A stretch of DNA of 64,000 nucleotides. Origin: Candidatus Tenderia sp. Its GTDB lineage: Bacteria > Pseudomonadota > Gammaproteobacteria > Tenderiales > Tenderiaceae. Position 1 is the stretch's first letter; the number at the start of each line of letters is the position of its first letter. The stretch covers positions 1-64,000 of the forward strand of contig JANOSY010000088.1 in assembly GCA_031416075.1 (NCBI GenBank), in the 5' to 3' direction. Position numbers and translations under genes: made by a program. The notes beneath the pieces were generated by a model. It made no database searches. It saw nothing but the letters and a program-made list of their open reading frames with translations, and was not told where the DNA came from. This document shows, one piece after another, positions 1-64,000 of the stretch.

Positions 1-3
1 AAC

Positions 4-765
4 CTATTTCGACACACCAGTGGTCATATTGTTTATTACGCGCTTAACGCCATTTACATCGCTGACAAGTTTGGTAACCAAGTCTATTTCGGCAACATTC
101 TTAGCCTTTCCACTTATGGTGACCACGCCATTTTTAGTCTCAACCTTGGTATGAAAAGCGCTGGTTGAACGATGGCTCAGCAACGTCATCTTGACCACAG
201 CAGTGACAGAAGAATCATCTATTTTTTCGCCCACTCTCTCTTTTTTCGTTGCCGCACCTGACACAGTCATCTCATTTTTGACATCCTTAACACCTTCGAC
301 ATCCTTAGCGTATTCGGTCGTCAAATCTTTTTGCGCCTGGCTGGCTGAATCGCCTCGCAAGGTAACCACGCCATTATTAACGGAGACCTCCGTCATGGCA
401 CTCACGCTACTATGAAACAAAAGTGTAGTTTTAACCTTAGTAACGAGCCATGCATCTGATTTCTCGGCAGGGTGTTCTCCATTGACTGCCAGCTGATTAT
501 CCACGCTTTTGACACCGGGCAAGCTTGCCACGGTATCCTGGGCCAATGATTTGTGGGATTCTTCGGCAACCTCCCCCGTCAAGGTGACAACACCATTCTT
601 TGATTTAACTTTAATGTCATCGTTATTAAGATAGGTTTTGAAAACATACGTCTTTTTGGCGGATGATTCGATACGATCATCCATATTGGACGCAAACACA
701 GGAATGCTGGCCACTAGCATCGAAACCACCGCCGCCAGCATAGTTACAAAATATTTAGATCTCAT
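4..765 (-). CDS. Periplasmic BON-domain protein (OsmY-like, three BON repeats)
   Basis: Signal peptide MRSKYFVTMLAAVVSMLVASIPVFA; three repeats of I.V...NGVVTL.G....GVK.V.N. Start placed at ATG 765 behind an AAGGA RBS, not at the ORF-track start of 921. Confidence 0.85.
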   Translation of the reverse strand: MRSKYFVTMLAAVVSMLVASIPVFASNMDDRIESSAKKTYVFKTYLNNDDIKVKSKNGVVTLTGEVAEESHKSLAQDTVASLPGVKSVDNQLAVNGEHPAEKSDAWLVTKVKTTLLFHSSVSAMTEVSVNNGVVTLRGDSASQAQKDLTTEYAKDVEGVKDVKNEMTVSGAATKKERVGEKIDDSSVTAVVKMTLLSHRSTSAFHTKVETKNGVVTISGKAKNVAEIDLVTKLVSDVNGVKRVINNMTTGVSK

Positions 766-954
766 GTAGTCATCCTTTTCACTGTTGATATTATAAATAT
801 TGAAGATGCAATTTTTCGTCGTCGTGTTTACGGTATATTTCTTGACAGTCGAAACATAAAAAACTATTAAACTCGGAAACAAGAGTGGTTCCAGCAGGGA
901 AGAGTCTGCTGTCGCGGCCACATAAATATCAAATACAGCCGCGACAGCGAGTTC

Positions 955-1134
955 CTATTTTCCAACAACATTCTCGATTTGACCGATCTTCTTTTGAATC
1001 TTACCGGCGATATTTTCACCTTTTCCTTCTGCCTCAAGTTCTGGGTTATCAATTATTTTTCCAGTGACCTCCTTAGCCTTTCCAACAACTTCGTGAAGCT
1101 TTCCTTCTGCCCGGTCCTTAATGCTGAGTTTCAT
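955..1134 (-). CDS. CsbD-family stress protein (59 aa, missing from the ORF track)
   Basis: Hand translation MKLSIKDRAEGKLHEVVGKAKEVTGKIIDNPELEAEGKGENIAGKIQKKIGQIENVVGK with an AGGAGA RBS; typical CsbD G..KE..GK...N..LE.EG pattern. Confidence 0.85.
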   Translation of the reverse strand: MKLSIKDRAEGKLHEVVGKAKEVTGKIIDNPELEAEGKGENIAGKIQKKIGQIENVVGK

Positions 1135-1193
1135 GGTGTTTCTCCTCTATCAATGAAAAAGTATAAAATATTACATCTCTTGTCTAACACGGA

Positions 1194-1775
1194 TTAGAAA
1201 CCGTATGCCCCACCCAAGTACCATGCTTGAACATTGTCTTTCTTGCCATCAACACCAGATATATCAGTATAAATCTGATATTCAGCACGCAACATCCAGT
1301 TACTATCAAGATCAAACTTCATGCCAGCACCTAAATATGGCTTGGTGCTATCGCCATCCTCTACCATGACATTCTGAACAGTTCCGCTGTTGCTAACGCT
1401 ATATCTCGCCAGGCCCAACCGACCGAACATGCTTAAACGTTCGGTAATCGGCATTGATCCCAACGCACTGACTGTCAATGCACTGGCATCTTGCTTGGCA
1501 TTTACATTGTTATCGTTAGCATTAAATAGTGTCCCAAAGCTTGAGTATCCAAGCTCAGTGCCAAAATAATTATTGAACTTGTAACCTATCTCGCCACGCA
1601 TGCTGTTATCAGCACTATCGCAATTCGCTATATTGTCGCAATATTTACGGGCTTCGGCCTGACCTACGTTTAGCCCAAGATAAAACCCGCCATCTGCTGC
1701 TTGAGTGATATTCGAACCCATCGTGCCAACGAGCACTACGCACAATGCAGTAAGTTTTGTTTTATTATTCAACAT
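1194..1775 (-). CDS. Small outer-membrane beta-barrel protein (OmpA-like transmembrane domain)
   Basis: Signal peptide, GFYLG...GQ, GYKFN.YFGTELGY, LRAEYQ and a C-terminal GGAYGF ending in Phe. Confidence 0.8.
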   Translation of the reverse strand: MLNNKTKLTALCVVLVGTMGSNITQAADGGFYLGLNVGQAEARKYCDNIANCDSADNSMRGEIGYKFNNYFGTELGYSSFGTLFNANDNNVNAKQDASALTVSALGSMPITERLSMFGRLGLARYSVSNSGTVQNVMVEDGDSTKPYLGAGMKFDLDSNWMLRAEYQIYTDISGVDGKKDNVQAWYLGGAYGF

Positions 1776-1924
1776 GATCGGTAATTCCTTTTTAATTAGA
1801 GAAAGAGTTTCATGACAGCACAAAGGGGGCTAGTCGTAAGTCAAAAGTAGGCTTATTGATAAAGTTCATCTGTGCGCTGCACAACATAGCGAAATAAAAA
1901 ATACAATATATCAACGAGAATACA

Positions 1925-2301
1925 TCTGGCCAGCAAACCAAGCGGCCGACCAGTTCACAGGCCAAATCCCCCCTCTCTTTGTGCTGGGCCATCAGCGGAC
2001 GACCAACCAGAATCAGCTCCGGCTAATTACGCTTACCGATACCTTCCCAGGGATCATAGATACGGCATTCAACCATATCCGGCAATATTGCCGCTCCAGC
2101 GCCGCGGTAACTATACGTTTACTGGAAGCGATCGCAGTGGCCGCAGGATTTGTACATCGGCCCGAAGACCGTGCCACACTCTTGCGCCATGCTGAAATGA
2201 TCACCCGAGGCGCAAATGAGACGTTGCCCGAAGAGCAGGACCGCCAAGCAGTGGAGGCGCGCTACCAAACGGTAAGAAAATTATGTAGCGAACCGATTTA
2301 A
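1925..2301 (+). pseudogene. Remnant of a DUF2254-type membrane protein gene
   Basis: LRLI...F..IIDTAFNHIRQY..SSAAVTIRLLEAI resembles the DUF2254 C-terminus. There is no N-terminal TM region; upstream IWPANQAADQFTGQI lies in another frame and VLGHQRT runs straight into the C-terminal part. Confidence 0.55.
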
Positions 2302-2683
2302 TCTCGCCACAAAAAGCACATATGTGCGGGCAGCATATTTTACGGGGACATGGGATGAATGAATGTTGGGCTGAGTAACTGGCTGTCCGTCATGCGGGGG
2401 CTATTCTACGCGCCATTGCCACGAATACCCCGTCCATTTCTAACCATTGAGTGCGCCCATTATATATTTGTCATACGAGTTGAGCTGTTGATATGTCATA
2501 AAGTCGATTCATTTCTTGGTGGGAGAGAAAAACCTTAGCATCACATCTTGCCTCATTTTTAAAAAAGGGTGTCTCACTGAGTATATGAATTCAGCTTCTC
2601 TAACAACGGCCCGGGCAGTACACAACAAATATATGCAACGCCGGACCATTTTTTAATTGCTGACGACAATAACAAACAGAAGG

Positions 2684-3046
2684 TCAGAGCACTTTAGCGA
2701 TCGATTCAGCAGCCCGCTTTACGTCAAGAAAGATCAGTCCCAAACGCGCTGTTGATTTGGCCATGACAGAGAGAACGGCATCATCACCCGCATAGGTCAT
2801 TAATACATACCCTTTTTCACCTTTGATCAGCACCTGTTCAAGATTGCCACGTGCCAACTCCTGCGCGGTACGATCACCCAGCGAGAGCATCGCAGCGGCC
2901 ATGGCACCGACTCTATCTTCATCCATTGAGCTTGGCAGCAGCGCAGCCATCATTAAGCCGTCCGTGGATATTACTGCGGACGCTTCAATGTCGGCGGATG
3001 CACCGTTTAAATCACTTAAAATAGATCCTAAAAGATCAGAACGCAT
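2684..3046 (-). CDS. Roadblock/LC7 (MglB-like) protein
   Basis: IEASAVISTDGLMMA...DRVGAMAAAMLSLG..LEQVLIKGEKGYV...LGLIFLDVKRAA; AAGGAGAG RBS before ATG 3046. Confidence 0.85.
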   Translation of the reverse strand: MRSDLLGSILSDLNGASADIEASAVISTDGLMMAALLPSSMDEDRVGAMAAAMLSLGDRTAQELARGNLEQVLIKGEKGYVLMTYAGDDAVLSVMAKSTARLGLIFLDVKRAAESIAKVL

Positions 3047-3175
3047 AGTCACTCTCCTTATTGTTTTAACACAAGCTTAATGTTTTGAAAAAAAACAGCA
3101 CCATTGAAACAGAGGCTCAAACCACCCATGGTTTTTAAATAGTATTGATATGATTTTTTTATAAAACGCTTACTA

Positions 3176-3826
3176 CTACAAATTGGATAGCTCCAGGTAA
3201 CGCTTACCCAATATCCAGATCAGCTCAACAAAAGCCTGCTGATTAAATTGTGGCACACCTGTCATGACCAGATTGAATTGATAGTCACCCACAGACAGCG
3301 GCCAGACGCCCAACTGACTATCGCCACTGGCGTCAACCAACCCCCACGCTGAAGAGTTGATATTGATGTTATTTCTCAACAGCCGTTCATGACGTTGATA
3401 GAGTGCATTTAGATCGGCACTCAATGCTGATAGCTCTTCTGCCAGCTCATAAGAGAAGCCGTGCGCTGAAAGAAATAGCCCCTGATTATCAACCAGCAGC
3501 ACTTTTCCTGAACTGGAGAGTTTGGCCAATATAGCGGGCAACGCCTCTTCCAGAATGCCGACTGGGCTTTCTCTCTGTTCAGGCTCTCCCTGTACCCACC
3601 CCAAACCCTGTAGGCGGTAGAGCAGCTCCATGGCCTCCTCCACATCACGGGTTTTGCTTGCCGTAAGCAGAAACTGCTCTGTTAAAAGCCGACTTTCAGT
3701 AAAGGTCAGCATGTGCAACAGAAACCAGCGCGCCTTATCATCTGGCGCTGCTGTCACAGCATAATAAACACCCGCAGGTGTTGGCAGAACATAGTTGCTA
3801 CCAAGCAGTTGATATCCAGACATCAC
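3176..3826 (-). CDS. Protein with N-terminal wHTH-like region and C-terminal divergent roadblock-like domain
   Basis: VLLVDNQGLFLSAHGF..ELAEELSALSA resembles the roadblock core; coupled to the GTPase gene by a GTGA overlap. Confidence 0.55.
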   Translation of the reverse strand: MMSGYQLLGSNYVLPTPAGVYYAVTAAPDDKARWFLLHMLTFTESRLLTEQFLLTASKTRDVEEAMELLYRLQGLGWVQGEPEQRESPVGILEEALPAILAKLSSSGKVLLVDNQGLFLSAHGFSYELAEELSALSADLNALYQRHERLLRNNININSSAWGLVDASGDSQLGVWPLSVGDYQFNLVMTGVPQFNQQAFVELIWILGKRYLELSNL

Positions 3827-4359
3827 TCACCCAACCACGGATCCAATGAAAACAGCAGCGCCTCTACCAGCTGCACCACATCCAGACGTTTACGTGCATC
3901 AACTTCAAACAACGGCGGTGTCATTCCCAGCTTTTTCAGTTCGGCATGATACTCATCCAGACCAGGGCCATCGGCCAGATCCGTGCGAGTCACACCAATT
4001 GCCAGTTTTGTTGATTTAATAAAATCGTCAAAGGCGTTCAGGAAAAAGCGCATATCCTGAAACGGTTCTGCACGGGTATTATCAAGCAGCAGCACCAGTC
4101 CAATCCCCCCTTGTGTCAGGATCTTCCACATAAAATCAAAACGTTCCTGGCCCGGTGTGCCATAGAGATGAATTCGTTCACCACCGTCAAGCTTCATCAA
4201 GCCATAATCCATCGCCACCGTGGTTGTTTTTTTACGGTTTTGGGTCATATCACTCGCCTGTTCATCAGTGGCGATAACATCGATATCACTCAACGCTCTG
4301 ATTGCGGTGGTTTTGCCAGCACCCACTGGGCCGGTAAATATTATTTTATAATTGCTCAT
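3823..4359 (-). CDS. Small Ras-like GTPase (MglA/ATP_bind_1 family)
   Basis: G1 GPVGAGKTT, TTTVAMDYG, LYGTPGQERFDFMW, G4-like TRTD, DAR. Confidence 0.9.
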   Translation of the reverse strand: MSNYKIIFTGPVGAGKTTAIRALSDIDVIATDEQASDMTQNRKKTTTVAMDYGLMKLDGGERIHLYGTPGQERFDFMWKILTQGGIGLVLLLDNTRAEPFQDMRFFLNAFDDFIKSTKLAIGVTRTDLADGPGLDEYHAELKKLGMTPPLFEVDARKRLDVVQLVEALLFSLDPWLGE

Positions 4360-4406
4360 AGATAACTGTAAAAAAACGCTATTATTCTTCTGTCATTAAA
4401 CTACGT

Positions 4407-5585
4407 TTATGCCTCAAGATCCGATTTGTCGGTTCTGAGACGCTTTAATATCTGTCCAAACAGTGTGTGGTCACGATGTTTTTTAGGTGCCACACTCTTT
4501 TCATTAAAAGTGATGCGCTCTCCAGACTCTACAATGTCGATAGCACAAGCGGCACTATAAAAGGAGTAGACCCGAGTGGCCGGAATGTTAAGTACCTTTG
4601 CAACCACTGGCAAGGGGCGGGGCTGCTCCACCAGTAGCGCCGTAATACGCATCGCACCACCCACGGGGTAAAGACGCGTTAGATTTGGCCAATGTTTTAA
4701 TTTTGTAGCCGTGGCAAGATCCGTCCCTTCGGGCAATCTGCCAACACTGGTGTAGAGCGCAATCTTCCATAAAAAGGGGATATAACCCGTGCCACGCTGC
4801 TCTTTGCCCATTTTCTCTTCAAGCGATCGAGTGTACTTTGGCTCTCGACGATAGAGTTTATGTTTAAGCAGTGTTAACGGTGTTGAACAGTGCCGTTTTA
4901 AATCGCCATCACTAAAAGAGGTTAAGACCTTTTTCAATCCCGGCATAAAGATCATTTTTCCCCACTGGCTATCTCCTGCCATCACCCATAGTTCTACCGC
5001 CACCTGATGTTTAATGGAATATTCAATGGCAGAGTGAATGCCACTCTGCAAATAGTCACGTGGGTTATAAAAGATGGGTGACTTGCTGATACTGCCTTGC
5101 GCTGTTGCTACCAGAACTTCAGTTTTTTTCACTCTGTTAACAGCCGCCGGCAACACCTCCATCACATGCGCCTGTTGCGGCCCCTTCACCACTGGGAGCG
5201 TTATTTCAAAATCAAAAATCAGATCTTCTTCAATAGTTGGGAGCGCCGGTTTGTATTGATCAAGGTCACTGATTAAACGGTCAACCGCCTGCAACATCTG
5301 CTCGACCGTGGCCGGTTTTTTTACATACACCGCACCCTCAATCCCCGGGTCATTCACACCCAGAATAATGGTTGGCATGTTGGGATGACGTTCACGGTAG
5401 CTTGCCCACAACGCCTTTGCTGCTGCATTGTCCATATTAACAATACCACCCTCGGCCCTGCCATCATCAACCAGTATCGCCTTGCCTTTGCCAAGCCCCT
5501 TGAAGACAATTTTGAAGCTCTCTTCAGCGCGCCCATCAAAACCGATGGCCGAGAGACGCAGCTGGCGCGGCATATCGTCACCCAT
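4407..5585 (-). CDS. Atypical receiver-like N-terminal domain plus C-terminal wHTH-like domain
   Basis: N-terminal ...GIVNMD...PTIILG...YVKKP (receiver-like, degenerate acidic pocket); C-terminal LKHWPNLTRL...VYSFYSAACAI. Start probably ATG 5585, overlapping the upstream stop. Confidence 0.55.
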   Translation of the reverse strand: MGDDMPRQLRLSAIGFDGRAEESFKIVFKGLGKGKAILVDDGRAEGGIVNMDNAAAKALWASYRERHPNMPTIILGVNDPGIEGAVYVKKPATVEQMLQAVDRLISDLDQYKPALPTIEEDLIFDFEITLPVVKGPQQAHVMEVLPAAVNRVKKTEVLVATAQGSISKSPIFYNPRDYLQSGIHSAIEYSIKHQVAVELWVMAGDSQWGKMIFMPGLKKVLTSFSDGDLKRHCSTPLTLLKHKLYRREPKYTRSLEEKMGKEQRGTGYIPFLWKIALYTSVGRLPEGTDLATATKLKHWPNLTRLYPVGGAMRITALLVEQPRPLPVVAKVLNIPATRVYSFYSAACAIDIVESGERITFNEKSVAPKKHRDHTLFGQILKRLRTDKSDLEA

Positions 5586-6354
5586 TACCCATACCCTCTT
5601 CCGCGGCCAACAATCTTTCTGCCTGCGCATTCCAGTCGCTGGCCAGCGCCAGCGGCAACCCTCTAAACCGCTCATGGGTAGCAAAAAAAGCATCGCTATT
5701 TTTAGTATATCGATAGAGATCCAGCAGCTCTTTGCTTGTCTCCTCACACTCCGGTTGCCTGAACAGTAACGTCTCCAGCAACATACGCGCTTCATCAATA
5801 AAACCTGAATCGATCAGATCACGGGCCTCATCCAGGGCGTTAAAACTTTCCACAACCCGTGGACCACCCTGACGTTCCAGCAGATGTAGGGTGCCAACAT
5901 TGGCGGGGATCAGACGAGAGAGTGAAGGAAGGGGTGTCACATCGGTTTTGTTCAATCCTGATTGCAAACTTGCGTCCAGGGTCTGTTGCTGCTCAATGCC
6001 CAGCAGTGGCGCACATTTGGCCAACAGGCGCTGGCGTAACGCATACCCCTTTGTATCAAGCACAATAAAAAGGTCCAGCAGGGCACCATAGAGGGTGTCA
6101 GGACTACCCGAATGGTAGTGCGCCGTCACACGTTGCAGATGTGCCAACAGATCGTTGGGATTATTTGAGATACGGTGCGACAAAAAATCCAGCGCCTTGG
6201 TCACAAGCACAGGCGGCATGGGGTTTAACCAGAAGGGGGAGTGTCGTGCTACAAAGGTGAGATCAACAGTATTAAGATCAATGCGAGGGGCTATATCCAG
6301 ACGACAGATGCAGAGTGGCTGCGTTGATGAATCCTGTGGAAAACCGTTAAACAT
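5578..6354 (-). CDS. Hypothetical helical/TPR-like protein, first gene of the GTPase-roadblock operon
   Basis: Open 258-aa ORF; C-terminal LDEARDLIDSGFIDEARMLLETLL is TPR/FimV-C-like. Confidence 0.5.
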   Translation of the reverse strand: MFNGFPQDSSTQPLCICRLDIAPRIDLNTVDLTFVARHSPFWLNPMPPVLVTKALDFLSHRISNNPNDLLAHLQRVTAHYHSGSPDTLYGALLDLFIVLDTKGYALRQRLLAKCAPLLGIEQQQTLDASLQSGLNKTDVTPLPSLSRLIPANVGTLHLLERQGGPRVVESFNALDEARDLIDSGFIDEARMLLETLLFRQPECEETSKELLDLYRYTKNSDAFFATHERFRGLPLALASDWNAQAERLLAAEEGMGNG

Positions 6355-6479
6355 AAGTAAAAACTTAATCCATTAAGTTGCAAATAAGAGACCGCTAATC
6401 CTTAGCGCCCATCATGATACAAGAGAATTACCCGTTTGTGGGATGTAATGGCCAAGCCATTTTCAACCGGACCGCCCTA

Positions 6480-8489
6480 TTAGAACAGATGGCACTGTAC
6501 TGTGTGGGCTGCCGGACGCAGCCGCTCTTCGGGATAATCTGATTTGCACACCTCTTTCACCTGTGGGCAACGAGGGTGGAAATAACACCCCTGTGGCGGG
6601 CTAAATGGTGATGGCAAATCCCCTTCCAGACGCACCACTTGACGATGGCTACTCATATCAATGGTGGGCACAGCGGCCAGCAACGCCTGGGTATAAGGGT
6701 GCAACGGATTCTGTAGTACCTCTGCCACTGGCCCCTGCTCGACGATACGGCCGAGATACATCACCTGTACCTGATGGGCCAGATAGGCCACGACTGAAAT
6801 GTTGTGTGTAATAAATAGATAGGAGATGCCTAACTCGTCCTGCAGCTCTTTCAGAAGATTGAGTATCTGCGCCTGTACCGAAACATCGAGCGCACTGGTC
6901 GGTTCATCACAGACAATCAGCTTGGGATTGAGCGCCAGGGCGCGGGCGATGCAGATGCGTTGGCGCTGGCCACCGGAAAACTCATGGGCATAACGGTTGC
7001 GCATACTGGGCGCGAGGCCGACCTGCTCCAGCAGCGTATCGACACGGACGCGGCGCTGCGCTTGATCACCTCCTAAACCTTGCGCCACCAGCCCCTCTTC
7101 GATGATCTCGCCCACTCGCATGCGTGGATTCATGGAAGAGTAGGCATCCTGAAAGATGATCTGAAAATCGCGCCGTCGCAGGCGTAGTTCAGCGCTGCTC
7201 AAGGCAGTCAGGTCTTCACCCTCAAACAGCACCTCACCGGCCGTGGGACGATTGAGCTGCAAGATCGCCTTGCCCGCCGTAGTCTTGCCGCAGCCCGACT
7301 CTCCGACCAGCGCCACGGTACGACCACGCGGGATATGGATATCGATGCCATCCACTGCATAGAGCAAACCACCCCCGCCACCCAGCAACCCCTTATGCTG
7401 CGGGAAGTGGACCTTAAGCCCCGTCACCGCCAGTAGTGGTTCTGCAACCGTCGGCTGTTTATGCTGTTTTATCGCGCTGGGCAACGCTGTCGTTTGCTGC
7501 GGCCACTGCGCCAATAATTCGGGATCGGCACGATGGCAGCGCACGTTATGCTCAGCACCGCAGGGCAACCACGCGGGTGCCTGTTCACGGCAGAGACTCC
7601 AGCCGTAATCACAACGCGACTCAAACCGGCACGCCTTGAACTGCTGCGCCAATGATGGCACCGCACCACGAATCACTGCCAACGGTTGATCACGCTTACT
7701 GATGTCCGGCAACGACTCAAACAGTTTGCAACTATAAGGGTGTTGCGGTGCGGCAAAAAACTGCTCACGACTTGCCTGCTCCACAATCTGCCCCGCATAC
7801 ATAACCGCCACCCGGTCGGCCACCTCCGCCACCACCCCCAGGTCATGGGTGATCAGCATGATTGCCATGCCTGTGTCGCGCTGCAACTGCTTCAACAGTT
7901 GCAATACCTGCGCCTGTATCGTTACATCGAGGGCGGTGGTTGGCTCATCGGCGATCAGCAGATCAGGCTCACCGGCCAGGGCGATGGCAATCATCACCCG
8001 CTGTTTCATGCCGCCAGAGAGTTGATGTGGATAGTCGTCGATACGTTGCGCTGGCGCTGGAATGCCCACGGCATCAAGCAACTCGATGGCACGCTGGCGC
8101 GCTGCACGGCCACGCAGCTGTTTATGGCAGTAGAGCGTCTCAATGATCTGCTGCCCCACCGTCAGCACAGGATTAAGCGAGGTCATCGGCTCCTGAAAGA
8201 TCATGGAGATTCTGGCACCACGGACCTTGCGCATGGACGCCTCGGGCAGCGTCAACAGCTCCTGGCCATCAAACAGAACCGAACCACCGGCAATACGCCC
8301 CGCCGGTTGTGGCAGCAGCTGCATGATGGAGAGCGAGGTCATCGACTTACCACACCCCGACTCTCCCAACAGGGCAAAGGTCTCGCCACGTCTGATCTCA
8401 AAACTGACACCGTCCACGGCGCGTACTTCACGCTCGCCATGGCCAAAACGGGTCTGCAGATCCGTGACTCTAAGCAGTATTTCATCCAT
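6480..8489 (-). CDS. Peptide ABC transporter ATPase, two fused NBDs with Cys-rich oligo_HPY tails
   Basis: GESGCGKS and GESGCGKT Walker A motifs, [16 protein letters not shown] signatures, DEPT, and C.F..RC...C...C clusters. Confidence 0.9.
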
Positions 8490-10150
8490 TACTGTTGCAA
8501 TCCAAATTCAACCCGTGGCACTGCCGCCAGCAGCTTTTGTGTGTAACTGTGTTGTGGCGCACGACTCACCTGATCAGTCGGCCCCTGCTCGACAATACGA
8601 CCATTGTGCATTACCGCCATCTCGTCGCTCACATACTCCACCACGCCAATGTTATGTGTGATAAAGAGCAGTGTCAGATCCCGTTCACGGCGCAGCTCCA
8701 GCAACATCTGTAATATCTCCGCCTGCACCGATACATCCAGCGCACTGGTCACCTCATCACAGACAATAAACTTGGGATTGAGTGCCAGGGCGCGGGCGAT
8801 GCCGATACGTTGGCGCTGGCCACCGGAGAATTCATGGGGATAACGCCAGAGGTGTTCACCCTTCATCTGTACCCGCTCTAACAGTGTCTGAGCCAATGCC
8901 AGGCGCTCCTCATTTGATTCACCAATGCCGTGCACCTTCATCGGCTCCGTCAACGTGGCGGCGATGGAGAGACGCGGATTGAGGGATGACATGGGATCCT
9001 GAAAGATGATCTGCATCTCACGCCGTAGCGGCTGCATCTCGCGGCGCTGCAACGTGGTGATCTCTTGACCATTAAAGTGGATCTGGCCCGCGGTCGGCTC
9101 TGTCAGACGCAAAATCGCCCGCCCCAATGTGCTCTTGCCACACCCTGACTCCCCCACCAGCGCCAGAATTTGCCCTTGGGGAATTGTCAGATCAATGCCA
9201 TCCACCGCTTTTACATGATCAACCGTGCGCTGCATCACCCCTTTTTTAATAGGAAAGTAGACCTGCAACCCTTTTAGCTCCAGCAGTGCTGTATCACGGC
9301 CACGGTGGAGTGAATCATTCACACTCTTTTGGCGTTGCAGATTTTCCGGCAGCGACGCCAACAGCTTGCGAGTGTACTCATGGGTAGGGGCATTAATCAA
9401 CCGTCGTGCCGTACCCGACTCCACAATTACCCCCTGCTTCATCACCGCCAGACGATCGGCGATCTGCGCCACCACACCAAAATCGTGGGTGATAAACAGC
9501 ATGGCCATGCCGGTGCGCTGCTGCAGCGCCTTCATCAACCGCAAAATTTCCGCCTGCACGGTCACATCCAGCGCGGTGGTGGGTTCATCGGCAATCAGCA
9601 GGTCTGGCTCACACGCCATCGCCATGGCAATCATCACCCGCTGCCGCTGGCCGCCCGAAAGGCGGTGTGGATACTCATCGATCCGTTCTGCCGCATTGGG
9701 GATCTGCACCTGCTGTAGCGCCTCTATCGCTCGCTGGCGTGCCTCGTTATGGCTCATCGTTGGGGTGTGCATCTGTAGTGCTTCGATAATCTGATCACCA
9801 ATGGTGAAGACAGGATTCAATGAGGTCATCGGCTCCTGAAAGATCATGGCGATACGGGCACCACGGATATGGCGACGCCGCTCTTCATCCAGCGTGACCA
9901 TATCTACCTGCTCATGTGTCTCATCGTCGTGGCGATATTTGAAAAAGATGTTGCCGGACGGATGTTCACAGACATCTTTAGGCAGCAGCTGAATCACCGA
10001 CAGCGCCGTGATCGACTTGCCACTGCCCGACTCCCCCACCAGGCAAAACGTCTCGCCACGGTCGATCTCAAAACTGATGCCGTCCACTGCCTTTACCACA
10101 TCATCACCGGCGCGCAGATAGGTCTTGAGGTTATCTACCCTCAGCAACAT
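8489..10150 (-). CDS. Peptide ABC transporter ATPase, two fused NBDs (YejF-like)
   Basis: GESGSGKS and GESGCGKS; [16 protein letters not shown]; probable start MLLRV at 10150. Confidence 0.9.
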   Translation of the reverse strand: MLLRVDNLKTYLRAGDDVVKAVDGISFEIDRGETFCLVGESGSGKSITALSVIQLLPKDVCEHPSGNIFFKYRHDDETHEQVDMVTLDEERRRHIRGARIAMIFQEPMTSLNPVFTIGDQIIEALQMHTPTMSHNEARQRAIEALQQVQIPNAAERIDEYPHRLSGGQRQRVMIAMAMACEPDLLIADEPTTALDVTVQAEILRLMKALQQRTGMAMLFITHDFGVVAQIADRLAVMKQGVIVESGTARRLINAPTHEYTRKLLASLPENLQRQKSVNDSLHRGRDTALLELKGLQVYFPIKKGVMQRTVDHVKAVDGIDLTIPQGQILALVGESGCGKSTLGRAILRLTEPTAGQIHFNGQEITTLQRREMQPLRREMQIIFQDPMSSLNPRLSIAATLTEPMKVHGIGESNEERLALAQTLLERVQMKGEHLWRYPHEFSGGQRQRIGIARALALNPKFIVCDEVTSALDVSVQAEILQMLLELRRERDLTLLFITHNIGVVEYVSDEMAVMHNGRIVEQGPTDQVSRAPQHSYTQKLLAAVPRVEFGLQQ

Positions 10151-10163
10151 TGTTTGCCCCTCA

Positions 10164-11351
10164 TCACTTGGCCGATTTTTTCGTGTAGGGGTCGATGGCG
10201 TCACGCATCGTCTCCCCAATCAAGTTATAGGCAAACACCGTCAGGAAGATTGCACCACCGGGAAAGACCGCCATCCACCAGTTAAAGGTCGCCGACTGCA
10301 CCGCCTGATTTAACATCTGTCCCCACGACGGATCATCCACCAGACCTAATCCCAGAAAGCTCAGCGTCGCCTCGGCCAGAATCGCCGAGGCGACACCAAA
10401 GCTGGTCGCTACCAGAATCGGTGCCATGCCGTTAGGCAGGATGTGGCGAAACAGGATCGAGCGCAGCGGCAGACCACAGGCAACCGCCGCCTGCACAAAC
10501 TCCTGTTGCCGCAACTTTAAAAACTCGGCACGCACAAAGCGGGCATAACCGGTCCAGCTGGTAATGCCGATGATGATCATCATCACGTAAAGATTGCGGC
10601 CAAAAAAAGCTACAAATGTGAGCAACAGAAATAGCACCGGTATCGCTTCAAAGATCTCCACCAATCGCATGCCGATCATATCCACCACGCCGGAGAAATA
10701 GCCCATCAACCCCCCAATGATCGTGCCCAGTACCATGGCGATGCCCGTGGCAACAAAACCTATACTCAATGCAATGCGTGAGGCGTGAATCATCCGGCTC
10801 AAGACATCGGCACCGTTCTCATCCGTACCAAACCAGTGGGTCTGCTCGGTGGCACTCAGGGGGGCCTTAAGGCCGGAGTCCCCTACATCGCGCAGGTAGT
10901 CTTTAGGCGAGTAGGGAATTGGCGCACGGATCAACCACTCATAACTGCCCGCACGCTCCTGCTCCCGGTACTGCTCATAGATATTGAGCTGAGGTGGCGA
11001 GACAAATGCGTAACAGACCGTGGCAACAGCGCTGCCCAGTAGCAGCGCCAACGCCATCTTTTTACGCACACTGATCTTCACCACGCTGAGCAACAGCACC
11101 ATAAAAAACAGTGCCAACAGTGTCACATCCGTGGCGCTCAAACTATGCAGTAACGGGCTGCGGATCTGCGACTGCTCACTCAATAGCAGCGGGTAGCTGC
11201 TAGCAAAAAATGGGGCAAAGACCGAGATAATTACTAACAGCCCGATCCAGGCGATGCCAATACGCGCTCCCCACTGCATCAATACTTCACGCACTACCTG
11301 GGCGGCGTAACTACGCTGCTGACGCGGAATGGCAGTCTCTATCTCACTCAT
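10164..11351 (-). CDS. Peptide ABC transporter permease (OppC/DppC type)
   Basis: HWFGTDENGADVLSRMIHASRIAL; EAA-like loop EFVQAAVACG..ILFRHILPN; SWG.ML. Confidence 0.9.
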   Translation of the reverse strand: MSEIETAIPRQQRSYAAQVVREVLMQWGARIGIAWIGLLVIISVFAPFFASSYPLLLSEQSQIRSPLLHSLSATDVTLLALFFMVLLLSVVKISVRKKMALALLLGSAVATVCYAFVSPPQLNIYEQYREQERAGSYEWLIRAPIPYSPKDYLRDVGDSGLKAPLSATEQTHWFGTDENGADVLSRMIHASRIALSIGFVATGIAMVLGTIIGGLMGYFSGVVDMIGMRLVEIFEAIPVLFLLLTFVAFFGRNLYVMMIIIGITSWTGYARFVRAEFLKLRQQEFVQAAVACGLPLRSILFRHILPNGMAPILVATSFGVASAILAEATLSFLGLGLVDDPSWGQMLNQAVQSATFNWWMAVFPGGAIFLTVFAYNLIGETMRDAIDPYTKKSAK

Positions 11352-12726
11352 AACTCACCCGTGGATCGGCAATGGCGTAACAGAGATCGGCCAACAGGTA
11401 ACCAGCCAACGACAGAAGCGCACCAATCAGTGTGATGGAGAGCACCAGCTCACGGTCACGGCTCTGCACCGCCTCCACCGCCAGCTTGCCCATACCATCG
11501 ATGCTGAACAGTACTTCCACAATAATGGAGCCACCCAACAGACTTGGCAACAACCCCGCTGATACCGTGATCAACGGCAACAGACTATTGCGAAAAACAT
11601 GACGCCACAATACCTGCTGCTCCGGCACCCCTTTTGCGCGGGCGGTGCGGGCGTAGTCAGACAACAGATTCTCCAGCACGGAGCTGCGTGTCAACTTGGC
11701 AAGAAAGGCAAAGCCACCATAGGAGAGACAGACCACTGGTAATATAAGATGCCAGAGACGATCAAACAGAAACCCAACCACAAACCCGTTCGACATAAAT
11801 ACAAACGCAATGCCAATACCGAGGCCCAACCCCACCAGCCCCATCATGCCGGTCCGCAGCGCGTGGTAGTCGCTATAGGCAATCAGGCCACAGATCGCCG
11901 CCAGCAGCGCTATCAATACAACCTGCGTCCACAACGCCGCCTCACCTGGCAGTGCCGCCGCCATGGCAAACCCCAATCCACCACCCAGCAGCGCCATCAG
12001 CCCCATACGTAACCGCTGGCCACCACGCAGACTCAGGCTGACCAGCCCCGCCACGGCAATCACCACCAAAACAAACAGCAACAGCAGATCAACAGCACTG
12101 TTCCAGTGGGGCAGAAACTGCATATCCAACGCCTCGCGCTGACTCAACCCCGCTGTGGGAAACCAGTGCCAATATTGGTCACTAGCAAAAAAGCCGATCA
12201 TCAACACCCCCGCCAACATGGTGGGCACCGACCACAACGCCAACATTGATATCCCGGAGCCTACATCAAACGCCTTGCCACGCTGGGTGGCTGCATGCAC
12301 ACCTATCACAATGGCCACTATGTATATAAGAGGGATAGAGAGCAGATTCAGTAACAGGGTAATGGGCAAGCGCTCTTCAATCAGATCCAGCACCGGACGA
12401 CCATAACGGAAGCTGGTGCCAAGATCAGAACCTTTGGTAAACGAGAACCCTTCAACATCATTCTCTTCATCAAAGGTAAAGCCAATGGGTGAAACATTGT
12501 TCAGCCAGCGCAGGTACTGCACCGGTGCCGGATCATTCAAACCATACAGGCGGTTGTAGTATTCCTCCATCGCCTTTTTTACTTGCGGCTCAAGGTTCTG
12601 CCCCTCCACCAGGCTCTGGGCGCTGATCCCCCCCGGCGCTGCCGCCATCACCGAAAAGACCACAAGGGTGATGCCGATCAGTGTCGGAAACATCAGCAAC
12701 AGACGGCGGATGATATAGGTATGCAT
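11344..12726 (-). CDS. Peptide ABC transporter permease (OppB/DppB type) with extra TM insert
   Basis: YIIRRLL, DLGTSFRY.RPV, DYARTARAKG, RHVFRNSLLP, DPRV. Confidence 0.9.
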   Translation of the reverse strand: MHTYIIRRLLLMFPTLIGITLVVFSVMAAAPGGISAQSLVEGQNLEPQVKKAMEEYYNRLYGLNDPAPVQYLRWLNNVSPIGFTFDEENDVEGFSFTKGSDLGTSFRYGRPVLDLIEERLPITLLLNLLSIPLIYIVAIVIGVHAATQRGKAFDVGSGISMLALWSVPTMLAGVLMIGFFASDQYWHWFPTAGLSQREALDMQFLPHWNSAVDLLLLFVLVVIAVAGLVSLSLRGGQRLRMGLMALLGGGLGFAMAAALPGEAALWTQVVLIALLAAICGLIAYSDYHALRTGMMGLVGLGLGIGIAFVFMSNGFVVGFLFDRLWHLILPVVCLSYGGFAFLAKLTRSSVLENLLSDYARTARAKGVPEQQVLWRHVFRNSLLPLITVSAGLLPSLLGGSIIVEVLFSIDGMGKLAVEAVQSRDRELVLSITLIGALLSLAGYLLADLCYAIADPRVSYE

Positions 12727-12740
12727 CGTTATTCAGCCGC

Positions 12741-14594
12741 TTATTGCTTGTACTTCTGCTGACCTTCCGGCACAAAGATCTCTACCGGTACAGCCCCCAT
12801 ATTCAACCCCAGCTTGGTAATCTGGAGGTTATGGATACGTTTATCGATAAAGACCAGCGACTGACGCCGCATCAAAAAGGTGTAGGGTTGATCCTCATAC
12901 ATAATCCGCTCTGCCTGCTGCCAGAGTGGCATACGTTTGGCTTCATCAACCGTGCCGCGGGCCTGATCGATCAACTGATCGAGTGCGCTGTTTTTATAGT
13001 GCACAAAGTTATCACCCCCCCCCTCGATCTGTTTGCTGTGAAAGATCTGATAGATATCAGTCTCAACACCGCTGGTCCAGCCAAGCGTAATCGCCTCAAA
13101 ATCACGCCTGTTAATCAGATCGAGCATCACCGACCACTCCGTTGGTTTTGGAACCAGCACAATCCCGGCGCGGGCGTACAGATCCTTCAGGAACAACACG
13201 ATGCGTTTGGTATCTTCGTTATCCTGAAAAAAGACCAGTTCAAACTCAAACGGTTTGCCTTGTGCATCCTCCAGCACCCCGTCTCTATTACGGTCAGCAA
13301 ACCCCGCATCCTTCAACAGCTGCCTGGCCTTTTCAAGATCAAATCCCCGCGCCACCAGTGCCACATCGTGCTGCTTACTACGCGGGCTAAACGGGCTGAC
13401 CGCTGCCTCGGCATAACCGAGCATAATCTCATCGTTAATGCGCTTTATGTCAGTCAGATAGGTCATCGCCTGTCGCACCCGTTTATCGGCAAAGCGGGTG
13501 GACTTGCCACTGCGCTGCTGATTCCAGCCAATGTAACTGTAACCTGCCGTAGGACTCATATACTCAAACTGCTGAGTGCGTGCGCTCAGCCCTTTATCTT
13601 CACGCAGGGTTTGATACTCACGCGGGCTGGCACCATAGGCATCGATCTCACCATTACGGAAGGTTGTCAGGCGCGCCGCATCATTCTGAATCACCTTCCA
13701 GAGCAGGCGATCAAAGGAAGGTTGTGGCCCCCAGTAACGGGGATTGCGCTGCAGCTCCACCAACCCCTGATCAGGGGTCCAGCCTTTAGGGTCCGCGAGA
13801 CGGTATGGTCCCGAACCCAGTAACAGCCCCTTGGACTGATTAAATTTTTCAGGTGTCTTTAAGTACGGCTCATAAAAGTGGCGAGGTAAAATGGAGATTC
13901 CACCCGCCATGGCAAGGCTGTCGTAATAGGGCTCTTTAAACTGGAATACCACCTCATACTGCCCCGTTGCAGTCACACTGGCGATTTTGTCGTACACCGC
14001 CCGCTCACGTGGTGCTGTAATCTCAGGGGTCTGAATAAAGGCAAAAGTGAAAGCAACATCATCGGCAGTCAGCGCCACGCCATCTGAAAACTTCACATCC
14101 TCACGTAGCTGAAAGGTAAAGGTCAGCCCATCCTCACTCACCTGCCATGATTTGGCAATCAACCCCAGCCACGCCAACGTTTCAGGGTCACGGGTCAGCA
14201 GTGACTCTAAAATATACGAGTGCACCTCACTTGCATAAGCATCAGTAGAGACCAACGGTGTAATGGTTTTAAGGCCGGTACCAAACGAGCTGACCAACCA
14301 GTCGCCCCGTTTATAACCAGGCAACTGCTCCGCCTGTCTGCCCCGTTCAAACGCCAGGGCTACACGTGAATCGCCCTGCGCCCCACCCACATCAGCCCGA
14401 ACACGCTGATCAGCTCCATTCAACAGACCACGCAGGGCGTGAATATCCTCCGCCTGCTCACGCAAGATGCTTTGTATACGCGCCATTTCTGCCCACTGCC
14501 GATCTACCATATACATGGAGAGCAACAGCGTCACAAACAGCAACCCAAGACAGACAAAGAGAGAAAAATCTTTAAACGTAAATCGTTTTTCCAT
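12741..14594 (-). CDS. Peptide ABC transporter substrate-binding protein (family 5), N-terminally membrane anchored
   Basis: LIAKSWQVSEDGLTFTFQLREDVKFSDG..LTADDV.FTF; GSGPY; FADKRVRQA. Confidence 0.9.
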   Translation of the reverse strand: MEKRFTFKDFSLFVCLGLLFVTLLLSMYMVDRQWAEMARIQSILREQAEDIHALRGLLNGADQRVRADVGGAQGDSRVALAFERGRQAEQLPGYKRGDWLVSSFGTGLKTITPLVSTDAYASEVHSYILESLLTRDPETLAWLGLIAKSWQVSEDGLTFTFQLREDVKFSDGVALTADDVAFTFAFIQTPEITAPRERAVYDKIASVTATGQYEVVFQFKEPYYDSLAMAGGISILPRHFYEPYLKTPEKFNQSKGLLLGSGPYRLADPKGWTPDQGLVELQRNPRYWGPQPSFDRLLWKVIQNDAARLTTFRNGEIDAYGASPREYQTLREDKGLSARTQQFEYMSPTAGYSYIGWNQQRSGKSTRFADKRVRQAMTYLTDIKRINDEIMLGYAEAAVSPFSPRSKQHDVALVARGFDLEKARQLLKDAGFADRNRDGVLEDAQGKPFEFELVFFQDNEDTKRIVLFLKDLYARAGIVLVPKPTEWSVMLDLINRRDFEAITLGWTSGVETDIYQIFHSKQIEGGGDNFVHYKNSALDQLIDQARGTVDEAKRMPLWQQAERIMYEDQPYTFLMRRQSLVFIDKRIHNLQITKLGLNMGAVPVEIFVPEGQQKYKQ

Positions 14595-14831
14595 GAGGCT
14601 CTCTAATATTTAGCAGCGCTATCAACAATCCATTGGATGGCAAGCATCGGGCAGATGCCAACCTGACTCTTCGTCAGGATAGCGGGCTTACCACACAGGA
14701 ACAAGAGCATACGCCAGCTAGCCCCTTCCCCTAAAGATTAATTTTCGGTAAGTTATGGCAACAGAGTGGACGTGCCAGATTTAGAATGCCTCCATACGAG
14801 GTTTATCGTCTCCATCAATTCAAGGTGAGCC

Positions 14832-15617
14832 ATGGGATTTCTAAACGGAAAAAAAGCACTCATTGTCGGCTTGGCCAGCCACCGATCCATCGCCTGGGGC
14901 ATCGCCCAGGCAATGCACCGCGAAGGTGCCGAGCTGGCCTTTACCTATCAGAATGAAAAGCTGCAATCCCACGTTGAAAAGATGGCCGCTGAACTCGACT
15001 CAGACATCGCCATTCCCTGCGATATTGGCCACGACAGTGATATCGAAAAGGCTTATGAACACCTGGATGATTATTGGGATCACCTCGACATCATCGTCCA
15101 CTCAGTTGCCTACGCCCCACACGAAGCACTTGAAGGGGACTATCTTGACACCGTCACCCGTGATGCCTTCAACACCGCACATGAAATCAGCTCTTACAGT
15201 TTTGCAGCATTGGCAAAAGCGGGACGCAATATGATGGAGGGGCGCAACGGGGCGTTGATCACAATCAGCCACCTCGGTGCCGAACGCACACTGCCCAGCT
15301 ATAACGTCATGGGACTAGCCAAGGCCAGCCTGGAAGCCAACGTCCGCTATATGGCCGCCAGCCTTGGCCCGGATGGCATTCGTGTCAACAGCATCTCCGC
15401 TGGGCCTGTCAAAGCCCTGACCGCCACTGGCATCAGTAATTTTCGCCACATCCTCAACCACGTCGAAAAAAACGCGCCGCTACGGCGTAACATCACTATC
15501 GAAGAGGTTGGCAATACCGCCGCCTTTTTATGCTCTGATCTGGCTTCGGGCATTACCGGAGAGAACATCTATGTAGATGGTGGTTACAACACCATAGGCA
15601 TGGGCCTGAACGAATAG
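14832..15617 (+). CDS. fabI: Enoyl-ACP reductase FabI
   Basis: [42 protein letters not shown]. Confidence 0.9.
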
Positions 15618-15642
15618 ACTCTCGTCTGCTACTTATGTAAAT

Positions 15643-15680
15643 AAAAAAGGGGCGGGCCATCACTGGCCCGCCCCTTTTTT
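15643..15680. terminator. Bidirectional intrinsic terminator between fabI and ppiD
   Basis: AAAAAAGGGGCGGGCCA-TCAC-TGGCCCGCCCCTTTTTT perfect inverted repeat. Confidence 0.9.
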
Positions 15681-15738
15681 ACCTGTGCCTTACACAATCA
15701 ACCATGCCAGCCGCTTTATTCCGACATGGCCAGATTGG

Positions 15739-17637
15739 TTAAAGGTTCTCTGGGTACTCTCTAATCTCAGCAACACTACGCAATCCCTTCACCACCCCTT
15801 CCAAGTGGCTAAAGCCATAGTAACGTTCACGATTCACGGCCACACTCTTGGCCTGTTCATCATTCACATCAACCGCCCCATCATTCACAGCAAAAAGCGC
15901 CACTACCGCATAGTCACCAGACGGCAATACAACGCCACCGAAACTACGACTCTCTTGTGCAGGTGCTTTCATACGGAACACCTTAGTAATCACATCATGA
16001 TCAGCAGCTGTTGAAGAGCGCTTTACCAAACCAAGATACTGCCAGTCCAAACCCTTCTGTTTAGCCAACGTTTCAACATCAGAATCAGCCTTCAGCAACT
16101 GCAGCAGAGCCTGCCCCTCTTCCTTCGCCTTGGCTTCGGCGCGCTGGCCTTTCAACTGCGCCACCACCTCACTCTGCACCTCCTCAAAAGGCCTCACAGT
16201 GGATTCCAAATGTTCCTTAACACGCAATACAATCAGGTGGCCACTACTAATCTCCTTAACTTCACTGTTGTTTCCCTGAAACAACACCTCATCAGAAAAA
16301 GCAGTTTTACGAATATCAGGATTACTAGCCAACCCCATCCCCTGATCACGCACAAACAGTGGTGTCACATTAATTTTCAATCCCAACTGTTGGGCGGCTG
16401 GCTCCAGCGAATCCGGATTTTCAAACGTTATGTTCGCCAACATCTCACGTTGCTCAAAGAAGATCGCTTCAGCCTGCTTATGACGGTAATCCTGCACTAA
16501 CTGAGTTCTCATCTCAGCAAAAGAGCGGACCTGACCACGCTTGATCTCGCTAAGCTTAATAATATGGTATCCGTATGCGCTCTTTACAGGCTTGCTAACC
16601 TCACCTTGTTTAAGTGCAAACGCCGCATCAGCAAAAGCTGGGTCTAACATGGCATCACGACTTAAAAACCCCAGATCCCCACCATCTTTGGCAGAACCGG
16701 TATCGGCAGAATCCTTACGTGCCAGCTCCTCAAATGAAGCACCACCCGCAAGCTGCTCAAACAGTGCATCGGCCTTCGCCTTGGCAACATCCCCATCGGC
16801 AGAAGATTCAATCAAAATATGGCTAACATGACGCTCCTCAGCCGTACCAAAATCACCTTGATGCTCCTGATACATCTCCTGCAGAGCAGCCTCATCAACC
16901 TGCACCTTCTCCATCAATGCGTCCAGCGACAGCTCCAGATACTGAATACTCACCTGCTCAGTGGTTGCATAACGCTGCTTATCGCCCTCATAGTGGCTAC
17001 GCGCATCCGCGTCAGCGACCTCAATGCCAGCTACAAAAGCCTGTGCAGAAATCTTCACCACCCCTACATCACGCTGCTGTTCAAGTTTCTGAAAAATGGC
17101 CTGCCGCTCCTTCCCAGTCACCCAGGCTGTACCCGCAATCCCCATGCGATATTGCTGAACAATCACATCACGACGCAACATTGCCTCAAAATCTGCTGCG
17201 CTCATTCTATTTTGCTGTAGCCACTGCTGATAAAGTGCCGCATCAAACTGGCCATTGGTATGAAACGCTTCAATAGCACGAATCTGCTGCGCCAACTGGA
17301 CATTACTGACAGAAAAACCATCCTTCTTGGCAATCTGCAAAACCAGCTCCTCCTCTTCCATCCCCTTCAGGATATTAGATTTGAATTGAGACTCATCAGG
17401 AATAACCTTGCTAATATCGGTGCCCCCCAACATCGATTGCAGCCGCGCGCGCTGCCGCTGATACTCCATCTGAAATTGGTTCGCCGTGATTTTTTCACCA
17501 TTCACATTGGCGACTGCAACCTCTACATCAGGCCTGAAATATGAATCCCAAGCAAACGAAGCAAGGCCCAGGATCAACATTCCGATGATGACCATCACGA
17601 TCCAGCCTTGCGCTCTGTCCCTAATCAACTGCAGCAT
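15739..17637 (-). CDS. ppiD: Periplasmic folding chaperone / PPIase PpiD
   Basis: N-terminal TM, SurA-N region, parvulin motifs HILI...F.ELA...S.D.GS..GGDLG and YGYHII; downstream of hupB. Confidence 0.9.
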   Translation of the reverse strand: MLQLIRDRAQGWIVMVIIGMLILGLASFAWDSYFRPDVEVAVANVNGEKITANQFQMEYQRQRARLQSMLGGTDISKVIPDESQFKSNILKGMEEEELVLQIAKKDGFSVSNVQLAQQIRAIEAFHTNGQFDAALYQQWLQQNRMSAADFEAMLRRDVIVQQYRMGIAGTAWVTGKERQAIFQKLEQQRDVGVVKISAQAFVAGIEVADADARSHYEGDKQRYATTEQVSIQYLELSLDALMEKVQVDEAALQEMYQEHQGDFGTAEERHVSHILIESSADGDVAKAKADALFEQLAGGASFEELARKDSADTGSAKDGGDLGFLSRDAMLDPAFADAAFALKQGEVSKPVKSAYGYHIIKLSEIKRGQVRSFAEMRTQLVQDYRHKQAEAIFFEQREMLANITFENPDSLEPAAQQLGLKINVTPLFVRDQGMGLASNPDIRKTAFSDEVLFQGNNSEVKEISSGHLIVLRVKEHLESTVRPFEEVQSEVVAQLKGQRAEAKAKEEGQALLQLLKADSDVETLAKQKGLDWQYLGLVKRSSTAADHDVITKVFRMKAPAQESRSFGGVVLPSGDYAVVALFAVNDGAVDVNDEQAKSVAVNRERYYGFSHLEGVVKGLRSVAEIREYPENL

Positions 17638-17688
17638 GGTTTAACTTTTCCGTTGAAATTATCGTGCGTGTGATTTTAGCCCATAAAC

Positions 17689-17722
17689 AAAAAAGGCGCA
17701 GGCTGTATTAGCGCTGCGCCTC
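17689..17722 (-). terminator. Probable terminator after tRNA-Asp
   Basis: AGGCGCAG...CTGCGCCT stem with a U-tract on the minus strand. Confidence 0.6.
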
Positions 17723-17733
17723 TCATATTTTGT

Positions 17734-17810
17734 TGGCGGAGTGGACGGGACTCGAACCCGCGACCCCCGGCGTGACAGGCCGGTATTCTAACCAACTGAA
17801 CTACCACTCC
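17734..17810 (-). tRNA. tRNA-Asp(GTC)
   Basis: GGAGTGG acceptor, CTGTCAC anticodon loop, GGTTCGAGTCC T-arm, CCA end. Confidence 0.95.
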
Positions 17811-17827
17811 AAACATCTAACTAAAAA

Positions 17828-17903
17828 TGGTGGGTGCTGACGGGATCGAACCGCCGACATTCGCCTTGTAAGGGCGACGCTCTCCCAGCTGAGCTAAGCA
17901 CCC
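17828..17903 (-). tRNA. tRNA-Val(TAC)
   Basis: GGGTGCT acceptor, CTTACAA loop, GGTTCGATCCC, CCA. Confidence 0.95.
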
Positions 17904-17914
17904 TGAAAGCGCGG

Positions 17915-18187
17915 CTAGTTTACGGCATCCTTGAGGGCTTTACCAGCCTTAAATGCAGGAACTTTTGCTGCCGCAATACTAATCGTTGCACCTGTCTGAG
18001 GATTACGGCCATTACGTGCAGCACGCTCACGCACAGTGAATGTACCAAAACCAACCAAGGCAACATCATTCTGCTGTTTAAGTGCTTCTGTGATAGAAGA
18101 AACCACTGCGTCCACGGCACGGCCTGCATCTGCTTTAGTCATGTCAGCACGCTCTGCAACAGCTTCAATCAACTCTGCTTTATTCAC
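17915..18187 (-). CDS. hupB: DNA-binding protein HU
   Basis: [11 protein letters not shown]...[20 protein letters not shown]...[13 protein letters not shown]; directly downstream of lon. Confidence 0.95.
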
Positions 18188-18389
18188 TCGAAAACTCCTC
18201 TAATTCTTCTATCCAATTGTCTGCTTGGTTCATAGCAAGCATAACTTCAAATAAACAATAACCCTAACGGTAACCACCGCACACCTACCAGACGCACCCG
18301 CGAACTTCTTACCGAAGAAAGAGCTGCAGCGATACAACTTATTATTATGTGCCAGCCATTATTTTACGGCCATCTAAGACAGGGCAAAA

Positions 18390-18418
18390 TTTATACATTT
18401 CCCCCTCCTTAATGTCAA
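18390..18418 (-). promoter_or_regulatory. Sigma70 promoter of hupB-tRNA unit
   Basis: TTGACA-17 bp-TATAAA on the minus strand. Confidence 0.75.
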
Positions 18419-18430
18419 GAAAAACCACGC

Positions 18431-20878
18431 CTAATGGTGCGGTACCCGCTCCGATTTAACCCGCTTTTTCTTTGTCGTAACAAGCTTATCCTCGTCAACA
18501 TCAGCCACAACGCTAACATCAGGCATATGCTGTAACGCCACTTGCAACACCTCATCAAACCATCTAACCGGCTTAATTTCCAACTGATCCTTAATATTTT
18601 TGGGTATCTCCTCAAGGTCGCGTTCATTCTCTTTTGGTATCAACACAACCTTAATTCCACCACGATGCGCAGCCAACAGCTTCTCCTTCAAGCCGCCAAT
18701 CGGTAAAACCTCACCACGCAGTGTGATCTCACCCGTCATCGCTACATCCGCCCGCACCGGGATCCTCGTCAATGCCGAAACCAGCGCCGTACACATCCCA
18801 ATACCAGCACTCGGCCCATCCTTGGGTATACCACCTTCAGGAACGTGTATATGAAGGTCCTGCTTCTGGTAAAAATCGATCTCGATACCCAATGACTGGG
18901 CACGGCTCCGCACAACAGTCATGGCCGCTTGCACCGACTCCTGCATAACGTCACCCAACTGTCCCGTGATGGTTAGCTTACCTTTACCCGGCACCGGTAC
19001 TGCCTCGATAGTTAACAACTCACCACCTACCTCAGTCCAGGCCAAGCCCGTCACCTGACCAATCTGGTCGCTCTCTTCAGCCTTACCATAACGGAACCTC
19101 TTCACACCTAGATATTTATCCAGATTAGCGGGAGTCACCTTAATACAAGCAGCTTTAGTTTTACCACCTTTGTTTAACAGCAGGGCCTTTACTACCTTGC
19201 GGCAGATTTTGGAAATTTCACGCTCCAGACTGCGAACCCCCGCCTCACGACTGTAGTAACGCACAATATCGCGAACCGCCGCTTCAGAAATATCGATTTC
19301 TCCCGGCTTAAGACCATTTGCATCAATTTGTTTTGGCATTAAATATCGCAATGCAATATTAATCTTTTCGGCTTCGGTATAACCAGAAAGCCTGATTACT
19401 TCCATCCGGTCCAATAACGGCCCAGGAATATTTAAACTATTTGCAGTAGCCACGAACATGACATCGGACAGATCATAATCAACCTCAAGATAGTGATCAT
19501 TAAAGGTGTGATTCTGCTCTGGATCTAACACTTCCAACATCGCAGACGAGGGATCCCCGCGAAAATCCATCGCCATTTTGTCCACTTCATCCAACAGAAA
19601 AAGCGGGTTACGCACCCCCACCTTCGCCATATTTTGGACTATCTTACCTGGCATAGAGCCAATATAAGTCCGACGATGCCCGCGAATCTCTGCTTCGTCA
19701 CGCACACCACCCAGCGCCATCCGGACAAACTGCCGCCCTGTGGCACGAGCAATAGAACGCCCTAATGATGTTTTACCTACACCAGGCGGCCCAACCAGGC
19801 AGAGCACCGGCCCTTTTAATTTGCTGACACGCTGCTGAACCGCGAGGTACTCGAGAATACGCTCTTTAACTTTTTCCAGACCGTAATGATCCTCTTCCAG
19901 AATTGCCTCCGCATTGGCCAAATCACCACGGATTTTGCTGCGTTTCTTCCACGGAACACTCACCATCCAGTCAATATAATTACGCACCACTGTCGCTTCA
20001 GCAGACATTGGTGACATCATTTTTAGCTTATTCAACTCGGCCTTGGCTTTAGTCTTGGCCTCTTTTGACATGCCTGCTTTTTCGATCTTGGCGGAATATT
20101 CCTCAATCTCATTTGGAACATCATCCATATCGCCAAGCTCTTTCTGAATAGCCTTCATCTGCTCATTCAGATAGTACTCGCGCTGGCTCTTCTCCATTTG
20201 CCGTTTAACACGGCCACGAATCCGTTTTTCAACTTGCAGTAAATCGATCTCCGATTCAAGTAGCCCCATCATCTTTTCGATACGTTCACGAACACTCACC
20301 TGCTCTAATACACTCTGCTTCTCATCAATTTTGAGCGTCATATGTGCAGCAATGGTATCCACCAAGCGGCCACCATCTTCAATACCAGAGAGGGATGAAA
20401 GTATTTCGGGGGGGATTTTATTGTTTAATTTAACGTATTGATCAAACTGATTCAGCAGTGAACGAACCAAAACCTCAGACTCACGCTCATCGAGCATCTC
20501 ACACGCCAGGCTTTCGACATGCGCGGTAAAATAGCCATCCTGGTCCACGTAGTCACGGATGGTGGCGCGGCCAAGTCCTTCCACCAACACTTTAATCGTG
20601 CCGTCAGGCAGTTTAAGCAGCTGCAAAATAGTCGCCAGCGTACCTATGGAGTAGATATCGTCGGGCTGTGGATCGTCCTGAGAGGCGCTACGCTGAGCGA
20701 CCAATAAAATCTGTTTCTCACCCTCCATAGCCGCTTCAAGCGCCTTAATGGACTTTTCACGACCAACAAACAAGGGAATCACCATATGCGGATAAACCAC
20801 TACATCACGCAATGGCAACACAGGCATCATTTTGCTGATACTTATTGAAGAACTACTGTCCTGGTCACTCTTTTCCAT
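18431..20878 (-). CDS. lon: Lon protease
   Basis: [21 protein letters not shown], catalytic PKDGPSAG and GGLKEK. Confidence 0.97.
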
Positions 20879-21043
20879 ACCAAAACCTCTTTATTACAAC
20901 GCACCCCACCACAAAACACAGATGCATCAATGGAAAATGTACATTCAAAACCGGACGAGACAAAACAGAGACCGGCCCACCCTTCGCGTCATAAAGGGTA
21001 AATTGGGCCTTTAATGATAAATATCAAGTTCGTTTACAAAAAA

Positions 21044-22333
21044 TTAACCGTCATTATTTGCAACACGACCTTGATGCTCATCTTGACTGTAAATCAACAA
21101 CGGCTGAGACTCGCCTTTAATCACACCTTCGTCAATCACAACCTTAGTAACGTTGTCCATAGAAGGCAGGTCATACATGGTATCAAGCAACGTGTTTTCG
21201 AGAATCGAGCGTAACCCACGAGCACCCGTTTTACGCTCCATGGCCTTACGAGCCACCGCGTAGAGCGCATCCTGACGAAACTCCACTTCGCATCCTTCCA
21301 TCTCAAAAAGTTTGGCATACTGTTTGGTAATGGCATTTTTTGGCTCAGTCAAAATCCGAATCAATGACTCCTCATTCAGCTCCTCCAGTGTCGCTGTCAC
21401 CGGCAAACGGCCAACAAACTCTGGGATCAAACCAAATTTCATCAAATCTTCAGGCTCTACTGAACGAAACAGCTCACCCACACTCTTTTTATCATCCTTG
21501 CCTTTTACTTCTGCCGAGAAGCCAATCCCCCCCTTTTCAGAACGATCACGAATAATACGTTCCAGTCCGGCAAAAGCGCCGCCACAAATAAACAGTATGT
21601 TAGAGGTATCCACTTGCAAAAACTCTTGTTGTGGATGTTTGCGCCCCCCTTGAGGTGGAACCGATGCTACAGTACCCTCAATCAACTTCAGCAGCGCCTG
21701 CTGCACACCTTCCCCAGAAACATCACGTGTAATGGATGGGTTATCTGACTTGCGTGAGATTTTATCAATTTCATCGATGTAAACGATCCCCGTCTGGGCC
21801 TTTTCAACATCGTAATCACATTTCTGCAACAGTTTCTGAATAATATTTTCCACATCTTCACCCACGTACCCCGCTTCTGTCAGCGTAGTCGCGTCAGCGA
21901 TAGTAAAAGGGACATCAAGCAGACGCGCAAGGGTTTCTGCTAGCAACGTCTTACCGCTACCCGTCGGGCCAATTAGAAGAATATTGCTTTTGGTTAGCTC
22001 AACATCGCCCTTTTTTTGCCCTGCCTCAAGTCGTTTATAGTGGTTGTAAACAGCAACAGCGAGCACTTTCTTAGCCGTCATCTGGCCAATCACATACTCA
22101 TCAAGGATGGCGTTAATTTCGTGAGGAACAGGTAGTTTACGGTTTTTACCAACCGCACTGCTCTCCTGTAACTCTTCACGAATAATGTCGTTACAGAGTT
22201 CAACACATTCATCACAGACAAACACTGACGGACCAGCAATCAGCTTTCTTACTTCATGCTGGCTTTTGCCGCAAAAGGAGCAATACAGCAGTTTCTTGCT
22301 GTCTTCACCACCACCGCTCTTTTCGTCACTCAT
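21044..22333 (-). CDS. clpX: ClpX ATPase
   Basis: CSFCGKSQ...CDEC zinc finger, [11 protein letters not shown] loop, RKH. Confidence 0.97.
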
Positions 22334-22400
22334 GTTTCCACCTCTATGTGTGAACCATCTCTTTAAAGATTGCCGACAAAACTCATCATGCCTTTAAATA

Positions 22401-23039
22401 TCAACCTCTGGACTCCAACACGGAGTCAATCAATCCATACTCCACAGCCTGCTGCCCACTCATGAAGTTATCACGATCAGTATCATTCTGGATTTTCTCC
22501 ATGGACTGTCCGGTATGTTTCGCCAGAATTGTATTCAAGCGGTCACGCACAGCCAAGATCTCTCTGGCATGAATATCAATGTCAGTCGCCTGTCCTTGGA
22601 ACCCACCCAACGGCTGATGAATCATCATACGTGAGTGTGGCAGACAATAGCGTTTTCCTGCGGCACCACCGGCCAACAACAGTGCGCCCATGCTGGCAGC
22701 CTGACCGATACACATGGTACTGACATGTGGTTTGATAAACTGCATGGTGTCGTAAATCGCCAGACCGGCAGTCACGGCACCGCCTGGGGAGTTAATATAG
22801 AGGTGAATATCCTTGTCAGGATTTTCGGATTCCAGAAACAGCAGCTGAGCAACCACTAGATTAGCCATGTAATCTTCCACAGGCCCCACCAGAAAGATAA
22901 CTCGCTCTTTCAGTAGCCGTGAATAGATATCATACGCGCGTTCACCACGGGCGGTCTGCTCAACCACCATCGGTACCAAGCCAGATGCGGTAATCAGTGA
23001 GGCACTACCGGCCACCATTTTATCGGTCATTTGCTGCAT
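22401..23039 (-). CDS. clpP: ClpP protease
   Basis: [40 protein letters not shown]; exact start uncertain (23039 or 23030). Confidence 0.96.
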
Positions 23040-23140
23040 TCCCTTTACTCCGAAAGACCACATTTAAACCATCCAGCCTCGTACATCAGCGAAGATCTTC
23101 ATCCGTTTTCTCAGAAAATCGAGGTCGACTGGCTCCAAAT

Positions 23141-24439
23141 TTACCTAGCCTGCATCACTTCGTCAAAGCCAGCTGCTACATCTTCAACTTTAACTACAGA
23201 GGCAATCCAATCAATAACCTGATCCTCAAGCACCAGCGCCTCAACGCCCGCAAGACGGGAGCGATCTTCGTAATACCAAGCAACAACCGCAGCCGCATCA
23301 TCATAACTGGAGGCTAACGTCTCGATCCGCGCACGCACTTTGTCTGCATCGGCACGAAACGCCTTTTCCCTAATCACTTCGCCCATCAACAGACCTAAGG
23401 CCACACGGCGGCGCGCCTGTTCCATGTATGCGGTGCGTATTTCATCCGTAACAGGCTGATTCCCCTCGATTCCCATGCTCTGACGAGTCTGGCTGGCCAT
23501 CTGCTCAATCTCACTCTCAACCAACGCTGATGGCAGGTCGACCGGATTGGCAGCAAAGAGCTTATCAAGAACCTGACTTTTAACCTGGCTGGCTATTTTC
23601 TGCTCCAGTTCACGGCTCATGCTATCACGCACATCTGCACGCAATGCATCAACACCCCCTTCTGATACCCCGAGAGTTTTGAGGAAATCAGGGTCATTCA
23701 AATCAGGTAGTTTAGGACCGTTAACCTTTTGTACCGTCACATCAAAAGTCACGGGCTGGCCTGCCAATGCCTCATTCTGATACTGCTCGGGGAAGGTGAC
23801 ACTCACTTCGCGCTGCTCACCTGCGCTGACACCAATCAGCTGCTCCTCAAAGCCTGGAATAAACCGCTTGGAGCCGAGGATCAGTGGATAACCTTGTGCC
23901 TCGCCCCCCGCAAACGGCTCACCATTCAGTTTGCCCAGAAAATCAATCACAACTTGGTCACCCTCTGCGGCAGCGCGCTGCACCTCTTCCCAGTTGGCAC
24001 GCTGCTTACGCAGCTTCTCAACCATTTCATCAATCTCTTTTTCACCCACTGCAACCGCCGGCTTTTGAATAACCATATCCGCTGGTACCACCACCTTCAC
24101 CTCAGGGTAGACCTCAAATGTGGCAGTAAATGCAAATACATCTTCACTGGCGGCAGCCAGTTCAATCTTTGGTGTGCCCGCAGGACGCAAATTCTCTTTT
24201 TGAACCGCCTGATAAAAGCTGTTCTGAACCATGTCCGCCTGAACTTCTTGCCGCACCTGTGCGCCATAGCGCTTCACCACAACAGTCAGCGGCACCTTGC
24301 CGGGGCGAAAACCGTCCAGGCGGACCCGCCCAGCCATGCTTTTAAGGCGCTGCTGCACCTCTTGTTCAACTCCGCCAGCGGGAAGTTCCACTGTCATGCG
24401 GCGCTCTAAACCTTCAGTCGATGTTACAGATATTTGCAT
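23141..24439 (-). CDS. tig: Trigger factor
   Basis: GFRPGKVP ribosome-binding motif, FKBP region FIPGFEEQL; GAGG RBS before ATG 24439. Confidence 0.95.
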   Translation of the reverse strand: MQISVTSTEGLERRMTVELPAGGVEQEVQQRLKSMAGRVRLDGFRPGKVPLTVVVKRYGAQVRQEVQADMVQNSFYQAVQKENLRPAGTPKIELAAASEDVFAFTATFEVYPEVKVVVPADMVIQKPAVAVGEKEIDEMVEKLRKQRANWEEVQRAAAEGDQVVIDFLGKLNGEPFAGGEAQGYPLILGSKRFIPGFEEQLIGVSAGEQREVSVTFPEQYQNEALAGQPVTFDVTVQKVNGPKLPDLNDPDFLKTLGVSEGGVDALRADVRDSMSRELEQKIASQVKSQVLDKLFAANPVDLPSALVESEIEQMASQTRQSMGIEGNQPVTDEIRTAYMEQARRRVALGLLMGEVIREKAFRADADKVRARIETLASSYDDAAAVVAWYYEDRSRLAGVEALVLEDQVIDWIASVVKVEDVAAGFDEVMQAR

Positions 24440-24568
24440 GTTAACTTCCTCAGTGACGCCAAGGCGGCGAATCAACGGAACACAACACCCGTAGAGGGGA
24501 AGTGGTAACCGTACAGGGGTTTTTCAATGCTGGCGCCCCAGCTATTATGAACAGAAATTTATATTTTA

Positions 24569-24653
24569 TGGTGCGAAAGGAGAGACTCGAACTCTCACAG
24601 GTTGCCCCGCTGGAACCTAAATCCAGTGCGTCTACCAATTCCGCCACTTTCGC
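24569..24653 (-). tRNA. tRNA-Leu(TAG)
   Basis: GCGAAAG acceptor, TTTAGGT loop, long variable arm, CCA. Confidence 0.95.
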
Positions 24654-24811
24654 AAAGTCAAAACATTAAGCAGGAAATGCGGCTATTATACAGCGACTTG
24701 CCCGCATCAGTAACCCCATGAAGTTACTTTTAATACAATCATTCTAAAAATATTTATGATTTAAAGCGGAAGTACTGGGGTAAGACCCAAAAACAGAGGA
24801 TGAACATAAAA

Positions 24812-24887
24812 TGGTGGGCCGTGAAGGACTTGAACCTTCGACCAAGTGATTAAGAGTCACCTGCTCTACCAACTGAGCTAACGGCCC
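24812..24887 (-). tRNA. tRNA-Lys(CTT)
   Basis: GGGCCGT acceptor, CTCTTAA loop, GGTTCAAGTCC, CCA. Confidence 0.93.
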
Positions 24888-24902
24888 TAAAGCTTAGGAA
24901 TA

Positions 24903-24979
24903 TGGGGTGAACGATGGGGCTCGAACCCACGACAACCGGAATCACAATCCGGGACTCTACCAACTGAGCTACGCTCACC
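24903..24979 (-). tRNA. tRNA-His(GTG)
   Basis: G(-1)GTGAGCG, TTGTGAT loop, CCCCA end. Confidence 0.95.
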
Positions 24980-25017
24980 ATAACGCAATAACTTACACTG
25001 TTTGGACGCTAGTGATA

Positions 25018-25094
25018 TGGTGCGCCCGGCAGGACTCGAACCTGCTACCCTCGGCTTAGAAGGCCGATGCTCTATCCAGATGAGCTACGGGCGC
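25018..25094 (-). tRNA. tRNA-Arg(TCT)
   Basis: GCGCCCG acceptor, CTTCTAA loop, CCA. Confidence 0.95.
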
Positions 25095-25156
25095 ATGGAT
25101 CACGACTCTACCACTGCATTCAACTAGGCCATTCATTCACAGTAGAAGCTGAAAAA

Positions 25157-25233
25157 TGGTCGGGGTAGGGGGATTCGAACTCCCGACATCCTGCTCCCAA
25201 AGCAGGCGCGCTACCAGGCTGCGCTATACCCCG
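25157..25233 (-). tRNA. tRNA-Pro(TGG)
   Basis: CGGGGTA acceptor, TTTGGGA loop, CCA. Confidence 0.95.
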
Positions 25234-25281
25234 ATGTTTACAATCCCGCCGTGCATGACTGCTAGCGGCTAGGAGGACGGC

Positions 25282-25310
25282 ATATTACTCGTTGATTTTA
25301 CTGTCGTCAA
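25282..25310 (-). promoter_or_regulatory. Sigma70 promoter of tRNA Pro-Arg-His-Lys cluster
   Basis: TTGACG-17 bp-TAATAT followed by a GC-rich discriminator (GCCGTCC). Confidence 0.7.
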
Positions 25311-25320
25311 TGCCCTGTTT

Positions 25321-26454
25321 TTAAATTGATGGTTTAAGAAAGCGCCAGACCAGTATCCAGGCTAAAAAACTTGTGGCTGCCGCTAGGCTATAGGTGGCCG
25401 TAGAGCCAACACCTTCCCATAGATAACCGCTGGCCAGACTACCCGCCGCACCTCCCGCGCCGAAACTGATGCTGCTATAGAGTGCTTGGCCACGCCCCTG
25501 GTGCTGGCCGGTAAAAAAACGGTGGATCAAGTGGATGATAACCGCATGATAGATGCCAAAACTCGCGGCGTGCAGCAACTGGGCGAATAACACCACCGCC
25601 AACCACTCAACACCCCACGCCACCAGTAGCCAACGCGCTGTTGTAAGTACAAGACTGACCATCAGCAACAGGCGGGCACCGTAACGCGGCAGCAGTTTGT
25701 GCATCACCAGGAAGACGCCAATTTCAGCCACAACACCCAACGCCCAGAGCTGGCCTATCAAGCCACGACCATAACCGTGCTCTTCAAGGTAGATGGTATA
25801 GAAGGTGTAGTACGGACCGTGGCTTGCTTGGGACAGAAAACAGACCACCAGGATCGCCAGCACTTCAGGTCTCAATAATACTGCAGTGATCGACTGATGG
25901 CTGCGCGCGGGCACACGCACCGGCTCTCTTGGCACCCATAACGTGGCAATCCAGGCGCCCAACAACATTATTAAGATGGCCTTGGGGATGATGTCAGGGC
26001 GATGGGTTTCGAGTAGTGCACCTACGCCTGCCACCGAGAAGATAAACCCCACCGACCCCCACAGCCGGATAGAACCGTAACGGTGGCTCTCCTCCCCCAG
26101 CAGGCTCATGGTGGTAGCCTCAAACTGAGGCAGCGCCGCATTCCAAAAGAAGCTGAATAGCGCCATAACCATCACCATCCACCAGTATCCCTGACCTAGG
26201 AAGACACCACCAAAGGTGATCAATGCCATGAGCACCCCTAAGCGCACAATCAGCACCTTTTGGCCCGAGCGGTCTGCAACCCAGCCCCAGATATTGGGGG
26301 CGATGATTTTGGTGGCCATGATGACCGCCATCAGCTCGCCGATATCAGAGGCACCAAACCCTAGCGACTTAAGGTACAGCGACCAATACGGGACCAACAC
26401 CCCCACAGAGGCAAAAAAGAAGAGATAGAAGTTGGAGAGCCGCCAATAGGGCAT
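25321..26454 (-). CDS. MFS transporter (HcaT/MFS_1-like)
   Basis: About 12 hydrophobic segments; WGWVADRSG, YGSIRLWGSVGF, QLLHAASFG. Confidence 0.85.
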   Translation of the reverse strand: MPYWRLSNFYLFFFASVGVLVPYWSLYLKSLGFGASDIGELMAVIMATKIIAPNIWGWVADRSGQKVLIVRLGVLMALITFGGVFLGQGYWWMVMVMALFSFFWNAALPQFEATTMSLLGEESHRYGSIRLWGSVGFIFSVAGVGALLETHRPDIIPKAILIMLLGAWIATLWVPREPVRVPARSHQSITAVLLRPEVLAILVVCFLSQASHGPYYTFYTIYLEEHGYGRGLIGQLWALGVVAEIGVFLVMHKLLPRYGARLLLMVSLVLTTARWLLVAWGVEWLAVVLFAQLLHAASFGIYHAVIIHLIHRFFTGQHQGRGQALYSSISFGAGGAAGSLASGYLWEGVGSTATYSLAAATSFLAWILVWRFLKPSI

Positions 26455-26516
26455 TAGCGCCTCACAGATAGCGTGGTATAGATCGAACAGCCCAGCGGCT
26501 GTTCACGAGGACACCC

Positions 26517-27614
26517 TCAAGGGTGTGCAGGGATAATGGGGGTTGCGGAGAGCACATCCATATTCTGAGCGCGATGTCGCAGCAGATGGTCCATCAGCAC
26601 CAGCGCCAGCATCGCCTCAGCGATCGGTGTCGCCCGAATGCCCACGCAGGGGTCATGACGCCCCTCAGTACTCACCTCGACCGCCTCGCCCTTTACGTTC
26701 ACACTCCGCCCCGACAACCGCATGCTAGAGGTTGGCTTGAGCGCGATGCTCACCACAATGTCCTGGCCGCTGGAGATCCCCCCCAAAACCCCGCCGGCAT
26801 TGTTGCTCAGAAAACCTTCCGGGGTGATCTCATCCCGATGTTCGGTCCCCTTCTGCTCGATACAGCCAAACCCCGCGCCGATCTCCACCCCCTTGACTGC
26901 ATTGATGCTCATCATGGCGTGGGCAATTTCCGCATCCAGGCGGTCAAAGATCGGCTCCCCCAGCCCTGGGATCATGCCGGTGGCGACCACATTGATCCGC
27001 GCACCGATGGAGTTACCCTCTTTACGCAGCGCATCCATATACCGTTCCATCTCTGCCACCTTGTTGACATCCGGAGAGAAGAAGGGGTTTTTCTCCACCT
27101 CATTCCAGTCGAAGGTTTCTGTTTTAATCGGTCCGAGCTGGGCCAGATAACCACGCACCTCAATACCATGGCGCTGTTGCAGAAATTTTTTGGCAATCGC
27201 CCCGGCAGCCACCCGCATCGCCGTCTCACGCGCCGAGGAGCGGCCACCACCGCGATAGTCACGCATCCCGTACTTCTGCTGATAGGTGTAATCGGCATGT
27301 CCAGGGCGGAAGCTGTCCATGATGTTGCTGTAGTCCTTGGAGCGCTGATCGGTATTTTCGATCATCAACCCAATGGGGGTACCGGTTGTTTTACCCTCGA
27401 ACACCCCGGAAAGAATTTTCACCAAATCACCTTCACGGCGCTGAGTGGTATGGCGCGACGTGCCCGGTTTGCGCCGGTCAAGATCGTGCTGCAGATCCGC
27501 TTCGCTCAGCGCCAGTCCCGGCGGACAACCATCCACTATCGCCCCCAGGGCGGGGCCGTGGCTCTCACCAAAGGTGGTGACTGTAAAGAGTTTTCCGTAG
27601 CTATTGCCTGACAT
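26517..27614 (-). CDS. aroC: Chorismate synthase
   Basis: [30 protein letters not shown]. Confidence 0.97.
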
Positions 27615-27653
27615 GGTGGGTATACCCTAACAATTTGGTGGATAAAGCAGTGG

Positions 27654-29036
27654 TTAAATAACCTTGGAAAACCGTTGTGTCTGGTCCTGCCGCAGATATT
27701 TATCAAATACCATACAGAGATTACGAATCAGAAAGCGGCCCGCGGGCTGGACCCGAATAGCAGTCTCATCAAAACTGATCAGGCCATCCTCAGCCAGCTG
27801 CTCAAGCGCGCCCCGCTCAACTGCAAAATAGTCATCAAAATTAATGCTGTACTTAGTCGCAACCGCCTGTTTATCCAGTTTGAAGTTACACATTAGCTCA
27901 GTGATGATGTCGCGACGCAGCCGGTCATCCACATCCAGCTCAACACCACGAAACAGCGGCAGGTGGTCGGCATCAATGGCGGCGCAATACTCATCCATCG
28001 TCCGTCTGTTTTGCGAATAGCTGCTGCCCACCTTACCAATGGAGGTCACGCCCAGACCAATCAGGTCACAATCAGCATGGGTGGAGTAACCCTGAAAGTT
28101 GCGGTAGAGCTGCCCTTGACGCTGCGCCTCTGCCAACTCATCCCTCGGCTTGGCAAAGTGATCCATACCAATATATACATACCCGGCCTGCTGCAGACGT
28201 TCATTGGTCATCTGCAGGATCTCGAGTTTCTGCTGTGACGACGGCAGCTGATCCTCTTTGATCCGGCGCTGTGGCGGGAACATCTCGGGCAGGTGGGCGT
28301 AATTAAAGACCGAGAGGCGGTCAGGGTCGACCGCCAAGATACGATCAAGGGTTTTACTAAAGCTCCCGACTGTCTGGAACGGCAGGCCGTAGATCAGATC
28401 GATACTGGTCGACTTGAACCCCGCCTGACGCGCCTGATCCAGCACCGCCATGGTCTCGGCCTCACTCTGAATCCGGTTAACCGCTTTTTGCACCTGCGGA
28501 TCAAAATCCTGTACCCCCAGACTCATGCGATTAAAACCGAGCTCACGCAGCAGCTTGATACTGTCAGAGGTCACCTCACGTGGGTCGATCTCGATGGAGT
28601 ATTCGCCGCTGTCGTCATCGCGCAGATTGAAATATTTGCGGGTCTGCGCCATCAGCTCGCGCATCTGCTCCGGGCTGATAAAGGTCGGGGTGCCGCCGCC
28701 CCAGTGCAGCTGGTCCACCATGCGCGAGCTGTCGAACAGTTCGGACTGCATCGCCAGCTCTTTATATACACGGTCAAGGTAAGGCTGCGCCTTGCTGCGA
28801 TCTTTGGTCGCAATCTTGCTGCAGGCACAATAGAAACAGACCGTATCGCAAAAGGGGATGTGAAAATAGAGTGAGAGTGGCTGTCCAGCGTCATTGGTAG
28901 CCCCGGCAATGCGGCGATACTCAGACTCGCCAAACCCCTCATGGAACTGCACCGCCGTTGGATAGGAGGTGTAGCGCGGACCAGACTTGTCATAGCGGTT
29001 GATCAATTCAAGATCAAAAACAAGGGATTGGTCCAC
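27654..29036 (-). CDS. hemN: Oxygen-independent coproporphyrinogen III oxidase
   Basis: GPRYTSYPTA, CxxxCxxC (CDTVCFYC), HWGGGTP, RNFQGY, RFSKVI. Confidence 0.96.
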   Translation of the reverse strand: MDQSLVFDLELINRYDKSGPRYTSYPTAVQFHEGFGESEYRRIAGATNDAGQPLSLYFHIPFCDTVCFYCACSKIATKDRSKAQPYLDRVYKELAMQSELFDSSRMVDQLHWGGGTPTFISPEQMRELMAQTRKYFNLRDDDSGEYSIEIDPREVTSDSIKLLRELGFNRMSLGVQDFDPQVQKAVNRIQSEAETMAVLDQARQAGFKSTSIDLIYGLPFQTVGSFSKTLDRILAVDPDRLSVFNYAHLPEMFPPQRRIKEDQLPSSQQKLEILQMTNERLQQAGYVYIGMDHFAKPRDELAEAQRQGQLYRNFQGYSTHADCDLIGLGVTSIGKVGSSYSQNRRTMDEYCAAIDADHLPLFRGVELDVDDRLRRDIITELMCNFKLDKQAVATKYSINFDDYFAVERGALEQLAEDGLISFDETAIRVQPAGRFLIRNLCMVFDKYLRQDQTQRFSKVI

Positions 29037-29098
29037 GGCACACTCCAGTCAATACAGATGTCGGGACATTATAGGGGCATAGGGCGATGATTAAAACG

Positions 29099-30028
29099 TT
29101 ATAACGCCGCCCGGAAGCGCATTTGATACTCGATCAGGGTTGCCGCACTCAGCATAAAGACCCCCTGGCCGCCACGTTCAAACTCCAGCCAGACAAACGG
29201 CACCTCAGAAAAACGCTCCACCAGTGCCGCCTCACTGTTGCCCACCTCTACTATCAATACCCCGTTTTCTGTCAGAAAATCGGGGGCCTGAGCTAACATT
29301 CGCAAAACAATCTCCAGGCCATCGTCACCGGCGGCAAGCCCCAGCGTCGGCTCACAACGGAACTCATCAGCCATGGCCGCCAAATCTTCGGCATCAACAT
29401 AAGGGGGGTTTGAAACAATCAGGTCGTAACGTCGCCCGGCCAGACCATCAAACAGGTTCGACTCAATCAACTCGACCTGCTCGCTGGCATCGTGGCGCTC
29501 AACGTTGATCTGGGCCACTGCCAGCGCGTCGGCGGAGATATCGGCCGCATCCACCGTCGCCCATGGAAAGGCCATGGCGCAGGCGATGGCAATACAACCA
29601 CTACCCGTACAGAGGTCAAGCACTGCCGCCACCTGATCTGCCTCTACCCAGGGGGAAAACTGCCGCTCAATCAGCTCAGCAATAGGCGAGCGTGGTACCA
29701 ATACCCGCTCATCCACATAAAACGGCAATTCGGCAAACCAGGCCTCGTGGGTCAGGTAGGGGGCGGGCAGGCGTTCATCGATACGGCGGCGCAGCAGTGC
29801 CACCACCGCATGTTTTTCACTGTCTGTCAGGCGACCACGCAACAGCTCCACCGGCACCCCGGGTTTAAGATACAGGGCATGCAACACCAGGTAGAGCGCC
29901 TCATCCACCGCATTATCGGTACCGTGACCAAAAAAGAGTCCTGCTTCGTTAAAGCAGCTAGCACCCCAGCGAGCAAAATCGACCACCGTCTGCAGCTGCA
30001 TGCAGCCCACTTCACTTTTGTTACTCAC
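29099..30028 (-). CDS. prmB: Ribosomal protein L3 N5-glutamine methyltransferase
   Basis: [46 protein letters not shown]; start uncertain (GTG 30028 or ATG 30001). Confidence 0.93.
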
Positions 30029-30047
30029 GGTACACCTCTTGAAAAAA

Positions 30048-30746
30048 TCAGTCTGGCAGATAGGCAGAGAAGAGTGGTCGCAGCTCCTTGAGCAGGCCAT
30101 CCAGCCGCAAGGGGAACATTCCGGAGAGCATCCCCCACTCCATCATGCACTGGGCTAACAACTCACCTTCGCCGGAAGCCTTCAGGCGCGACACCAGTGC
30201 GGTATTGACGATCTCCAGATTCTGGTAAATCTCAACCACCCCCTCAAGATCAAACCGCGCCTCCTGGCCACTCTCCTGGCGGAAGGTCTGTGCCAGCAGG
30301 TACGAAGAGGCGGCACGATACATGGTTTCAGCCTCACTTGCCAACGGCATGTGAAAACGGGCCAGCGGGCGGAAAAAAGCGGCATGTGGGCAGTCGCTGG
30401 TGGCCAGTAACAGGCCAATAAAAGAGCCTATCGCCTTCTGCACGGTGGTGGAGAGTGCCACCACTCGCCCTGACATCAACACCTTCAGTGTCACCGAGTC
30501 CAGCATGTCCAGATCACGACTCTGTTCCGCCAGCTTTGCCAGATTCAGCGCTGCCGGGCAGTAGGGGGATTTGTCACTGCTCAATGGACAGTTTTTACAC
30601 TGATGGTTTTGCAGCGCCGCCCACTGCGGCGGTTTGCTCGGCACCCAACCCACGGGTACCAGAGAGTCCGCACGAAGATGGAGCTCGAACTGCCGCTCGG
30701 CACCATCTGCAAACGTGAGTCGATAGTTGATTTTATTAATCTTCAC
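30048..30746 (-). CDS. Cys-motif hypothetical protein (DUF6901-like)
   Basis: WA.L..HQC.NCPL.....CP.A, ATS.CP...[10 protein letters not shown]...ET.YR; family recognised from memory. Confidence 0.6.
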
Positions 30747-30780
30747 GGCAATACCACACTCCAGCCCAGGGTTACCCGCA

Positions 30781-31890
30781 CTATTTCAACAACGTCACTG
30801 CTTCAACATAGGGATAGCCCAGATTCTCGGCCACCGCCCGGTTTGTCACCTGGCCACGGTAGAGATTAAGGCCGCTCCGCAAACCACTATTATTCACCAG
30901 CGCCCGCTCCCCTTCCGCCGCCAGCTGCATGGCATAAGGCAGGGTGGCGTTGGTCAGAGCCAGGGTCGCAGTACGGGCGCAGGCACCGGGCATATTGGTG
31001 ACGCAGTAGTGAACCACCCCTTCGTCGATATACATAGGCGCAGAGTGGCTGGTTGGACGCGAGGTTTCGATACAGCCTCCCTGGTCAATCGCAACATCCA
31101 CAATCACCGCCCCCTGCTGCATCTTTTTCACCAGCGCCCGCGATACCAGCTTGGGGGCAGCATGGCCGGGGATCAACACCGCACCGATCAACAAATCGGC
31201 CTGTGGCAACAGCTCTTCCAGCGCATAAGATTCCGAGTAGCGGGTTTTAAGCGCCGGGCCAAACAGGTCATCGAGCTGCCGCAACCGCTGCAAGCTGCGG
31301 TCAAGCACCGTCACATCGGCCCCCAGCCCCAGCGCCATTTTGGCCGCCTCGGTGCCCACCACACCGCCACCAATGATCACCACTTTGCCCCGCGCCACGC
31401 CCGGCACACCGCCGAGCAACACCCCCCGTCCGCCATTGATCATCTGCAGACCGGCGGCACCTGCCTGAATGGCGATACGCCCCGCCACCTCACTCATCGG
31501 AATCAACAGGGGTAACTGGCCGTTGGCATCGGTGACCGTTTCATAGGCAATGGCCACCACTTTGCGCTCAAGCAGATGGCGAGTCTGTTCAGGATCCGGG
31601 GCAAGGTGCAGGTAGGTGAAGAGCAGCTGCCCTTCGTGCAGCATGGCAAACTCACTGGCTTGTGGCTCTTTAACCTTCACCACCATGGGGCAGCTGTAAA
31701 CCTCTGCCGCTGTGGCAACAATCGTCGCCCCCGCATGGCGGTAATGGTCATCCACAAAGCTGATCACCTGACCAGCACCGCTCTGTACCCACAGCTCATG
31801 GCCAGCGGCCACCAGTGCCTTAACCCCAGCGGGTGTCACCCCCACACGAAACTCGTGATCTTTTATCTCTTTTGGGACACCTATTTTCAT
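30781..31890 (-). CDS. ald: Alanine dehydrogenase
   Basis: MKIGVPKEIK..E.RV, FTYLHLA, PMSEVAGR, GGGVVG, DVAIDQGG, YCVTNMPG. Confidence 0.96.
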   Translation of the reverse strand: MKIGVPKEIKDHEFRVGVTPAGVKALVAAGHELWVQSGAGQVISFVDDHYRHAGATIVATAAEVYSCPMVVKVKEPQASEFAMLHEGQLLFTYLHLAPDPEQTRHLLERKVVAIAYETVTDANGQLPLLIPMSEVAGRIAIQAGAAGLQMINGGRGVLLGGVPGVARGKVVIIGGGVVGTEAAKMALGLGADVTVLDRSLQRLRQLDDLFGPALKTRYSESYALEELLPQADLLIGAVLIPGHAAPKLVSRALVKKMQQGAVIVDVAIDQGGCIETSRPTSHSAPMYIDEGVVHYCVTNMPGACARTATLALTNATLPYAMQLAAEGERALVNNSGLRSGLNLYRGQVTNRAVAENLGYPYVEAVTLLK

Positions 31891-32297
31891 TGGCCGACTT
31901 TGGCGCTCCAGGCACGCAGCACCGATTGCGCCAGCGTCATTGGATCAAAGGGCTTGGCAATCACTTCAATGGCACCCAGGGATTTAAAGTGCGCCACCTC
32001 TTGTGGCTGCACCTTGGCGGTCATAAAGATCACCGGCACCTGTGCCAATTCGGGGAGTTTACGCAGTTCTGTCAGCGTGGTTGGGCCATCCATGCCGGGC
32101 ATCATCACATCCAAAAGCAGCAACTGCGGGGCAAAGGCCACCGCATTGGCCACCGCCTCTGCGCCCGCACTAAAGACTGCCAGCTCAAATCCACCCACCG
32201 CCTCCAAAGCAATCTTGGCGATTGCCTGAATATCCGGTTCATCCTCTACATACAAAATCCGTTTCAGTTCAGATTGACTCAATTGTAACCCCTCCAT
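31887..32297 (-). CDS. Single-domain response regulator
   Basis: ILYVEDE, LLDVMMPGMDG, FMTA, AKPF. Confidence 0.9.
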   Translation of the reverse strand: MEGLQLSQSELKRILYVEDEPDIQAIAKIALEAVGGFELAVFSAGAEAVANAVAFAPQLLLLDVMMPGMDGPTTLTELRKLPELAQVPVIFMTAKVQPQEVAHFKSLGAIEVIAKPFDPMTLAQSVLRAWSAKVGQ

Positions 32298-32317
32298 GAA
32301 TGGCTGTTATTTTAAGC

Positions 32318-33406
32318 TTACCGGTAAATTTCACCCTTATCAGGCTCAGCATACTCCGCATTGATCGCCAGGATCTCAGGGAGCTTCTCCATAAACAGTT
32401 CAATAAGCCGTGGCTGAAAATGGTGGCCAGACTCCTTTTGCATATATGCCACCGCCTCTTCGACCGGCCAGGCATGTTTGTATGGCCGTACTGAGGTCAA
32501 GGCATCAAAAACATCTGCCACCGCCACAATTCGCCCCACCAGCGGAATCTGCTCACCACTAAAGCCGCTAGGGTAACCACTGCCATCCCATTTTTCATGG
32601 TGTGTCAGGGCAATCTCGCTCGCCATCGCCATCATCTCTGAATCATCCCCGGAGAGGATATCCGCCCCGATACGTGCGTGGCCCTGCATAATCGTCCACT
32701 CTTCCGCATTGAGCTTGCCCGGTTTTAATAGAATCTGATCAGGGATACCAATTTTGCCGATGTCATGCATGGGGCTGGCGTTCAGCAGCAGCTCACACTG
32801 CTCTTCATCCAGCCCAAACGCCCGCCCCAGCAGCGCAGATATCTTGCTCATCCGCAAAATGTGCATCCCAGTCTCATTATCACGATACTCGGCCGCCCGC
32901 CCCAGCCTGCGGACCACCTGCAGACGGGAGTCCTGCAGCTGCAACGTACGCTCCAGCACCCGTTCTTCGAGCTGCATGTTCTGTTGTTGCAAACATTTAT
33001 GTGCCAGGCGCATCTCCAGCAGATTACGGACCCGCATCGCCAGCTCAAAACGGTCAAACGGTTTTGTCACATAGTCACGAGCACCGCCCTGCAGCGCCCG
33101 GACTCTAAATTCCTGAGAGGACTGGGCGGTCAGCATTAAAATGGGGGCAAGGTTGTCGCCATGTTTAGCCTTCAGTCGCGCCATCACATCAAAACCATCC
33201 AGGTGCGGCATATTGATGTCGAGCAGCAACAGATCGACGTGATGCTGCTGGTAGAGCCGCTCCACCTCGCGTGAATCTCCAGTGGCAACCACATTGGTAT
33301 ACCCCTCCGCAGCCAGAATGCTGTTGAGCAGACAGATATTAACCGGCTCATCATCCACCACCAGAATCGACGCTGACTTTGTGTCCATATCAACCAGCTG
33401 CATCAC
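32318..33406 (-). CDS. REC-HD-GYP c-di-GMP phosphodiesterase (RpfG-like)
   Basis: ILVVDDE...LLDINMP...KPF receiver; HDIGKIG, HHEKWDGSGYP, ADVFDAL.S.RPYK. Confidence 0.92.
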   Translation of the reverse strand: MMQLVDMDTKSASILVVDDEPVNICLLNSILAAEGYTNVVATGDSREVERLYQQHHVDLLLLDINMPHLDGFDVMARLKAKHGDNLAPILMLTAQSSQEFRVRALQGGARDYVTKPFDRFELAMRVRNLLEMRLAHKCLQQQNMQLEERVLERTLQLQDSRLQVVRRLGRAAEYRDNETGMHILRMSKISALLGRAFGLDEEQCELLLNASPMHDIGKIGIPDQILLKPGKLNAEEWTIMQGHARIGADILSGDDSEMMAMASEIALTHHEKWDGSGYPSGFSGEQIPLVGRIVAVADVFDALTSVRPYKHAWPVEEAVAYMQKESGHHFQPRLIELFMEKLPEILAINAEYAEPDKGEIYR

Positions 33407-33526
33407 CTCACCCTATTTAATCAAATTCATCTATACCACCTACACACTCTCAACCCAGAAGAGTATCGACAGGGATCAACAAAATATTACCCGCACCCTC
33501 ACCACAACCCCCACTCAGACGGCGGT

Positions 33527-34000
33527 TTATTTGCGGCGTTGACGAAAAAAGCCGGTCAACAACATCGAGCACTCTTGTTCGAGCACCCCCCCCAGCAGTT
33601 CGGCCTGATGGTTGTATTGCCCCGAATTCAATACGCTAAAGCGGCTGCCCGCTGCCCCCCCTTTAGGATCATAAGCGCCAAATACTACCCGCGCCACCCG
33701 TGCATGAATAATCGCACCGGCACACATGGTGCATGGCTCGAGGGTAACATAGAGGGTAGTATCGATCAGACGATAGTTGGAGAGCGCCTGACCGGCGGCG
33801 CGTAACGCCTGCATCTCGGCATGGGCAGAAGGGTCGCTGTTGATGATCGGGCGGTTCCACCCCTCGGCGATCAGCTGGCCATGCCTGACCAGCAGCGCCC
33901 CCACCGGCACCTCGCCTTCACGTCCGGCCTGCTCGGCAAGACGCAGCGCACGGCGCATCCAGTAGTGGTCCGGCGATTCAAGCGTGAGGACGTCAGCCAT
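33527..34000 (-). CDS. tadA: tRNA adenosine(34) deaminase
   Basis: GEVPVGA, HAE, EPCTMC, FF..RR; start MADV at 34000. Confidence 0.95.
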   Translation of the reverse strand: MADVLTLESPDHYWMRRALRLAEQAGREGEVPVGALLVRHGQLIAEGWNRPIINSDPSAHAEMQALRAAGQALSNYRLIDTTLYVTLEPCTMCAGAIIHARVARVVFGAYDPKGGAAGSRFSVLNSGQYNHQAELLGGVLEQECSMLLTGFFRQRRK

Positions 34001-34328
34001 TAGAAACAGCTCCAATAACATTCCGGGCGGCCCGCACCAACTCATCCAACCCCTGTTTGTAACCCTTCATCTGCTGGACAAACGGCTCGTCAGGCACGGC
34101 ATCAAGGGCGGCATCAAGGGCCTGGTTCACTGCCAGACGGGATGGCTCAATCCGCTCCCCTTTCAGCAGACGCATCACACAACCAGCAATGTGGCTATCG
34201 TACGCCACCAGACCAGACTTCAGCCCGGCGGTGGCCACTGTCGCCCCGCTCGGAAAGGGGCGCTGCTGATGTATTCCAAACAGCCGCTCAAGCTCGCTCA
34301 TATCTGCATCTGCGCTAGAGGTCGCCAT
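33993..34328 (-). CDS. Putative immunity protein
   Basis: 111 aa; TGATG overlap with the upstream toxin-like gene; PFP...LVAYDSHIAG motif. Confidence 0.5.
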   Translation of the reverse strand: MATSSADADMSELERLFGIHQQRPFPSGATVATAGLKSGLVAYDSHIAGCVMRLLKGERIEPSRLAVNQALDAALDAVPDEPFVQQMKGYKQGLDELVRAARNVIGAVSNG

Positions 34329-36766
34329 CAGCTGTACCAGAACGAGTAGATGGCACCGGTTGGGGTGAAGGTGCCCCCCGGTGGACCCTGGATTTTTCTG
34401 CTGCTACGCCCCTCCTCATCTGTCCAGGCAAAATCACCGCCACCGCCCCAACAGGCCTGGGCATCCTGGGTATACTGCTCAACACTCTGTCCGGCCCCAT
34501 GTTTGTTGTGATGGTAGAAGATGCTCTCCATGGCATTGGTAAATGAACCTTGGCTCCAGCCCCCCTTGGAGAGGTGGGCACCCACAAGAACCGGCAGATT
34601 TTTACCCGGATGGGCCTGAATCAACCCCTTCAACACATCAATGCCATCACCATTACCCAAGTTCAATTGGTGATAGGCCGCAAGTACGGCGGTCGGGGTG
34701 GTGCTGCTATTGCTTACCATACTCCGAATCACTGCATCAGAGGCCAGACCCAACAAGGTGATCATGTCGGCCACCACATACCCCTTTGTCACCAGCCACT
34801 CCTCAAGCACATGTGCAGTAAAACCATCAGGGCGCGCAAGCAGGATTCTAAGCTGGGTAGAGTCGGCCTTGGTATACAGCTTCAACAGGGTTGCCGGATT
34901 GGGTTCATTAAAATCAACACGATCCAGCAGGAATACCAGATCGTCAGTGCTCCCTTTTTTGAGGAGTTTGGTGAGCTGTGCCTGGCTGACCTTGTCGCCA
35001 ATCAGGCCGAGCAACGCCTCACTATCCTCAAGATTGCCTGCGCCGTGGGTAAGCGCCCAGGCGCTCATCTCCACGCCATGGGCATTACAGAAAGTAGTTA
35101 ATTTTTTGACCGATACCTGTCCGACGGTGACGGCACGGTGCAACGCATCCAGGGCGTCGCCAAAAGGGAGCTGTGTATTCAAAAAATTGATGATCTCCGC
35201 TCCCTCTGCTGGCGCGGCGGCCATAGCGCTGGCCACCTTCAGGAGCTGGGGTGTCGCAACCCTGGCCGTAAGCTGATAACTGGCCACACTACGCGCTATC
35301 AGGGGGTCACAACCGGCCTGAATGGCAATCTCCAGCGCCTGTTGCAAGGTGGCAATGCCCGTGGCTACAGAGGTGAGTCCTATGGCCCACTGCGCCCGAT
35401 CCCGCTGGTCAAGCCCTGTCAACTGCGCACTGGTTTGCAACGCCGCCAGGGCCTCGGCAACCGGCTCCCGGCCACTAGCCAGCTGTAACGTCCAGCCCGC
35501 AAGTTCAACCCCGAGGCTGACACTCCAGCTGACCATAAACCCGCTCATCTCATCATGGCGCTGCTTTTTAAGGCCCGGTTTCTGGCCATCGGCACCGGTA
35601 ATCTTCGTCTCCTCCAGCAGAATATTCGCCTGCCCCTGAGTCCGGCCATCACTGTCAATTCTCCAGCCATTGACGCGGTCATCGTACGCCCCCTTCTTCT
35701 CCTTTTTTCCACGTACAGGCTTGCTGCCCGGATCAGCGGGAAGTCCGCTCTCCAGCCGCAGCTTCTCGGTCTGGGCATCCTGCTTGATCTTGTCCACCCC
35801 CTCCTGCGCGAGGGTATCGGACTGGCTTTCAGACCACCCCTCCAGCGCAAGGTCATAACCCCAAGTAGCCAACGTGGTCATACGCCCCGCAGCCGCGCTG
35901 ATATCAAATCCCTCTTCACTCAGCACCTGCTCAGAGACCACATCCGCCTTTGGATTGGCGCTGTAACTCGTCAGATACAGGGCAACATTAGCAGCGCTGG
36001 CAGCACTATTATGGACCAGTGGACAGGCACGATTCACAAGTGCGGCGGCACCACCGCCCGCCACCTGCAGCAGCTGTCCGAGTGCAACAAGCTGTGGCAC
36101 CGCCTGATCAACCCCGCCACACCGCGTACCCAACAGCAGTACCAGCTCCGCCAATGACGGACTATTGTTGGCCGCAGTCAGGGCCGTGAGCGCGGGCTGA
36201 AGCGCGGCATGTGCAGGCACGGCCGCCACGGAGAGCTGCCCGCCAAGCTGGATGAGATTACGGATGTTGGCACCGAGGGTATCGCCATCGGTGCTGGGGG
36301 CGGTCAGGCAGTCGTTATCCAGCTGGGTTCGCAGGGCATTCCAGTTGCTCACCGCCGGGTTGCCCAACTCCAGCAGCAGGCGGGCGGGCCAATGTTGTTG
36401 TAGTGTACTGAAGTCAGTACTGGCCTGCTGCACAGCCACTTGACCTAGAATAGTGGTTTTTCGATTGGCAACGATCATCTGGGCGCGGGTCAAGTCGAGC
36501 GGGGTGCCACGACGCTGAAGGGGGGCCTCCCGTAGCTGCAAGGCGCTGCCAAAGGTACGGGAGAGCTGCTGGCGCTGGGCCACCATGCCAGGGCTGGCAT
36601 GAATACTGGCGGCCAACCGACGCTGGGCAGTGGCGGCGGGGCGATTATCAACAAACAGGGGGTTCGCTGATGGTACACGGGCATCCTCAGGCTCAGATGC
36701 CGGATGGCGGTTCTGCCGCTCTGTTGATCTCTGTCCTGAATCCCGCATCCTGCGCCCACCATTCAT
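34328..36766 (-). CDS. Putative polymorphic toxin with C-terminal nuclease-like domain
   Basis: N-terminal FVDNRP...AQRRL...QRQ motif, helical body, C-terminal WSQGSF...SIFYHHNKHG...YTQDA...GGTFT..G.IYSFW. Confidence 0.55.
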   Translation of the reverse strand: MNGGRRMRDSGQRSTERQNRHPASEPEDARVPSANPLFVDNRPAATAQRRLAASIHASPGMVAQRQQLSRTFGSALQLREAPLQRRGTPLDLTRAQMIVANRKTTILGQVAVQQASTDFSTLQQHWPARLLLELGNPAVSNWNALRTQLDNDCLTAPSTDGDTLGANIRNLIQLGGQLSVAAVPAHAALQPALTALTAANNSPSLAELVLLLGTRCGGVDQAVPQLVALGQLLQVAGGGAAALVNRACPLVHNSAASAANVALYLTSYSANPKADVVSEQVLSEEGFDISAAAGRMTTLATWGYDLALEGWSESQSDTLAQEGVDKIKQDAQTEKLRLESGLPADPGSKPVRGKKEKKGAYDDRVNGWRIDSDGRTQGQANILLEETKITGADGQKPGLKKQRHDEMSGFMVSWSVSLGVELAGWTLQLASGREPVAEALAALQTSAQLTGLDQRDRAQWAIGLTSVATGIATLQQALEIAIQAGCDPLIARSVASYQLTARVATPQLLKVASAMAAAPAEGAEIINFLNTQLPFGDALDALHRAVTVGQVSVKKLTTFCNAHGVEMSAWALTHGAGNLEDSEALLGLIGDKVSQAQLTKLLKKGSTDDLVFLLDRVDFNEPNPATLLKLYTKADSTQLRILLARPDGFTAHVLEEWLVTKGYVVADMITLLGLASDAVIRSMVSNSSTTPTAVLAAYHQLNLGNGDGIDVLKGLIQAHPGKNLPVLVGAHLSKGGWSQGSFTNAMESIFYHHNKHGAGQSVEQYTQDAQACWGGGGDFAWTDEEGRSSRKIQGPPGGTFTPTGAIYSFWYS

Positions 36767-36835
36767 TACCGTGAAGAGATATCAAATCTCCGCTATACGT
36801 TAGTCACCACATCAGGGCGACAGATCAGCACCCGT

Positions 36836-38407
36836 TCACTCCCACTCGATGGTGCCGGGCGGTTTACCGGTAATGTCATAGACAACCCGTGAGATACCGG
36901 CCACTTCGTTCACAATACGGCGCGATACATGGTCGAGAAAAACGTAGGGCAGATGAGCCCAGCGGGCAGTCATAAAATCGACGGTCTCAACGGCACGCAG
37001 TGCCACCACATATTCGTAACGACGACCGTCCCCGGTAACACCAACGGATTTGACTGGCAGAAAGACCGCAAACGCCTGGGATGTTTTGTCGTACAGCTCA
37101 TGTTTACGCAGCTCTTCGATGAAGATGTGGTCCGCCAGACGCAGAATATCCGCGTACTGCTTTTTCACTTCACCCAGGATGCGCACCCCCAGACCGGGAC
37201 CAGGGAATGGGTGACGATAGACCATCTCGTAGGGCAGTCCCAGCTCAACACCCAGCTTCCGCACCTCATCCTTAAACAGCTCACGCAGCGGTTCCAGCAG
37301 CTTGAGCTTCATATTCTCCGGCAGACCGCCCACGTTATGGTGCGATTTGATGACATGGGCCTTGCCATTTTTAGAACCCGCCGACTCAATCACATCGGGG
37401 TAGATGGTCCCTTGCGCCAGCCACTTGGCTGAGGTGAGTTTGTGCGACTCTTCATCAAAGATCTCCACAAACAGGTTGCCGATCACTTTACGTTTCTTCT
37501 CGGGATCACTGACACCCGCCAGGGCATCCAGAAAACGCTGCTCCGCATCAACACGGATCACCTTGACGCCCATATGCTGGGCGAAGGTCGCCATCACCTG
37601 ATCCCCTTCGTTGTAGCGCAACAGGCCATTATCCACAAAGACACAGACCAGCTGTTTGCCAATCGCCTTGTGCAGCAGCGCCGCCACTACCGAGGAGTCA
37701 ACACCACCAGAAAGCCCCAGGATCACCCCATCACTACCGACCTGCTCACGAATAGAGGTGATAGCCGCCTCCGCGATATTGTCCGAGGTCCAGCTAGCAC
37801 CACAGCCACAGATCTCATGCACAAAACGCTCGAGGATGCGCTGCCCCTGACGGGTATGGGTCACCTCGGGGTGAAACTGGACGCCGTAAAAATGACGCGC
37901 CTCATCGGCCATGCCGGAGATGGGGGCAGATTCAGTGGAGGCCATCAGTCTAAAGCCCGGCGGAATCACCACCACACGGTCGCCATGGCTCATCCAGACA
38001 TCAAGAATGCCGTGCCCCTCATCCGTCGACTGGTCTTCAATATCATTTAACAGCGCCGTATGGCCAAAGGCACGCACTTCGGCGTAGCCGTACTCGTGGT
38101 GATCCGCATTTTCAACCCGCCCCCCCAGCTGCACCGCCATGGTCTGCATCCCGTAACAGATGCCAAAAACCGGCACCCCCAGCTCAAATACCAACGCCGG
38201 TGCGGTCGGGGCATCGGTCGCTACGGTGCTCTCCGGTCCACCGGAGAGGATGATTCCCTTGGGGGCAAAGGCACGAATATCGGCCTCAGCCATATCCCAC
38301 GGATGCAATTCACAATAGACCCCCGCTTCACGCACACGGCGACCAATCAGCTGGGTGTACTGAGAACCAAAATCGAGAATCAAAATACGATCAGAGTGGA
38401 TATTCAT
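36836..38407 (-). CDS. guaA: GMP synthase
   Basis: [39 protein letters not shown]. Confidence 0.97.
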
Positions 38408-38486
38408 GTCAGATATGCTTCGCTGAAAAGGGGTCTGTTACAGCAGGTGCAACGCATAGCGCGCCACACCTGCCCCACGTGTGGAA

Positions 38487-39962
<1,476 letters not shown>

Positions 39963-39975
39963 TTAAAAGAGCGAA

Positions 39976-40005
39976 ATTATACGTCGCCAATGCCCTTTTG
40001 GTAAA
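39976..40005 (-). promoter_or_regulatory. Sigma70 promoter of guaBA
   Basis: TTTACC-18 bp-TATAAT on the minus strand. Confidence 0.55.
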
Positions 40006-40124
40006 GAGTGGGGCCCTGACCTTCGTGCCTACCCATGTTTACCCCCTAAAAAGCCACTCAGTCACCACTACCGCAAGAACAAATAGTCACATTGTGACAA
40101 TTTTTGGCGCTCGCAATAAAAATA

Positions 40125-40137
40125 CAACTGGTTGATT
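40125..40137 (-). promoter_or_regulatory. Candidate IHF site
   Basis: Minus strand AATCAACCAGTTG matches WATCAANNNNTTR, in an AT-rich context. Confidence 0.45.
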
Positions 40138-40384
40138 TTATTTATTTTTATAAAACAGTGGCAGCTATCTCAAAAAAACAAAACAAATGTGACACTTCAT
40201 GACACCTTTGTGGCTCTTTTCAACATCAAACACCTTTAATTCACTGAAGATCAATCAGTTATCTAACGCATTAACATTAAAAAAAATTAATAATCTTATC
40301 CCGCCTCAAAGCAAAGCTGCAGCCGATACAAAAAACCGTCCTATCTCATTGATTTTATATTTATTTACAACAAAAACCACAAAA

Positions 40385-40400
40385 TGGCTCATATATTGCT
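40385..40400 (+). promoter_or_regulatory. Sigma54 (-24/-12) promoter of the DUF11 operon
   Basis: TGGCTCATATATTGCT: GG-N10-GC with TTGCT, about 110 bp upstream of the first gene. Confidence 0.65.
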
Positions 40401-40512
40401 TTATATAGATTGAGTAAAAACAGTCGGAACAGCACCCATGTCATCCCCAGCAGTAGAACGCCAGAAACAGATATCCATGACACAGGAAAAACAACCTCAA
40501 GGAGCACTACAC

Positions 40513-40995
40513 ATGAAGATAGGCAATCTCATCACCCTACTACTGCTGGCACTGTCAGGCATCGGAGCAGCATTGGCCGACGGCGGCATTGAACTCACCA
40601 TGGTCGCTCAGGAGCAGATCATCAGCCAGGATGCCAATGGCAAACAGGTAATCACCCTAACCAACCCCGCCTCTGTTGTGCCCGGCGACACCATTGTCTA
40701 CACCACCCACTACCGCAACAAGGGCAAAGTAATTGCGGAAAACGTGGTGATCACCAATCCCATCCCCAGCGACACCGCCTATATCACCCACAGCGCTTCC
40801 CAGGCAAATGCCAGCGTCAGTTACTCCGTGGATGGTGGCAAGCAGTTTGATACTCCGGCCAACCTGACCATCACCGGCAGCGACGGCAAACCACGCCCCG
40901 CCACCGCCAATGACTACAGCCATATTCGCTGGACCCTGAAAAGCATCGCGCCCGACGCCAGTGGCAGTGTCAATTTTCACGCCCTGGTGCGCTAA
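40513..40995 (+). CDS. Small secreted DUF11-like protein (putative chaperone/cap)
   Basis: AAGGAG RBS, signal peptide ending ALA, PGDTIVYT..Y.N.G...ENVVITNPIP, YSVDGG, IRWTL..I.P..SGSV.F...V. Confidence 0.75.
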   Translation: MKIGNLITLLLLALSGIGAALADGGIELTMVAQEQIISQDANGKQVITLTNPASVVPGDTIVYTTHYRNKGKVIAENVVITNPIPSDTAYITHSASQANASVSYSVDGGKQFDTPANLTITGSDGKPRPATANDYSHIRWTLKSIAPDASGSVNFHALVR

Positions 40996-41212
40996 GCCAA
41001 ACAGACAATGAGGCATTTAAACATGGACCGCAACCCACCCACCAACAGCGCCTGCCGGGCGTTTTGTGACATTAAGATCCTGGCCCGAATCCGCGGATCA
41101 CCGCACTGACGACCACCATTGTTTCAATCTGACACGCAATAGAAGTTATCAGATGGGCGCGCGGGAAGTGCGCCAACCGAATCAGGGAAGATCCAGACAG
41201 GAGATTACGAGG

Positions 41213-42274
41213 ATGAATAAAATACAAACTAACCACAAAAGGCTCAGCATCGGCGTTGCCGGTTTGATGATTATGGCCGCATCACCACACGCCCTGGCGT
41301 TAACCGCCTCCGGCACCAACATCAGCAACAGTGCAACTGTCAATTATAATGTCTCGTCCACCCCACAGACCGCCATCACCAGCAATACTGAAACATTTAT
41401 GGTCGACGCCAAGGTGGATCTGACCGTTGCCGGCACAGGGGGCAATATCAACGTCACCCCCGGCACCACCGCACAGGTGTTGAAATTCACCGTCACCAAT
41501 ACTGGCAACGAGGCGTTTGACTACGCCTTAAGCGCTGTGGCAGGGACCTTGAACTTCACCCCCACCAACGTCGCCATCTACGTGGATGATGGCGATGGTA
41601 TCCGTAATGGCGCTGATACATTGACCAGCACCATCACCAATCTGGCAGCAGGCCTCGGCAAGGTGGTCTTTATCCAGGCCGACATCCCCGCCGGTGCCAC
41701 CAATACCCAGACGGCCAGCTACAACCTGAAGGCAGTGGCTGCCCTGGCCAGTGCGGCCGGGCCCATTCCTGCGGAAGCGGCTAACGTCAAAACCACCAAG
41801 CAGTATGTCTATGCCGACGGTGCTGGCAGTGCCCCAGGGGATGCCACACGGGACAAGACCCACTCCACCAGTCTGACCTACACGGCGGTCACCTCATCCC
41901 TGACCATCAGCAAAGCATCCGCCGTGGTCTGGGATCCGGTCAATCTCGGTGTCAGCCCGCTGCATATCCCCGGCGCAGTGGTGGAATACACCATCACCAT
42001 CAGTAACGGTGCCGGTGGCGCTCAGGCCGATGCCATTGTGCTCACCGATACCCTGGCAGCCAATCTGACCATCCCCCCTACCAGCAATAACTTTGCTGCT
42101 GGCAGGTCGATGCAGATCACCTCACCCAACCTTTACTCGGGTGCGGCAACGGCCCTGACTGACGCCAGTGATGCGGATCAGGGGACGGTGGCCGGGCAGC
42201 TGGTGACCGTCAACGGCATTGTGTTGACGGCCGGACAGTCGGCAACCGTCAAAATCAGGGCTGAAATTCAGTAA
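41213..42274 (+). CDS. Secreted DUF11-domain protein (putative major pilin)
   Basis: Signal peptide ending HALA; mature N-terminus LTASGTNISNSATVNY; C-terminal LTISK...PGAVVEYTITISN...VLTDTL domain. Confidence 0.75.
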   Translation: MNKIQTNHKRLSIGVAGLMIMAASPHALALTASGTNISNSATVNYNVSSTPQTAITSNTETFMVDAKVDLTVAGTGGNINVTPGTTAQVLKFTVTNTGNEAFDYALSAVAGTLNFTPTNVAIYVDDGDGIRNGADTLTSTITNLAAGLGKVVFIQADIPAGATNTQTASYNLKAVAALASAAGPIPAEAANVKTTKQYVYADGAGSAPGDATRDKTHSTSLTYTAVTSSLTISKASAVVWDPVNLGVSPLHIPGAVVEYTITISNGAGGAQADAIVLTDTLAANLTIPPTSNNFAAGRSMQITSPNLYSGAATALTDASDADQGTVAGQLVTVNGIVLTAGQSATVKIRAEIQ

Positions 42275-42279
42275 CGCTG

Positions 42280-45200
42280 ATGTCCTGCACTGTTGTAAGG
42301 GCAATCACAGCTCTCTGTCCCGGCCCACTGGCCGGGCAGCGGGCCCCCTTACACCTTTATATAACAACCCTTCTTGGATTCCTGGTACTGCTCTGGTCAA
42401 CCACGACCCTGGCCGTCCCCCCTGGCACCATCATCAGCAACGTTGCCAGCATCAATTACACCATTGGCGGCCTACCCGGTCTGCCACTCAGCTCCAACAT
42501 CGATCAATTTACCGTGGTCGCCGCCGCCAATACGGTGGATGGCACCATGAGTGTGGCCGCGCCAGGCGGTAATCTATATGCCGGTTCGCCCCGCGCCACC
42601 ACCATCACCCTTAACAATACCGGCACCACCCTGCTGAACAATCAACAACTTACCATTACCGCACCGCTTAACAGCCAAGTAACACTGACCGGCAGTGGGG
42701 TCACGCTGGCCGCTTCCATGAGCAGCAGCACTACCACCACCTACATTTTTAACGTGGCAGATCTACCGGTTGCTGGCAGTCAGGACCTCCAGCTGGTACT
42801 GACCGCAGCCCCCACCGCTGTCAGCCGCCCCCAGACATTCACCGTTGCACACAGTGTTGATGGCACAACACTCCAGCAGCAATCCCTGACACTGAGCGCC
42901 TTGCCACGCACGGCGGCCAGACTGGAGATTCTGCAACACTCCCTCAGTAACAGGGCACTCTCGGCCATCGTCAATTCCACGCTGATCCGGGGGGAGAGCG
43001 GTACCTTTACCCCCATTGCGCCGCCGACACTGCCGGAGGCACCAGACCGGCTAGTGACCGACAGCCCCATCACACTGGAGCCTGCCAACGTATTCAGTAA
43101 TATCCAGACGCTTTTTATCCGGGTCACCGATCTGGATCAAAATCTCGACAGTACGGTTCAGGAGAGTCTCGACATCACCATCAAGCTGCCCGATCGAGAC
43201 GACTATGTCACGCTGCGAATCCTCGAAACCGGCATCGCAACCGGCATCTTCAGCGGTTACGTCACCTTTGAAAAAAACAGCGCCACCAGCAGTGGCGCGC
43301 TACCGGTCAAAAGCAATTCCAAGCTGCTGGTCAGCTATACCGATACGATCGATGGTGACGACAGTGTCGCCGAGACCGTGCTGATCGACCCCTACGGCGT
43401 GGTATTTGACAGCGCCACCGGCCAGCCACTGGATGGTTACACCGTACAGATGGTCAACACCGATACCGGCCTGCCCGCCACGGTCTATGGCGATGACGGT
43501 GTCAGCAGCTACCCCGCCACCGTGATCACCGGCAGCCCGGTGACCGACAGCAGTGGCAACCTCTACAGCTACAATACCGGCGAGTACCGTTTTCCACTGG
43601 CCCCAGCGGGTAATTACAGACTGGTCGTCACCTCACCCAGCAGTGCCCAGTATCGCTGGCCCTCAACCCAGTCAACCGAACAACTCCATAACCTCTCCCG
43701 CAGCAACCTTGCCATCACCCTCGGCTCGCGGGGTGAGCGCTTCCCGCTGCTGCCAGGACCACCGCTGCATATTGATATTCCTGTGGATCCGCTCACCACC
43801 CAGCTCTACCTCCAGCGCAGTGCCAACCGCGAGAGTGTCGCGACGGGTGACCTGATCCGCTACAGCGTCCAGGTTGAGAACAGCACCGCCACCACCCTCA
43901 ACGATGTGGTGCTGACCGAGTCCCTGCCCCACGGTTTCCGCCTGGAGCCAGGCTCCATCAACATGGACAACAACCCGCAACAACCCGCCACCATTGAGCC
44001 ACAAGGTACAACCTTCACCCTGAATCTCGGTGCCATGATCGCCGGTGAGCGCCGCCAGATCCGCTACGTCAGCGCCGTGGGTGCAGCACGCCAAGGACTG
44101 GCCAGCAGCAGTAGCCACGCCCGCGCCAACAGCGGTGCCGCCAACTCCAACCACGCCAGACACGATGCCATGGTGTTTGATGAGTTGATGCGTGGCCGCG
44201 CCCTGCTGCTCGGGCAGGTCATTATCAACCCCACCGACAACGACCCCACCCCCGCCAGCGGCTTAAAAGGGGTGCGTATCTATATGGAAGATGGCCGTTA
44301 CGCCATCAGCGATGAACGGGGCATGTTCCATTTTGACAACCTCACCCCCGGCAACCATCTAGTACAGCTCGATACCGCCACCCTGCCAGACCACTATTCG
44401 CTGGTGATGGGCGACCAGGACACACGCAACGCCCACAGCCCCAGCTCGCAATTTATCGACCTGCAGGGCGGCACACTCTGGCGTACAGAGTTCCACGTTG
44501 CCCGCAAGCCCACCCCCACGGGGGCGCTATCACTGCAACTCAGCAACACCGCACCCGACAGCCAAGGCAACATCCCCTATCAGGTAACGCTGGAGAACCG
44601 GGGTGTCAGCGCCAGCAACCTGCGGTTAACACTCATGATCCCCGCCACCACCCACTACCAGCCCGGCAGCAGCCACGTTGGCGGCCACCCCGTTGGCGAT
44701 CCTGATATTGTCGGCAACGTGCTCATTTATCGCCTGAACAACGACCACCCAAGCGGTGGCTGGCAACGTCAGCTCCACCTCACCCTGCAGGGCGACACTG
44801 GCAATAGTGCCAGTGGTGACAGCCGCGAATTGACCACCAAGGCGTCACTCCAGTTTGATACCCCCGCCCAGCAGAACCAGCGCCTGCCACTGCTGCAACA
44901 TACCTTTACACTCACCACGGAACAGGTCAAACAGGGGGAACAGAAGGTCCTGGCCGAAAGCCTCACCCTCGACAACTTCAACGGCAGCAGCAATGACCTC
45001 AGCGAGGAGCATAAAACAGTCGTGCAACAGCTGGCAGAACGCTGGGCCGGCCAGGATATCCACATCCACGCCATCGGCCACAGCGACAGCCGGGACATTA
45101 TTCAGAAGGAGAAGGAGGACCAGCGCCTGTTTGCCAACAACCAGATCCTCTCTGAATATCGCGCCCATGAGGTCGCTAACCAGCTCCGCCAGCAGCTCTC

Positions 45201-48200
45201 CCTGCCAGCCAACCGCATCTCCTTTGAAAGCAAAGGGGAGGACGAACCTGTCGCCAGTAATGCCACATCGGCGGGTCGAGCGACCAACCGCCGGGTAGAG
45301 CTTCATATATATAGCGTGATCAGCACCACAACCCCACATATCCACGGTACTGCCACCACCAGTGAGCGTCTGAGCAGTACCATCACCGGCCTTACACCCG
45401 GTGAACAGCCAATAACCACCGCGACCGTTACCACAACCACGGAGTACAACAGCCAGTGGCTCGCCAGCCAGACCGCCAGTATTGAGTGGCTGCTGCCCCA
45501 GGAGCGACCCGCGCTCCCCACCACCAACATCGCCATCAAACACCACAGCGACCAGAACGTCACCCTCACCCTCAATGGCCAGCCCGTGGCCGCCATGAAC
45601 TTCAACGGCACCCTCAACAACAGCCATGGTGCTGCCGTCAGCCACTGGGCCGGGGTTGATCTGAACGAGGGCGACAACCTCTTTCATGCCACCATCAGCA
45701 ATGCCCAAGGTGAGTTTATTCAACAACTTAACCGCAACCTGCACTACTCCAGCGCCCCCGTGCGGGCAGAGATTGTGCCAACGCTCTCCACCCTCATTGC
45801 CGATAGCATCACCCCGCCGGTCATCGCCGTACGCCTGTATGACAAAGACAGCCACCCCATCCACGCCGGCATGGAGATTGAGTACCAAATCAGCCCACCG
45901 CACCAGCCCGCCCAAGAGAGTTTTAATACCGACAACATGGTTGCCGCCCCTGGCAGACGCCACTACGCCACCTCCGACAATGATGGTCTCATCCTGATCA
46001 AACTCGCCGCCACCAACAGCACCGATGATCTACGTCTGCAGCTGCCCCTGGCCCACAACCGGACCGTAGAGTTAAAGAGCCGTCTCCAGGCCAAGGCCCG
46101 CGACTGGATACTGGTGGGGCTTGCCGAAGGGGAGGCCGGTTTTAACAGCCTGAGTGGCAATATGGAGGCGCTCGACGGCAACGCCGCCCAGGATCATCTC
46201 TACCAGGACCAACGTATCGCCTTCTTTGCCAAAGGCCAGGTGCTGGGTAAATGGCTGCTGACCCTGGCCTACGACTCCGATAAAGCACAACCACAAAAAC
46301 AGGGGAACGATCCAGCGCTGTTCCAGGCCATCGACCCCGGCAGCTACTACACCGTCTATGGTGATGCCGGTCAAAACGGTTTTGATGCCGCCAGCAGCAA
46401 AAAGCTCTACCTCAAGCTGGAGCGCAACGCCTTCTACCTGCTCTTTGGCGACTACCAGACCCAGCTCAGCGAGACCCGTCTGGCCCGCTACGACCGCACC
46501 CTGACCGGCATAAAGTCCCGTTATCAGAATGAACAATACAACCTCATGCTCTTTATCAGCGAAAACAGCCAATCCTTTGCCAAGGATGAGCTGCGCGGCC
46601 AGGGCAGCACCGGCCCCTACCCGCTGTCACGCAGCAACGTCGCCCTCAACAGCGAAAAGGTAGTGCTGGAGGTGCGCGACCGTTTCCGCAGCGAACAGAT
46701 TGTCAGCAGCACACTGCTGGCGCGCCACAGCGACTACGACATCAACTATCTGGAGGGCAACATCACCTTCCGCGAGCCGGTATTCAGCACCGATGCCAAC
46801 CTCAATCCGCAATACATCGTCATCAAATATGAGTCCTACACCGGCGACAGCCAGACCACCATCGGTGGCCGGGCCGAGGTGAAGGTCAACGACCAGCTCA
46901 AGATCGGCGTTACCCAAGTGAGTGAAGGGCGCGCTACAGGTGATGCCCTGCTCGGGGCCGCCGATCTGCAATACAAGTTCAACGATGCCACCACCCTGCG
47001 CCTTGAGACGGCCCGCAGCCTGATTGCCGACGAAGGCAGCGGCAACGCCTATCTTGCCGAAGTTGAACACCAGACCGTCAACAGCAGTAGCAAACTCTAT
47101 CTGCTGGATAACGACACCCATTTTGGTCTGGGACAAACCAACGCCAGCGAAAATGGCATGTACAAACAAGGGGTTGAGACACAGCTGCGAGCCAGCGACA
47201 ATATCAACATCAAAGGCCAGCTCTACCGCCAGGAGAGCAGCCTCAGCCACGCCAGCCGTGACCTGGCCGAGGCACAGGGCGAGATCAGCCGCGGCACTAC
47301 CCGGCTGCGCGCCGGCCTGCGTGAGGTGCAGGATCAGCGCGGCGACAACAGCCAGCAGCAGTCGGAACAGCTCACCACCGGCATCAGTCAACAGCTGCTG
47401 GACAGTAAGGTGACCCTGCGGGCCGACCGCGAGATCAACCTCAACAATGGCAATGACAGCATCGACTTCCCCGACAAAACCCGGCTTGGGGCCGACTACC
47501 ACATCACCCAGAAGATCAGCCTGTTTGCCGAACAGGAGGTGGCCAACAGCGACCTCCGCGATACCCGCCAGCGCCGTCTTGGTATCAAATCAAACCCCTG
47601 GAACGGCGCGGAGATTTACAGCGGCCTGAGCCACTCCAGCAGTGATAACGGCACTGCAACCAGCGCCAATGTCGCCGCCCGCCAGCGCTGGCAGCTCAAC
47701 CCACAGTGGAGCGTTGATGCCGGTATCGAGCAGTCCCAAACCCTAAGCCAGAATCTGAACCAGAACCAAAGCAGCGGCCCAACCCTCAGCCCACCTGCCG
47801 CCACGCCGTTCAACCTCAACAGCGGATTTGCCATCGGCAGCAACGAAGATTTCAGCGCCGCCTCCTTGGGTGTCACCTATAGCGACAAAGGGTGGCTCTG
47901 GAGCAGCCGTGTCGAGTCGCGCACCGGTGATCTGAGTGACCGTCGCCGCCTTGCCACCTCAGTACAGACATCACCACACAACGACCTCTCCATGCTCGCC
48001 TCCCTCAACCTGCTCACCAGCAGCAGCGCCCAGGGTGAACAGCAGGATAGCTCAACGGTGCAGCTCGGGGCCGCCTACCGCCCCAGCAATAGCCGCTGGC
48101 TGCTGCTGGATAAACTGACCCTGAAAAAAGAGCGCCATAACAACAGCACCCTCGACAGCAGCGGCTGGCGCATCATCAACCTGTTCAATGCCAATTACCG

Positions 48201-48576
48201 AGAAGGGCGCTGGCAGACATCGCTGCAATACGGTGCCAAGAGTGTTAAAGAGACCATCGACGGCAACGAACATAACCAGTTTGTTGACCTCAGCGGCATC
48301 GAGAGCCGTTATGATCTAACGCCAGAGTGGGACATCGGCCTGCATGGCAACATCCTGCACGCCTGGCAGCTCAACCAATATAACTACAACAGTGGTGTCT
48401 CGGTAGGCCACACCGTGGCCAAAAACATCTGGCTGAGCCTTGGCTACAACTTCAACGGCTTCCGCGACAGCGACTTTTCGCGCAGCAGCTATACCAGTCA
48501 GGGGCTGTTCCTCCGTTTCCGGATGAAATTTGACCAAACCACCGTGAAAGAGGCGATCCAGTGGGCCAGCCAATGA
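42280..48576 (+). CDS. Giant outer-membrane protein: N-terminal extension, Ig/DUF11/SdrD-like domains, OmpA-like peptidoglycan-binding domain, large C-terminal beta-barrel
   Basis: Signal-like hydrophobic stretch; GDLIRYSVQVEN..VVLTESLP; GVRIYMEDG..A.SD..G.FHF; GHSD...LSEYRA...G...P..N....GRA.NRRVE (about 44960-45310); C-terminal amphipathic strands ending WLSLGYN..GF.D.DF....Y..QGLFLRFRMKF. Confidence 0.8.
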   Translation: MSCTVVRAITALCPGPLAGQRAPLHLYITTLLGFLVLLWSTTTLAVPPGTIISNVASINYTIGGLPGLPLSSNIDQFTVVAAANTVDGTMSVAAPGGNLYAGSPRATTITLNNTGTTLLNNQQLTITAPLNSQVTLTGSGVTLAASMSSSTTTTYIFNVADLPVAGSQDLQLVLTAAPTAVSRPQTFTVAHSVDGTTLQQQSLTLSALPRTAARLEILQHSLSNRALSAIVNSTLIRGESGTFTPIAPPTLPEAPDRLVTDSPITLEPANVFSNIQTLFIRVTDLDQNLDSTVQESLDITIKLPDRDDYVTLRILETGIATGIFSGYVTFEKNSATSSGALPVKSNSKLLVSYTDTIDGDDSVAETVLIDPYGVVFDSATGQPLDGYTVQMVNTDTGLPATVYGDDGVSSYPATVITGSPVTDSSGNLYSYNTGEYRFPLAPAGNYRLVVTSPSSAQYRWPSTQSTEQLHNLSRSNLAITLGSRGERFPLLPGPPLHIDIPVDPLTTQLYLQRSANRESVATGDLIRYSVQVENSTATTLNDVVLTESLPHGFRLEPGSINMDNNPQQPATIEPQGTTFTLNLGAMIAGERRQIRYVSAVGAARQGLASSSSHARANSGAANSNHARHDAMVFDELMRGRALLLGQVIINPTDNDPTPASGLKGVRIYMEDGRYAISDERGMFHFDNLTPGNHLVQLDTATLPDHYSLVMGDQDTRNAHSPSSQFIDLQGGTLWRTEFHVARKPTPTGALSLQLSNTAPDSQGNIPYQVTLENRGVSASNLRLTLMIPATTHYQPGSSHVGGHPVGDPDIVGNVLIYRLNNDHPSGGWQRQLHLTLQGDTGNSASGDSRELTTKASLQFDTPAQQNQRLPLLQHTFTLTTEQVKQGEQKVLAESLTLDNFNGSSNDLSEEHKTVVQQLAERWAGQDIHIHAIGHSDSRDIIQKEKEDQRLFANNQILSEYRAHEVANQLRQQLSLPANRISFESKGEDEPVASNATSAGRATNRRVELHIYSVISTTTPHIHGTATTSERLSSTITGLTPGEQPITTATVTTTTEYNSQWLASQTASIEWLLPQERPALPTTNIAIKHHSDQNVTLTLNGQPVAAMNFNGTLNNSHGAAVSHWAGVDLNEGDNLFHATISNAQGEFIQQLNRNLHYSSAPVRAEIVPTLSTLIADSITPPVIAVRLYDKDSHPIHAGMEIEYQISPPHQPAQESFNTDNMVAAPGRRHYATSDNDGLILIKLAATNSTDDLRLQLPLAHNRTVELKSRLQAKARDWILVGLAEGEAGFNSLSGNMEALDGNAAQDHLYQDQRIAFFAKGQVLGKWLLTLAYDSDKAQPQKQGNDPALFQAIDPGSYYTVYGDAGQNGFDAASSKKLYLKLERNAFYLLFGDYQTQLSETRLARYDRTLTGIKSRYQNEQYNLMLFISENSQSFAKDELRGQGSTGPYPLSRSNVALNSEKVVLEVRDRFRSEQIVSSTLLARHSDYDINYLEGNITFREPVFSTDANLNPQYIVIKYESYTGDSQTTIGGRAEVKVNDQLKIGVTQVSEGRATGDALLGAADLQYKFNDATTLRLETARSLIADEGSGNAYLAEVEHQTVNSSSKLYLLDNDTHFGLGQTNASENGMYKQGVETQLRASDNINIKGQLYRQESSLSHASRDLAEAQGEISRGTTRLRAGLREVQDQRGDNSQQQSEQLTTGISQQLLDSKVTLRADREINLNNGNDSIDFPDKTRLGADYHITQKISLFAEQEVANSDLRDTRQRRLGIKSNPWNGAEIYSGLSHSSSDNGTATSANVAARQRWQLNPQWSVDAGIEQSQTLSQNLNQNQSSGPTLSPPAATPFNLNSGFAIGSNEDFSAASLGVTYSDKGWLWSSRVESRTGDLSDRRRLATSVQTSPHNDLSMLASLNLLTSSSAQGEQQDSSTVQLGAAYRPSNSRWLLLDKLTLKKERHNNSTLDSSGWRIINLFNANYREGRWQTSLQYGAKSVKETIDGNEHNQFVDLSGIESRYDLTPEWDIGLHGNILHAWQLNQYNYNSGVSVGHTVAKNIWLSLGYNFNGFRDSDFSRSSYTSQGLFLRFRMKFDQTTVKEAIQWASQ

Positions 48577-48595
48577 CAACCGCCACAACATCAAC

Positions 48596-51500
48596 ATGGA
48601 CAGTACGATGAGATACGGACGTTTTATTCAGCTCTGCCTGCTGGCCACCCTGCTGCTGGTGGTACTTTTGCCTCGTCCAGGGGTAGCGGCCATCACCGCC
48701 ACCACCCTATTTGAAGGGTCAACGGATGGCGATGCCAGCGCTTATACTGGACCCTCACTCAGCCCGTCGGCCAACAACCTGATTCTCGTCTGGATAACCA
48801 ATACCCGCTCCTCCTCCCCCACCGTGCCCACCTTTACCGGTAACGGCCTCACCTGGGTGCAGGTCGCCACCGTCACCTGGGGCAGCAGCGGCTCCCCCAC
48901 CGCACGTACCACCCTGTTCCGGGCCATGGGATCCTCCCCCGCTACCGGGATCAACAGCATCGATTTTGCCGGCAATACCCAGACCGGCGTGGCGATGTCA
49001 ATGATCCAGTTCAACAACGTCGACATCACCGGCAGCAACGGTGCCAACGCCCTGGTTCAGAGTGTCACCGGCAGAACTGATAGCGCCTCCTCCACCGCCG
49101 GGCTGAGCCTCACCCTGGCAGCGCTGGGCAATGTTGCCAACGCCTCTGTGGGCGGCTTTTCCAACTTTATCAACTCCGCCACCTCCATCTCCCCAGGGTC
49201 CGGCTACACCGCCTCGTCCGGCACCACCTATCTGGCCCCCAGCATCAGCCTGCGCGCCGAGTGGAAGAGTGCGGGCAGCACCATCGTCAACGTCACACAG
49301 AGCGGTACCTCCCACATTGGCGGGATCGCCGTCGAACTCAAGGCCGACCTCTGTGCCGGCAATGTGGTCACCACCATCGCCAACAGTGGTGATGGCTCCC
49401 TGCGTGAATGTATCATCAAGGCCAACCTCAACCCCGGCACCACCATCACCTTCAACATTACCGCTGCGGCCAACCAATCTTCCGGTGCCAACTCATGGTG
49501 GCGTATCACCCCCACCACCGCGCTACCCACCATCACCGCTGCCAATACGGTGATTGATGCCACCACCCAGACCAGTAATCGTGGCAATACCAATACCCTC
49601 GGCCCGGAAGTTGAACTCAACGGTGCCACCGTCGGTGCCGGGGGGTGGGACGGTTTTGGTGTGGCTTCGCCAGCCACCGGAGTCATCATCCGCGGGTTCA
49701 TCATCAATCAGTGGTCAGGGTCAGGTATCTCACTCTGGAGCGGCAGCGGCACCATCAGGGGCAACTACATCGGTACCAACTACGCCGGTACCAGTGCCCT
49801 GGCCAATACCAGCTACGGCCTCTACCTCAATACCAATGGCAATACCGTCGGTGGCACCAGTGCTGCGGACCGTAACGTCATTGCCGGTAACGGCGGGCCT
49901 GGCATCTACATTGTGAGCAACAGCAATACCGTGCAGGGCAACTACATCGGCGTCAACGCCAGTGCTGGGGCGATAGTTGCCAATAGTGGCCACGGCGTAC
50001 AGATACTCTCCGGTGCCACCGGCAATACCATTGGGGGCACAGCGGCGGGGGCAGGCAATGTGATTGCTGGCAACGGCGCTGATGGCATCAACCATAGTTC
50101 AACAGGCAGCAATACCGTACAAGGCAACTACATCGGTACCAACGCCAGCAGCGCGACACTCTCTAATGGTGGCAATGGCATTGCCATCTCTGCCGGCACA
50201 CTCAATGTGGGCAACGCCTCTGAATCCCAATCAAACATTATTGGCCCCAACAGTGGTGCGGGCATCAACCTGGCGGGCGGAACAGTGAATCTGGCAGGCA
50301 GTGTCACCGTGCGTGGCAACATGGCCCTGGCCAGCGGCACACTCGCCATGGGCAGCGCCACACTCAACCTCTCCGGTAACTGGAGCCGTACCAGCACCAC
50401 CGTCACAACCGGCACCTCCACCGTGGTGCTCAACGGCACTGCCCTGCAGAGCCTGACCATGAACGGCAGTAACTTCAATAATCTGACCATCACCAACGGC
50501 AGTGTTGCAGGTATCAGTTTTAATGATGGTTTTAACGCCGCCAACATCACCAATACCACCCCCGCCTCCCGGCTGACCTTTAAGGCGGGCGCAACCTACA
50601 CCCTCTCCGGCACCCTGACACTGGTCGGCAGCAGTGGCAACCAGATCATTCTGCTCAGCGACTCCCCCGGCACCCGCTTTACCCTGAACCCAACTGCTGG
50701 CGCGCAGAGTGTCAACTATGTCAACGTCAAGGATTCACAGGCCTCAACCAACAACATCACCGCCGATAACTCCACCAACAGTGGTGGCAATGATGATGCC
50801 GAGGCCGCACCACGCTGGGTCTTTAATGCCCCCGATACCACGCCGCCCGCCAGGATCATCGACCTGACGGTCACCTCCTCCACCACCTCATCCATCACCC
50901 TGAACTGGACTTCACCGGGAGATGACAATAACAGTGGCACGGCTACCAGCTATGACCTGCGTTACTCCACCTCGCCCATCACGGCGGGCAACTGGGCCAG
51001 CGCCACACAGGCCGTTGGCGAACCAACACCCTTGGTGGCCGGTAGCAGCCAATCATTTAGCGTGACCGGCCTGGCCGCTGCCACCACCTACTACTTTGTA
51101 ATGACCACCAGCGATGAGGTCCCCAATACCTCCGCCCTATCTGACTCAGCGGTTGGCACCACCGGCGGCGGTGGTGGCGGCAATGTGAGCTACTACGCCA
51201 AACGCAGTAACAGTGTCTCCATCGCCTCCGGCATCACCAGCAACAGCGGCTCCTGCGGCACAGATCCAACCGCCTACTACATTGAAGAGCTGTCAAAAAA
51301 CATCAGCGACATGTGTGTCACAGCAAATGCCTACCGCTGGGAGCAGTTGACGGCCGGCAGCTACTCGGACCACTACTTCAACACCGCCTATGTGGCCAAT
51401 ACCACCGTTACCGGCGTCTCTTATCAGGTCACCATCCGCGACAGCGGAACAGTAGGTTTCCAGCTTTTTTATGTCACCTCCGGCGGTACCAAAACCTATC

Positions 51501-54214
51501 TTGGCACTGAAGTCACCCAGGTAAACAGTGGCATAGAAACCAATAACTACATCCTTAACCTCTCCGGCCAGTCTGGCACCATCCCCACCGGGGCAAAACT
51601 TGGGTTTCGTACCCGTGGTATCTCTGTCAGCCCCAGCTTCAGGATCTATGTGGGTAATCTGGATGGCAGGACACCCAGCAACCTCTCCGGTCATCTAATC
51701 GTCAACGAGGCCGTGGGCAGCAGCGATACCACCGCCCCGGCCAGTGTCACGCTCTCTACCGGTACCATCACCAACAACTCCGTGCTGCTGAACTGGGTAT
51801 CACCGGGGGATGATGGCAATACCGGCACCGCCCAGATCTACGACATCCGTTACTCCACCGCCGCCATCACGGCGGGCAACTGGGCCAGCGCCACCCAGGT
51901 AGGCGGGGAACCAACACCTCTGGTGGCGGGCACTGCCCAGACCTATACCGTGACCGGGCTGGCCCCCAATACCCTCTACTACTTTGCCATCAAAACCGGC
52001 GACGAGACACCCAACTGGTCAGCGGTCTCCAACTCCCCCAGCGCCACCACCTACGATCCACCGGTGGGTGGCTTTAGTGTCGATAATGTGATCCCCGCCA
52101 CCCAGATCAGCCAGTCCACCAACGGTTCAGGCATCATCACCATCAACTGGAAGGGGCGCGACAATCAGGCCAATAACGTCACACTCAAAACCTTTCAGTA
52201 CAGCGTGGACGGTGGGGCTAGCTGGAACGCCCCCACCAACGGCGACGCCTCCGCCGCACTCTCCGCCACCTGGAGCAACAACGGCGGCAGTGGCTGGACC
52301 ACCGCCACCACCTTGGCTGCCGCTCCTGTCAACAGCTTCACCTTCAATACCAAACATGCCAATGTCTCGGGGTTAAACGGGGTGGACCAGAACGATGTAC
52401 GGGTCCGGTTTCTATTACGTGATGCCACTATGGATAGCCAGAGCTATGTCACCTCGACCGATTTTCGTATCGATGCCCTTGCCCCTACCGCGACCATTGG
52501 CAGCGCCATTTACGATGCTGCCAACGACCTGCTGACCATCACCGGCACCAACTTCACCACCATTGCGGCGGCCAGCACCGACATCAAAGCCTATGTCGAC
52601 TGGAGCAAATTTGTCTGGGACATCAACGGCGACAACGCCACCACCACCGACATCAGCTTTGTGCTGGGTGACATCACCAGCCTGATCATCACCGACGATA
52701 CCACCATCACCCTGCAGTTCAGTGCCGCCAAAGGGATCGCCATCGAAGCCACCGCCGGCTACAGCACCACAGGCGGGGTCGACACCCTCGATGTTGCCGC
52801 CGGTTTTGCCCGAGACGACTACGGCAATGCCGCCACCACCGATGCGGTGGCCAACGGGCCACTCGTTACCACCTCGGTCTCAGGGATACTCTACGATACC
52901 GACCGCACCACCAGCCTCGGTTTTGGCATGACGGTACGGCTACTCATCAACGGCGCCAGCATGGGCTCCACCACCACCGACGGCAGTGGTCGCTATACCT
53001 TCTGGAATAACGTCAGTGCCGGCAATGCCATTCTGGTCTACATCGACAATGGTGCCAGCACCGCCATCAGCGCCACCGTTACCGCCAACGCCAGCCTCTC
53101 GGACTTTGATCTCTACGCCAGCCATCTGGTGGCCCGCCACGATAATGGGGGCGCACTCAGCAACGCCAACCTGGGAAGTGCCAAGGGGGCGTATGTCGAC
53201 ACCGATATTGTTTACTCCGTCACCGGCAGCGCGTTAACCGTCAGTGGCAGCGCCACCCGGCTACACATCCCGGCGGGCAAAAGTTTTACCCCGGAGGGCA
53301 ACGTCACCACCCCGGCCATGAGTAATCTTGGCACCTTTGTCGGCGGCAGTGGTGCCATTACCATCAATGGCAACCTGAGTAACAGCGGCAGTTATACCGC
53401 CAGCAGCGCCACCACCACTGTTGCTGCTGACTTCAGCAACAGCGGTACCTTTACAGCCGCAGGCGGTACCGTGCTGCTTAACGGTATCAATCAAAACATC
53501 ACGGGGACCACTACCTTCTTCAACCTGACCAAAACCGTGGCCACCGCCGACACCCTATTTTTCAGCGTCGGCTCCACCACCACCGTCACGGGTAGCGCCA
53601 CCCTGCAGGGGGCATCGGGCCAGCCACTGAGTCTGCTCTCGATCACCCCCGGCAGCCGCTGGAACTTCAACATCGGCAGCAGCGCCACTAAGTCCTTCAG
53701 TTTTCTGAATGTGATCGACAGTGACGCCTCAGGCTCTGCCGCTGCCAAAAAACCGCTCATCGCCCAACCCAGCAACTCTACCGACAGCGGCAACAATGTG
53801 GACTGGTTTGGCCTGCCCTCCATCTCGGTGATCAAATCCAGTACCCTGATATCCGACCCCGTTAACGGCACCACCAGCCCGCTGCATATCCCGGGGGCAA
53901 TCCTTAACTATCAGATCCTCACCACCAACTCTGGCAACGGCTCACCCGATACCAATACCGTGGTGGTAACCGATGCACTGGACTCCAGCAAGCTTGAGTT
54001 TGATGTCACCACCGGCATCACCTTTACCGCCAATACCTCGGGACTGACACTGGGCACAGTGAGTTATGCCCATACCGCCACCCCCACCACCTATACCTAC
54101 ACCCCCACCGGCCCCTACGACGCCAATGTGGCGGGCATCAAGATCACCACCAGCGGTACGTTTGCCAGCGCCGGTGCCAGCTTTACCCTCAACTTCCGCG
54201 TCCGCATAAAATAG
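48596..54214 (+). CDS. Large secreted adhesin (beta-helix repeats, two FN3-like domains, C-terminal DUF11-like domain)
   Basis: Signal peptide; T/S/G/N-rich; repeated N.(I/V).GNYIG; two L.W.SPGDD...YD.RYS...VTGL...T.YYF domains; C-terminal ISVIK...DPVN...PLHIPGA.L.Y. Confidence 0.8.
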   Translation: MDSTMRYGRFIQLCLLATLLLVVLLPRPGVAAITATTLFEGSTDGDASAYTGPSLSPSANNLILVWITNTRSSSPTVPTFTGNGLTWVQVATVTWGSSGSPTARTTLFRAMGSSPATGINSIDFAGNTQTGVAMSMIQFNNVDITGSNGANALVQSVTGRTDSASSTAGLSLTLAALGNVANASVGGFSNFINSATSISPGSGYTASSGTTYLAPSISLRAEWKSAGSTIVNVTQSGTSHIGGIAVELKADLCAGNVVTTIANSGDGSLRECIIKANLNPGTTITFNITAAANQSSGANSWWRITPTTALPTITAANTVIDATTQTSNRGNTNTLGPEVELNGATVGAGGWDGFGVASPATGVIIRGFIINQWSGSGISLWSGSGTIRGNYIGTNYAGTSALANTSYGLYLNTNGNTVGGTSAADRNVIAGNGGPGIYIVSNSNTVQGNYIGVNASAGAIVANSGHGVQILSGATGNTIGGTAAGAGNVIAGNGADGINHSSTGSNTVQGNYIGTNASSATLSNGGNGIAISAGTLNVGNASESQSNIIGPNSGAGINLAGGTVNLAGSVTVRGNMALASGTLAMGSATLNLSGNWSRTSTTVTTGTSTVVLNGTALQSLTMNGSNFNNLTITNGSVAGISFNDGFNAANITNTTPASRLTFKAGATYTLSGTLTLVGSSGNQIILLSDSPGTRFTLNPTAGAQSVNYVNVKDSQASTNNITADNSTNSGGNDDAEAAPRWVFNAPDTTPPARIIDLTVTSSTTSSITLNWTSPGDDNNSGTATSYDLRYSTSPITAGNWASATQAVGEPTPLVAGSSQSFSVTGLAAATTYYFVMTTSDEVPNTSALSDSAVGTTGGGGGGNVSYYAKRSNSVSIASGITSNSGSCGTDPTAYYIEELSKNISDMCVTANAYRWEQLTAGSYSDHYFNTAYVANTTVTGVSYQVTIRDSGTVGFQLFYVTSGGTKTYLGTEVTQVNSGIETNNYILNLSGQSGTIPTGAKLGFRTRGISVSPSFRIYVGNLDGRTPSNLSGHLIVNEAVGSSDTTAPASVTLSTGTITNNSVLLNWVSPGDDGNTGTAQIYDIRYSTAAITAGNWASATQVGGEPTPLVAGTAQTYTVTGLAPNTLYYFAIKTGDETPNWSAVSNSPSATTYDPPVGGFSVDNVIPATQISQSTNGSGIITINWKGRDNQANNVTLKTFQYSVDGGASWNAPTNGDASAALSATWSNNGGSGWTTATTLAAAPVNSFTFNTKHANVSGLNGVDQNDVRVRFLLRDATMDSQSYVTSTDFRIDALAPTATIGSAIYDAANDLLTITGTNFTTIAAASTDIKAYVDWSKFVWDINGDNATTTDISFVLGDITSLIITDDTTITLQFSAAKGIAIEATAGYSTTGGVDTLDVAAGFARDDYGNAATTDAVANGPLVTTSVSGILYDTDRTTSLGFGMTVRLLINGASMGSTTTDGSGRYTFWNNVSAGNAILVYIDNGASTAISATVTANASLSDFDLYASHLVARHDNGGALSNANLGSAKGAYVDTDIVYSVTGSALTVSGSATRLHIPAGKSFTPEGNVTTPAMSNLGTFVGGSGAITINGNLSNSGSYTASSATTTVAADFSNSGTFTAAGGTVLLNGINQNITGTTTFFNLTKTVATADTLFFSVGSTTTVTGSATLQGASGQPLSLLSITPGSRWNFNIGSSATKSFSFLNVIDSDASGSAAAKKPLIAQPSNSTDSGNNVDWFGLPSISVIKSSTLISDPVNGTTSPLHIPGAILNYQILTTNSGNGSPDTNTVVVTDALDSSKLEFDVTTGITFTANTSGLTLGTVSYAHTATPTTYTYTPTGPYDANVAGIKITTSGTFASAGASFTLNFRVRIK
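50834..52036 (+). repeat. Duplicated FN3-like module within the adhesin (about 50834-51148 and 51725-52036)
   Basis: Near-identical peptide ITAGNWASATQ..GEPTPLVAG and an identical 31-nt DNA run in both copies. Confidence 0.85.
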
Positions 54215-54302
54215 CCCAGATGTACATTGGGGTGGTGTCCTGAAACCGAGGCACCGCCCATGGTATGCTCTCTTCCCTTGCAACAACCCTGACCCTCTCA
54301 CC

Positions 54303-55664
54303 ATGAACCATGAGATCAAACTGCCGGAACGTGATGTGCTCACCGTCTCCCGCCTGGTGCGTGAAACACGCGCCGTGCTGGAGGGAAGTTTTCCGCTGCT
54401 CTGGCTGGAGGGCGAGATCTCCAACTACTCGCGCCCCGCCTCCGGCCACCTGTACTTCTCCTTGAAGGATGAGGCGGCGCAGGTGCGTTGTGCCATGTTC
54501 CGCACCCGCAACCTGCAACTCCGTTTTGCCCCCACCAACGGCATGCAGGTGATGGTACGGGCGCGTATCACTATGTATGAACCACGCGGCGAGTTTCAGA
54601 TTGTAGTGGAGCAGATGGAAGAGGGCGGCCTGGGTCTGCTGCAACGCAACTTCGAGGCACTGAAAACCCGTCTCGGTCAGGAGGGGCTGTTCGACACCGC
54701 CCACAAAAGGCCACTGCCGACGATGCCGCAACGGCTGGGGGTAATCACCTCCGCCACCGGGGCCGCCATTCGCGACATCATCAGCGTGCTGAAACGGCGC
54801 TATCCGGCGCTGCCGGTGCTGATCTACCCCGTACCGGTGCAGGGCGAGTCAGCGGGTCGTGAGATCGCGGCGGCAATCAAACTCGCCAACCAACGCAAGG
54901 AGTGCGATGTGCTGATCGTCGGCCGCGGCGGCGGCTCGCTGGAGGATCTCTGGGCCTTTAATGAAGAGGTGGTGGCACGGGCTATCTACACCAGCGCCAT
55001 CCCCATCATCTCCGCCGTCGGCCATGAGGTTGACTTCACTATCGCCGACTTTGTGGCCGACCTACGCGCCGCTACCCCTTCCGCCGCCGCTGAACTGGTA
55101 ACGCCGGATATGGCTGAGCTGAAACAGCGCCTGATGCAACAACAGCAACGTCTGCACAATCGCATCCGCGCCACACTGCAACAGTCACAACAACGGCTCA
55201 GCTGGTTAAGCAAACGGCTACAACAACAACACCCAGGGCAACAGCTCCAGCAAAAAGGACAAAGACTTGATGAGTTGGAGCAACGTCTGTTGCAGGGCAT
55301 CAACATGCAGCTGCGGCATCGGGGCCACCAGCTCCAGCAACTCACCACACGCCTACACCACAACTCACCACGCCACCGTCTGCAACAGCTAAAAACTCAC
55401 CATAAACAGCTACAACAGCGGCTCCACCGCGCCTGGCAGTCAACGCTGAACAACAAAAAACAGCAGCTCGCCGCCACCAGCCGCGCGCTCAACAACATCA
55501 GTCCGCTGGCAACACTGGAGCGGGGTTATGCCATCGTGCAACAGCTGCCTAAACGGCAAGTAGTTCGTGATGCAACGGTGATGCAGCCGGGTGATAAAAT
55601 TCAGGCTCGCTTGTCCAAAGGGGTGTTGCTCTGCACCGTTGATGAAATTAAACAAGAGGTTTAA
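54303..55664 (+). CDS. xseA: Exodeoxyribonuclease VII large subunit
   Basis: GEISN...SGHLYFSLKD, RGGGSLEDLWAFN, AVGHEVD, TPSAAAE, SPLATLERGY. Confidence 0.96.
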   Translation: MNHEIKLPERDVLTVSRLVRETRAVLEGSFPLLWLEGEISNYSRPASGHLYFSLKDEAAQVRCAMFRTRNLQLRFAPTNGMQVMVRARITMYEPRGEFQIVVEQMEEGGLGLLQRNFEALKTRLGQEGLFDTAHKRPLPTMPQRLGVITSATGAAIRDIISVLKRRYPALPVLIYPVPVQGESAGREIAAAIKLANQRKECDVLIVGRGGGSLEDLWAFNEEVVARAIYTSAIPIISAVGHEVDFTIADFVADLRAATPSAAAELVTPDMAELKQRLMQQQQRLHNRIRATLQQSQQRLSWLSKRLQQQHPGQQLQQKGQRLDELEQRLLQGINMQLRHRGHQLQQLTTRLHHNSPRHRLQQLKTHHKQLQQRLHRAWQSTLNNKKQQLAATSRALNNISPLATLERGYAIVQQLPKRQVVRDATVMQPGDKIQARLSKGVLLCTVDEIKQEV

Positions 55665-56523
55665 TCCGTTGTTATCTACCTACAAAAATCTAGCCATACT
55701 GGCATTGGCACTGCTCTTTTCACACGGCAGCTTGGCCGTCGAACTTCCATTGCAGCAGCTTGTGCCAGGCGGCGTTGCTCTATTACCCATCGCCAATGCC
55801 ACAGACAAACAGCCACAAGCCGAATACAACGGCAAACCGGTGATGGTGATCAACAGTCAGGGGCGGTGGTATGCAGTGGTGGGCATCCCACTTGATGCTG
55901 CCATCGGGCAACAACAGATCACCGTGACGCTGGCCGACGGCAGCGATGTCACCCAGACGTTCACCGTCAGCGACAAGGCTTACGAGACCCAGCGCCTCAT
56001 CATTGCAGACAAACGCAAGGTCGAGCCCAACGAGGAGGAGATGCAACGCATCACTCAGGAGAAGGTGGAGACGGACAAGGCGCTGGCCCACTGGGGCGAT
56101 GCACTGCTGACCGACAACCTGCAACTCGACCTACCGGTAGAGGGGCGGCTCAGCAGCGCCTTCGGCCTGCGCCGCTTTTTTAATGACCAACCACGCGCAC
56201 CCCACAGCGGTCTCGACATTGCCGCACCAGAGGGAACACCAATCAAGGCCCCTGCCAACGGTCGTGTAATTTTGAGCGGTGATTTCTTTTTTAACGGCAA
56301 TGGCATCTACATCGACCACGGCCAGGGATTAGTCACCATGTACTGCCACATGAGCCGCATCGACGTAAAAGAGGGGCAAGAACTAAAGCGGGGCGAAATC
56401 ATCGGCGCGGTGGGCATGACCGGCCGCGCCACCGGGCCACACCTGCACTGGGGGGTTAGCCTCAACGACGCACGGGTCAACCCATCACTATTTGTACCCG
56501 CACTGATGAACAGAGTCCCATAA
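55642..56523 (+). CDS. M23 family metallopeptidase
   Basis: HSGLDIA, HG.GL.T.Y.H, GRATGPHLHW; signal peptide; start approximate. Confidence 0.9.
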   Translation: MKLNKRFNPLLSTYKNLAILALALLFSHGSLAVELPLQQLVPGGVALLPIANATDKQPQAEYNGKPVMVINSQGRWYAVVGIPLDAAIGQQQITVTLADGSDVTQTFTVSDKAYETQRLIIADKRKVEPNEEEMQRITQEKVETDKALAHWGDALLTDNLQLDLPVEGRLSSAFGLRRFFNDQPRAPHSGLDIAAPEGTPIKAPANGRVILSGDFFFNGNGIYIDHGQGLVTMYCHMSRIDVKEGQELKRGEIIGAVGMTGRATGPHLHWGVSLNDARVNPSLFVPALMNRVP

Positions 56524-56561
56524 ATAGCGGGTCACAGAAGACTATCAAGGAGGCCATCACC

Positions 56562-56948
56562 ATGAACAAGATTATTGCCACGGCTGTACTACTCATCATC
56601 CTTACGGGCTGCAGCCAAATGCCCACCACCACACATACCGGTGGCCAGATCAACCACGTTGTGCTGATCTGGCTCAAAGATGCCGGAAACCCAGAGCAGC
56701 GTCACCAGATTATCGAAGCAACCCGCACACTGGAACAGCTACCTGGCATTATCTCTGTGCATGTTGGCGCGGTCATACCCAGTGACCGCAAAGTTGTGGA
56801 TGATAGCTTTGACATCGGCGTGCATATGCTCTTCAGCGACCGTCAGAGCATGGAACATTATGGTAACCATCCCGAACATCAACGCATTCTCAACCAGATT
56901 GTCATGCCACTGACAGAGCGCATACTCATTTATGACTTTGCACAATGA
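56562..56948 (+). CDS. Dabb-family (stress-responsive A/B barrel) lipoprotein
   Basis: Lipobox LTGC; INHVVLIWLK, Y..HPEH, IYDF; AAGGAGG RBS. Confidence 0.8.
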   Translation: MNKIIATAVLLIILTGCSQMPTTTHTGGQINHVVLIWLKDAGNPEQRHQIIEATRTLEQLPGIISVHVGAVIPSDRKVVDDSFDIGVHMLFSDRQSMEHYGNHPEHQRILNQIVMPLTERILIYDFAQ

Positions 56949-57507
56949 TCTGACAAACCCCCATCACCATAGTAACAATATCAACAACATGCCCTCCGCT
57001 TGTTACCGTTAATAGTTAATATAAAAACCACTTTAAAATATGGCTTTTATAATTAATGAGTATTTCAAACCACTACGACAAATAAAATAAATTTTATAAA
57101 TCATAAATACCGCAAAACAATTACCCATCACACCTGTGAAACCTCACTCAAATACCTTTATTTAACACCTGTTTTTTTCAATTAAAACAAGAACATTAAT
57201 GCACTTTTATTGTTTATTTATAACGCTAAAACAACATAAATAACCATATTAAAAAAGACTTTATTAATACCCATATATGAAAAAAATATCACTCAACACA
57301 AACTCAATATGTTTAGCACAAAATAACTTAATGAAAATTTAAGTTTTACGGTGTAGGATAAATTTCACCCTCAGCGACATAACCAGTTATTTCTTGGAAT
57401 GTTGCACTCTCGGGATCACGAGAAGAGCAGAGGGGGGAGTACTGATATTTGAATGGTTCAAATATTAGAGGACTATGATTTAAATCACATTTACTAAGGA
57501 GATTATT

Positions 57508-57630
57508 ATGGGTGGCGGCGGCGGTATGGGCGGTGGCGGTATGGGCGGTGGCGGCGGCGGTGGTATGGGCGGCGGCGGCGGTGGCGGCATGGGCGGCGGT
57601 GGCGGCGGTGGCGGTGGCGGCGGTATGTAG
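57508..57630 (+). CDS. 40-aa peptide composed only of Gly and Met (M-G5-M-G4-M-G7-M-G7-M-G11-M)
   Basis: TAAGGAG RBS 6 nt upstream; all six ATGs in frame; ends ATG-TAG; followed by a terminator. Confidence 0.65.
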   Translation: MGGGGGMGGGGMGGGGGGGMGGGGGGGMGGGGGGGGGGGM

Positions 57631-57707
57631 CTCCCGGCTCACTATGCACCCTCTCTCTCATGTGAGGGGCTCATAGCACAGTTGTAATGGCATATTGCCA
57701 TGCGATG

Positions 57708-57740
57708 AAATGGGGGGGCATTATGTCCCCCTATTTTTTA
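57708..57740 (+). terminator. Intrinsic terminator of Gly/Met unit 1
   Basis: GGGGGGCA-TTA-TGTCCCCC followed by TATTTTTT. Confidence 0.75.
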
Positions 57741-58042
57741 TGCCAAAAAACAACACCTACCCCCTATCCTCGCCCTCCATATCCCGTGTGCTCAATAGCT
57801 TAATTACACACAAAAAATAAATCATTTTTCCTGTGCGGAATATATTTTCTATTTCCCAACAAATTTAAGGGAAGGTTAACATACCCGATGTAGTATCGAT
57901 AACACCTTAAACGTTGTGCCTGCTTTTTGGCTTAACGACTTCTCTGAAACTATGACGAGATAATAAGGCAGTACCGGTCTTTGAGTTATCAACGACCCAA
58001 TATAAATATCAATTACTTTTAAATAAAACTAAGGAGTTAATC

Positions 58043-58111
58043 ATGGGTGGAATGAACGGTGGTCGTGGTGGTATGGGTGGCGGCGGTGGCGGTGGTGGCG
58101 GCGGCATGTAA
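58043..58111 (+). CDS. 22-aa Gly/Met-rich peptide MGGMNGGRGGM-G10-M
   Basis: Same ACTAAGGAG RBS as unit 1; ends ATG-TAA; followed by a terminator. Confidence 0.65.
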   Translation: MGGMNGGRGGMGGGGGGGGGGM

Positions 58112-58184
58112 TATGCCCGCGTCACGCACTCCCTCTCACTATTGAGAGGCATGTTGCGTACCGCTATGGCTAACGCCATACAAT

Positions 58185-58219
58185 AAAAATGGGAGGGCAT
58201 GTCTGCCTCCCATTTTTTT
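58185..58219. terminator. Bidirectional terminator (Gly/Met unit 2 and ABC exporter)
   Basis: AAAAATGGGAGGGCA-TGTC-TGCCTCCCATTTTTTT. Confidence 0.8.
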
Positions 58220-58303
58220 CGTCAATAATTCCCTGGCCTACGCCATTACTCGATACTCAAATAACCCACCGCCTTACCCTTCATCTCTCAAAAATTTCTT
58301 TTA

Positions 58304-60079
58304 TTATGCCTCGTTATCAGACTGCCACAGCACTGAAACCTTATATTCTGGATGGGATATATAGAGTTCATCATGTGTACCTACTGTAATTGAGCCATTG
58401 CCATTAAAATAGAAGACTCTGTCGGCATTGCGAATAGACGAATAACGATGGGCGATAACAAAAGTCGTGCGACCTGTACGTAATGTATCCAGGGCAGCCA
58501 CTACCTCTTTCTCTGATTGGCTATCCAATGCTGAAGTTGCCTCATCCATAATTAAAAATGGAGCATCCATTAACATCGCCTGTGCAATTGCAATACGTTG
58601 ATACTGTCCACCTGATAGCTCAACACCGCCGGATCCTACGCGAGTATCAAGCCCATCACTCAACGCTGTAATAAATTGCCATGCGCCACTCACTTCACAG
58701 GCGTGTACCATCTGCGACTCAGTGGCATCCGGCTTCACTAATAGTAAGTTGGTGCGAATCGTATCGTGCATGATGAACGGGGTTTGCCAAATGATTGAGA
58801 ATTGCTCACGTAATGAGGCGATAGTTACAGTGCGAATATCCACCCCATCAATTGTAATACGGCCTTGCTGAGGGTCATGAAAACGCATCAGCAGCCGGGC
58901 AAGTGTTGATTTTCCAGCACCGCTTGCTCCAACCAGGGCGACTGTTTCTCCGGCGCGCACTTCAAGATTGACACCTTGTAAGAGCAGCTCCCCTCCCGTG
59001 TAGGCAAAATCTACACTCTCAAAACGAATACCTCCCTCAGTCACAACTAATGGCTCTGCATCAACAATATCCTGGGTCTCAGGTTTTAGATCAAATATCG
59101 CCAAAACACGCTGCGCAGCCCCAAAATCACCTTGTAACTGCATTGGTGCTTGTGCAAACCCACGCACCGGCACCGAGAGATACCCCAAGTAGAGTAGGAA
59201 ACTGACCATCGCCCCTATACCAAAACCGTGACTCTCTATCCGATCGATCCCGACGAACACTATCACGATCCCACAAAAATAGATCATGGCCGCCAGTGTG
59301 ACCGTGAACCCTTGGTCCAACCAGCGCATCTTCATGCCCCAGTAACGTGCCTGTTCGTAACACTCACCATGCCTAGCCGCCATGCGTGTCTCGCCCCGGA
59401 CTGAGCTTATGCCACGCAGATTGCTTAAGACCTGTTCTTCAAAGGCTAATAGTTTGCCCGCTTCATGAAAAAATCGTTGCGATGCCTTACGCTTGCGCGG
59501 GCCGAATAACCCCTGATGTATGACAAACAGTGGCACAAACATTAACGCCACCAGGGCCATATACCAATCGATCCAAAACAACATGCCACAATAAAAAAAT
59601 AGGGTTAACAGGTGAGAAACAAGAAAGAAGGGGACTTCGAGTACCATGTTCTGCACACTGTCCACATCACTGCTAAGGCGGGCAAGCACGTCCCCCTTCT
59701 GTAGATGTGCAGCACCGGGCGCAGAGACATCAAACAGATGACGCAGGGCAGCTTGACGCAGCCGCCCCACAAAACGAAGCCCCAACCAGTTAGCCATCAG
59801 GGTGGAGGAGAAGTGAAATCCCTGGTTGATGACAACAACCAGTATCAACCAGAGCAGCACCGATTTAACCTGATCAAAACGCCCGGCCTGTAAGTGGTCA
59901 AACGGTAACCCTATCAGCCAGACCATGGCGGTATTGGTCACGGTTAACCCTACAATAGTCCCTATGACCAAACTGACAAACACCACATCGGCACGTGCGT
60001 ATGGCAAAAAATGGCGGAAGACTTGCCAGAATTGGGACCTTTGCACGACAGTTTCGCCCTGCTGAGGGGTATCACTCAT
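58304..60079 (-). CDS. ABC exporter, fused TMD-NBD (MsbA-like, no C39 domain)
   Basis: About six TM helices, GASGAGKS, LSGGQYQR, IMDEATSALD, IAHR; ATGA-coupled to the upstream gene. Confidence 0.9.
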   Translation of the reverse strand: MSDTPQQGETVVQRSQFWQVFRHFLPYARADVVFVSLVIGTIVGLTVTNTAMVWLIGLPFDHLQAGRFDQVKSVLLWLILVVVINQGFHFSSTLMANWLGLRFVGRLRQAALRHLFDVSAPGAAHLQKGDVLARLSSDVDSVQNMVLEVPFFLVSHLLTLFFYCGMLFWIDWYMALVALMFVPLFVIHQGLFGPRKRKASQRFFHEAGKLLAFEEQVLSNLRGISSVRGETRMAARHGECYEQARYWGMKMRWLDQGFTVTLAAMIYFCGIVIVFVGIDRIESHGFGIGAMVSFLLYLGYLSVPVRGFAQAPMQLQGDFGAAQRVLAIFDLKPETQDIVDAEPLVVTEGGIRFESVDFAYTGGELLLQGVNLEVRAGETVALVGASGAGKSTLARLLMRFHDPQQGRITIDGVDIRTVTIASLREQFSIIWQTPFIMHDTIRTNLLLVKPDATESQMVHACEVSGAWQFITALSDGLDTRVGSGGVELSGGQYQRIAIAQAMLMDAPFLIMDEATSALDSQSEKEVVAALDTLRTGRTTFVIAHRYSSIRNADRVFYFNGNGSITVGTHDELYISHPEYKVSVLWQSDNEA

Positions 60080-62094
60080 ATGTGTGAATCAGTAAAACAG
60101 CGCGCCGTTTTGTTGATAAACAGGTCGTACAGAATCTGCACCGTCAGGATCGAAAACAGCACCCACTCCTGCCTCATTGCCCGGTAATAGGCATTGCCAT
60201 CAGGGGGTGTGGGCAGGTTCACCAACTCATCCAACAGCGCAGTCACCACTTGAGGATTAAAGATGCCCGCCTGTTGAATCTTCTCTTCAGAGAGAAATTG
60301 CGACAACCGGTCTGCATTTTTTGGCGTAAAAAACCATTCACGAATAGGGGTGTAAAAGGCACGTTTTTTATACGAAGTGGGATGTTCTGGTAACTTTGGC
60401 AACATTAACTTACGCAAAATATACTTCTCATCCAGGCCATTCAGCTTGAGTGCTGGTGGCACCTTTGCCGCTAACTCCACCAGTTTGTGATCCAGAAATG
60501 GGACCCGCGCCTCCACACCGTTAGCCATGGCCAGTCGATCTGCCCGCCACAATATCCAACCTGGCAGACGGGTCTTTATCTCCAGATACAGGGACTGGTT
60601 GAGTGGATGCAACCCTTCCAGCCTGGGCTTTAAGGTGGTGATCAACTCTGCCATCTGCTGATCGTGGTCGGCGGACTGCTCCAGAAAATCATCGCTGAAG
60701 ATCCCTTCACTCCCTTCACGAAGGATTTGCCAGAAGTCATACCAGACGGGATAACAACCAAATTGCGCCACCACCTTCTGCTGCTGCTGCGACTCATGTA
60801 AACGAGCCAGCATCTGCAGATAATCAGGGGCAAAATCATTGCCAAAATCATCTAAATAGTAACGCAGCCGCTCCTCCTGCCCCCCCTTCTCATTACCCCA
60901 CTGACGGATGTAATCCTGGCGGAAGCAGTCATACCCCCCCAATATTTCATCTGCACCTTCACCGGTATACACCACTTTAAACTGATTTTTACGCACCAGC
61001 TCCGACAACATCAGCAGCGGGATATCCAGCGCCATACGTTGTGGCTGCTCGACGCTGTACATCGCCTCCACCAACACATCCAGATAATCATCACTGCGCT
61101 GGTCATCCATATACAGGTCATGCAGCTCAACACCGATGTGGTCGGCAATACTGCTAGTAATTGGATACTCGTCATTAGCACTATTGGAAAAGCGGATAGT
61201 AAATGCCTTTACACTCTGCTCCGCAGACTGCTGCAACCAATAGGTGGTAGTGGCCGAGTCAACACCGCCGGAAAGATAGGAGCCAATAGGTACCTCGCCA
61301 ATCATGTGTGAGCGCACAGCGTCCTGCAAAACACCATCAAACTCTGCCAACCACTGCTCTTCACTGCGATCCTCATACTCACCCTCTCGGGGAAACTCCA
61401 GATCCCAATAACAGTCAATTTGCGGCTGCTTACCTGCCACCAGTGTCATGGTATGGCCGGGGGCCAACTCAACCACCCCGGCAAAGAGCGTATGTGGCGC
61501 AATATTAAATTGATAGGAGAAAAAATTCCGTACCGATTGGGGATTAAAGGCGGGAGTGATCTGCCCCGATGCAAACAGCGATTTCACTTCTGAGGCACCA
61601 TACAGGGTCGTGCCGTCCCAATGGTAAACCAGCGGTTTGATACCCAACCGGTCCCTGGCCACAAATAGTTCGTTAGTTAATGAGTCATGAATAGCAAACG
61701 CAAACATTCCCCGCAGGCGCGGCACACACTGCGCGCCATCGCGCTGGAACAGATGGAGAATCACCTCCGTATCCGATTGCGTCTGAAACAGAACGCCCTC
61801 CTGCTCCAGTTCAGCCCGCAACACCTTGTAATTATAGATTTCACCGTTATAAACAATGGCATAACGATCATCAATGCTTAACATCGGCTGGGCACCGCCA
61901 CGAATATCAACGATACTCAAACGGGTATGGCCTAACGCCACACCACCACGCACCAAATGGTTCTGTGCATCGGGTCCCCGATGTATCAGCGCATGCACCA
62001 TGCGCCCTATTATTAATTCACTCGACTCACTCTGCGCCAACGGCTCAGCGGATTGATGATGGCCAGCACGATAGATGAAACAGATCCCACACAT
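60076..62094 (-). CDS. Asparagine synthetase B-like glutamine amidotransferase
   Basis: MCGI (Cys nucleophile), HRGPD, HTRLSIVD, YNGEIYN, LSGGVDS, GEGADE..GGY, EARVPFLD. Confidence 0.9.
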   Translation of the reverse strand: MCGICFIYRAGHHQSAEPLAQSESSELIIGRMVHALIHRGPDAQNHLVRGGVALGHTRLSIVDIRGGAQPMLSIDDRYAIVYNGEIYNYKVLRAELEQEGVLFQTQSDTEVILHLFQRDGAQCVPRLRGMFAFAIHDSLTNELFVARDRLGIKPLVYHWDGTTLYGASEVKSLFASGQITPAFNPQSVRNFFSYQFNIAPHTLFAGVVELAPGHTMTLVAGKQPQIDCYWDLEFPREGEYEDRSEEQWLAEFDGVLQDAVRSHMIGEVPIGSYLSGGVDSATTTYWLQQSAEQSVKAFTIRFSNSANDEYPITSSIADHIGVELHDLYMDDQRSDDYLDVLVEAMYSVEQPQRMALDIPLLMLSELVRKNQFKVVYTGEGADEILGGYDCFRQDYIRQWGNEKGGQEERLRYYLDDFGNDFAPDYLQMLARLHESQQQQKVVAQFGCYPVWYDFWQILREGSEGIFSDDFLEQSADHDQQMAELITTLKPRLEGLHPLNQSLYLEIKTRLPGWILWRADRLAMANGVEARVPFLDHKLVELAAKVPPALKLNGLDEKYILRKLMLPKLPEHPTSYKKRAFYTPIREWFFTPKNADRLSQFLSEEKIQQAGIFNPQVVTALLDELVNLPTPPDGNAYYRAMRQEWVLFSILTVQILYDLFINKTARCFTDSHI

Positions 62095-62166
62095 CACAGA
62101 CTCTCACGTAAACAATCCCTGCACACAACGCCGGTCAGCAACAACCGGAACCCGCCTGATACCATA

Positions 62167-62192
62167 AAAAAAGGGGCCAATGGCCCCTTTCT
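62167..62192 (-). terminator. Intrinsic terminator after pnp
   Basis: GGGGCCA-T-TGGCCCC inverted repeat followed by a T7 tract on the minus strand. Confidence 0.8.
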
Positions 62193-62218
62193 TATATCAA
62201 ACCCACGTTAAGAGGTAC

Positions 62219-64000
62219 TTAAACCTCTTCCGTGACGGCCTTGATGCTTAAACGGATACGACCCTGCTTATCCACCTCAAGCACTTTAACCTTAACCACT
62301 TCACCTTCGGTAAGCTTATCAGCCACATTCTCCACACGCTCATTGGAAATCTGTGAGATGTGAACCAAGCCATCCTTGCCCGGAAGGATGGTGACAAAAG
62401 CACCAAAGTCCATCAACTTGGCCACTTTACCATCGTAAATCTTGCCGACCTCAACATCAGCAACCAACTCAAGAATCCGCTGCTTCGCCGCCTCACCCGC
62501 CGCCCGGTCAACCGAGGCGACCTTAACGGTGCCATCATCATCCAGATCAATCGATGTGCCTGTCTCTTCGGTCAGTGCACGAATAGTTGCGCCCCCTTTA
62601 CCAATAACATCGCGGATACGGTCCGGATTAATCTTGAAGGTGATAATCCGTGGTGCATATTCAGACAACTCTTCACGAGGTGCAGTGATCGCTTTATCCA
62701 TTTCACCCAGAATAAACAGACGGCCATCTTTTGCCTGAGAGAGTGCTGCCTGCATGATCTCACGGGTAATCCCGTCAATCTTGATATCCATCTGCAACGC
62801 AGTGATACCTGATGACGTACCGGCGACCTTAAAGTCCATATCACCCAGATGATCTTCATCACCCAGAATATCGCTCAACACGGCAAAACGGTCACCCTCT
62901 TTAATCAGCCCCATCGCAATACCCGCTACCGGCGCTTTTAAAGGGATACCCGCATCCATCATCGCCAAACTACTGCCACAGACAGAGGCCATTGAACTGG
63001 AGCCGTTGGATTCAGTAATCTCAGAGACCACACGAACAACGTAAGGGTAGTTTGCCATATCAGGCATCACCGCTTGAACACCACGTTTGGCCAGACGGCC
63101 ATGGCCGATCTCACGACGTTTAGGGCTACCCACCATGCCGGTTTCACCAACACTGTAAGGGGGGAAGTTGTAGTGGAACATAAACGGGTCTTTACGCTCA
63201 CCTTCGATGGCATCGATCATCTGCGCATCTTTGCCAGTACCGAGGGTGGTCACCACCAGCGCCTGTGTTTCACCACGGGTAAAGAGTGCTGAACCATGTG
63301 TACGTGGCAACACACCCACACGAATGGTGATCGGACGAACAGTTTTGGTATCACGTCCATCGATACGCGGCTGACCATCAATAACACGGCCACGCACCAC
63401 CTTGCTCTCAAGCACGCCAATCATCTCACCTACGTCAGCCGCGCTCCACTCAGGTGTCTCACCACCACACAACGTAGTAACCGCCTGACTGCGAATATCA
63501 TCCAGCGCCGCATACCGATCCTGCTTTACCTTAATCTGATAGGCTTCGTTCAACTGTGTCGCAACAACACCGCTCACCGCGGACTCCAGCGCGCTGTTCT
63601 TGACAGGCGACTGCCACACCCAAGCCTCAACACCCACTTCATCGCACAGCTCACGAATAGCCTTGATCACAACACACATCTGTTCATGACCAAACATCAC
63701 CGAATCCAACATCACCTGTTCTGACAGCTCATGGGCTTCAGACTCCACCATCAATACCGCACCCTCAGTACCGGCAACCACCAGATCCAACTGCGAGGCC
63801 ACCAGCTGAGACTTGCTCGGATTCAGCAAAAACTCACCATCGACATAACCAACACGGGCAGCACCGATCGGTCCCTTGAAAGGAACACCTGCCAGCATCA
63901 ATGCCGCTGAAGCACCGATCAGCGAGGGAATATCAGGATCAATTTCAGCATCCAGTGAGACAACGGTGGCAACAATCTGGACTTCATTAGTGAAGCCGTC
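62219..64000 (-). CDS. pnp: Polyribonucleotide nucleotidyltransferase (5' end outside window)
   Basis: [45 protein letters not shown] and S1 domains; frame open to the window edge. Confidence 0.97.

What the first reader, a model, noticed from the sequence alone, without database searches (positions are those of the whole stretch)
40513..54214. Candidate new pilus class: DUF11 subunits joined by donor-strand complementation, possibly locked by intermolecular Lys-Asn isopeptide bonds
Seen: (a) The mature N-terminus of the 353-aa protein (LTASGTNISNSATVNYNVSSTPQTAITSNTETFMV, from 41300) matches that of the 2098-aa OM protein (VPPGTIISNVASINYTIGGLPGLPLSSNIDQFTV, from 42415), consensus GTxISNxAx(V/I)NY...SNxxxFxV. 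(b) The C-terminal domain of the 353-aa protein (LTISK.S....DPVN...SPLHIPGA..EY...VLTD) matches that of the 1872-aa adhesin (ISVIK.S....DPVN...SPLHIPGA..NY...VVTD), and both stop right after the TVKIRAEIQ/TLNFRVRIK strand. Established: complete DUF11/CnaB-like Ig domains begin with an (L/I)xxxK strand and end with a GxxIxNxAxV-like strand; in CnaB-type folds this Lys and Asn form an autocatalytic isopeptide bond helped by an acidic residue. Inference: the domain is split between molecules. The acceptor keeps the Lys (41912, 53834) and the TD Asp (42047, 53972), and the missing Asn strand (Asn at 41327, 42439) comes from the next subunit. The distribution gives a polar fibre: adhesin is acceptor only (tip), the 353-aa protein is donor plus acceptor (shaft), and the OM protein is donor only (base). 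No PapD/PapC, sortase, type IV or type V pilus genes are present in the locus. Similar DUF11 clusters may be annotated elsewhere; I cannot check whether this mechanism has been reported.
Basis: partly seen in the sequence, partly recalled or inferred. Interest (0 to 1): 0.92.

Follow-up and report, generated by a model that had tools for sequence, protein, structure and literature searches.

The report
Split-domain surface fibre gene cluster
Four neighbouring genes of a Gram-negative bacterium look like the parts of an undescribed surface fibre whose subunits each lend two missing strands to the next one's incomplete domain and may then lock together chemically, although whether they really form chains has not been shown.

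Summary
The 353-aa protein and the 2098-aa outer-membrane (OM) protein share a mature N-terminal motif (BLASTP E 9e-6). The 353-aa protein and the 1872-aa adhesin share a C-terminal domain that ends at the stop codon (E 4e-10).

The pattern is conserved. Asn, Lys and Asp are all kept in 118 of 120 subunit relatives, and one relative lost Asn and Lys together. The donor Asn is kept in 107 of 120 OM relatives. Lys is kept in 8 of 8 and Asp in 7 of 8 adhesin C-domains.

The acceptor domain covers only the first two thirds of a complete DUF11 (CLIPPER) domain. The OM protein carries a barrel of about 30 strands that is not usher-like.

Complementation between molecules is the only way the orphan Asn (OM protein) and orphan Lys/Asp (adhesin) can meet. 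Polymerisation of the 353-aa subunit is inferred: a single-chain AlphaFold2 model places its N-terminal hairpin with high confidence within the same chain. No paper describing the system was found.

Verdict: a real, probably new strand-complementation fibre or anchoring system. Covalent locking is plausible but unproven.

The parts
40513..40995 (+). Small secreted DUF11-like protein (160 aa from the Met at 40513; the ORF is open from 40438). It is a single acceptor-like domain that stops after the same last strand as the others, but has Ala where the Lys stands and Asn where the Asp stands. Proposed (inference) to be a non-covalent pseudo-acceptor: a hairpin chaperone or a cap.
   Evidence: PF01345 scores 34.6 bits against a cut-off of 24.6, and TIGR01451 scores 44.5. 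The acceptor sub-profile aligns residues 53-184 of 185. The alignment shows no Lys and 'ITNP' in place of 'TD'. A homologue lies next to a subunit gene in 6 of the 7 other loci; the seventh contig starts at the subunit gene.
41213..42274 (+). 353-aa subunit ('pilin'): signal peptide, donor hairpin, middle Ig-like domain, conserved linker, and an acceptor domain ending at the stop codon.
   Evidence: 154 relatives have E<=1e-3, and the 120 listed are named only 'hypothetical', 'DUF11' or 'TIGR01451'. The AlphaFold2 model has pLDDT 95.3.
41300..41407 (+). Donor hairpin of the subunit (mature residues 1-36), with the candidate isopeptide Asn at 41327-41329.
   Evidence: Asn is present in 118 of 120 family members. 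The motif GTxISNxATVNY is conserved in A1/A2. It reads like the last two strands of complete DUF11 domains of the same genome, but the profile support for that is weak.
41408..41749 (+). Middle Ig-like domain of the subunit (mature residues 37-150).
   Evidence: Secondary structure of the model. The 'middle' sub-profile hits all subunit homologues and the N-terminal part of the long subunits.
41858..42271 (+). Acceptor domain of the subunit: a DUF11/CLIPPER domain without its last hairpin. Lys at 41912-41914, Asp at 42047-42049.
   Evidence: TIGR01451 scores 26.8 against a cut-off of 24. PF01345 on the isolated domain gives E 1.3e-4 and 22.7 bits, below the 24.6 cut-off. hhalign covers template positions 3-102 of 151. 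Lys and Asp are present in 118 of 120.
42280..48576 (+). 2098-aa outer-membrane protein: signal peptide, donor hairpin, Ig-like domains, a complete internal DUF11, an OmpA-like peptidoglycan-binding domain, two Ig-like domains, a giant beta-barrel and a C-terminal helix.
   Evidence: (1336 relatives with E<=1e-3 among 8000 scored candidates, named only 'OmpA family' or 'DUF11 domain-containing').
42415..42519 (+). Donor hairpin of the OM protein (residues 46-80), Asn54 at 42439-42441. No hairpin-less Lys/Asp acceptor was found in the same protein.
   Evidence: Asn is present in 107 of 120 OM-family members. Ten are gapped, most of them N-terminally cut records, and 3 have Ser or Thr. G49, T50, I52, N54 and A56 are invariant or nearly so in A4. 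The donor motif regex matches 38 of 45 N-termini. The acceptor sub-profile gives only weak internal hits, to the complete DUF11.
43807..44199 (+). Complete internal DUF11 domain of the OM protein (residues ~510-640), with Arg at the Lys position and Glu at the Asp position. Used as the reference for a full domain.
   Evidence: PF01345 at 510-603 and TIGR01451 at 514-561. Genome scan match at 43807-44091. hhalign template.
44977..45309 (+). OmpA-like peptidoglycan-binding domain (residues 900-1010).
   Evidence: PF00691, E 4.3e-10, 40.3 bits against a cut-off of 27.2; several NCBIfam OmpA-type domain matches.
46219..48525 (+). Beta-barrel region (residues ~1314-2082). 31 long strands lie between residues 1510 and 2082, preceded by about 10 shorter strands that may belong to the barrel or to a plug.
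   Evidence: AlphaFold2 model of residues 1040-2098: pLDDT 80.3, pTM 0.74. Foldseek best hits are Deinococcus SlpA, LptD, MtrB and SprA, all with TM-score 0.27 or less, and no usher appears in the rows listed. No Pfam or NCBIfam family covers this region.
48596..54214 (+). 1872-aa tip or cargo protein ('adhesin'): signal peptide, variable N-terminal part with two fibronectin type III domains, and a C-terminal acceptor domain.
   Evidence: The parallel beta-helix-like repeats are my reading of the sequence; no tool tested them.
53819..54211 (+). Acceptor domain of the adhesin (residues 1742-1872), ending at the stop codon. Lys at 53834-53836, Asp at 53972-53974. The protein has no donor hairpin.
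   Evidence: BLASTP E 4e-10; profile E 4.5e-22. Lys is present in 8 of 8 and Asp in 7 of 8 adhesin C-domains from 7 loci. The donor sub-profile does not hit the adhesins.

Best explanation
The four genes encode a Sec-exported surface-fibre system built on a naturally split DUF11 (CLIPPER) Ig-like domain.

The parts. The domain is cut before its last two strands. The body, which carries the Lys and the catalytic Asp, sits at the extreme C-terminus of the adhesin and of the 353-aa subunit. The missing hairpin, which carries the Asn, sits at the mature N-terminus of the subunit and of the OM protein.

The assembly. The hairpin of one molecule completes the body of another. This gives a polar chain: adhesin (acceptor only, distal), then n subunits (donor plus acceptor), then the OM protein (donor only, base).

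The lock. Once the hairpin is in place, Lys, Asn and Asp lie as in a complete CLIPPER domain and probably form an autocatalytic Lys-Asn isopeptide bond. The joint would then be covalent, and this would supply a driving force in the ATP-free periplasm.

Export and anchoring. The C-terminal barrel of about 30 strands would be the export pore. The OmpA-like domain would tie the base to peptidoglycan.

The small protein. It lacks Lys and Asp and may hold hairpins reversibly, as a chaperone or a cap.

Shown: the sequence relations, the truncation of the acceptor, the conserved gene set, the conservation of the three residues on separate proteins, and the barrel.

Inferred: complementation in trans (strong for OM protein and adhesin, moderate for subunit with subunit), the covalent bond, the export route, the order of assembly and the role of the small protein.
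For: 1. Orphan halves. The OM family keeps the hairpin Asn in 107 of 120 members, yet has no Lys/Asp acceptor of its own. Its internal DUF11 is complete and has Arg and Glu at those positions. The adhesins keep Lys in 8 of 8 and Asp in 7 of 8, yet have no hairpin. These residues can only meet between molecules.

2. Truncation. The acceptor aligns to positions 3-102 of 151 of a complete domain (probability 95%, E 4e-8), and 34 of 34 acceptor-bearing sequences end at one column.

3. The triad. Asn, Lys and Asp are all present in 118 of 120 subunit relatives. One of the others is an N-terminally cut fragment. The other has lost Asn (to Ser) and Lys (to Val) together. The Lys-Asp-Asn triad of DUF11 was shown crystallographically to form an isopeptide in 9IFR (PMC12617251, passages read). 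By my count the Asn lies 25-26 residues before the end of the hairpin, against 22 residues before the domain end in 9IFR.

4. Conserved gene set. Small protein, subunit(s), OM protein and adhesin(s) stand together in the window and in 5 of 7 other loci. One locus lacks an adjacent adhesin, and one contig starts at the subunit gene.

5. Long subunits. Proteins of 894-1008 aa in three further loci carry the donor motif at the N-terminus and a Lys/Asp acceptor at the C-terminus, with several Ig-like domains between. Closure within one chain is unlikely there.

6. A borrowed acceptor. In locus L033 the 909-aa adhesin carries an acceptor 62% identical to that of its own locus's subunit, against 26-29% to other adhesin acceptors. 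A subunit-type groove therefore occurs on a protein with no hairpin.

7. Not a general export tag. The hairpin motif is absent from the exported adhesin and small protein.

8. The barrel. It is of giant-barrel type, not usher-like.
Against: 1. The single-chain AlphaFold2 model of the mature subunit is confident throughout (pLDDT 95.3, pTM 0.81; first 40 residues 93-97), so the hairpin is docked within the same chain. A closed monomer with an intramolecular bond is therefore possible. I had no coordinates and could not see which surface the hairpin touches.

2. The equation of the hairpin with the last strands of DUF11 rests on motif likeness and length. The profile statistics are weak (E 0.02-0.04, probability 1-2%; no significant hits).

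3. The joint loss of Asn and Lys is a single case.

4. The search for longer, fused relatives found none, which the tool itself calls weak evidence.

5. Topology is unsolved. The OmpA-like domain should be periplasmic, so the 850-residue N-terminal arm must either thread the barrel or meet the fibre base in the periplasm.

6. There is no expression, protein or imaging data.

7. One adhesin (L039) has Ser at the Asp column. One subunit paralogue (L036, 340 aa) has Ser at the Asn position while keeping Lys and Asp.
Confidence: 0.5

Rival explanations
1. Anchoring without a fibre. Strand complementation in trans happens only between the OM protein's N-terminal hairpin and the C-terminal acceptor of cargo proteins such as the adhesin, as a covalent surface-display system. 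The 353-aa protein closes on itself, its own hairpin in its own acceptor with an intramolecular isopeptide. It is then a compact two-domain surface or periplasmic protein, not a polymer.
For: The single-chain AlphaFold2 model is closed and confident. Two hairpin types (subunit, OM protein) and two acceptor types (subunit, adhesin) exist in most loci, which would fit one-to-one pairing. A conserved stretch of about 37 residues between the middle domain and the acceptor could serve as the return path needed for closure (the function is my inference). Domains built from two separated segments around an inserted domain are listed among isopeptide-domain adhesin/pilin families (GBS104-like Ig domain of 3TXA, residues 137-211 plus 587-717; table of PMC12617251).
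Against: It gives the most conserved and always present gene of the cluster no role. Subunits of 894-1008 aa have donor and acceptor about 900 residues apart. The L033 adhesin bears a subunit-type acceptor but no hairpin. A single-chain prediction cannot place a strand in trans, so its closure is expected either way.
Confidence: 0.25
2. No complementation between molecules. The C-terminal domain is a stable shortened Ig domain that serves as a sorting or recognition module for export through the giant barrel, in the manner of C-terminal sorting domains. The shared N-terminal motif packs on the neighbouring domain of its own protein. The conserved Lys, Asp and Asn are ordinary DUF11 family residues.
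For: All three exported substrates (small protein, subunit, adhesin) share the C-terminal domain type and end at the same position. The small protein has this domain without Lys or Asp, and the Atlas holds a fairly confident model of it alone (pTM 0.78, pLDDT 0.81), so a hairpin-less domain can be modelled as a fold. The profile link between hairpin and canonical last strands is weak.
Against: It does not explain why Lys and Asp are kept on acceptors (118 of 120; 8 of 8 and 7 of 8) yet are both absent from the small protein. It does not explain why Asn is kept on a hairpin of the OM protein that has no Lys partner, nor why Asn and Lys were lost together in one relative. The acceptor lacks about a third of a complete domain.
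Confidence: 0.12
3. A strand-complemented fibre as in the best explanation, but held only by non-covalent strand insertion, as in chaperone-usher pili. The Lys, Asn and Asp are relics of the ancestral intramolecular bond.
For: Non-covalent donor-strand fibres are very stable (chaperone-usher pili; review passages in PMC13721041). Some members lack one residue of the triad: the L039 adhesin has Ser for Asp, and the L036 paralogue has Ser for Asn.
Against: Relics would not be kept in 118 of 120 subunits and 107 of 120 OM proteins across sequences down to about 33% identity. The small protein shows that the fold tolerates loss of both residues.
Confidence: 0.13

Closest known systems
Chaperone-usher pili (type 1, P pili)
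   Same: A polar fibre built by completing an incomplete Ig-like fold with an N-terminal extension of the next subunit. The tip adhesin has a groove but no donor, and a terminator has a donor only. An OM barrel serves as platform. (Review passages in PMC13721041.)
   Different: No PapD-like chaperone or usher family is in the locus. The barrel has about 30 or more strands and does not resemble ushers in the Foldseek rows listed. The donor is a two-strand hairpin. The subunit fold is DUF11/CLIPPER. The terminator is part of the OM protein itself. A covalent lock is likely.
Archaeal thread filament (Saci_0406) of Sulfolobus acidocaldarius
   Same: Chaperone-free donor-strand complementation plus proposed covalent isopeptide links between subunits (abstract and passages of PMC9715654).
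   Different: The thread bond joins Asn57 to the N-terminal amine of the subunit two positions along, not Lys to Asn in a catalytic triad. It is archaeal, has no outer membrane and shows no sequence relation here: profile searches of PDB sequences gave 0 hits.
DUF11 / CLIPPER intramolecular isopeptide domains (PDB 9IFR) of fibrillar adhesins
   Same: The same domain family and the same Lys-Asp-Asn triad (PMC12617251, passages; TIGR01451 and PF01345 matches).
   Different: There the whole domain and the bond lie in one chain, within tandem repeats. Here the Asn-bearing hairpin is encoded at the N-terminus and the Lys/Asp body at the C-terminus, often on different proteins.
Sortase-assembled Gram-positive pili
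   Same: Covalently linked subunits made of Ig-like domains with Lys-Asn isopeptide chemistry, and an organisation of tip adhesin, shaft and base (review passage in PMC13721041).
   Different: Their inter-subunit bond is made by a sortase between Lys and a C-terminal Thr carboxyl. The locus has no sortase or LPXTG motif, and it has an OM barrel.
Engineered split isopeptide domains (SpyTag/SpyCatcher, isopeptag)
   Same: A domain of this superfamily is cut so that a short strand with one reactive residue ligates itself to the rest of the domain. (Recalled; only the listing and abstract of PMC6539128 were seen.)
   Different: Those are laboratory constructs derived from CnaB or pilin domains. 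Here the split would be natural, in a CnaA-like domain, and used for polymerisation.
TasA / archaeal bundling pili / tat-fimbriae
   Same: Donor-strand fibres without a usher. In AlphaFold models of tat-fimbriae the monomer has a 'closed' donor strand that opens in oligomers (PMC11821415, passages).
   Different: Different folds, no Lys-Asn triad and no OM component.

Membership tests
DUF11 / CLIPPER (PF01345, TIGR01451) | Profile match above the curated cut-off | tested here: met
   Small protein: PF01345 34.6 bits against 24.6. Subunit: TIGR01451 26.8 against 24. OM protein: PF01345 26.9 and TIGR01451 44.6. The isolated subunit C-domain falls below Pfam's cut-off (22.7 against 24.6). The adhesin C-domain has no direct Pfam match and is linked through the subunit (E 4e-10).
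DUF11 / CLIPPER (PF01345, TIGR01451) | A complete sandwich with Lys, Asp and Asn in one domain of one chain | tested here: not met
   The acceptor covers only positions 3-102 of 151 of a complete domain and ends at the stop codon. The Asn-bearing strands lie at the N-terminus of the same or another protein.
DUF11 / CLIPPER (PF01345, TIGR01451) | Formation of the isopeptide bond | not testable with these tools
   Needs mass spectrometry or a structure. Only residue conservation was measured.
Chaperone-usher pili | PapD-like periplasmic chaperone and PapC/FimD-like usher | tested here: not met
   No such Pfam or NCBIfam family in the four proteins or their neighbours. No usher among the rows listed by Foldseek for the barrel.
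Chaperone-usher pili | Subunits joined by donor-strand complementation in trans | tested here: inconclusive
   The distribution of orphan donors and acceptors argues for it. The single-chain model closes in cis.
Sortase-dependent pili | Sortase gene and LPXTG sorting signal | tested here: not met
   No sortase family in the locus. The proteins end in the acceptor strand or the barrel, and the translations show no LPXTG-type tail.
Type V pili (Bacteroidota Fim/Mfa) | Lipoprotein precursors processed by a protease before strand exchange | not tested
   No lipobox is evident by eye in the four signal peptides. No dedicated tool was run.
Autotransporters / inverse autotransporters (type V secretion) | A 12-16-strand barrel joined directly to the passenger | tested here: not met
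   The model shows 31 long strands plus about 10 shorter ones, and an OmpA-like domain and two Ig-like domains lie between the N-terminal arm and the barrel. The strand numbers of autotransporter barrels are recalled.
Archaeal threads / TasA-like fibres | Sequence or fold relation of the subunit | tested here: not met
   Profiles A1 and A5 gave 0 hits against PDB sequences at E up to 1 and 10. Foldseek gave only generic tandem-Ig matches with TM-scores of 0.39 or less.

The most novel reading that the evidence does not exclude
A widespread, undescribed class of Gram-negative surface fibres in which a naturally split CLIPPER domain acts as a built-in protein ligase. Each subunit's N-terminal hairpin completes the previous subunit's C-terminal domain, and a self-catalysed Lys-Asn bond then forms between the two molecules. 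This would give covalent, ATP-free and chaperone-usher-independent polymerisation. A small look-alike of the acceptor that lacks Lys and Asp would hold hairpins reversibly as a new kind of 'groove-donating' chaperone. A single 2000-aa protein would combine export pore (a barrel of about 30 strands), terminator and peptidoglycan anchor. The acceptor domain would double as a modular tag that attaches diverse cargo proteins to the fibre tip.
Probability: 0.35. Interest if true: 0.92.

Novelty: new variant of a known kind. Interest (0 to 1): 0.8.

Why it matters
If the reading holds, it adds a new assembly pathway to the short list of bacterial pilus classes. It would be the first one in bacteria with an outer membrane in which subunits join covalently without an enzyme.

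It would show that the split-domain ligation trick engineered as SpyTag/SpyCatcher already exists in nature. It would offer new orthogonal pairs of ligating parts.

It would also give a function to two very large families that are at present named only 'DUF11 domain-containing' or 'OmpA family'. One holds more than 1300 OM proteins among the candidates scored. The other holds at least 154 subunit relatives. Source labels place them in Gamma- and Deltaproteobacteria, Desulfuromonas and Latescibacterota.

Surveys of intramolecular isopeptide bonds that rely on single-chain models may have counted such subunits as intramolecular cases. This last point is my inference.

Tried and rejected
**Complex prediction.** I sent three chains: adhesin C-domain (alignment A5), mature subunit (A2, the scored partner) and OM residues 46-220 (A4). 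The verdict was 'no answer'. The scores were 0.84, 0.84 and 0.85, but the control in which chain 3 was replaced scored 0.86. The controls with the partner replaced scored 0.39 and 0.00. As the tool instructs, I count this neither for nor against binding.

**RNA runs.** No RNA holder is listed. One run of unknown kind holds 0.37 of the sampled words. This is not evidence on expression, and read laying was not used.

**The search for related loci.** The scan with A1 on genome contigs failed because no stretch was conserved enough. I used the genome search instead.

**PDB sequence searches.** Profiles A1 and A5 gave 0 hits.

**Foldseek of the subunit model.** Only generic tandem Ig-like matches came back (integrin legs, PrgB, CfaB fusions), with TM-scores of 0.39 or less. 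Not informative.

**Pfam on the two 40-residue hairpins alone.** No family.

**Donor profiles against complete DUF11 domains of the same genome.** No significant hits.

**Search for longer, fused relatives of the subunit.** None found. The tool calls this weak evidence.

**Acceptor profile A6 against 1.84 billion representatives.** 27,612 hits at E<=1e-3. The 150 listed are all giant tandem DUF11 repeat proteins, so the question 'is the hairpin-less form always C-terminal?' could not be answered this way.

**Genome search with A3.** The profile took in the full-length rows, so most of the 295 of 400 genomes with a match reflect the common OmpA-like domain. I do not use that tally. Matches that reach the barrel were seen in roughly 20 genomes, which I did not count exactly.

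**Atlas look-ups.** Only 'DUF11 domain-containing' or 'hypothetical' clusters.

**Tat-fimbriae paper.** Its 'DUF11' word matches are DUF1102 and are unrelated.

**Readings considered and rejected.**
- A chaperone-usher, sortase, type IV or type V pilus locus: no such families.
- The N-terminal motif as a general export signal: it is absent from the adhesin and the small protein.

**Limits.** Supplementary files of papers were not opened. Tables S2 and S3 of PMC12617251 might list proteins of this family.

**Unpublished genomes.** G296 and G039 are among the 31 of 400 genomes. G296, G308, G141 and G039 are flagged. No other claim rests on them.

Full report
**What is there.** Between guaB/guaA (38487-39947 and 36836-38407, minus strand) and xseA (54303-55664) lie four plus-strand genes.
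- A 160-aa secreted DUF11 protein (40513-40995; the ORF is open from 40438).
- A 353-aa protein (41213-42274).
- A 2098-aa protein (42280-48576), which starts 5 bases after the previous stop.
- An 1872-aa protein (48596-54214).

All four begin with what look by eye like Sec signal peptides. Pfam and NCBIfam find the following:
- DUF11/TIGR01451 in the small protein, in the 353-aa protein (TIGR01451 26.8 bits against a cut-off of 24) and inside the 2098-aa protein.
- An OmpA-like domain at residues 900-1010 of the 2098-aa protein.
- Two fibronectin type III domains in the 1872-aa protein.
- Nothing for the last ~950 residues of the 2098-aa protein.

**Checking the observation.** Both similarities are real.
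- The mature N-termini of the 353-aa and 2098-aa proteins align at E 9e-6.
- The C-terminal 131 residues of the 353-aa and 1872-aa proteins align at E 4e-10, right up to both stop codons.
- A profile of the 353-aa family matches exactly three places in the whole 3.49-Mb genome: the gene itself, the adhesin C-terminus (E 4.5e-22) and the OM protein N-terminus (E 2.4e-4).

**The family and the three residues.** The 353-aa protein has at least 154 relatives of about 350 aa. The 120 listed are labelled only hypothetical, DUF11 or TIGR01451.
- In a 35-sequence alignment reaching down to 33% identity, 34 sequences end at the same column after the last strand, and one is shorter.
- The conserved positions include the N-terminal GTxISNxATVNY, the Lys of 'LTVTK', the motifs 'DPxN' and 'IPGA', and the Asp of 'TD'.
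- Across the 120 listed relatives, 118 have Asn, Lys and Asp. One is an N-terminally cut fragment. One has lost Asn (to Ser) and Lys (to Val) together while keeping Asp.
- The 2098-aa protein belongs to a very large family: 1336 hits among 8000 scored candidates, named only 'OmpA family' or 'DUF11 domain-containing'.
- Of 120 members of that family, 107 keep the Asn in a hairpin motif that starts at a median residue of 45, just after the signal peptide. Ten are gapped, most of them truncated records. Three have Ser or Thr.
- Eight adhesin C-domains from seven loci keep the Lys (8 of 8) and the Asp (7 of 8).

**What the domain is.** DUF11 has been renamed CLIPPER and shown by crystallography (9IFR) to be a CnaA-like sandwich with an intramolecular Lys715-Asn806 isopeptide bond catalysed by Asp748 (PMC12617251, passages read).
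- Profile-profile comparison with the complete internal DUF11 of the OM family places the acceptor on template positions 3-102 of 151 (probability 95%, E 4e-8). The last third is therefore missing.
- The N-terminal hairpins align to the missing part (template 116-135), but only weakly (E 0.02-0.04).
- Donor profiles do not significantly hit complete DUF11 domains of the same genome.
- By eye, those complete domains end in the same pattern: an N-x-A-x-[VI] strand, a turn, then an N-rich final strand.
- The spacing of the Asn from the domain end agrees: 25-26 residues here against 22 in 9IFR.
- I therefore accept the split-domain reading. The donated piece is a two-strand hairpin, and the fold is CnaA-like rather than CnaB.

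**Conservation of the system.** Searching 400 genomes of the same class with the subunit profile gave matches in 31, counting the window's own genome and two unpublished ones. I fetched ten stretches and read their ORFs.
- The same set of small protein, one or two subunits, a ~2000-aa OM protein with the hairpin at its N-terminus, and one or two proteins of 240-3525 aa ending in the acceptor stands together in L033, L034, L035 (OM gene in three ORFs), L036 and L038.
- L037 lacks an adjacent adhesin.
- L039 starts at the subunit gene.
- The small proteins all end at the acceptor's last strand. They lack the Lys and have 'TNP' or similar instead of 'TD'.
- Three further loci (L040-L042) carry a long-subunit variant: proteins of 894-1008 aa with the hairpin motif at the N-terminus and a Lys/Asp acceptor at the C-terminus.

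**Cis or trans.** This is the crux.

For the OM protein and the adhesin the answer follows from the parts list. A conserved Asn hairpin without a Lys/Asp body, and a conserved Lys/Asp body without a hairpin, can only function together.

For the 353-aa subunit both options remain open.
- AlphaFold2 on the single mature chain (46-row alignment) gives pLDDT 95.3 and pTM 0.81, with the first 40 residues at 93-97. The hairpin is therefore docked in cis.
However, a single-chain run has no trans groove to offer. Published AlphaFold models of other donor-strand fibres show 'closed' monomers that open in oligomers (PMC11821415).
- Three points argue against a purely closed subunit. The long subunits have their ends about 900 residues apart. 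The L033 adhesin carries a subunit-type acceptor, 62% identical to its own locus's subunit acceptor, without any hairpin. A closed monomer would also have no evident role in a cluster where it is the constant member.

I put the polymer reading at about 0.5 and anchoring-only at about 0.25.

**The outer-membrane protein.** An AlphaFold2 model of residues 1040-2098 (pLDDT 80.3, pTM 0.74) shows two Ig-like domains, about ten shorter strands, 31 long strands and a terminal helix.
- Foldseek finds only other giant barrels (Deinococcus SlpA, LptD, MtrB, SprA), with TM-scores of 0.27 or less. No usher is in the rows listed.
- A barrel of this size could let folded Ig-like domains pass (inference).
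- The OmpA-like domain should bind peptidoglycan in the periplasm.
- How the N-terminal arm of about 850 residues brings its hairpin to the fibre base is unresolved. It could thread through the barrel, or meet the last subunit at the periplasmic mouth as usher-bound terminators do.

**Proposed mechanism (inferred).**
1. All four proteins are exported by Sec.
2. The adhesin enters the barrel first.
3. The hairpin of a subunit inserts into the adhesin's C-domain, and Lys-Asn ligation makes the step irreversible.
4. Further subunits add at the base in the same way.
5. The OM protein's own hairpin inserts into the last groove, which ends growth and anchors the fibre.
6. The small protein lacks Lys and Asp and could bind hairpins reversibly. 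It would keep subunits from closing or polymerising in the periplasm, or it may cap fibres. This role is the least supported step.

**What is known.** Five full-text searches found no paper describing a bacterial system of this kind. They combined DUF11, CLIPPER, TIGR01451, donor strand, intermolecular isopeptide, diderm and Gram-negative.
- The nearest precedents are chaperone-usher pili (same logic, unrelated parts, non-covalent) and archaeal threads (donor strands plus a different isopeptide; PMC9715654).
- Others are sortase pili (covalent, enzyme-made), CLIPPER domains (same chemistry but in cis) and the engineered split domains SpyTag/SpyCatcher (recalled; listing and abstract only).
- I rate it a new variant of a known kind: strand-complemented fibres with new parts and a probable self-ligating joint.

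**Limits.**
- No coordinates of any model were available to me.
- The single complex job gave no verdict and is not used as evidence (see Tried and rejected).
- No RNA data were found, and no experiment exists.
- Supplements of papers were not seen.

Noticed in passing
window 34328-36766 (-): An 812-aa ORF next to guaA with no Pfam family at E<=1e-5.
   Followed up: no
window 36836-39947 and 54303-56523: The cluster is inserted between guaBA and xseA (followed by an M23 peptidase gene). The related locus L039 is also followed by xseA.
   Followed up: partly
G000 contig C73, about 34786-38385: A second giant ORF (1969 aa) in the same genome matches OM-protein profile positions 1229-1654 and has a DUF11 hit. 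It may be a related large envelope protein.
   Followed up: no
L046, L047, L048 (G000 contigs C41, C24, C27): Three proteins of 501-603 aa each end in two complete tandem DUF11 domains. Their final strands resemble the donor hairpin, and they lack the first-strand Lys.
   Followed up: partly
L038 12703-13698 (-): One subunit paralogue is interrupted by a TAG. This gives a 163-aa donor-plus-middle ORF and a 163-aa acceptor ORF: a pseudogene, an assembly error or a natural split.
   Followed up: no
L035 6342-11526 (-): The OM protein gene is in three ORFs of 424, 369 and 952 aa, from frameshifts or assembly errors.
   Followed up: no
L036 13047-14069 (-): A second subunit (340 aa) has Ser where the donor Asn stands but keeps the acceptor Lys and Asp. 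Within one chain these would be orphans, which fits partners in trans.
   Followed up: partly
L033 11119-13848 (+): A 909-aa adhesin has an acceptor domain 62% identical to that of the subunit of its own locus, against 26-29% to other adhesin acceptors. This suggests domain exchange between subunit and cargo.
   Followed up: yes
L040, L041, L042: A long-subunit variant of the system: a small protein, subunits of 894-1008 aa with a donor N-terminus and a Lys/Asp acceptor C-terminus, and an OM protein of 2061-2070 aa with a donor N-terminus.
   Followed up: partly
window 1-6000 and 56001-60000: G+C falls to 0.43-0.49, against 0.52-0.60 over most of the window including the cluster.
   Followed up: no

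Follow-up and report, generated by a model that had tools for sequence, protein, structure and literature searches.

The window analysed here is a 64,000-nt stretch of Candidatus Tenderia sp. (assembly GCA_031416075.1, contig JANOSY010000088.1, positions 1 to 64,000), and all coordinates refer to it. Two tiny open reading frames lie in tandem on its forward strand. Micro-ORF 1 (57508-57630, +) encodes a 40-aa peptide of 34 Gly and 6 Met, M G5 M G4 M G7 M G7 M G11 M, and stops with TAG. Micro-ORF 2 (58043-58111, +) encodes a 22-aa peptide, MGGMNGGRGGM G10 M, and stops with TAA.

Both ORFs have ACTAAGGAG with AGGAG 6 nt before the ATG, and both begin with ATGGGTGG. Their Gly codons are all GGC or GGT, apart from one GGA in unit 2. 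The GC content is 0.75–0.78 over ORF 1 and 0.63 over ORF 2, against 0.20–0.30 in the upstream spacer. Thus, the original prediction of two Gly/Met micro-ORFs at this place is confirmed. It missed, however, that the two units are paralogous over about 380 nt covering promoter, leader, ORF, three 3′ hairpins and terminator.

Each unit starts with a PmrA-type direct-repeat box followed after 10 nt by a −10 hexamer. In unit 1, they are CTTAAT-N5-TTTAAG (57327-57343, +) and TAGGAT (57354-57359, +), and in unit 2, TTTAAG-N5-GTTAAC (57864-57880, +) and TAGTAT (57891-57896, +). The 5′ leader of unit 1 (57364-57507, +) is about 144 nt long with AAGGAG at 57496-57501, and that of unit 2 (57901-58042, +) has AGGAG at 58032-58036, unpaired in the centroid fold. 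The leaders are 118–161 nt long in all 10 units compared. RNAalifold on a MAFFT alignment of seven leaders gave no consensus structure, although possible hairpins were seen there by eye.

The 3′ UTR of unit 1 (57631-57742, +) forms three predicted hairpins, the last being the terminator. That of unit 2 (58112-58220, +) is likewise structured and ends in a terminator, and its conserved post-stop TATGCC pairs with the last codons, leaving the stop in the loop. The terminator-like hairpins with a T-run are at 57712-57741 and 58195-58217. Each unit ends there with no gene behind it, so the originally listed role of a Gly-tRNA-sensing leader is unlikely.

Convergent with the micro-ORFs is an ABC exporter gene (58304-60079, −) for a fused permease-ATPase of 591 aa. 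An AsnB-like glutamine amidotransferase gene (60076-62097, −) forms an operon with it. Upstream of this AsnB-ABC operon (62191-62223, −) are a PmrA-type box TTTAAG-N5-CTTAAC, N10 and TATAAG, overlapping the stop and terminator of pnp. The same arrangement is kept in G001 (L029:466), where G followed by a number denotes a genome in our comparison. The other neighbours, an M23 peptidase and a Dabb lipoprotein, are not conserved ones.

The micro-ORFs escape the usual annotation. None of 10 such peptides was found by exact look-up among 15 billion predicted proteins, so gene callers never report them. Neither peptide matched any family in Pfam-A or NCBIfam at E ≤ 0.01. A word-seeded homology search with the 40-aa peptide scored 8000 candidates and found none at E ≤ 10, probably because of composition filtering, which may hide relatives, and the ESM Atlas gave no usable hit. 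In the whole 3.49-Mb genome, a scan for Met-started Gly/Met-rich reading-frame ends gave only four hits, namely the two units, a GroEL-type tail and the tail of a secreted protein.

Homologous units occur in all 4 other genomes of the genus, in a sister genus with Gly/Met/Arg peptides, in at least 2 further gammaproteobacterial families and in metagenomes. The orthologue of ORF 1 in G001 is 43 aa long and in frame, and orthologues of ORF 2 are in G001, G003 (partial) and G004. The SD, ATG, frame and stop are kept in 10 of 10 complete units in the family or a close relative, in 3 more beside distant exporter orthologues and in 8 of the 80 metagenome loci listed. Every complete homologous unit keeps the in-frame ATG interruptions and a stop directly after the repeat. 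The N and R of unit 2 are kept in a species whose unit is about 73% identical at the DNA level.

The codon usage also bears on coding. Across 18 such ORFs, the Gly codons are GGC 203, GGT 177, GGA 40 and GGG 0 out of 420, whereas six ordinary window genes use GGG for 93 of 515 Gly codons. Third positions vary while first and second positions do not, and only ATG interrupts the repeat in unit 1 and its orthologue. In the sister genus, Arg is encoded by AGA, CGC and CGT, which argues for selection on the amino acid rather than on a DNA repeat. The antisense frames across the repeat are open, as expected for (NCC)n, but of inconsistent length.

The units could instead be non-functional GGN microsatellites that happen to be open. 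Slippage does occur, but only in frame, as lengths differ between species and one assembly of the same population carries an in-frame 15-nt insertion. Assemblies also break in the repeats, at a contig end in G003 and with NN in G059. Trinucleotide slippage preserves frame by itself, so the frame conservation alone is weak evidence. However, the whole unit from box to terminator is conserved across genera at 69–75% DNA identity or less, and the units co-occur with two unlinked protein families. This reading is therefore strongly disfavoured.

Alternatively, the functional product could be the RNA, a two-component-regulated small RNA of about 350 nt whose 3′ hairpins and post-stop single strand act on targets or bind a chaperone. 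The ORF would then be incidental or only tune RNA stability, making a dual-function RNA at most. The 3′ UTR is the best-conserved part at the nucleotide level, and of its 32 consensus pairs, 10 show compensatory changes among 8 units, so the RNA may have a role of its own. The hairpin ATGGC-loop-GCCAT and the terminator are kept even in the sister genus, and the unit 2 transcript folds better than shuffles (z = −3.5). The pairing of the terminal Gly-Met codons with the post-stop sequence could explain part of the conserved C-terminal Met.

Nonetheless, an RNA-only function appears unlikely. A scan of 56900-58400 against Rfam 15 at E ≤ 10 gave six hits, all far below threshold, the best with E = 0.17 and 22.6 bits against a gathering score of 70. 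The SD, ATG and stop are kept also across families in which the UTRs are no longer alignable, in addition to the GGG avoidance and the varied Arg codons. Moreover, secreted proteins that appear co-regulated carry the same Gly/Met sequence as a tail, which points to the peptide as the shared functional moiety.

The box, N10 and −10 are present in 10 of 10 units examined in the family, and the direct repeat reads YTTAAK-N5-NTTAAK. Its half-sites match the Salmonella PmrA box, CTTAAG-N5-XTTAAT (PMC3973317). A strict scan of the genome for box, N10 and −10 gave 5 matches against 0 in the reversed control. Four of the five are the two units, the gene for the Gly/Met-tailed secreted protein, which lies next to the regulator's orthologue, and the promoter of the paralogous RR-HK operon. 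With a relaxed −10, the box is also upstream of AsnB-ABC in G000 and G001, and between the exporter and the tailed-protein gene in G008.

The candidate regulator is QseB/PmrA-like. In G008 and G013, its gene lies directly upstream of the micro-ORF. The G008 regulator scores 256.7 bits for QseB (NCBIfam cut-off 345) and 254.8 bits for PmrA (cut-off 330), and the G000 orthologue is 63% identical to it. The idea that all micro-ORFs have a PmrA-type box was rejected, as it was found at 4 of 9 loci in a wider scan and at none of the 3 beside distant exporter orthologues. Against a thioether metal buffer under such control, the PmrA-type systems of enterobacteria respond to Fe3+, Al3+ and acid, and thioethers do not bind those hard ions.

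The secreted protein sharing the box has a Sec signal peptide and carries Gly/Met sequence as loops and a tail. Its AlphaFold2 model is beta-rich with a pLDDT of 73.7, and a Foldseek search of the PDB gave no match at E ≤ 0.001.

The original prediction proposed testing co-occurrence with the AsnB-like and ABC genes, and this came out strongly positive. The exporter orthologue occurs in 7 of 17 family genomes, exactly the 7 with micro-ORFs. In a 400-genome class sample, 9 genomes hold the orthologue, of which six have an adjacent Gly/Met micro-ORF, one has a Gly/Met/Arg/His-tailed subtilase beside it and two are cut by contig ends. Among 400 other genomes of the phylum sample, none has it. A scan of genome contigs with the exporter found only one true relative, in a MAG labelled Gammaproteobacteria.

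The adjacency of peptide and exporter survives changes of orientation and of all other neighbours across at least 4 families, and in one metagenome contig the peptide gene sits upstream on the same strand instead of convergent. On the other hand, six metagenome micro-ORFs have no exporter in the DNA assembled around them, three of these loci being 7.6–9.9 kb.

The amidotransferase orthologue occurs in 7 of the 400 class genomes, all among the 9 exporter-positive ones, and in 5 of those it lies on a different contig from the exporter. The idea that it is always adjacent was rejected, as it is adjacent only in this genus, and the neighbours of the unlinked genes are not conserved. It was not found in G008 (100% complete), and G013 has only 35%-identical paralogues. 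Their peptides carry Arg and end in Arg instead of Met.

The exporter has only the ABC_membrane and ABC_tran domains, with no peptidase domain, accessory protein or adjacent membrane-fusion gene, and resembles lipid and drug exporters as much as peptide exporters. It is not MsbA, since it scores 354.6–354.9 bits against the TIGR02203 cut-off of 602, while a separate gene on another contig (C17) scores 745. The amidotransferase has an intact MCGI N-terminus. It scores 436 bits for the general asparagine synthase model TIGR01536 (cut-off 267), and almost as well, 429 bits, for the XrtA/PEP-CTERM-associated amidotransferase model.

These features leave room for the peptide staying in the cell or acting on the exporter itself, as its regulator or plug or as a free mimic of the GroEL Gly-Met tail. 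The exporter and amidotransferase would then handle another substrate, for example an envelope lipid or polysaccharide, in a PmrA-like envelope-remodelling regulon. PmrA regulons classically modify LPS, and in one genome the exporter orthologue lies directly downstream of groEL. However, the peptide is not hydrophobic, unlike the small-protein regulators of transporters known so far. The proteins with the same sequence have Sec signal peptides, so the motif would work outside the cytoplasm. With the retained adjacency to the exporter as well, we regard this alternative as unlikely.

Leaderless microcin-like antimicrobials, exported by an ABC transporter that would also give immunity, are still less likely. 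The combination of a small Gly-rich peptide, an ABC exporter and an AsnB-like enzyme superficially resembles microcin J25 and other microcin loci, and copy number and sequence vary rapidly between species. However, there is no double-glycine leader, C39 peptidase domain, accessory or immunity gene, or B-type protease/RRE, and the models of peptidase-containing exporters score far below their cut-offs. A chain of two residue types offers little for target recognition. The system is chromosomal, sharing an envelope-type two-component box with a housekeeping-like secreted protein.

We favour, with a probability of roughly 0.45, the reading that the units are monocistronic small genes of a four-part system, consisting of a two-component regulator, the peptides, a dedicated ABC exporter and an AsnB-type amidotransferase. 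In this view, the regulator box replaces the −35 element and each unit gives an mRNA of about 340–390 nt, translated from a strong SD into a leaderless peptide. On an envelope or metal signal, the regulator would switch on the set, including the Sec-secreted protein. The amidotransferase would convert the peptide's only carboxylate, the C-terminal Met, into an amide, and the exporter would move the peptide to the periplasm. There, its flexible thioether-rich chain would buffer soft metal ions (Cu+/Ag+) or oxidants.

The gene anatomy, the conservation, the shared box and the co-occurrence are established here by sequence analysis, whereas transcription, translation, regulator binding, amidation, export and metal or oxidant chemistry are all inferred. 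The original interpretation is therefore partly supported. Its core claim, selection on a translated peptide rather than a free-running microsatellite, is well supported by the comparative data. Among the roles it listed, the Cu/Ag or oxidant scavenger and a minimal RiPP-like peptide fit best but remain hypothetical. The metal hints are only the MGGM (MXXM) spacing, one exporter-linked variant reading MGGHGGGMGHG-(AP)n-GGHGGGM, and two metagenome micro-ORFs beside MbnB-type and DUF2063 genes, as in the copper-chelating bufferin clusters (PMC11626156).

In its fullest form, which we consider possible but rather unlikely, this would be a minimalist ribosomal natural product, written in only two amino acids, C-terminally amidated, pumped out under PmrA-like control and serving as a periplasmic thioether sponge or metallophore together with the secreted proteins. 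That would be a new class of gene-encoded metal or oxidant buffer and the simplest RiPP-like pathway known. If the peptides are made and exported, functional bacterial peptides can be built from two residue types, and the origin of the GroEL-like Gly-Met motif could be studied outside chaperonins. A compact system would also be available for studying leaderless peptide export and peptide C-terminal amidation.

The micro-ORFs are conserved, appear specifically regulated and are tied to two protein families whose phylogenetic profiles nest almost perfectly. This work also defines a putative regulon and a new secreted protein family in an uncultured freshwater-sediment gammaproteobacterial lineage. 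No described family matches the system. Full-text literature searches, not extending to subscription journals and supplements, found Gly-Met repeats only as chaperonin tails and no free-standing bacterial Gly/Met peptide.

Among known systems, the lasso peptide clusters such as McjABCD of microcin J25 have a small precursor gene transcribed against an operon with an AsnB-homologous enzyme and an ABC exporter. However, the peptides here have no leader and no Asp or Glu, which lasso precursors have at core position 7–9 for the isopeptide bond. No B protease/RRE gene neighbours the amidotransferase, as Pfam finds no transglutaminase-like or PqqD domain there. The lasso cyclase model NF033535 gives only a partial hit of 200.1 bits against a cut-off of 525, and the enzyme keeps the catalytic MCGI N-terminus of true glutamine amidotransferases.

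AsnO of the N-acetylglutaminylglutamine amide pathway is an AsnB-family enzyme that amidates a peptide's C-terminal carboxylate, and is the chemical precedent for the proposed step. Its substrate is a non-ribosomal dipeptide, its model TIGR03104 scores 352 bits here against a cut-off of 570, and no Ngg-type ligase lies nearby. In the PmrA regulon, a PmrA box drives the very small ORF of PmrR, and the box sequence and spacing here match the Salmonella consensus. PmrR is a hydrophobic membrane peptide, and the regulator here is only QseB/PmrA-like, below the curated cut-offs.

Bufferins and methanobactins are gene-encoded peptides that chelate copper (PMC11626156). They need MNIO-type modification of Cys residues and have leaders or signal peptides, whereas the window has no such enzyme and the micro-peptides have no Cys, with one exception in G004. 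SilE/PcoE-type metal sponges are intrinsically disordered, Met-containing periplasmic proteins (PMC5008109) and serve as the model for how the peptide may work. They are induced by OmpR-family two-component systems. SilE is much larger, rich in His and acidic residues and Sec-secreted, while the micro-peptides have no signal peptide, no His in this genus and no sequence similarity to SilE.

The C-terminal (GGM)n tail of GroEL has the same two-residue composition, ends in Met and is reported to be flexible and polyproline-II-like (PMC12571646). That tail is the last ~13 residues of a 57-kDa cytoplasmic chaperonin. Here, the sequence is a free-standing predicted gene product with its own putative promoter, linked to an exporter and an amidotransferase and sharing its promoter box with secreted proteins.

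The two micro-ORFs held up as they had been described. Unit 1 (57508-57630, + strand) translates to M G5 M G4 M G7 M G7 M G11 M, 40 residues with 34 Gly and 6 Met, with a TAG stop. Unit 2 (58043-58111, + strand) translates to MGGMNGGRGGM G10 M, 22 residues, with a TAA stop. Both have ACTAAGGAG with AGGAG 6 nt before the ATG, use only GGC/GGT for Gly apart from one GGA, and are followed by terminator-like hairpins. GC reaches 0.75-0.78 over ORF 1 against 0.20-0.30 upstream. The two units are paralogues over about 380 nt, flanks included.

A scan of the whole 3.49-Mb genome for Met-started Gly/Met-rich frame ends found four, namely these two, a GroEL-type tail and the tail of a secreted protein on contig C37. 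Another protein class with a Gly/Met segment was seen in a 378-aa reading frame at 1225-2361 of a further contig, L017 (G018:C9), whose N-terminal part reads ...GMGGGGGGMGGGMGGGMGGGC.

Upstream on the + strand lie xseA, an M23 peptidase and a Dabb-domain lipoprotein. The M23-family peptidase (55591-56523, +), of the family that includes glycyl-glycine endopeptidases, is two genes upstream of the poly-Gly peptides, but this neighbourhood is not kept in two other genomes of the genus (G002 and G004) and is probably coincidence. A run of very large surface-type proteins (40438-54214, +; 2098 and 1872 aa) with DUF11, OmpA, CarboxypepD_reg, fn3 and purple-acid-phosphatase N-terminal domains appears unrelated. 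The sequencing runs with this stretch are labelled freshwater sediment metagenomes.

Convergent on the - strand lie an ABC exporter (58304-60079), an AsnB-like amidotransferase (60076-62097) and pnp. The exporter is MsbA-like but below every curated cut-off, while the genome's true MsbA is elsewhere (745 bits). Its nearest solved bacterial relatives are Sav1866 and MsbA. The amidotransferase passes the general asparagine synthase model (436 bits against a cut-off of 267) and begins MCGI, the catalytic N-terminus of glutamine amidotransferases. The only named close relative is a MAG labelled Gammaproteobacteria.

All four other genomes of the genus have homologous units convergent with the exporter-amidotransferase pair. 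G001 has both units, M G6 M G4 M G6 M G5 M G5 M G10 M and MGGMNGGRGGMGGGGMGGGGGGGM. G004 has one, MGGMNGGMGGMGGRGCGGGGM, and G002 has two, MGGMGGGGGGMGGGGGMGGGGGMGGGGGM and MPVVIAPPIIPAPPAPAPGGMGMGGMGMGGMGGMGGGGMGM, whereas G003 is cut by a contig end inside the repeat. The left-hand neighbours differ between genomes, but the exporter side does not.

Beyond the genus, the unit of a sister genus (G008 and G013) and a related metagenome contig (L189) encodes Gly/Met/Arg peptides that end in Arg, and is again convergent with an exporter that is 69-71% identical. In a genome of another family (G059) a pure Gly/Met ORF is convergent with a 50%-identical exporter. A metagenome pattern scan found at least 120 stretches, of which 80 were listed as loci, and eight of those 80 are stand-alone Gly/Met(/Arg) micro-ORFs of 26-46 aa. 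One of the eight (L163) lies upstream of a 46%-identical exporter on the same strand. One of 31 viral-contig hits is a stand-alone 32-aa ORF. This ORF, MGGMGGGGMGGGMGGMGAGGMGGGMGGGMGGM, at 381-479 of L100, a 51-kb contig filed as viral, has an SD and neighbours matching only PHROGs of unknown function, a GTP-binding domain and a pyrophosphatase.

The original prediction read the units as selection on a translated peptide and not as microsatellite slippage, and this interpretation is partly supported. Frame conservation alone is weak evidence for a trinucleotide repeat, but several features go beyond it. The SD, the ATG and a stop placed directly after the repeat are kept in every complete unit, including lineages whose flanks no longer align. 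The only interruptions in unit 1 and its orthologue are in-frame ATGs, and the N and R of unit 2 are kept in G001, whose unit is about 73% identical. Third positions are mixed while first and second positions are intact, so the repeat is not homogenised.

Across 18 micro-ORFs, the Gly codons are GGC 203, GGT 177, GGA 40 and GGG 0, while six ordinary genes of the window use GGG for 93 of 515 Gly codons. In the sister genus, Arg is written as AGA, CGC and CGT. Slippage still occurs in frame, as lengths differ between species and one public assembly of what may be the source population carries an in-frame 15-nt insertion (Gly-Gly-Met-Gly-Gly) in unit 1 at position 57519. Short-read assemblies break inside both repeats. 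Translation, inferred here from sequence alone, appears very likely.

A role for the RNA itself cannot be excluded. Eight 3′ UTRs from the genus fold into three hairpins, with 10 of 32 pairs showing compensatory changes, and the second hairpin and the terminator persist in the sister genus. The unit 2 transcript folds better than shuffles (z = -3.5), its SD is unpaired in the centroid fold, and its last codons pair with the conserved post-stop TATGCC, leaving the stop in the loop. No Rfam family matches, and the leader alignment gave no consensus structure.

Every unit in the family (10 of 10) carries a direct repeat YTTAAK-N5-NTTAAK exactly 10 nt upstream of a -10 hexamer. The Salmonella PmrA box is given as CTTAAG, five base pairs, XTTAAT (PMC3973317). 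A strict scan of the genome finds five such promoters and none in the reversed control. Two are those of the micro-ORF units, one lies upstream of the gene for the secreted protein with Gly/Met loops and tail, and one lies upstream of a paralogous regulator-kinase operon. The fifth, upstream of an aspartokinase-like gene, may be chance.

With a relaxed -10, the box also precedes the amidotransferase-exporter operon in this genome and in G001. The candidate promoter (62191-62223, -) overlaps the stop codon and terminator of pnp, and by inference a transcript started there would lack the 5′ half of that hairpin. The arrangement is kept in G001. The box also lies between the exporter and the tailed-protein gene in G008. 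Among more distant micro-ORFs, boxes lie upstream of 4 of 9, against a background of 0.155 per kb, and upstream of none of three others. The regulator's best NCBIfam matches are QseB and PmrA, both below cut-off.

Within the family, the exporter orthologue (E <= 1e-150) occurs in 7 of 17 genomes, exactly the seven with micro-ORFs found by pattern. In an even sample of the class, 9 of 400 genomes hold an orthologue (E <= 1e-130), and six of those nine have a stand-alone Gly/Met micro-ORF beside it. Related genomes are not independent, but at least five families are involved in the co-occurrence. Two of the nine are cut by contig ends within about 300 nt. None of 400 other genomes of a phylum-wide sample holds the orthologue.

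The remaining one of the nine (G291; contig C91, locus L252) has the exporter directly downstream of a subtilase with Big_2 domains and a Gly/Met/Arg/His tail, whose C-terminus is ...GHGHRRGGMMGGGMMGGR. In G322 (contig C128, locus L253) the exporter orthologue lies directly downstream of groEL, which has its own GGM tail. Among the six with a micro-ORF, G267 has two exporter paralogues, each with its own peptide. At 3329-3520 of contig C29 (locus L259, minus strand) the second of them is convergent with a 55-aa ORF, MGGHGGGMGHG-(AP)n-GGHGGGM, a His-bearing variant with an Ala-Pro spacer that is reminiscent of the Pro/Ala-rich N-terminus of the second peptide in G002.

The amidotransferase orthologue (E <= 1e-200) occurs in 7 of the same 400 class genomes. 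All seven are among the nine exporter-positive ones, and in five it lies on a different contig. It was not found in G008 (100% complete) or in the genome G156, and G013 has only 35%-identical paralogues. G008 and G013 are the genomes whose peptides contain Arg and end in Arg.

The secreted partner (contig C37, 5533-6507, locus L235, outside the window) is a protein of about 324 aa with a signal peptide and a PmrA-type box upstream of its gene. Divergent from it is a QseB/PmrA-like regulator gene, the orthologue (63% identity) of the response regulator that flanks the micro-ORF in G008. The protein belongs to a family of about 60 clusters, all unnamed and without Pfam domains, and has three Gly/Met-rich segments next to conserved cysteines. 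The C-terminal tails of 45 aligned members end in Met in 33 and in Arg in 8, mirroring the two kinds of free peptide. The predicted model is beta-rich with disordered Gly/Met parts and has no significant PDB match.

Taken together, that these are real, conserved and regulated small genes has a probability of about 0.9, and their functional coupling to the exporter and amidotransferase appears likely. The anatomy, the conservation, the shared box and the co-occurrence were observed directly, whereas the following steps of the mechanism are inferred. A QseB/PmrA-like system would activate the set and the peptide would be translated, its initiator Met probably being removed before Gly by the standard rules. 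The amidotransferase would then amidate the peptide's only carboxylate, that of the C-terminal Met, a step that remains tentative, although AsnO of the NAGGN pathway is an AsnB-family precedent. The exporter would move the peptide to the periplasm, where the Sec-secreted partner would display the same sequence, and this export is about as likely as not.

The most speculative part is the role as a thioether buffer for Cu(I)/Ag(I) or oxidants, which is tentative and rests on four hints. MGGM has the MXXM spacing of Mets motifs. The His-bearing variant of G267 would begin, after Met removal, with Gly-Gly-His, the classic ATCUN site (PMC7701195). Two micro-ORFs lie beside bufferin-type genes (PMC11626156), and SilE offers an analogy (PMC5008109). 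Against the role, PmrA-type sensors classically respond to hard ions and acid, and metal binding here is a conjecture from sequence.

The two bufferin-like loci are metagenome contigs (L120:5001-5084 and L123:4391-4480), in which stand-alone 27- and 29-aa Gly/Met ORFs lie downstream of ferrochelatase. In L120 the ORF is convergent with MbnB-type (DUF692) and DUF2063 genes, as in bufferin clusters, and no ABC exporter lies within the 7.6-8.4 kb examined, while the L123 neighbours were judged by synteny only.

The peptides match no Pfam, NCBIfam or Rfam model and are absent from predicted proteomes, and the literature searched showed Gly-Met repeats only in chaperonins. Hence, we regard the system as new in kind, although its function is a proposal. 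By the features tested, it is not a lasso, microcin, bufferin or known sRNA system.
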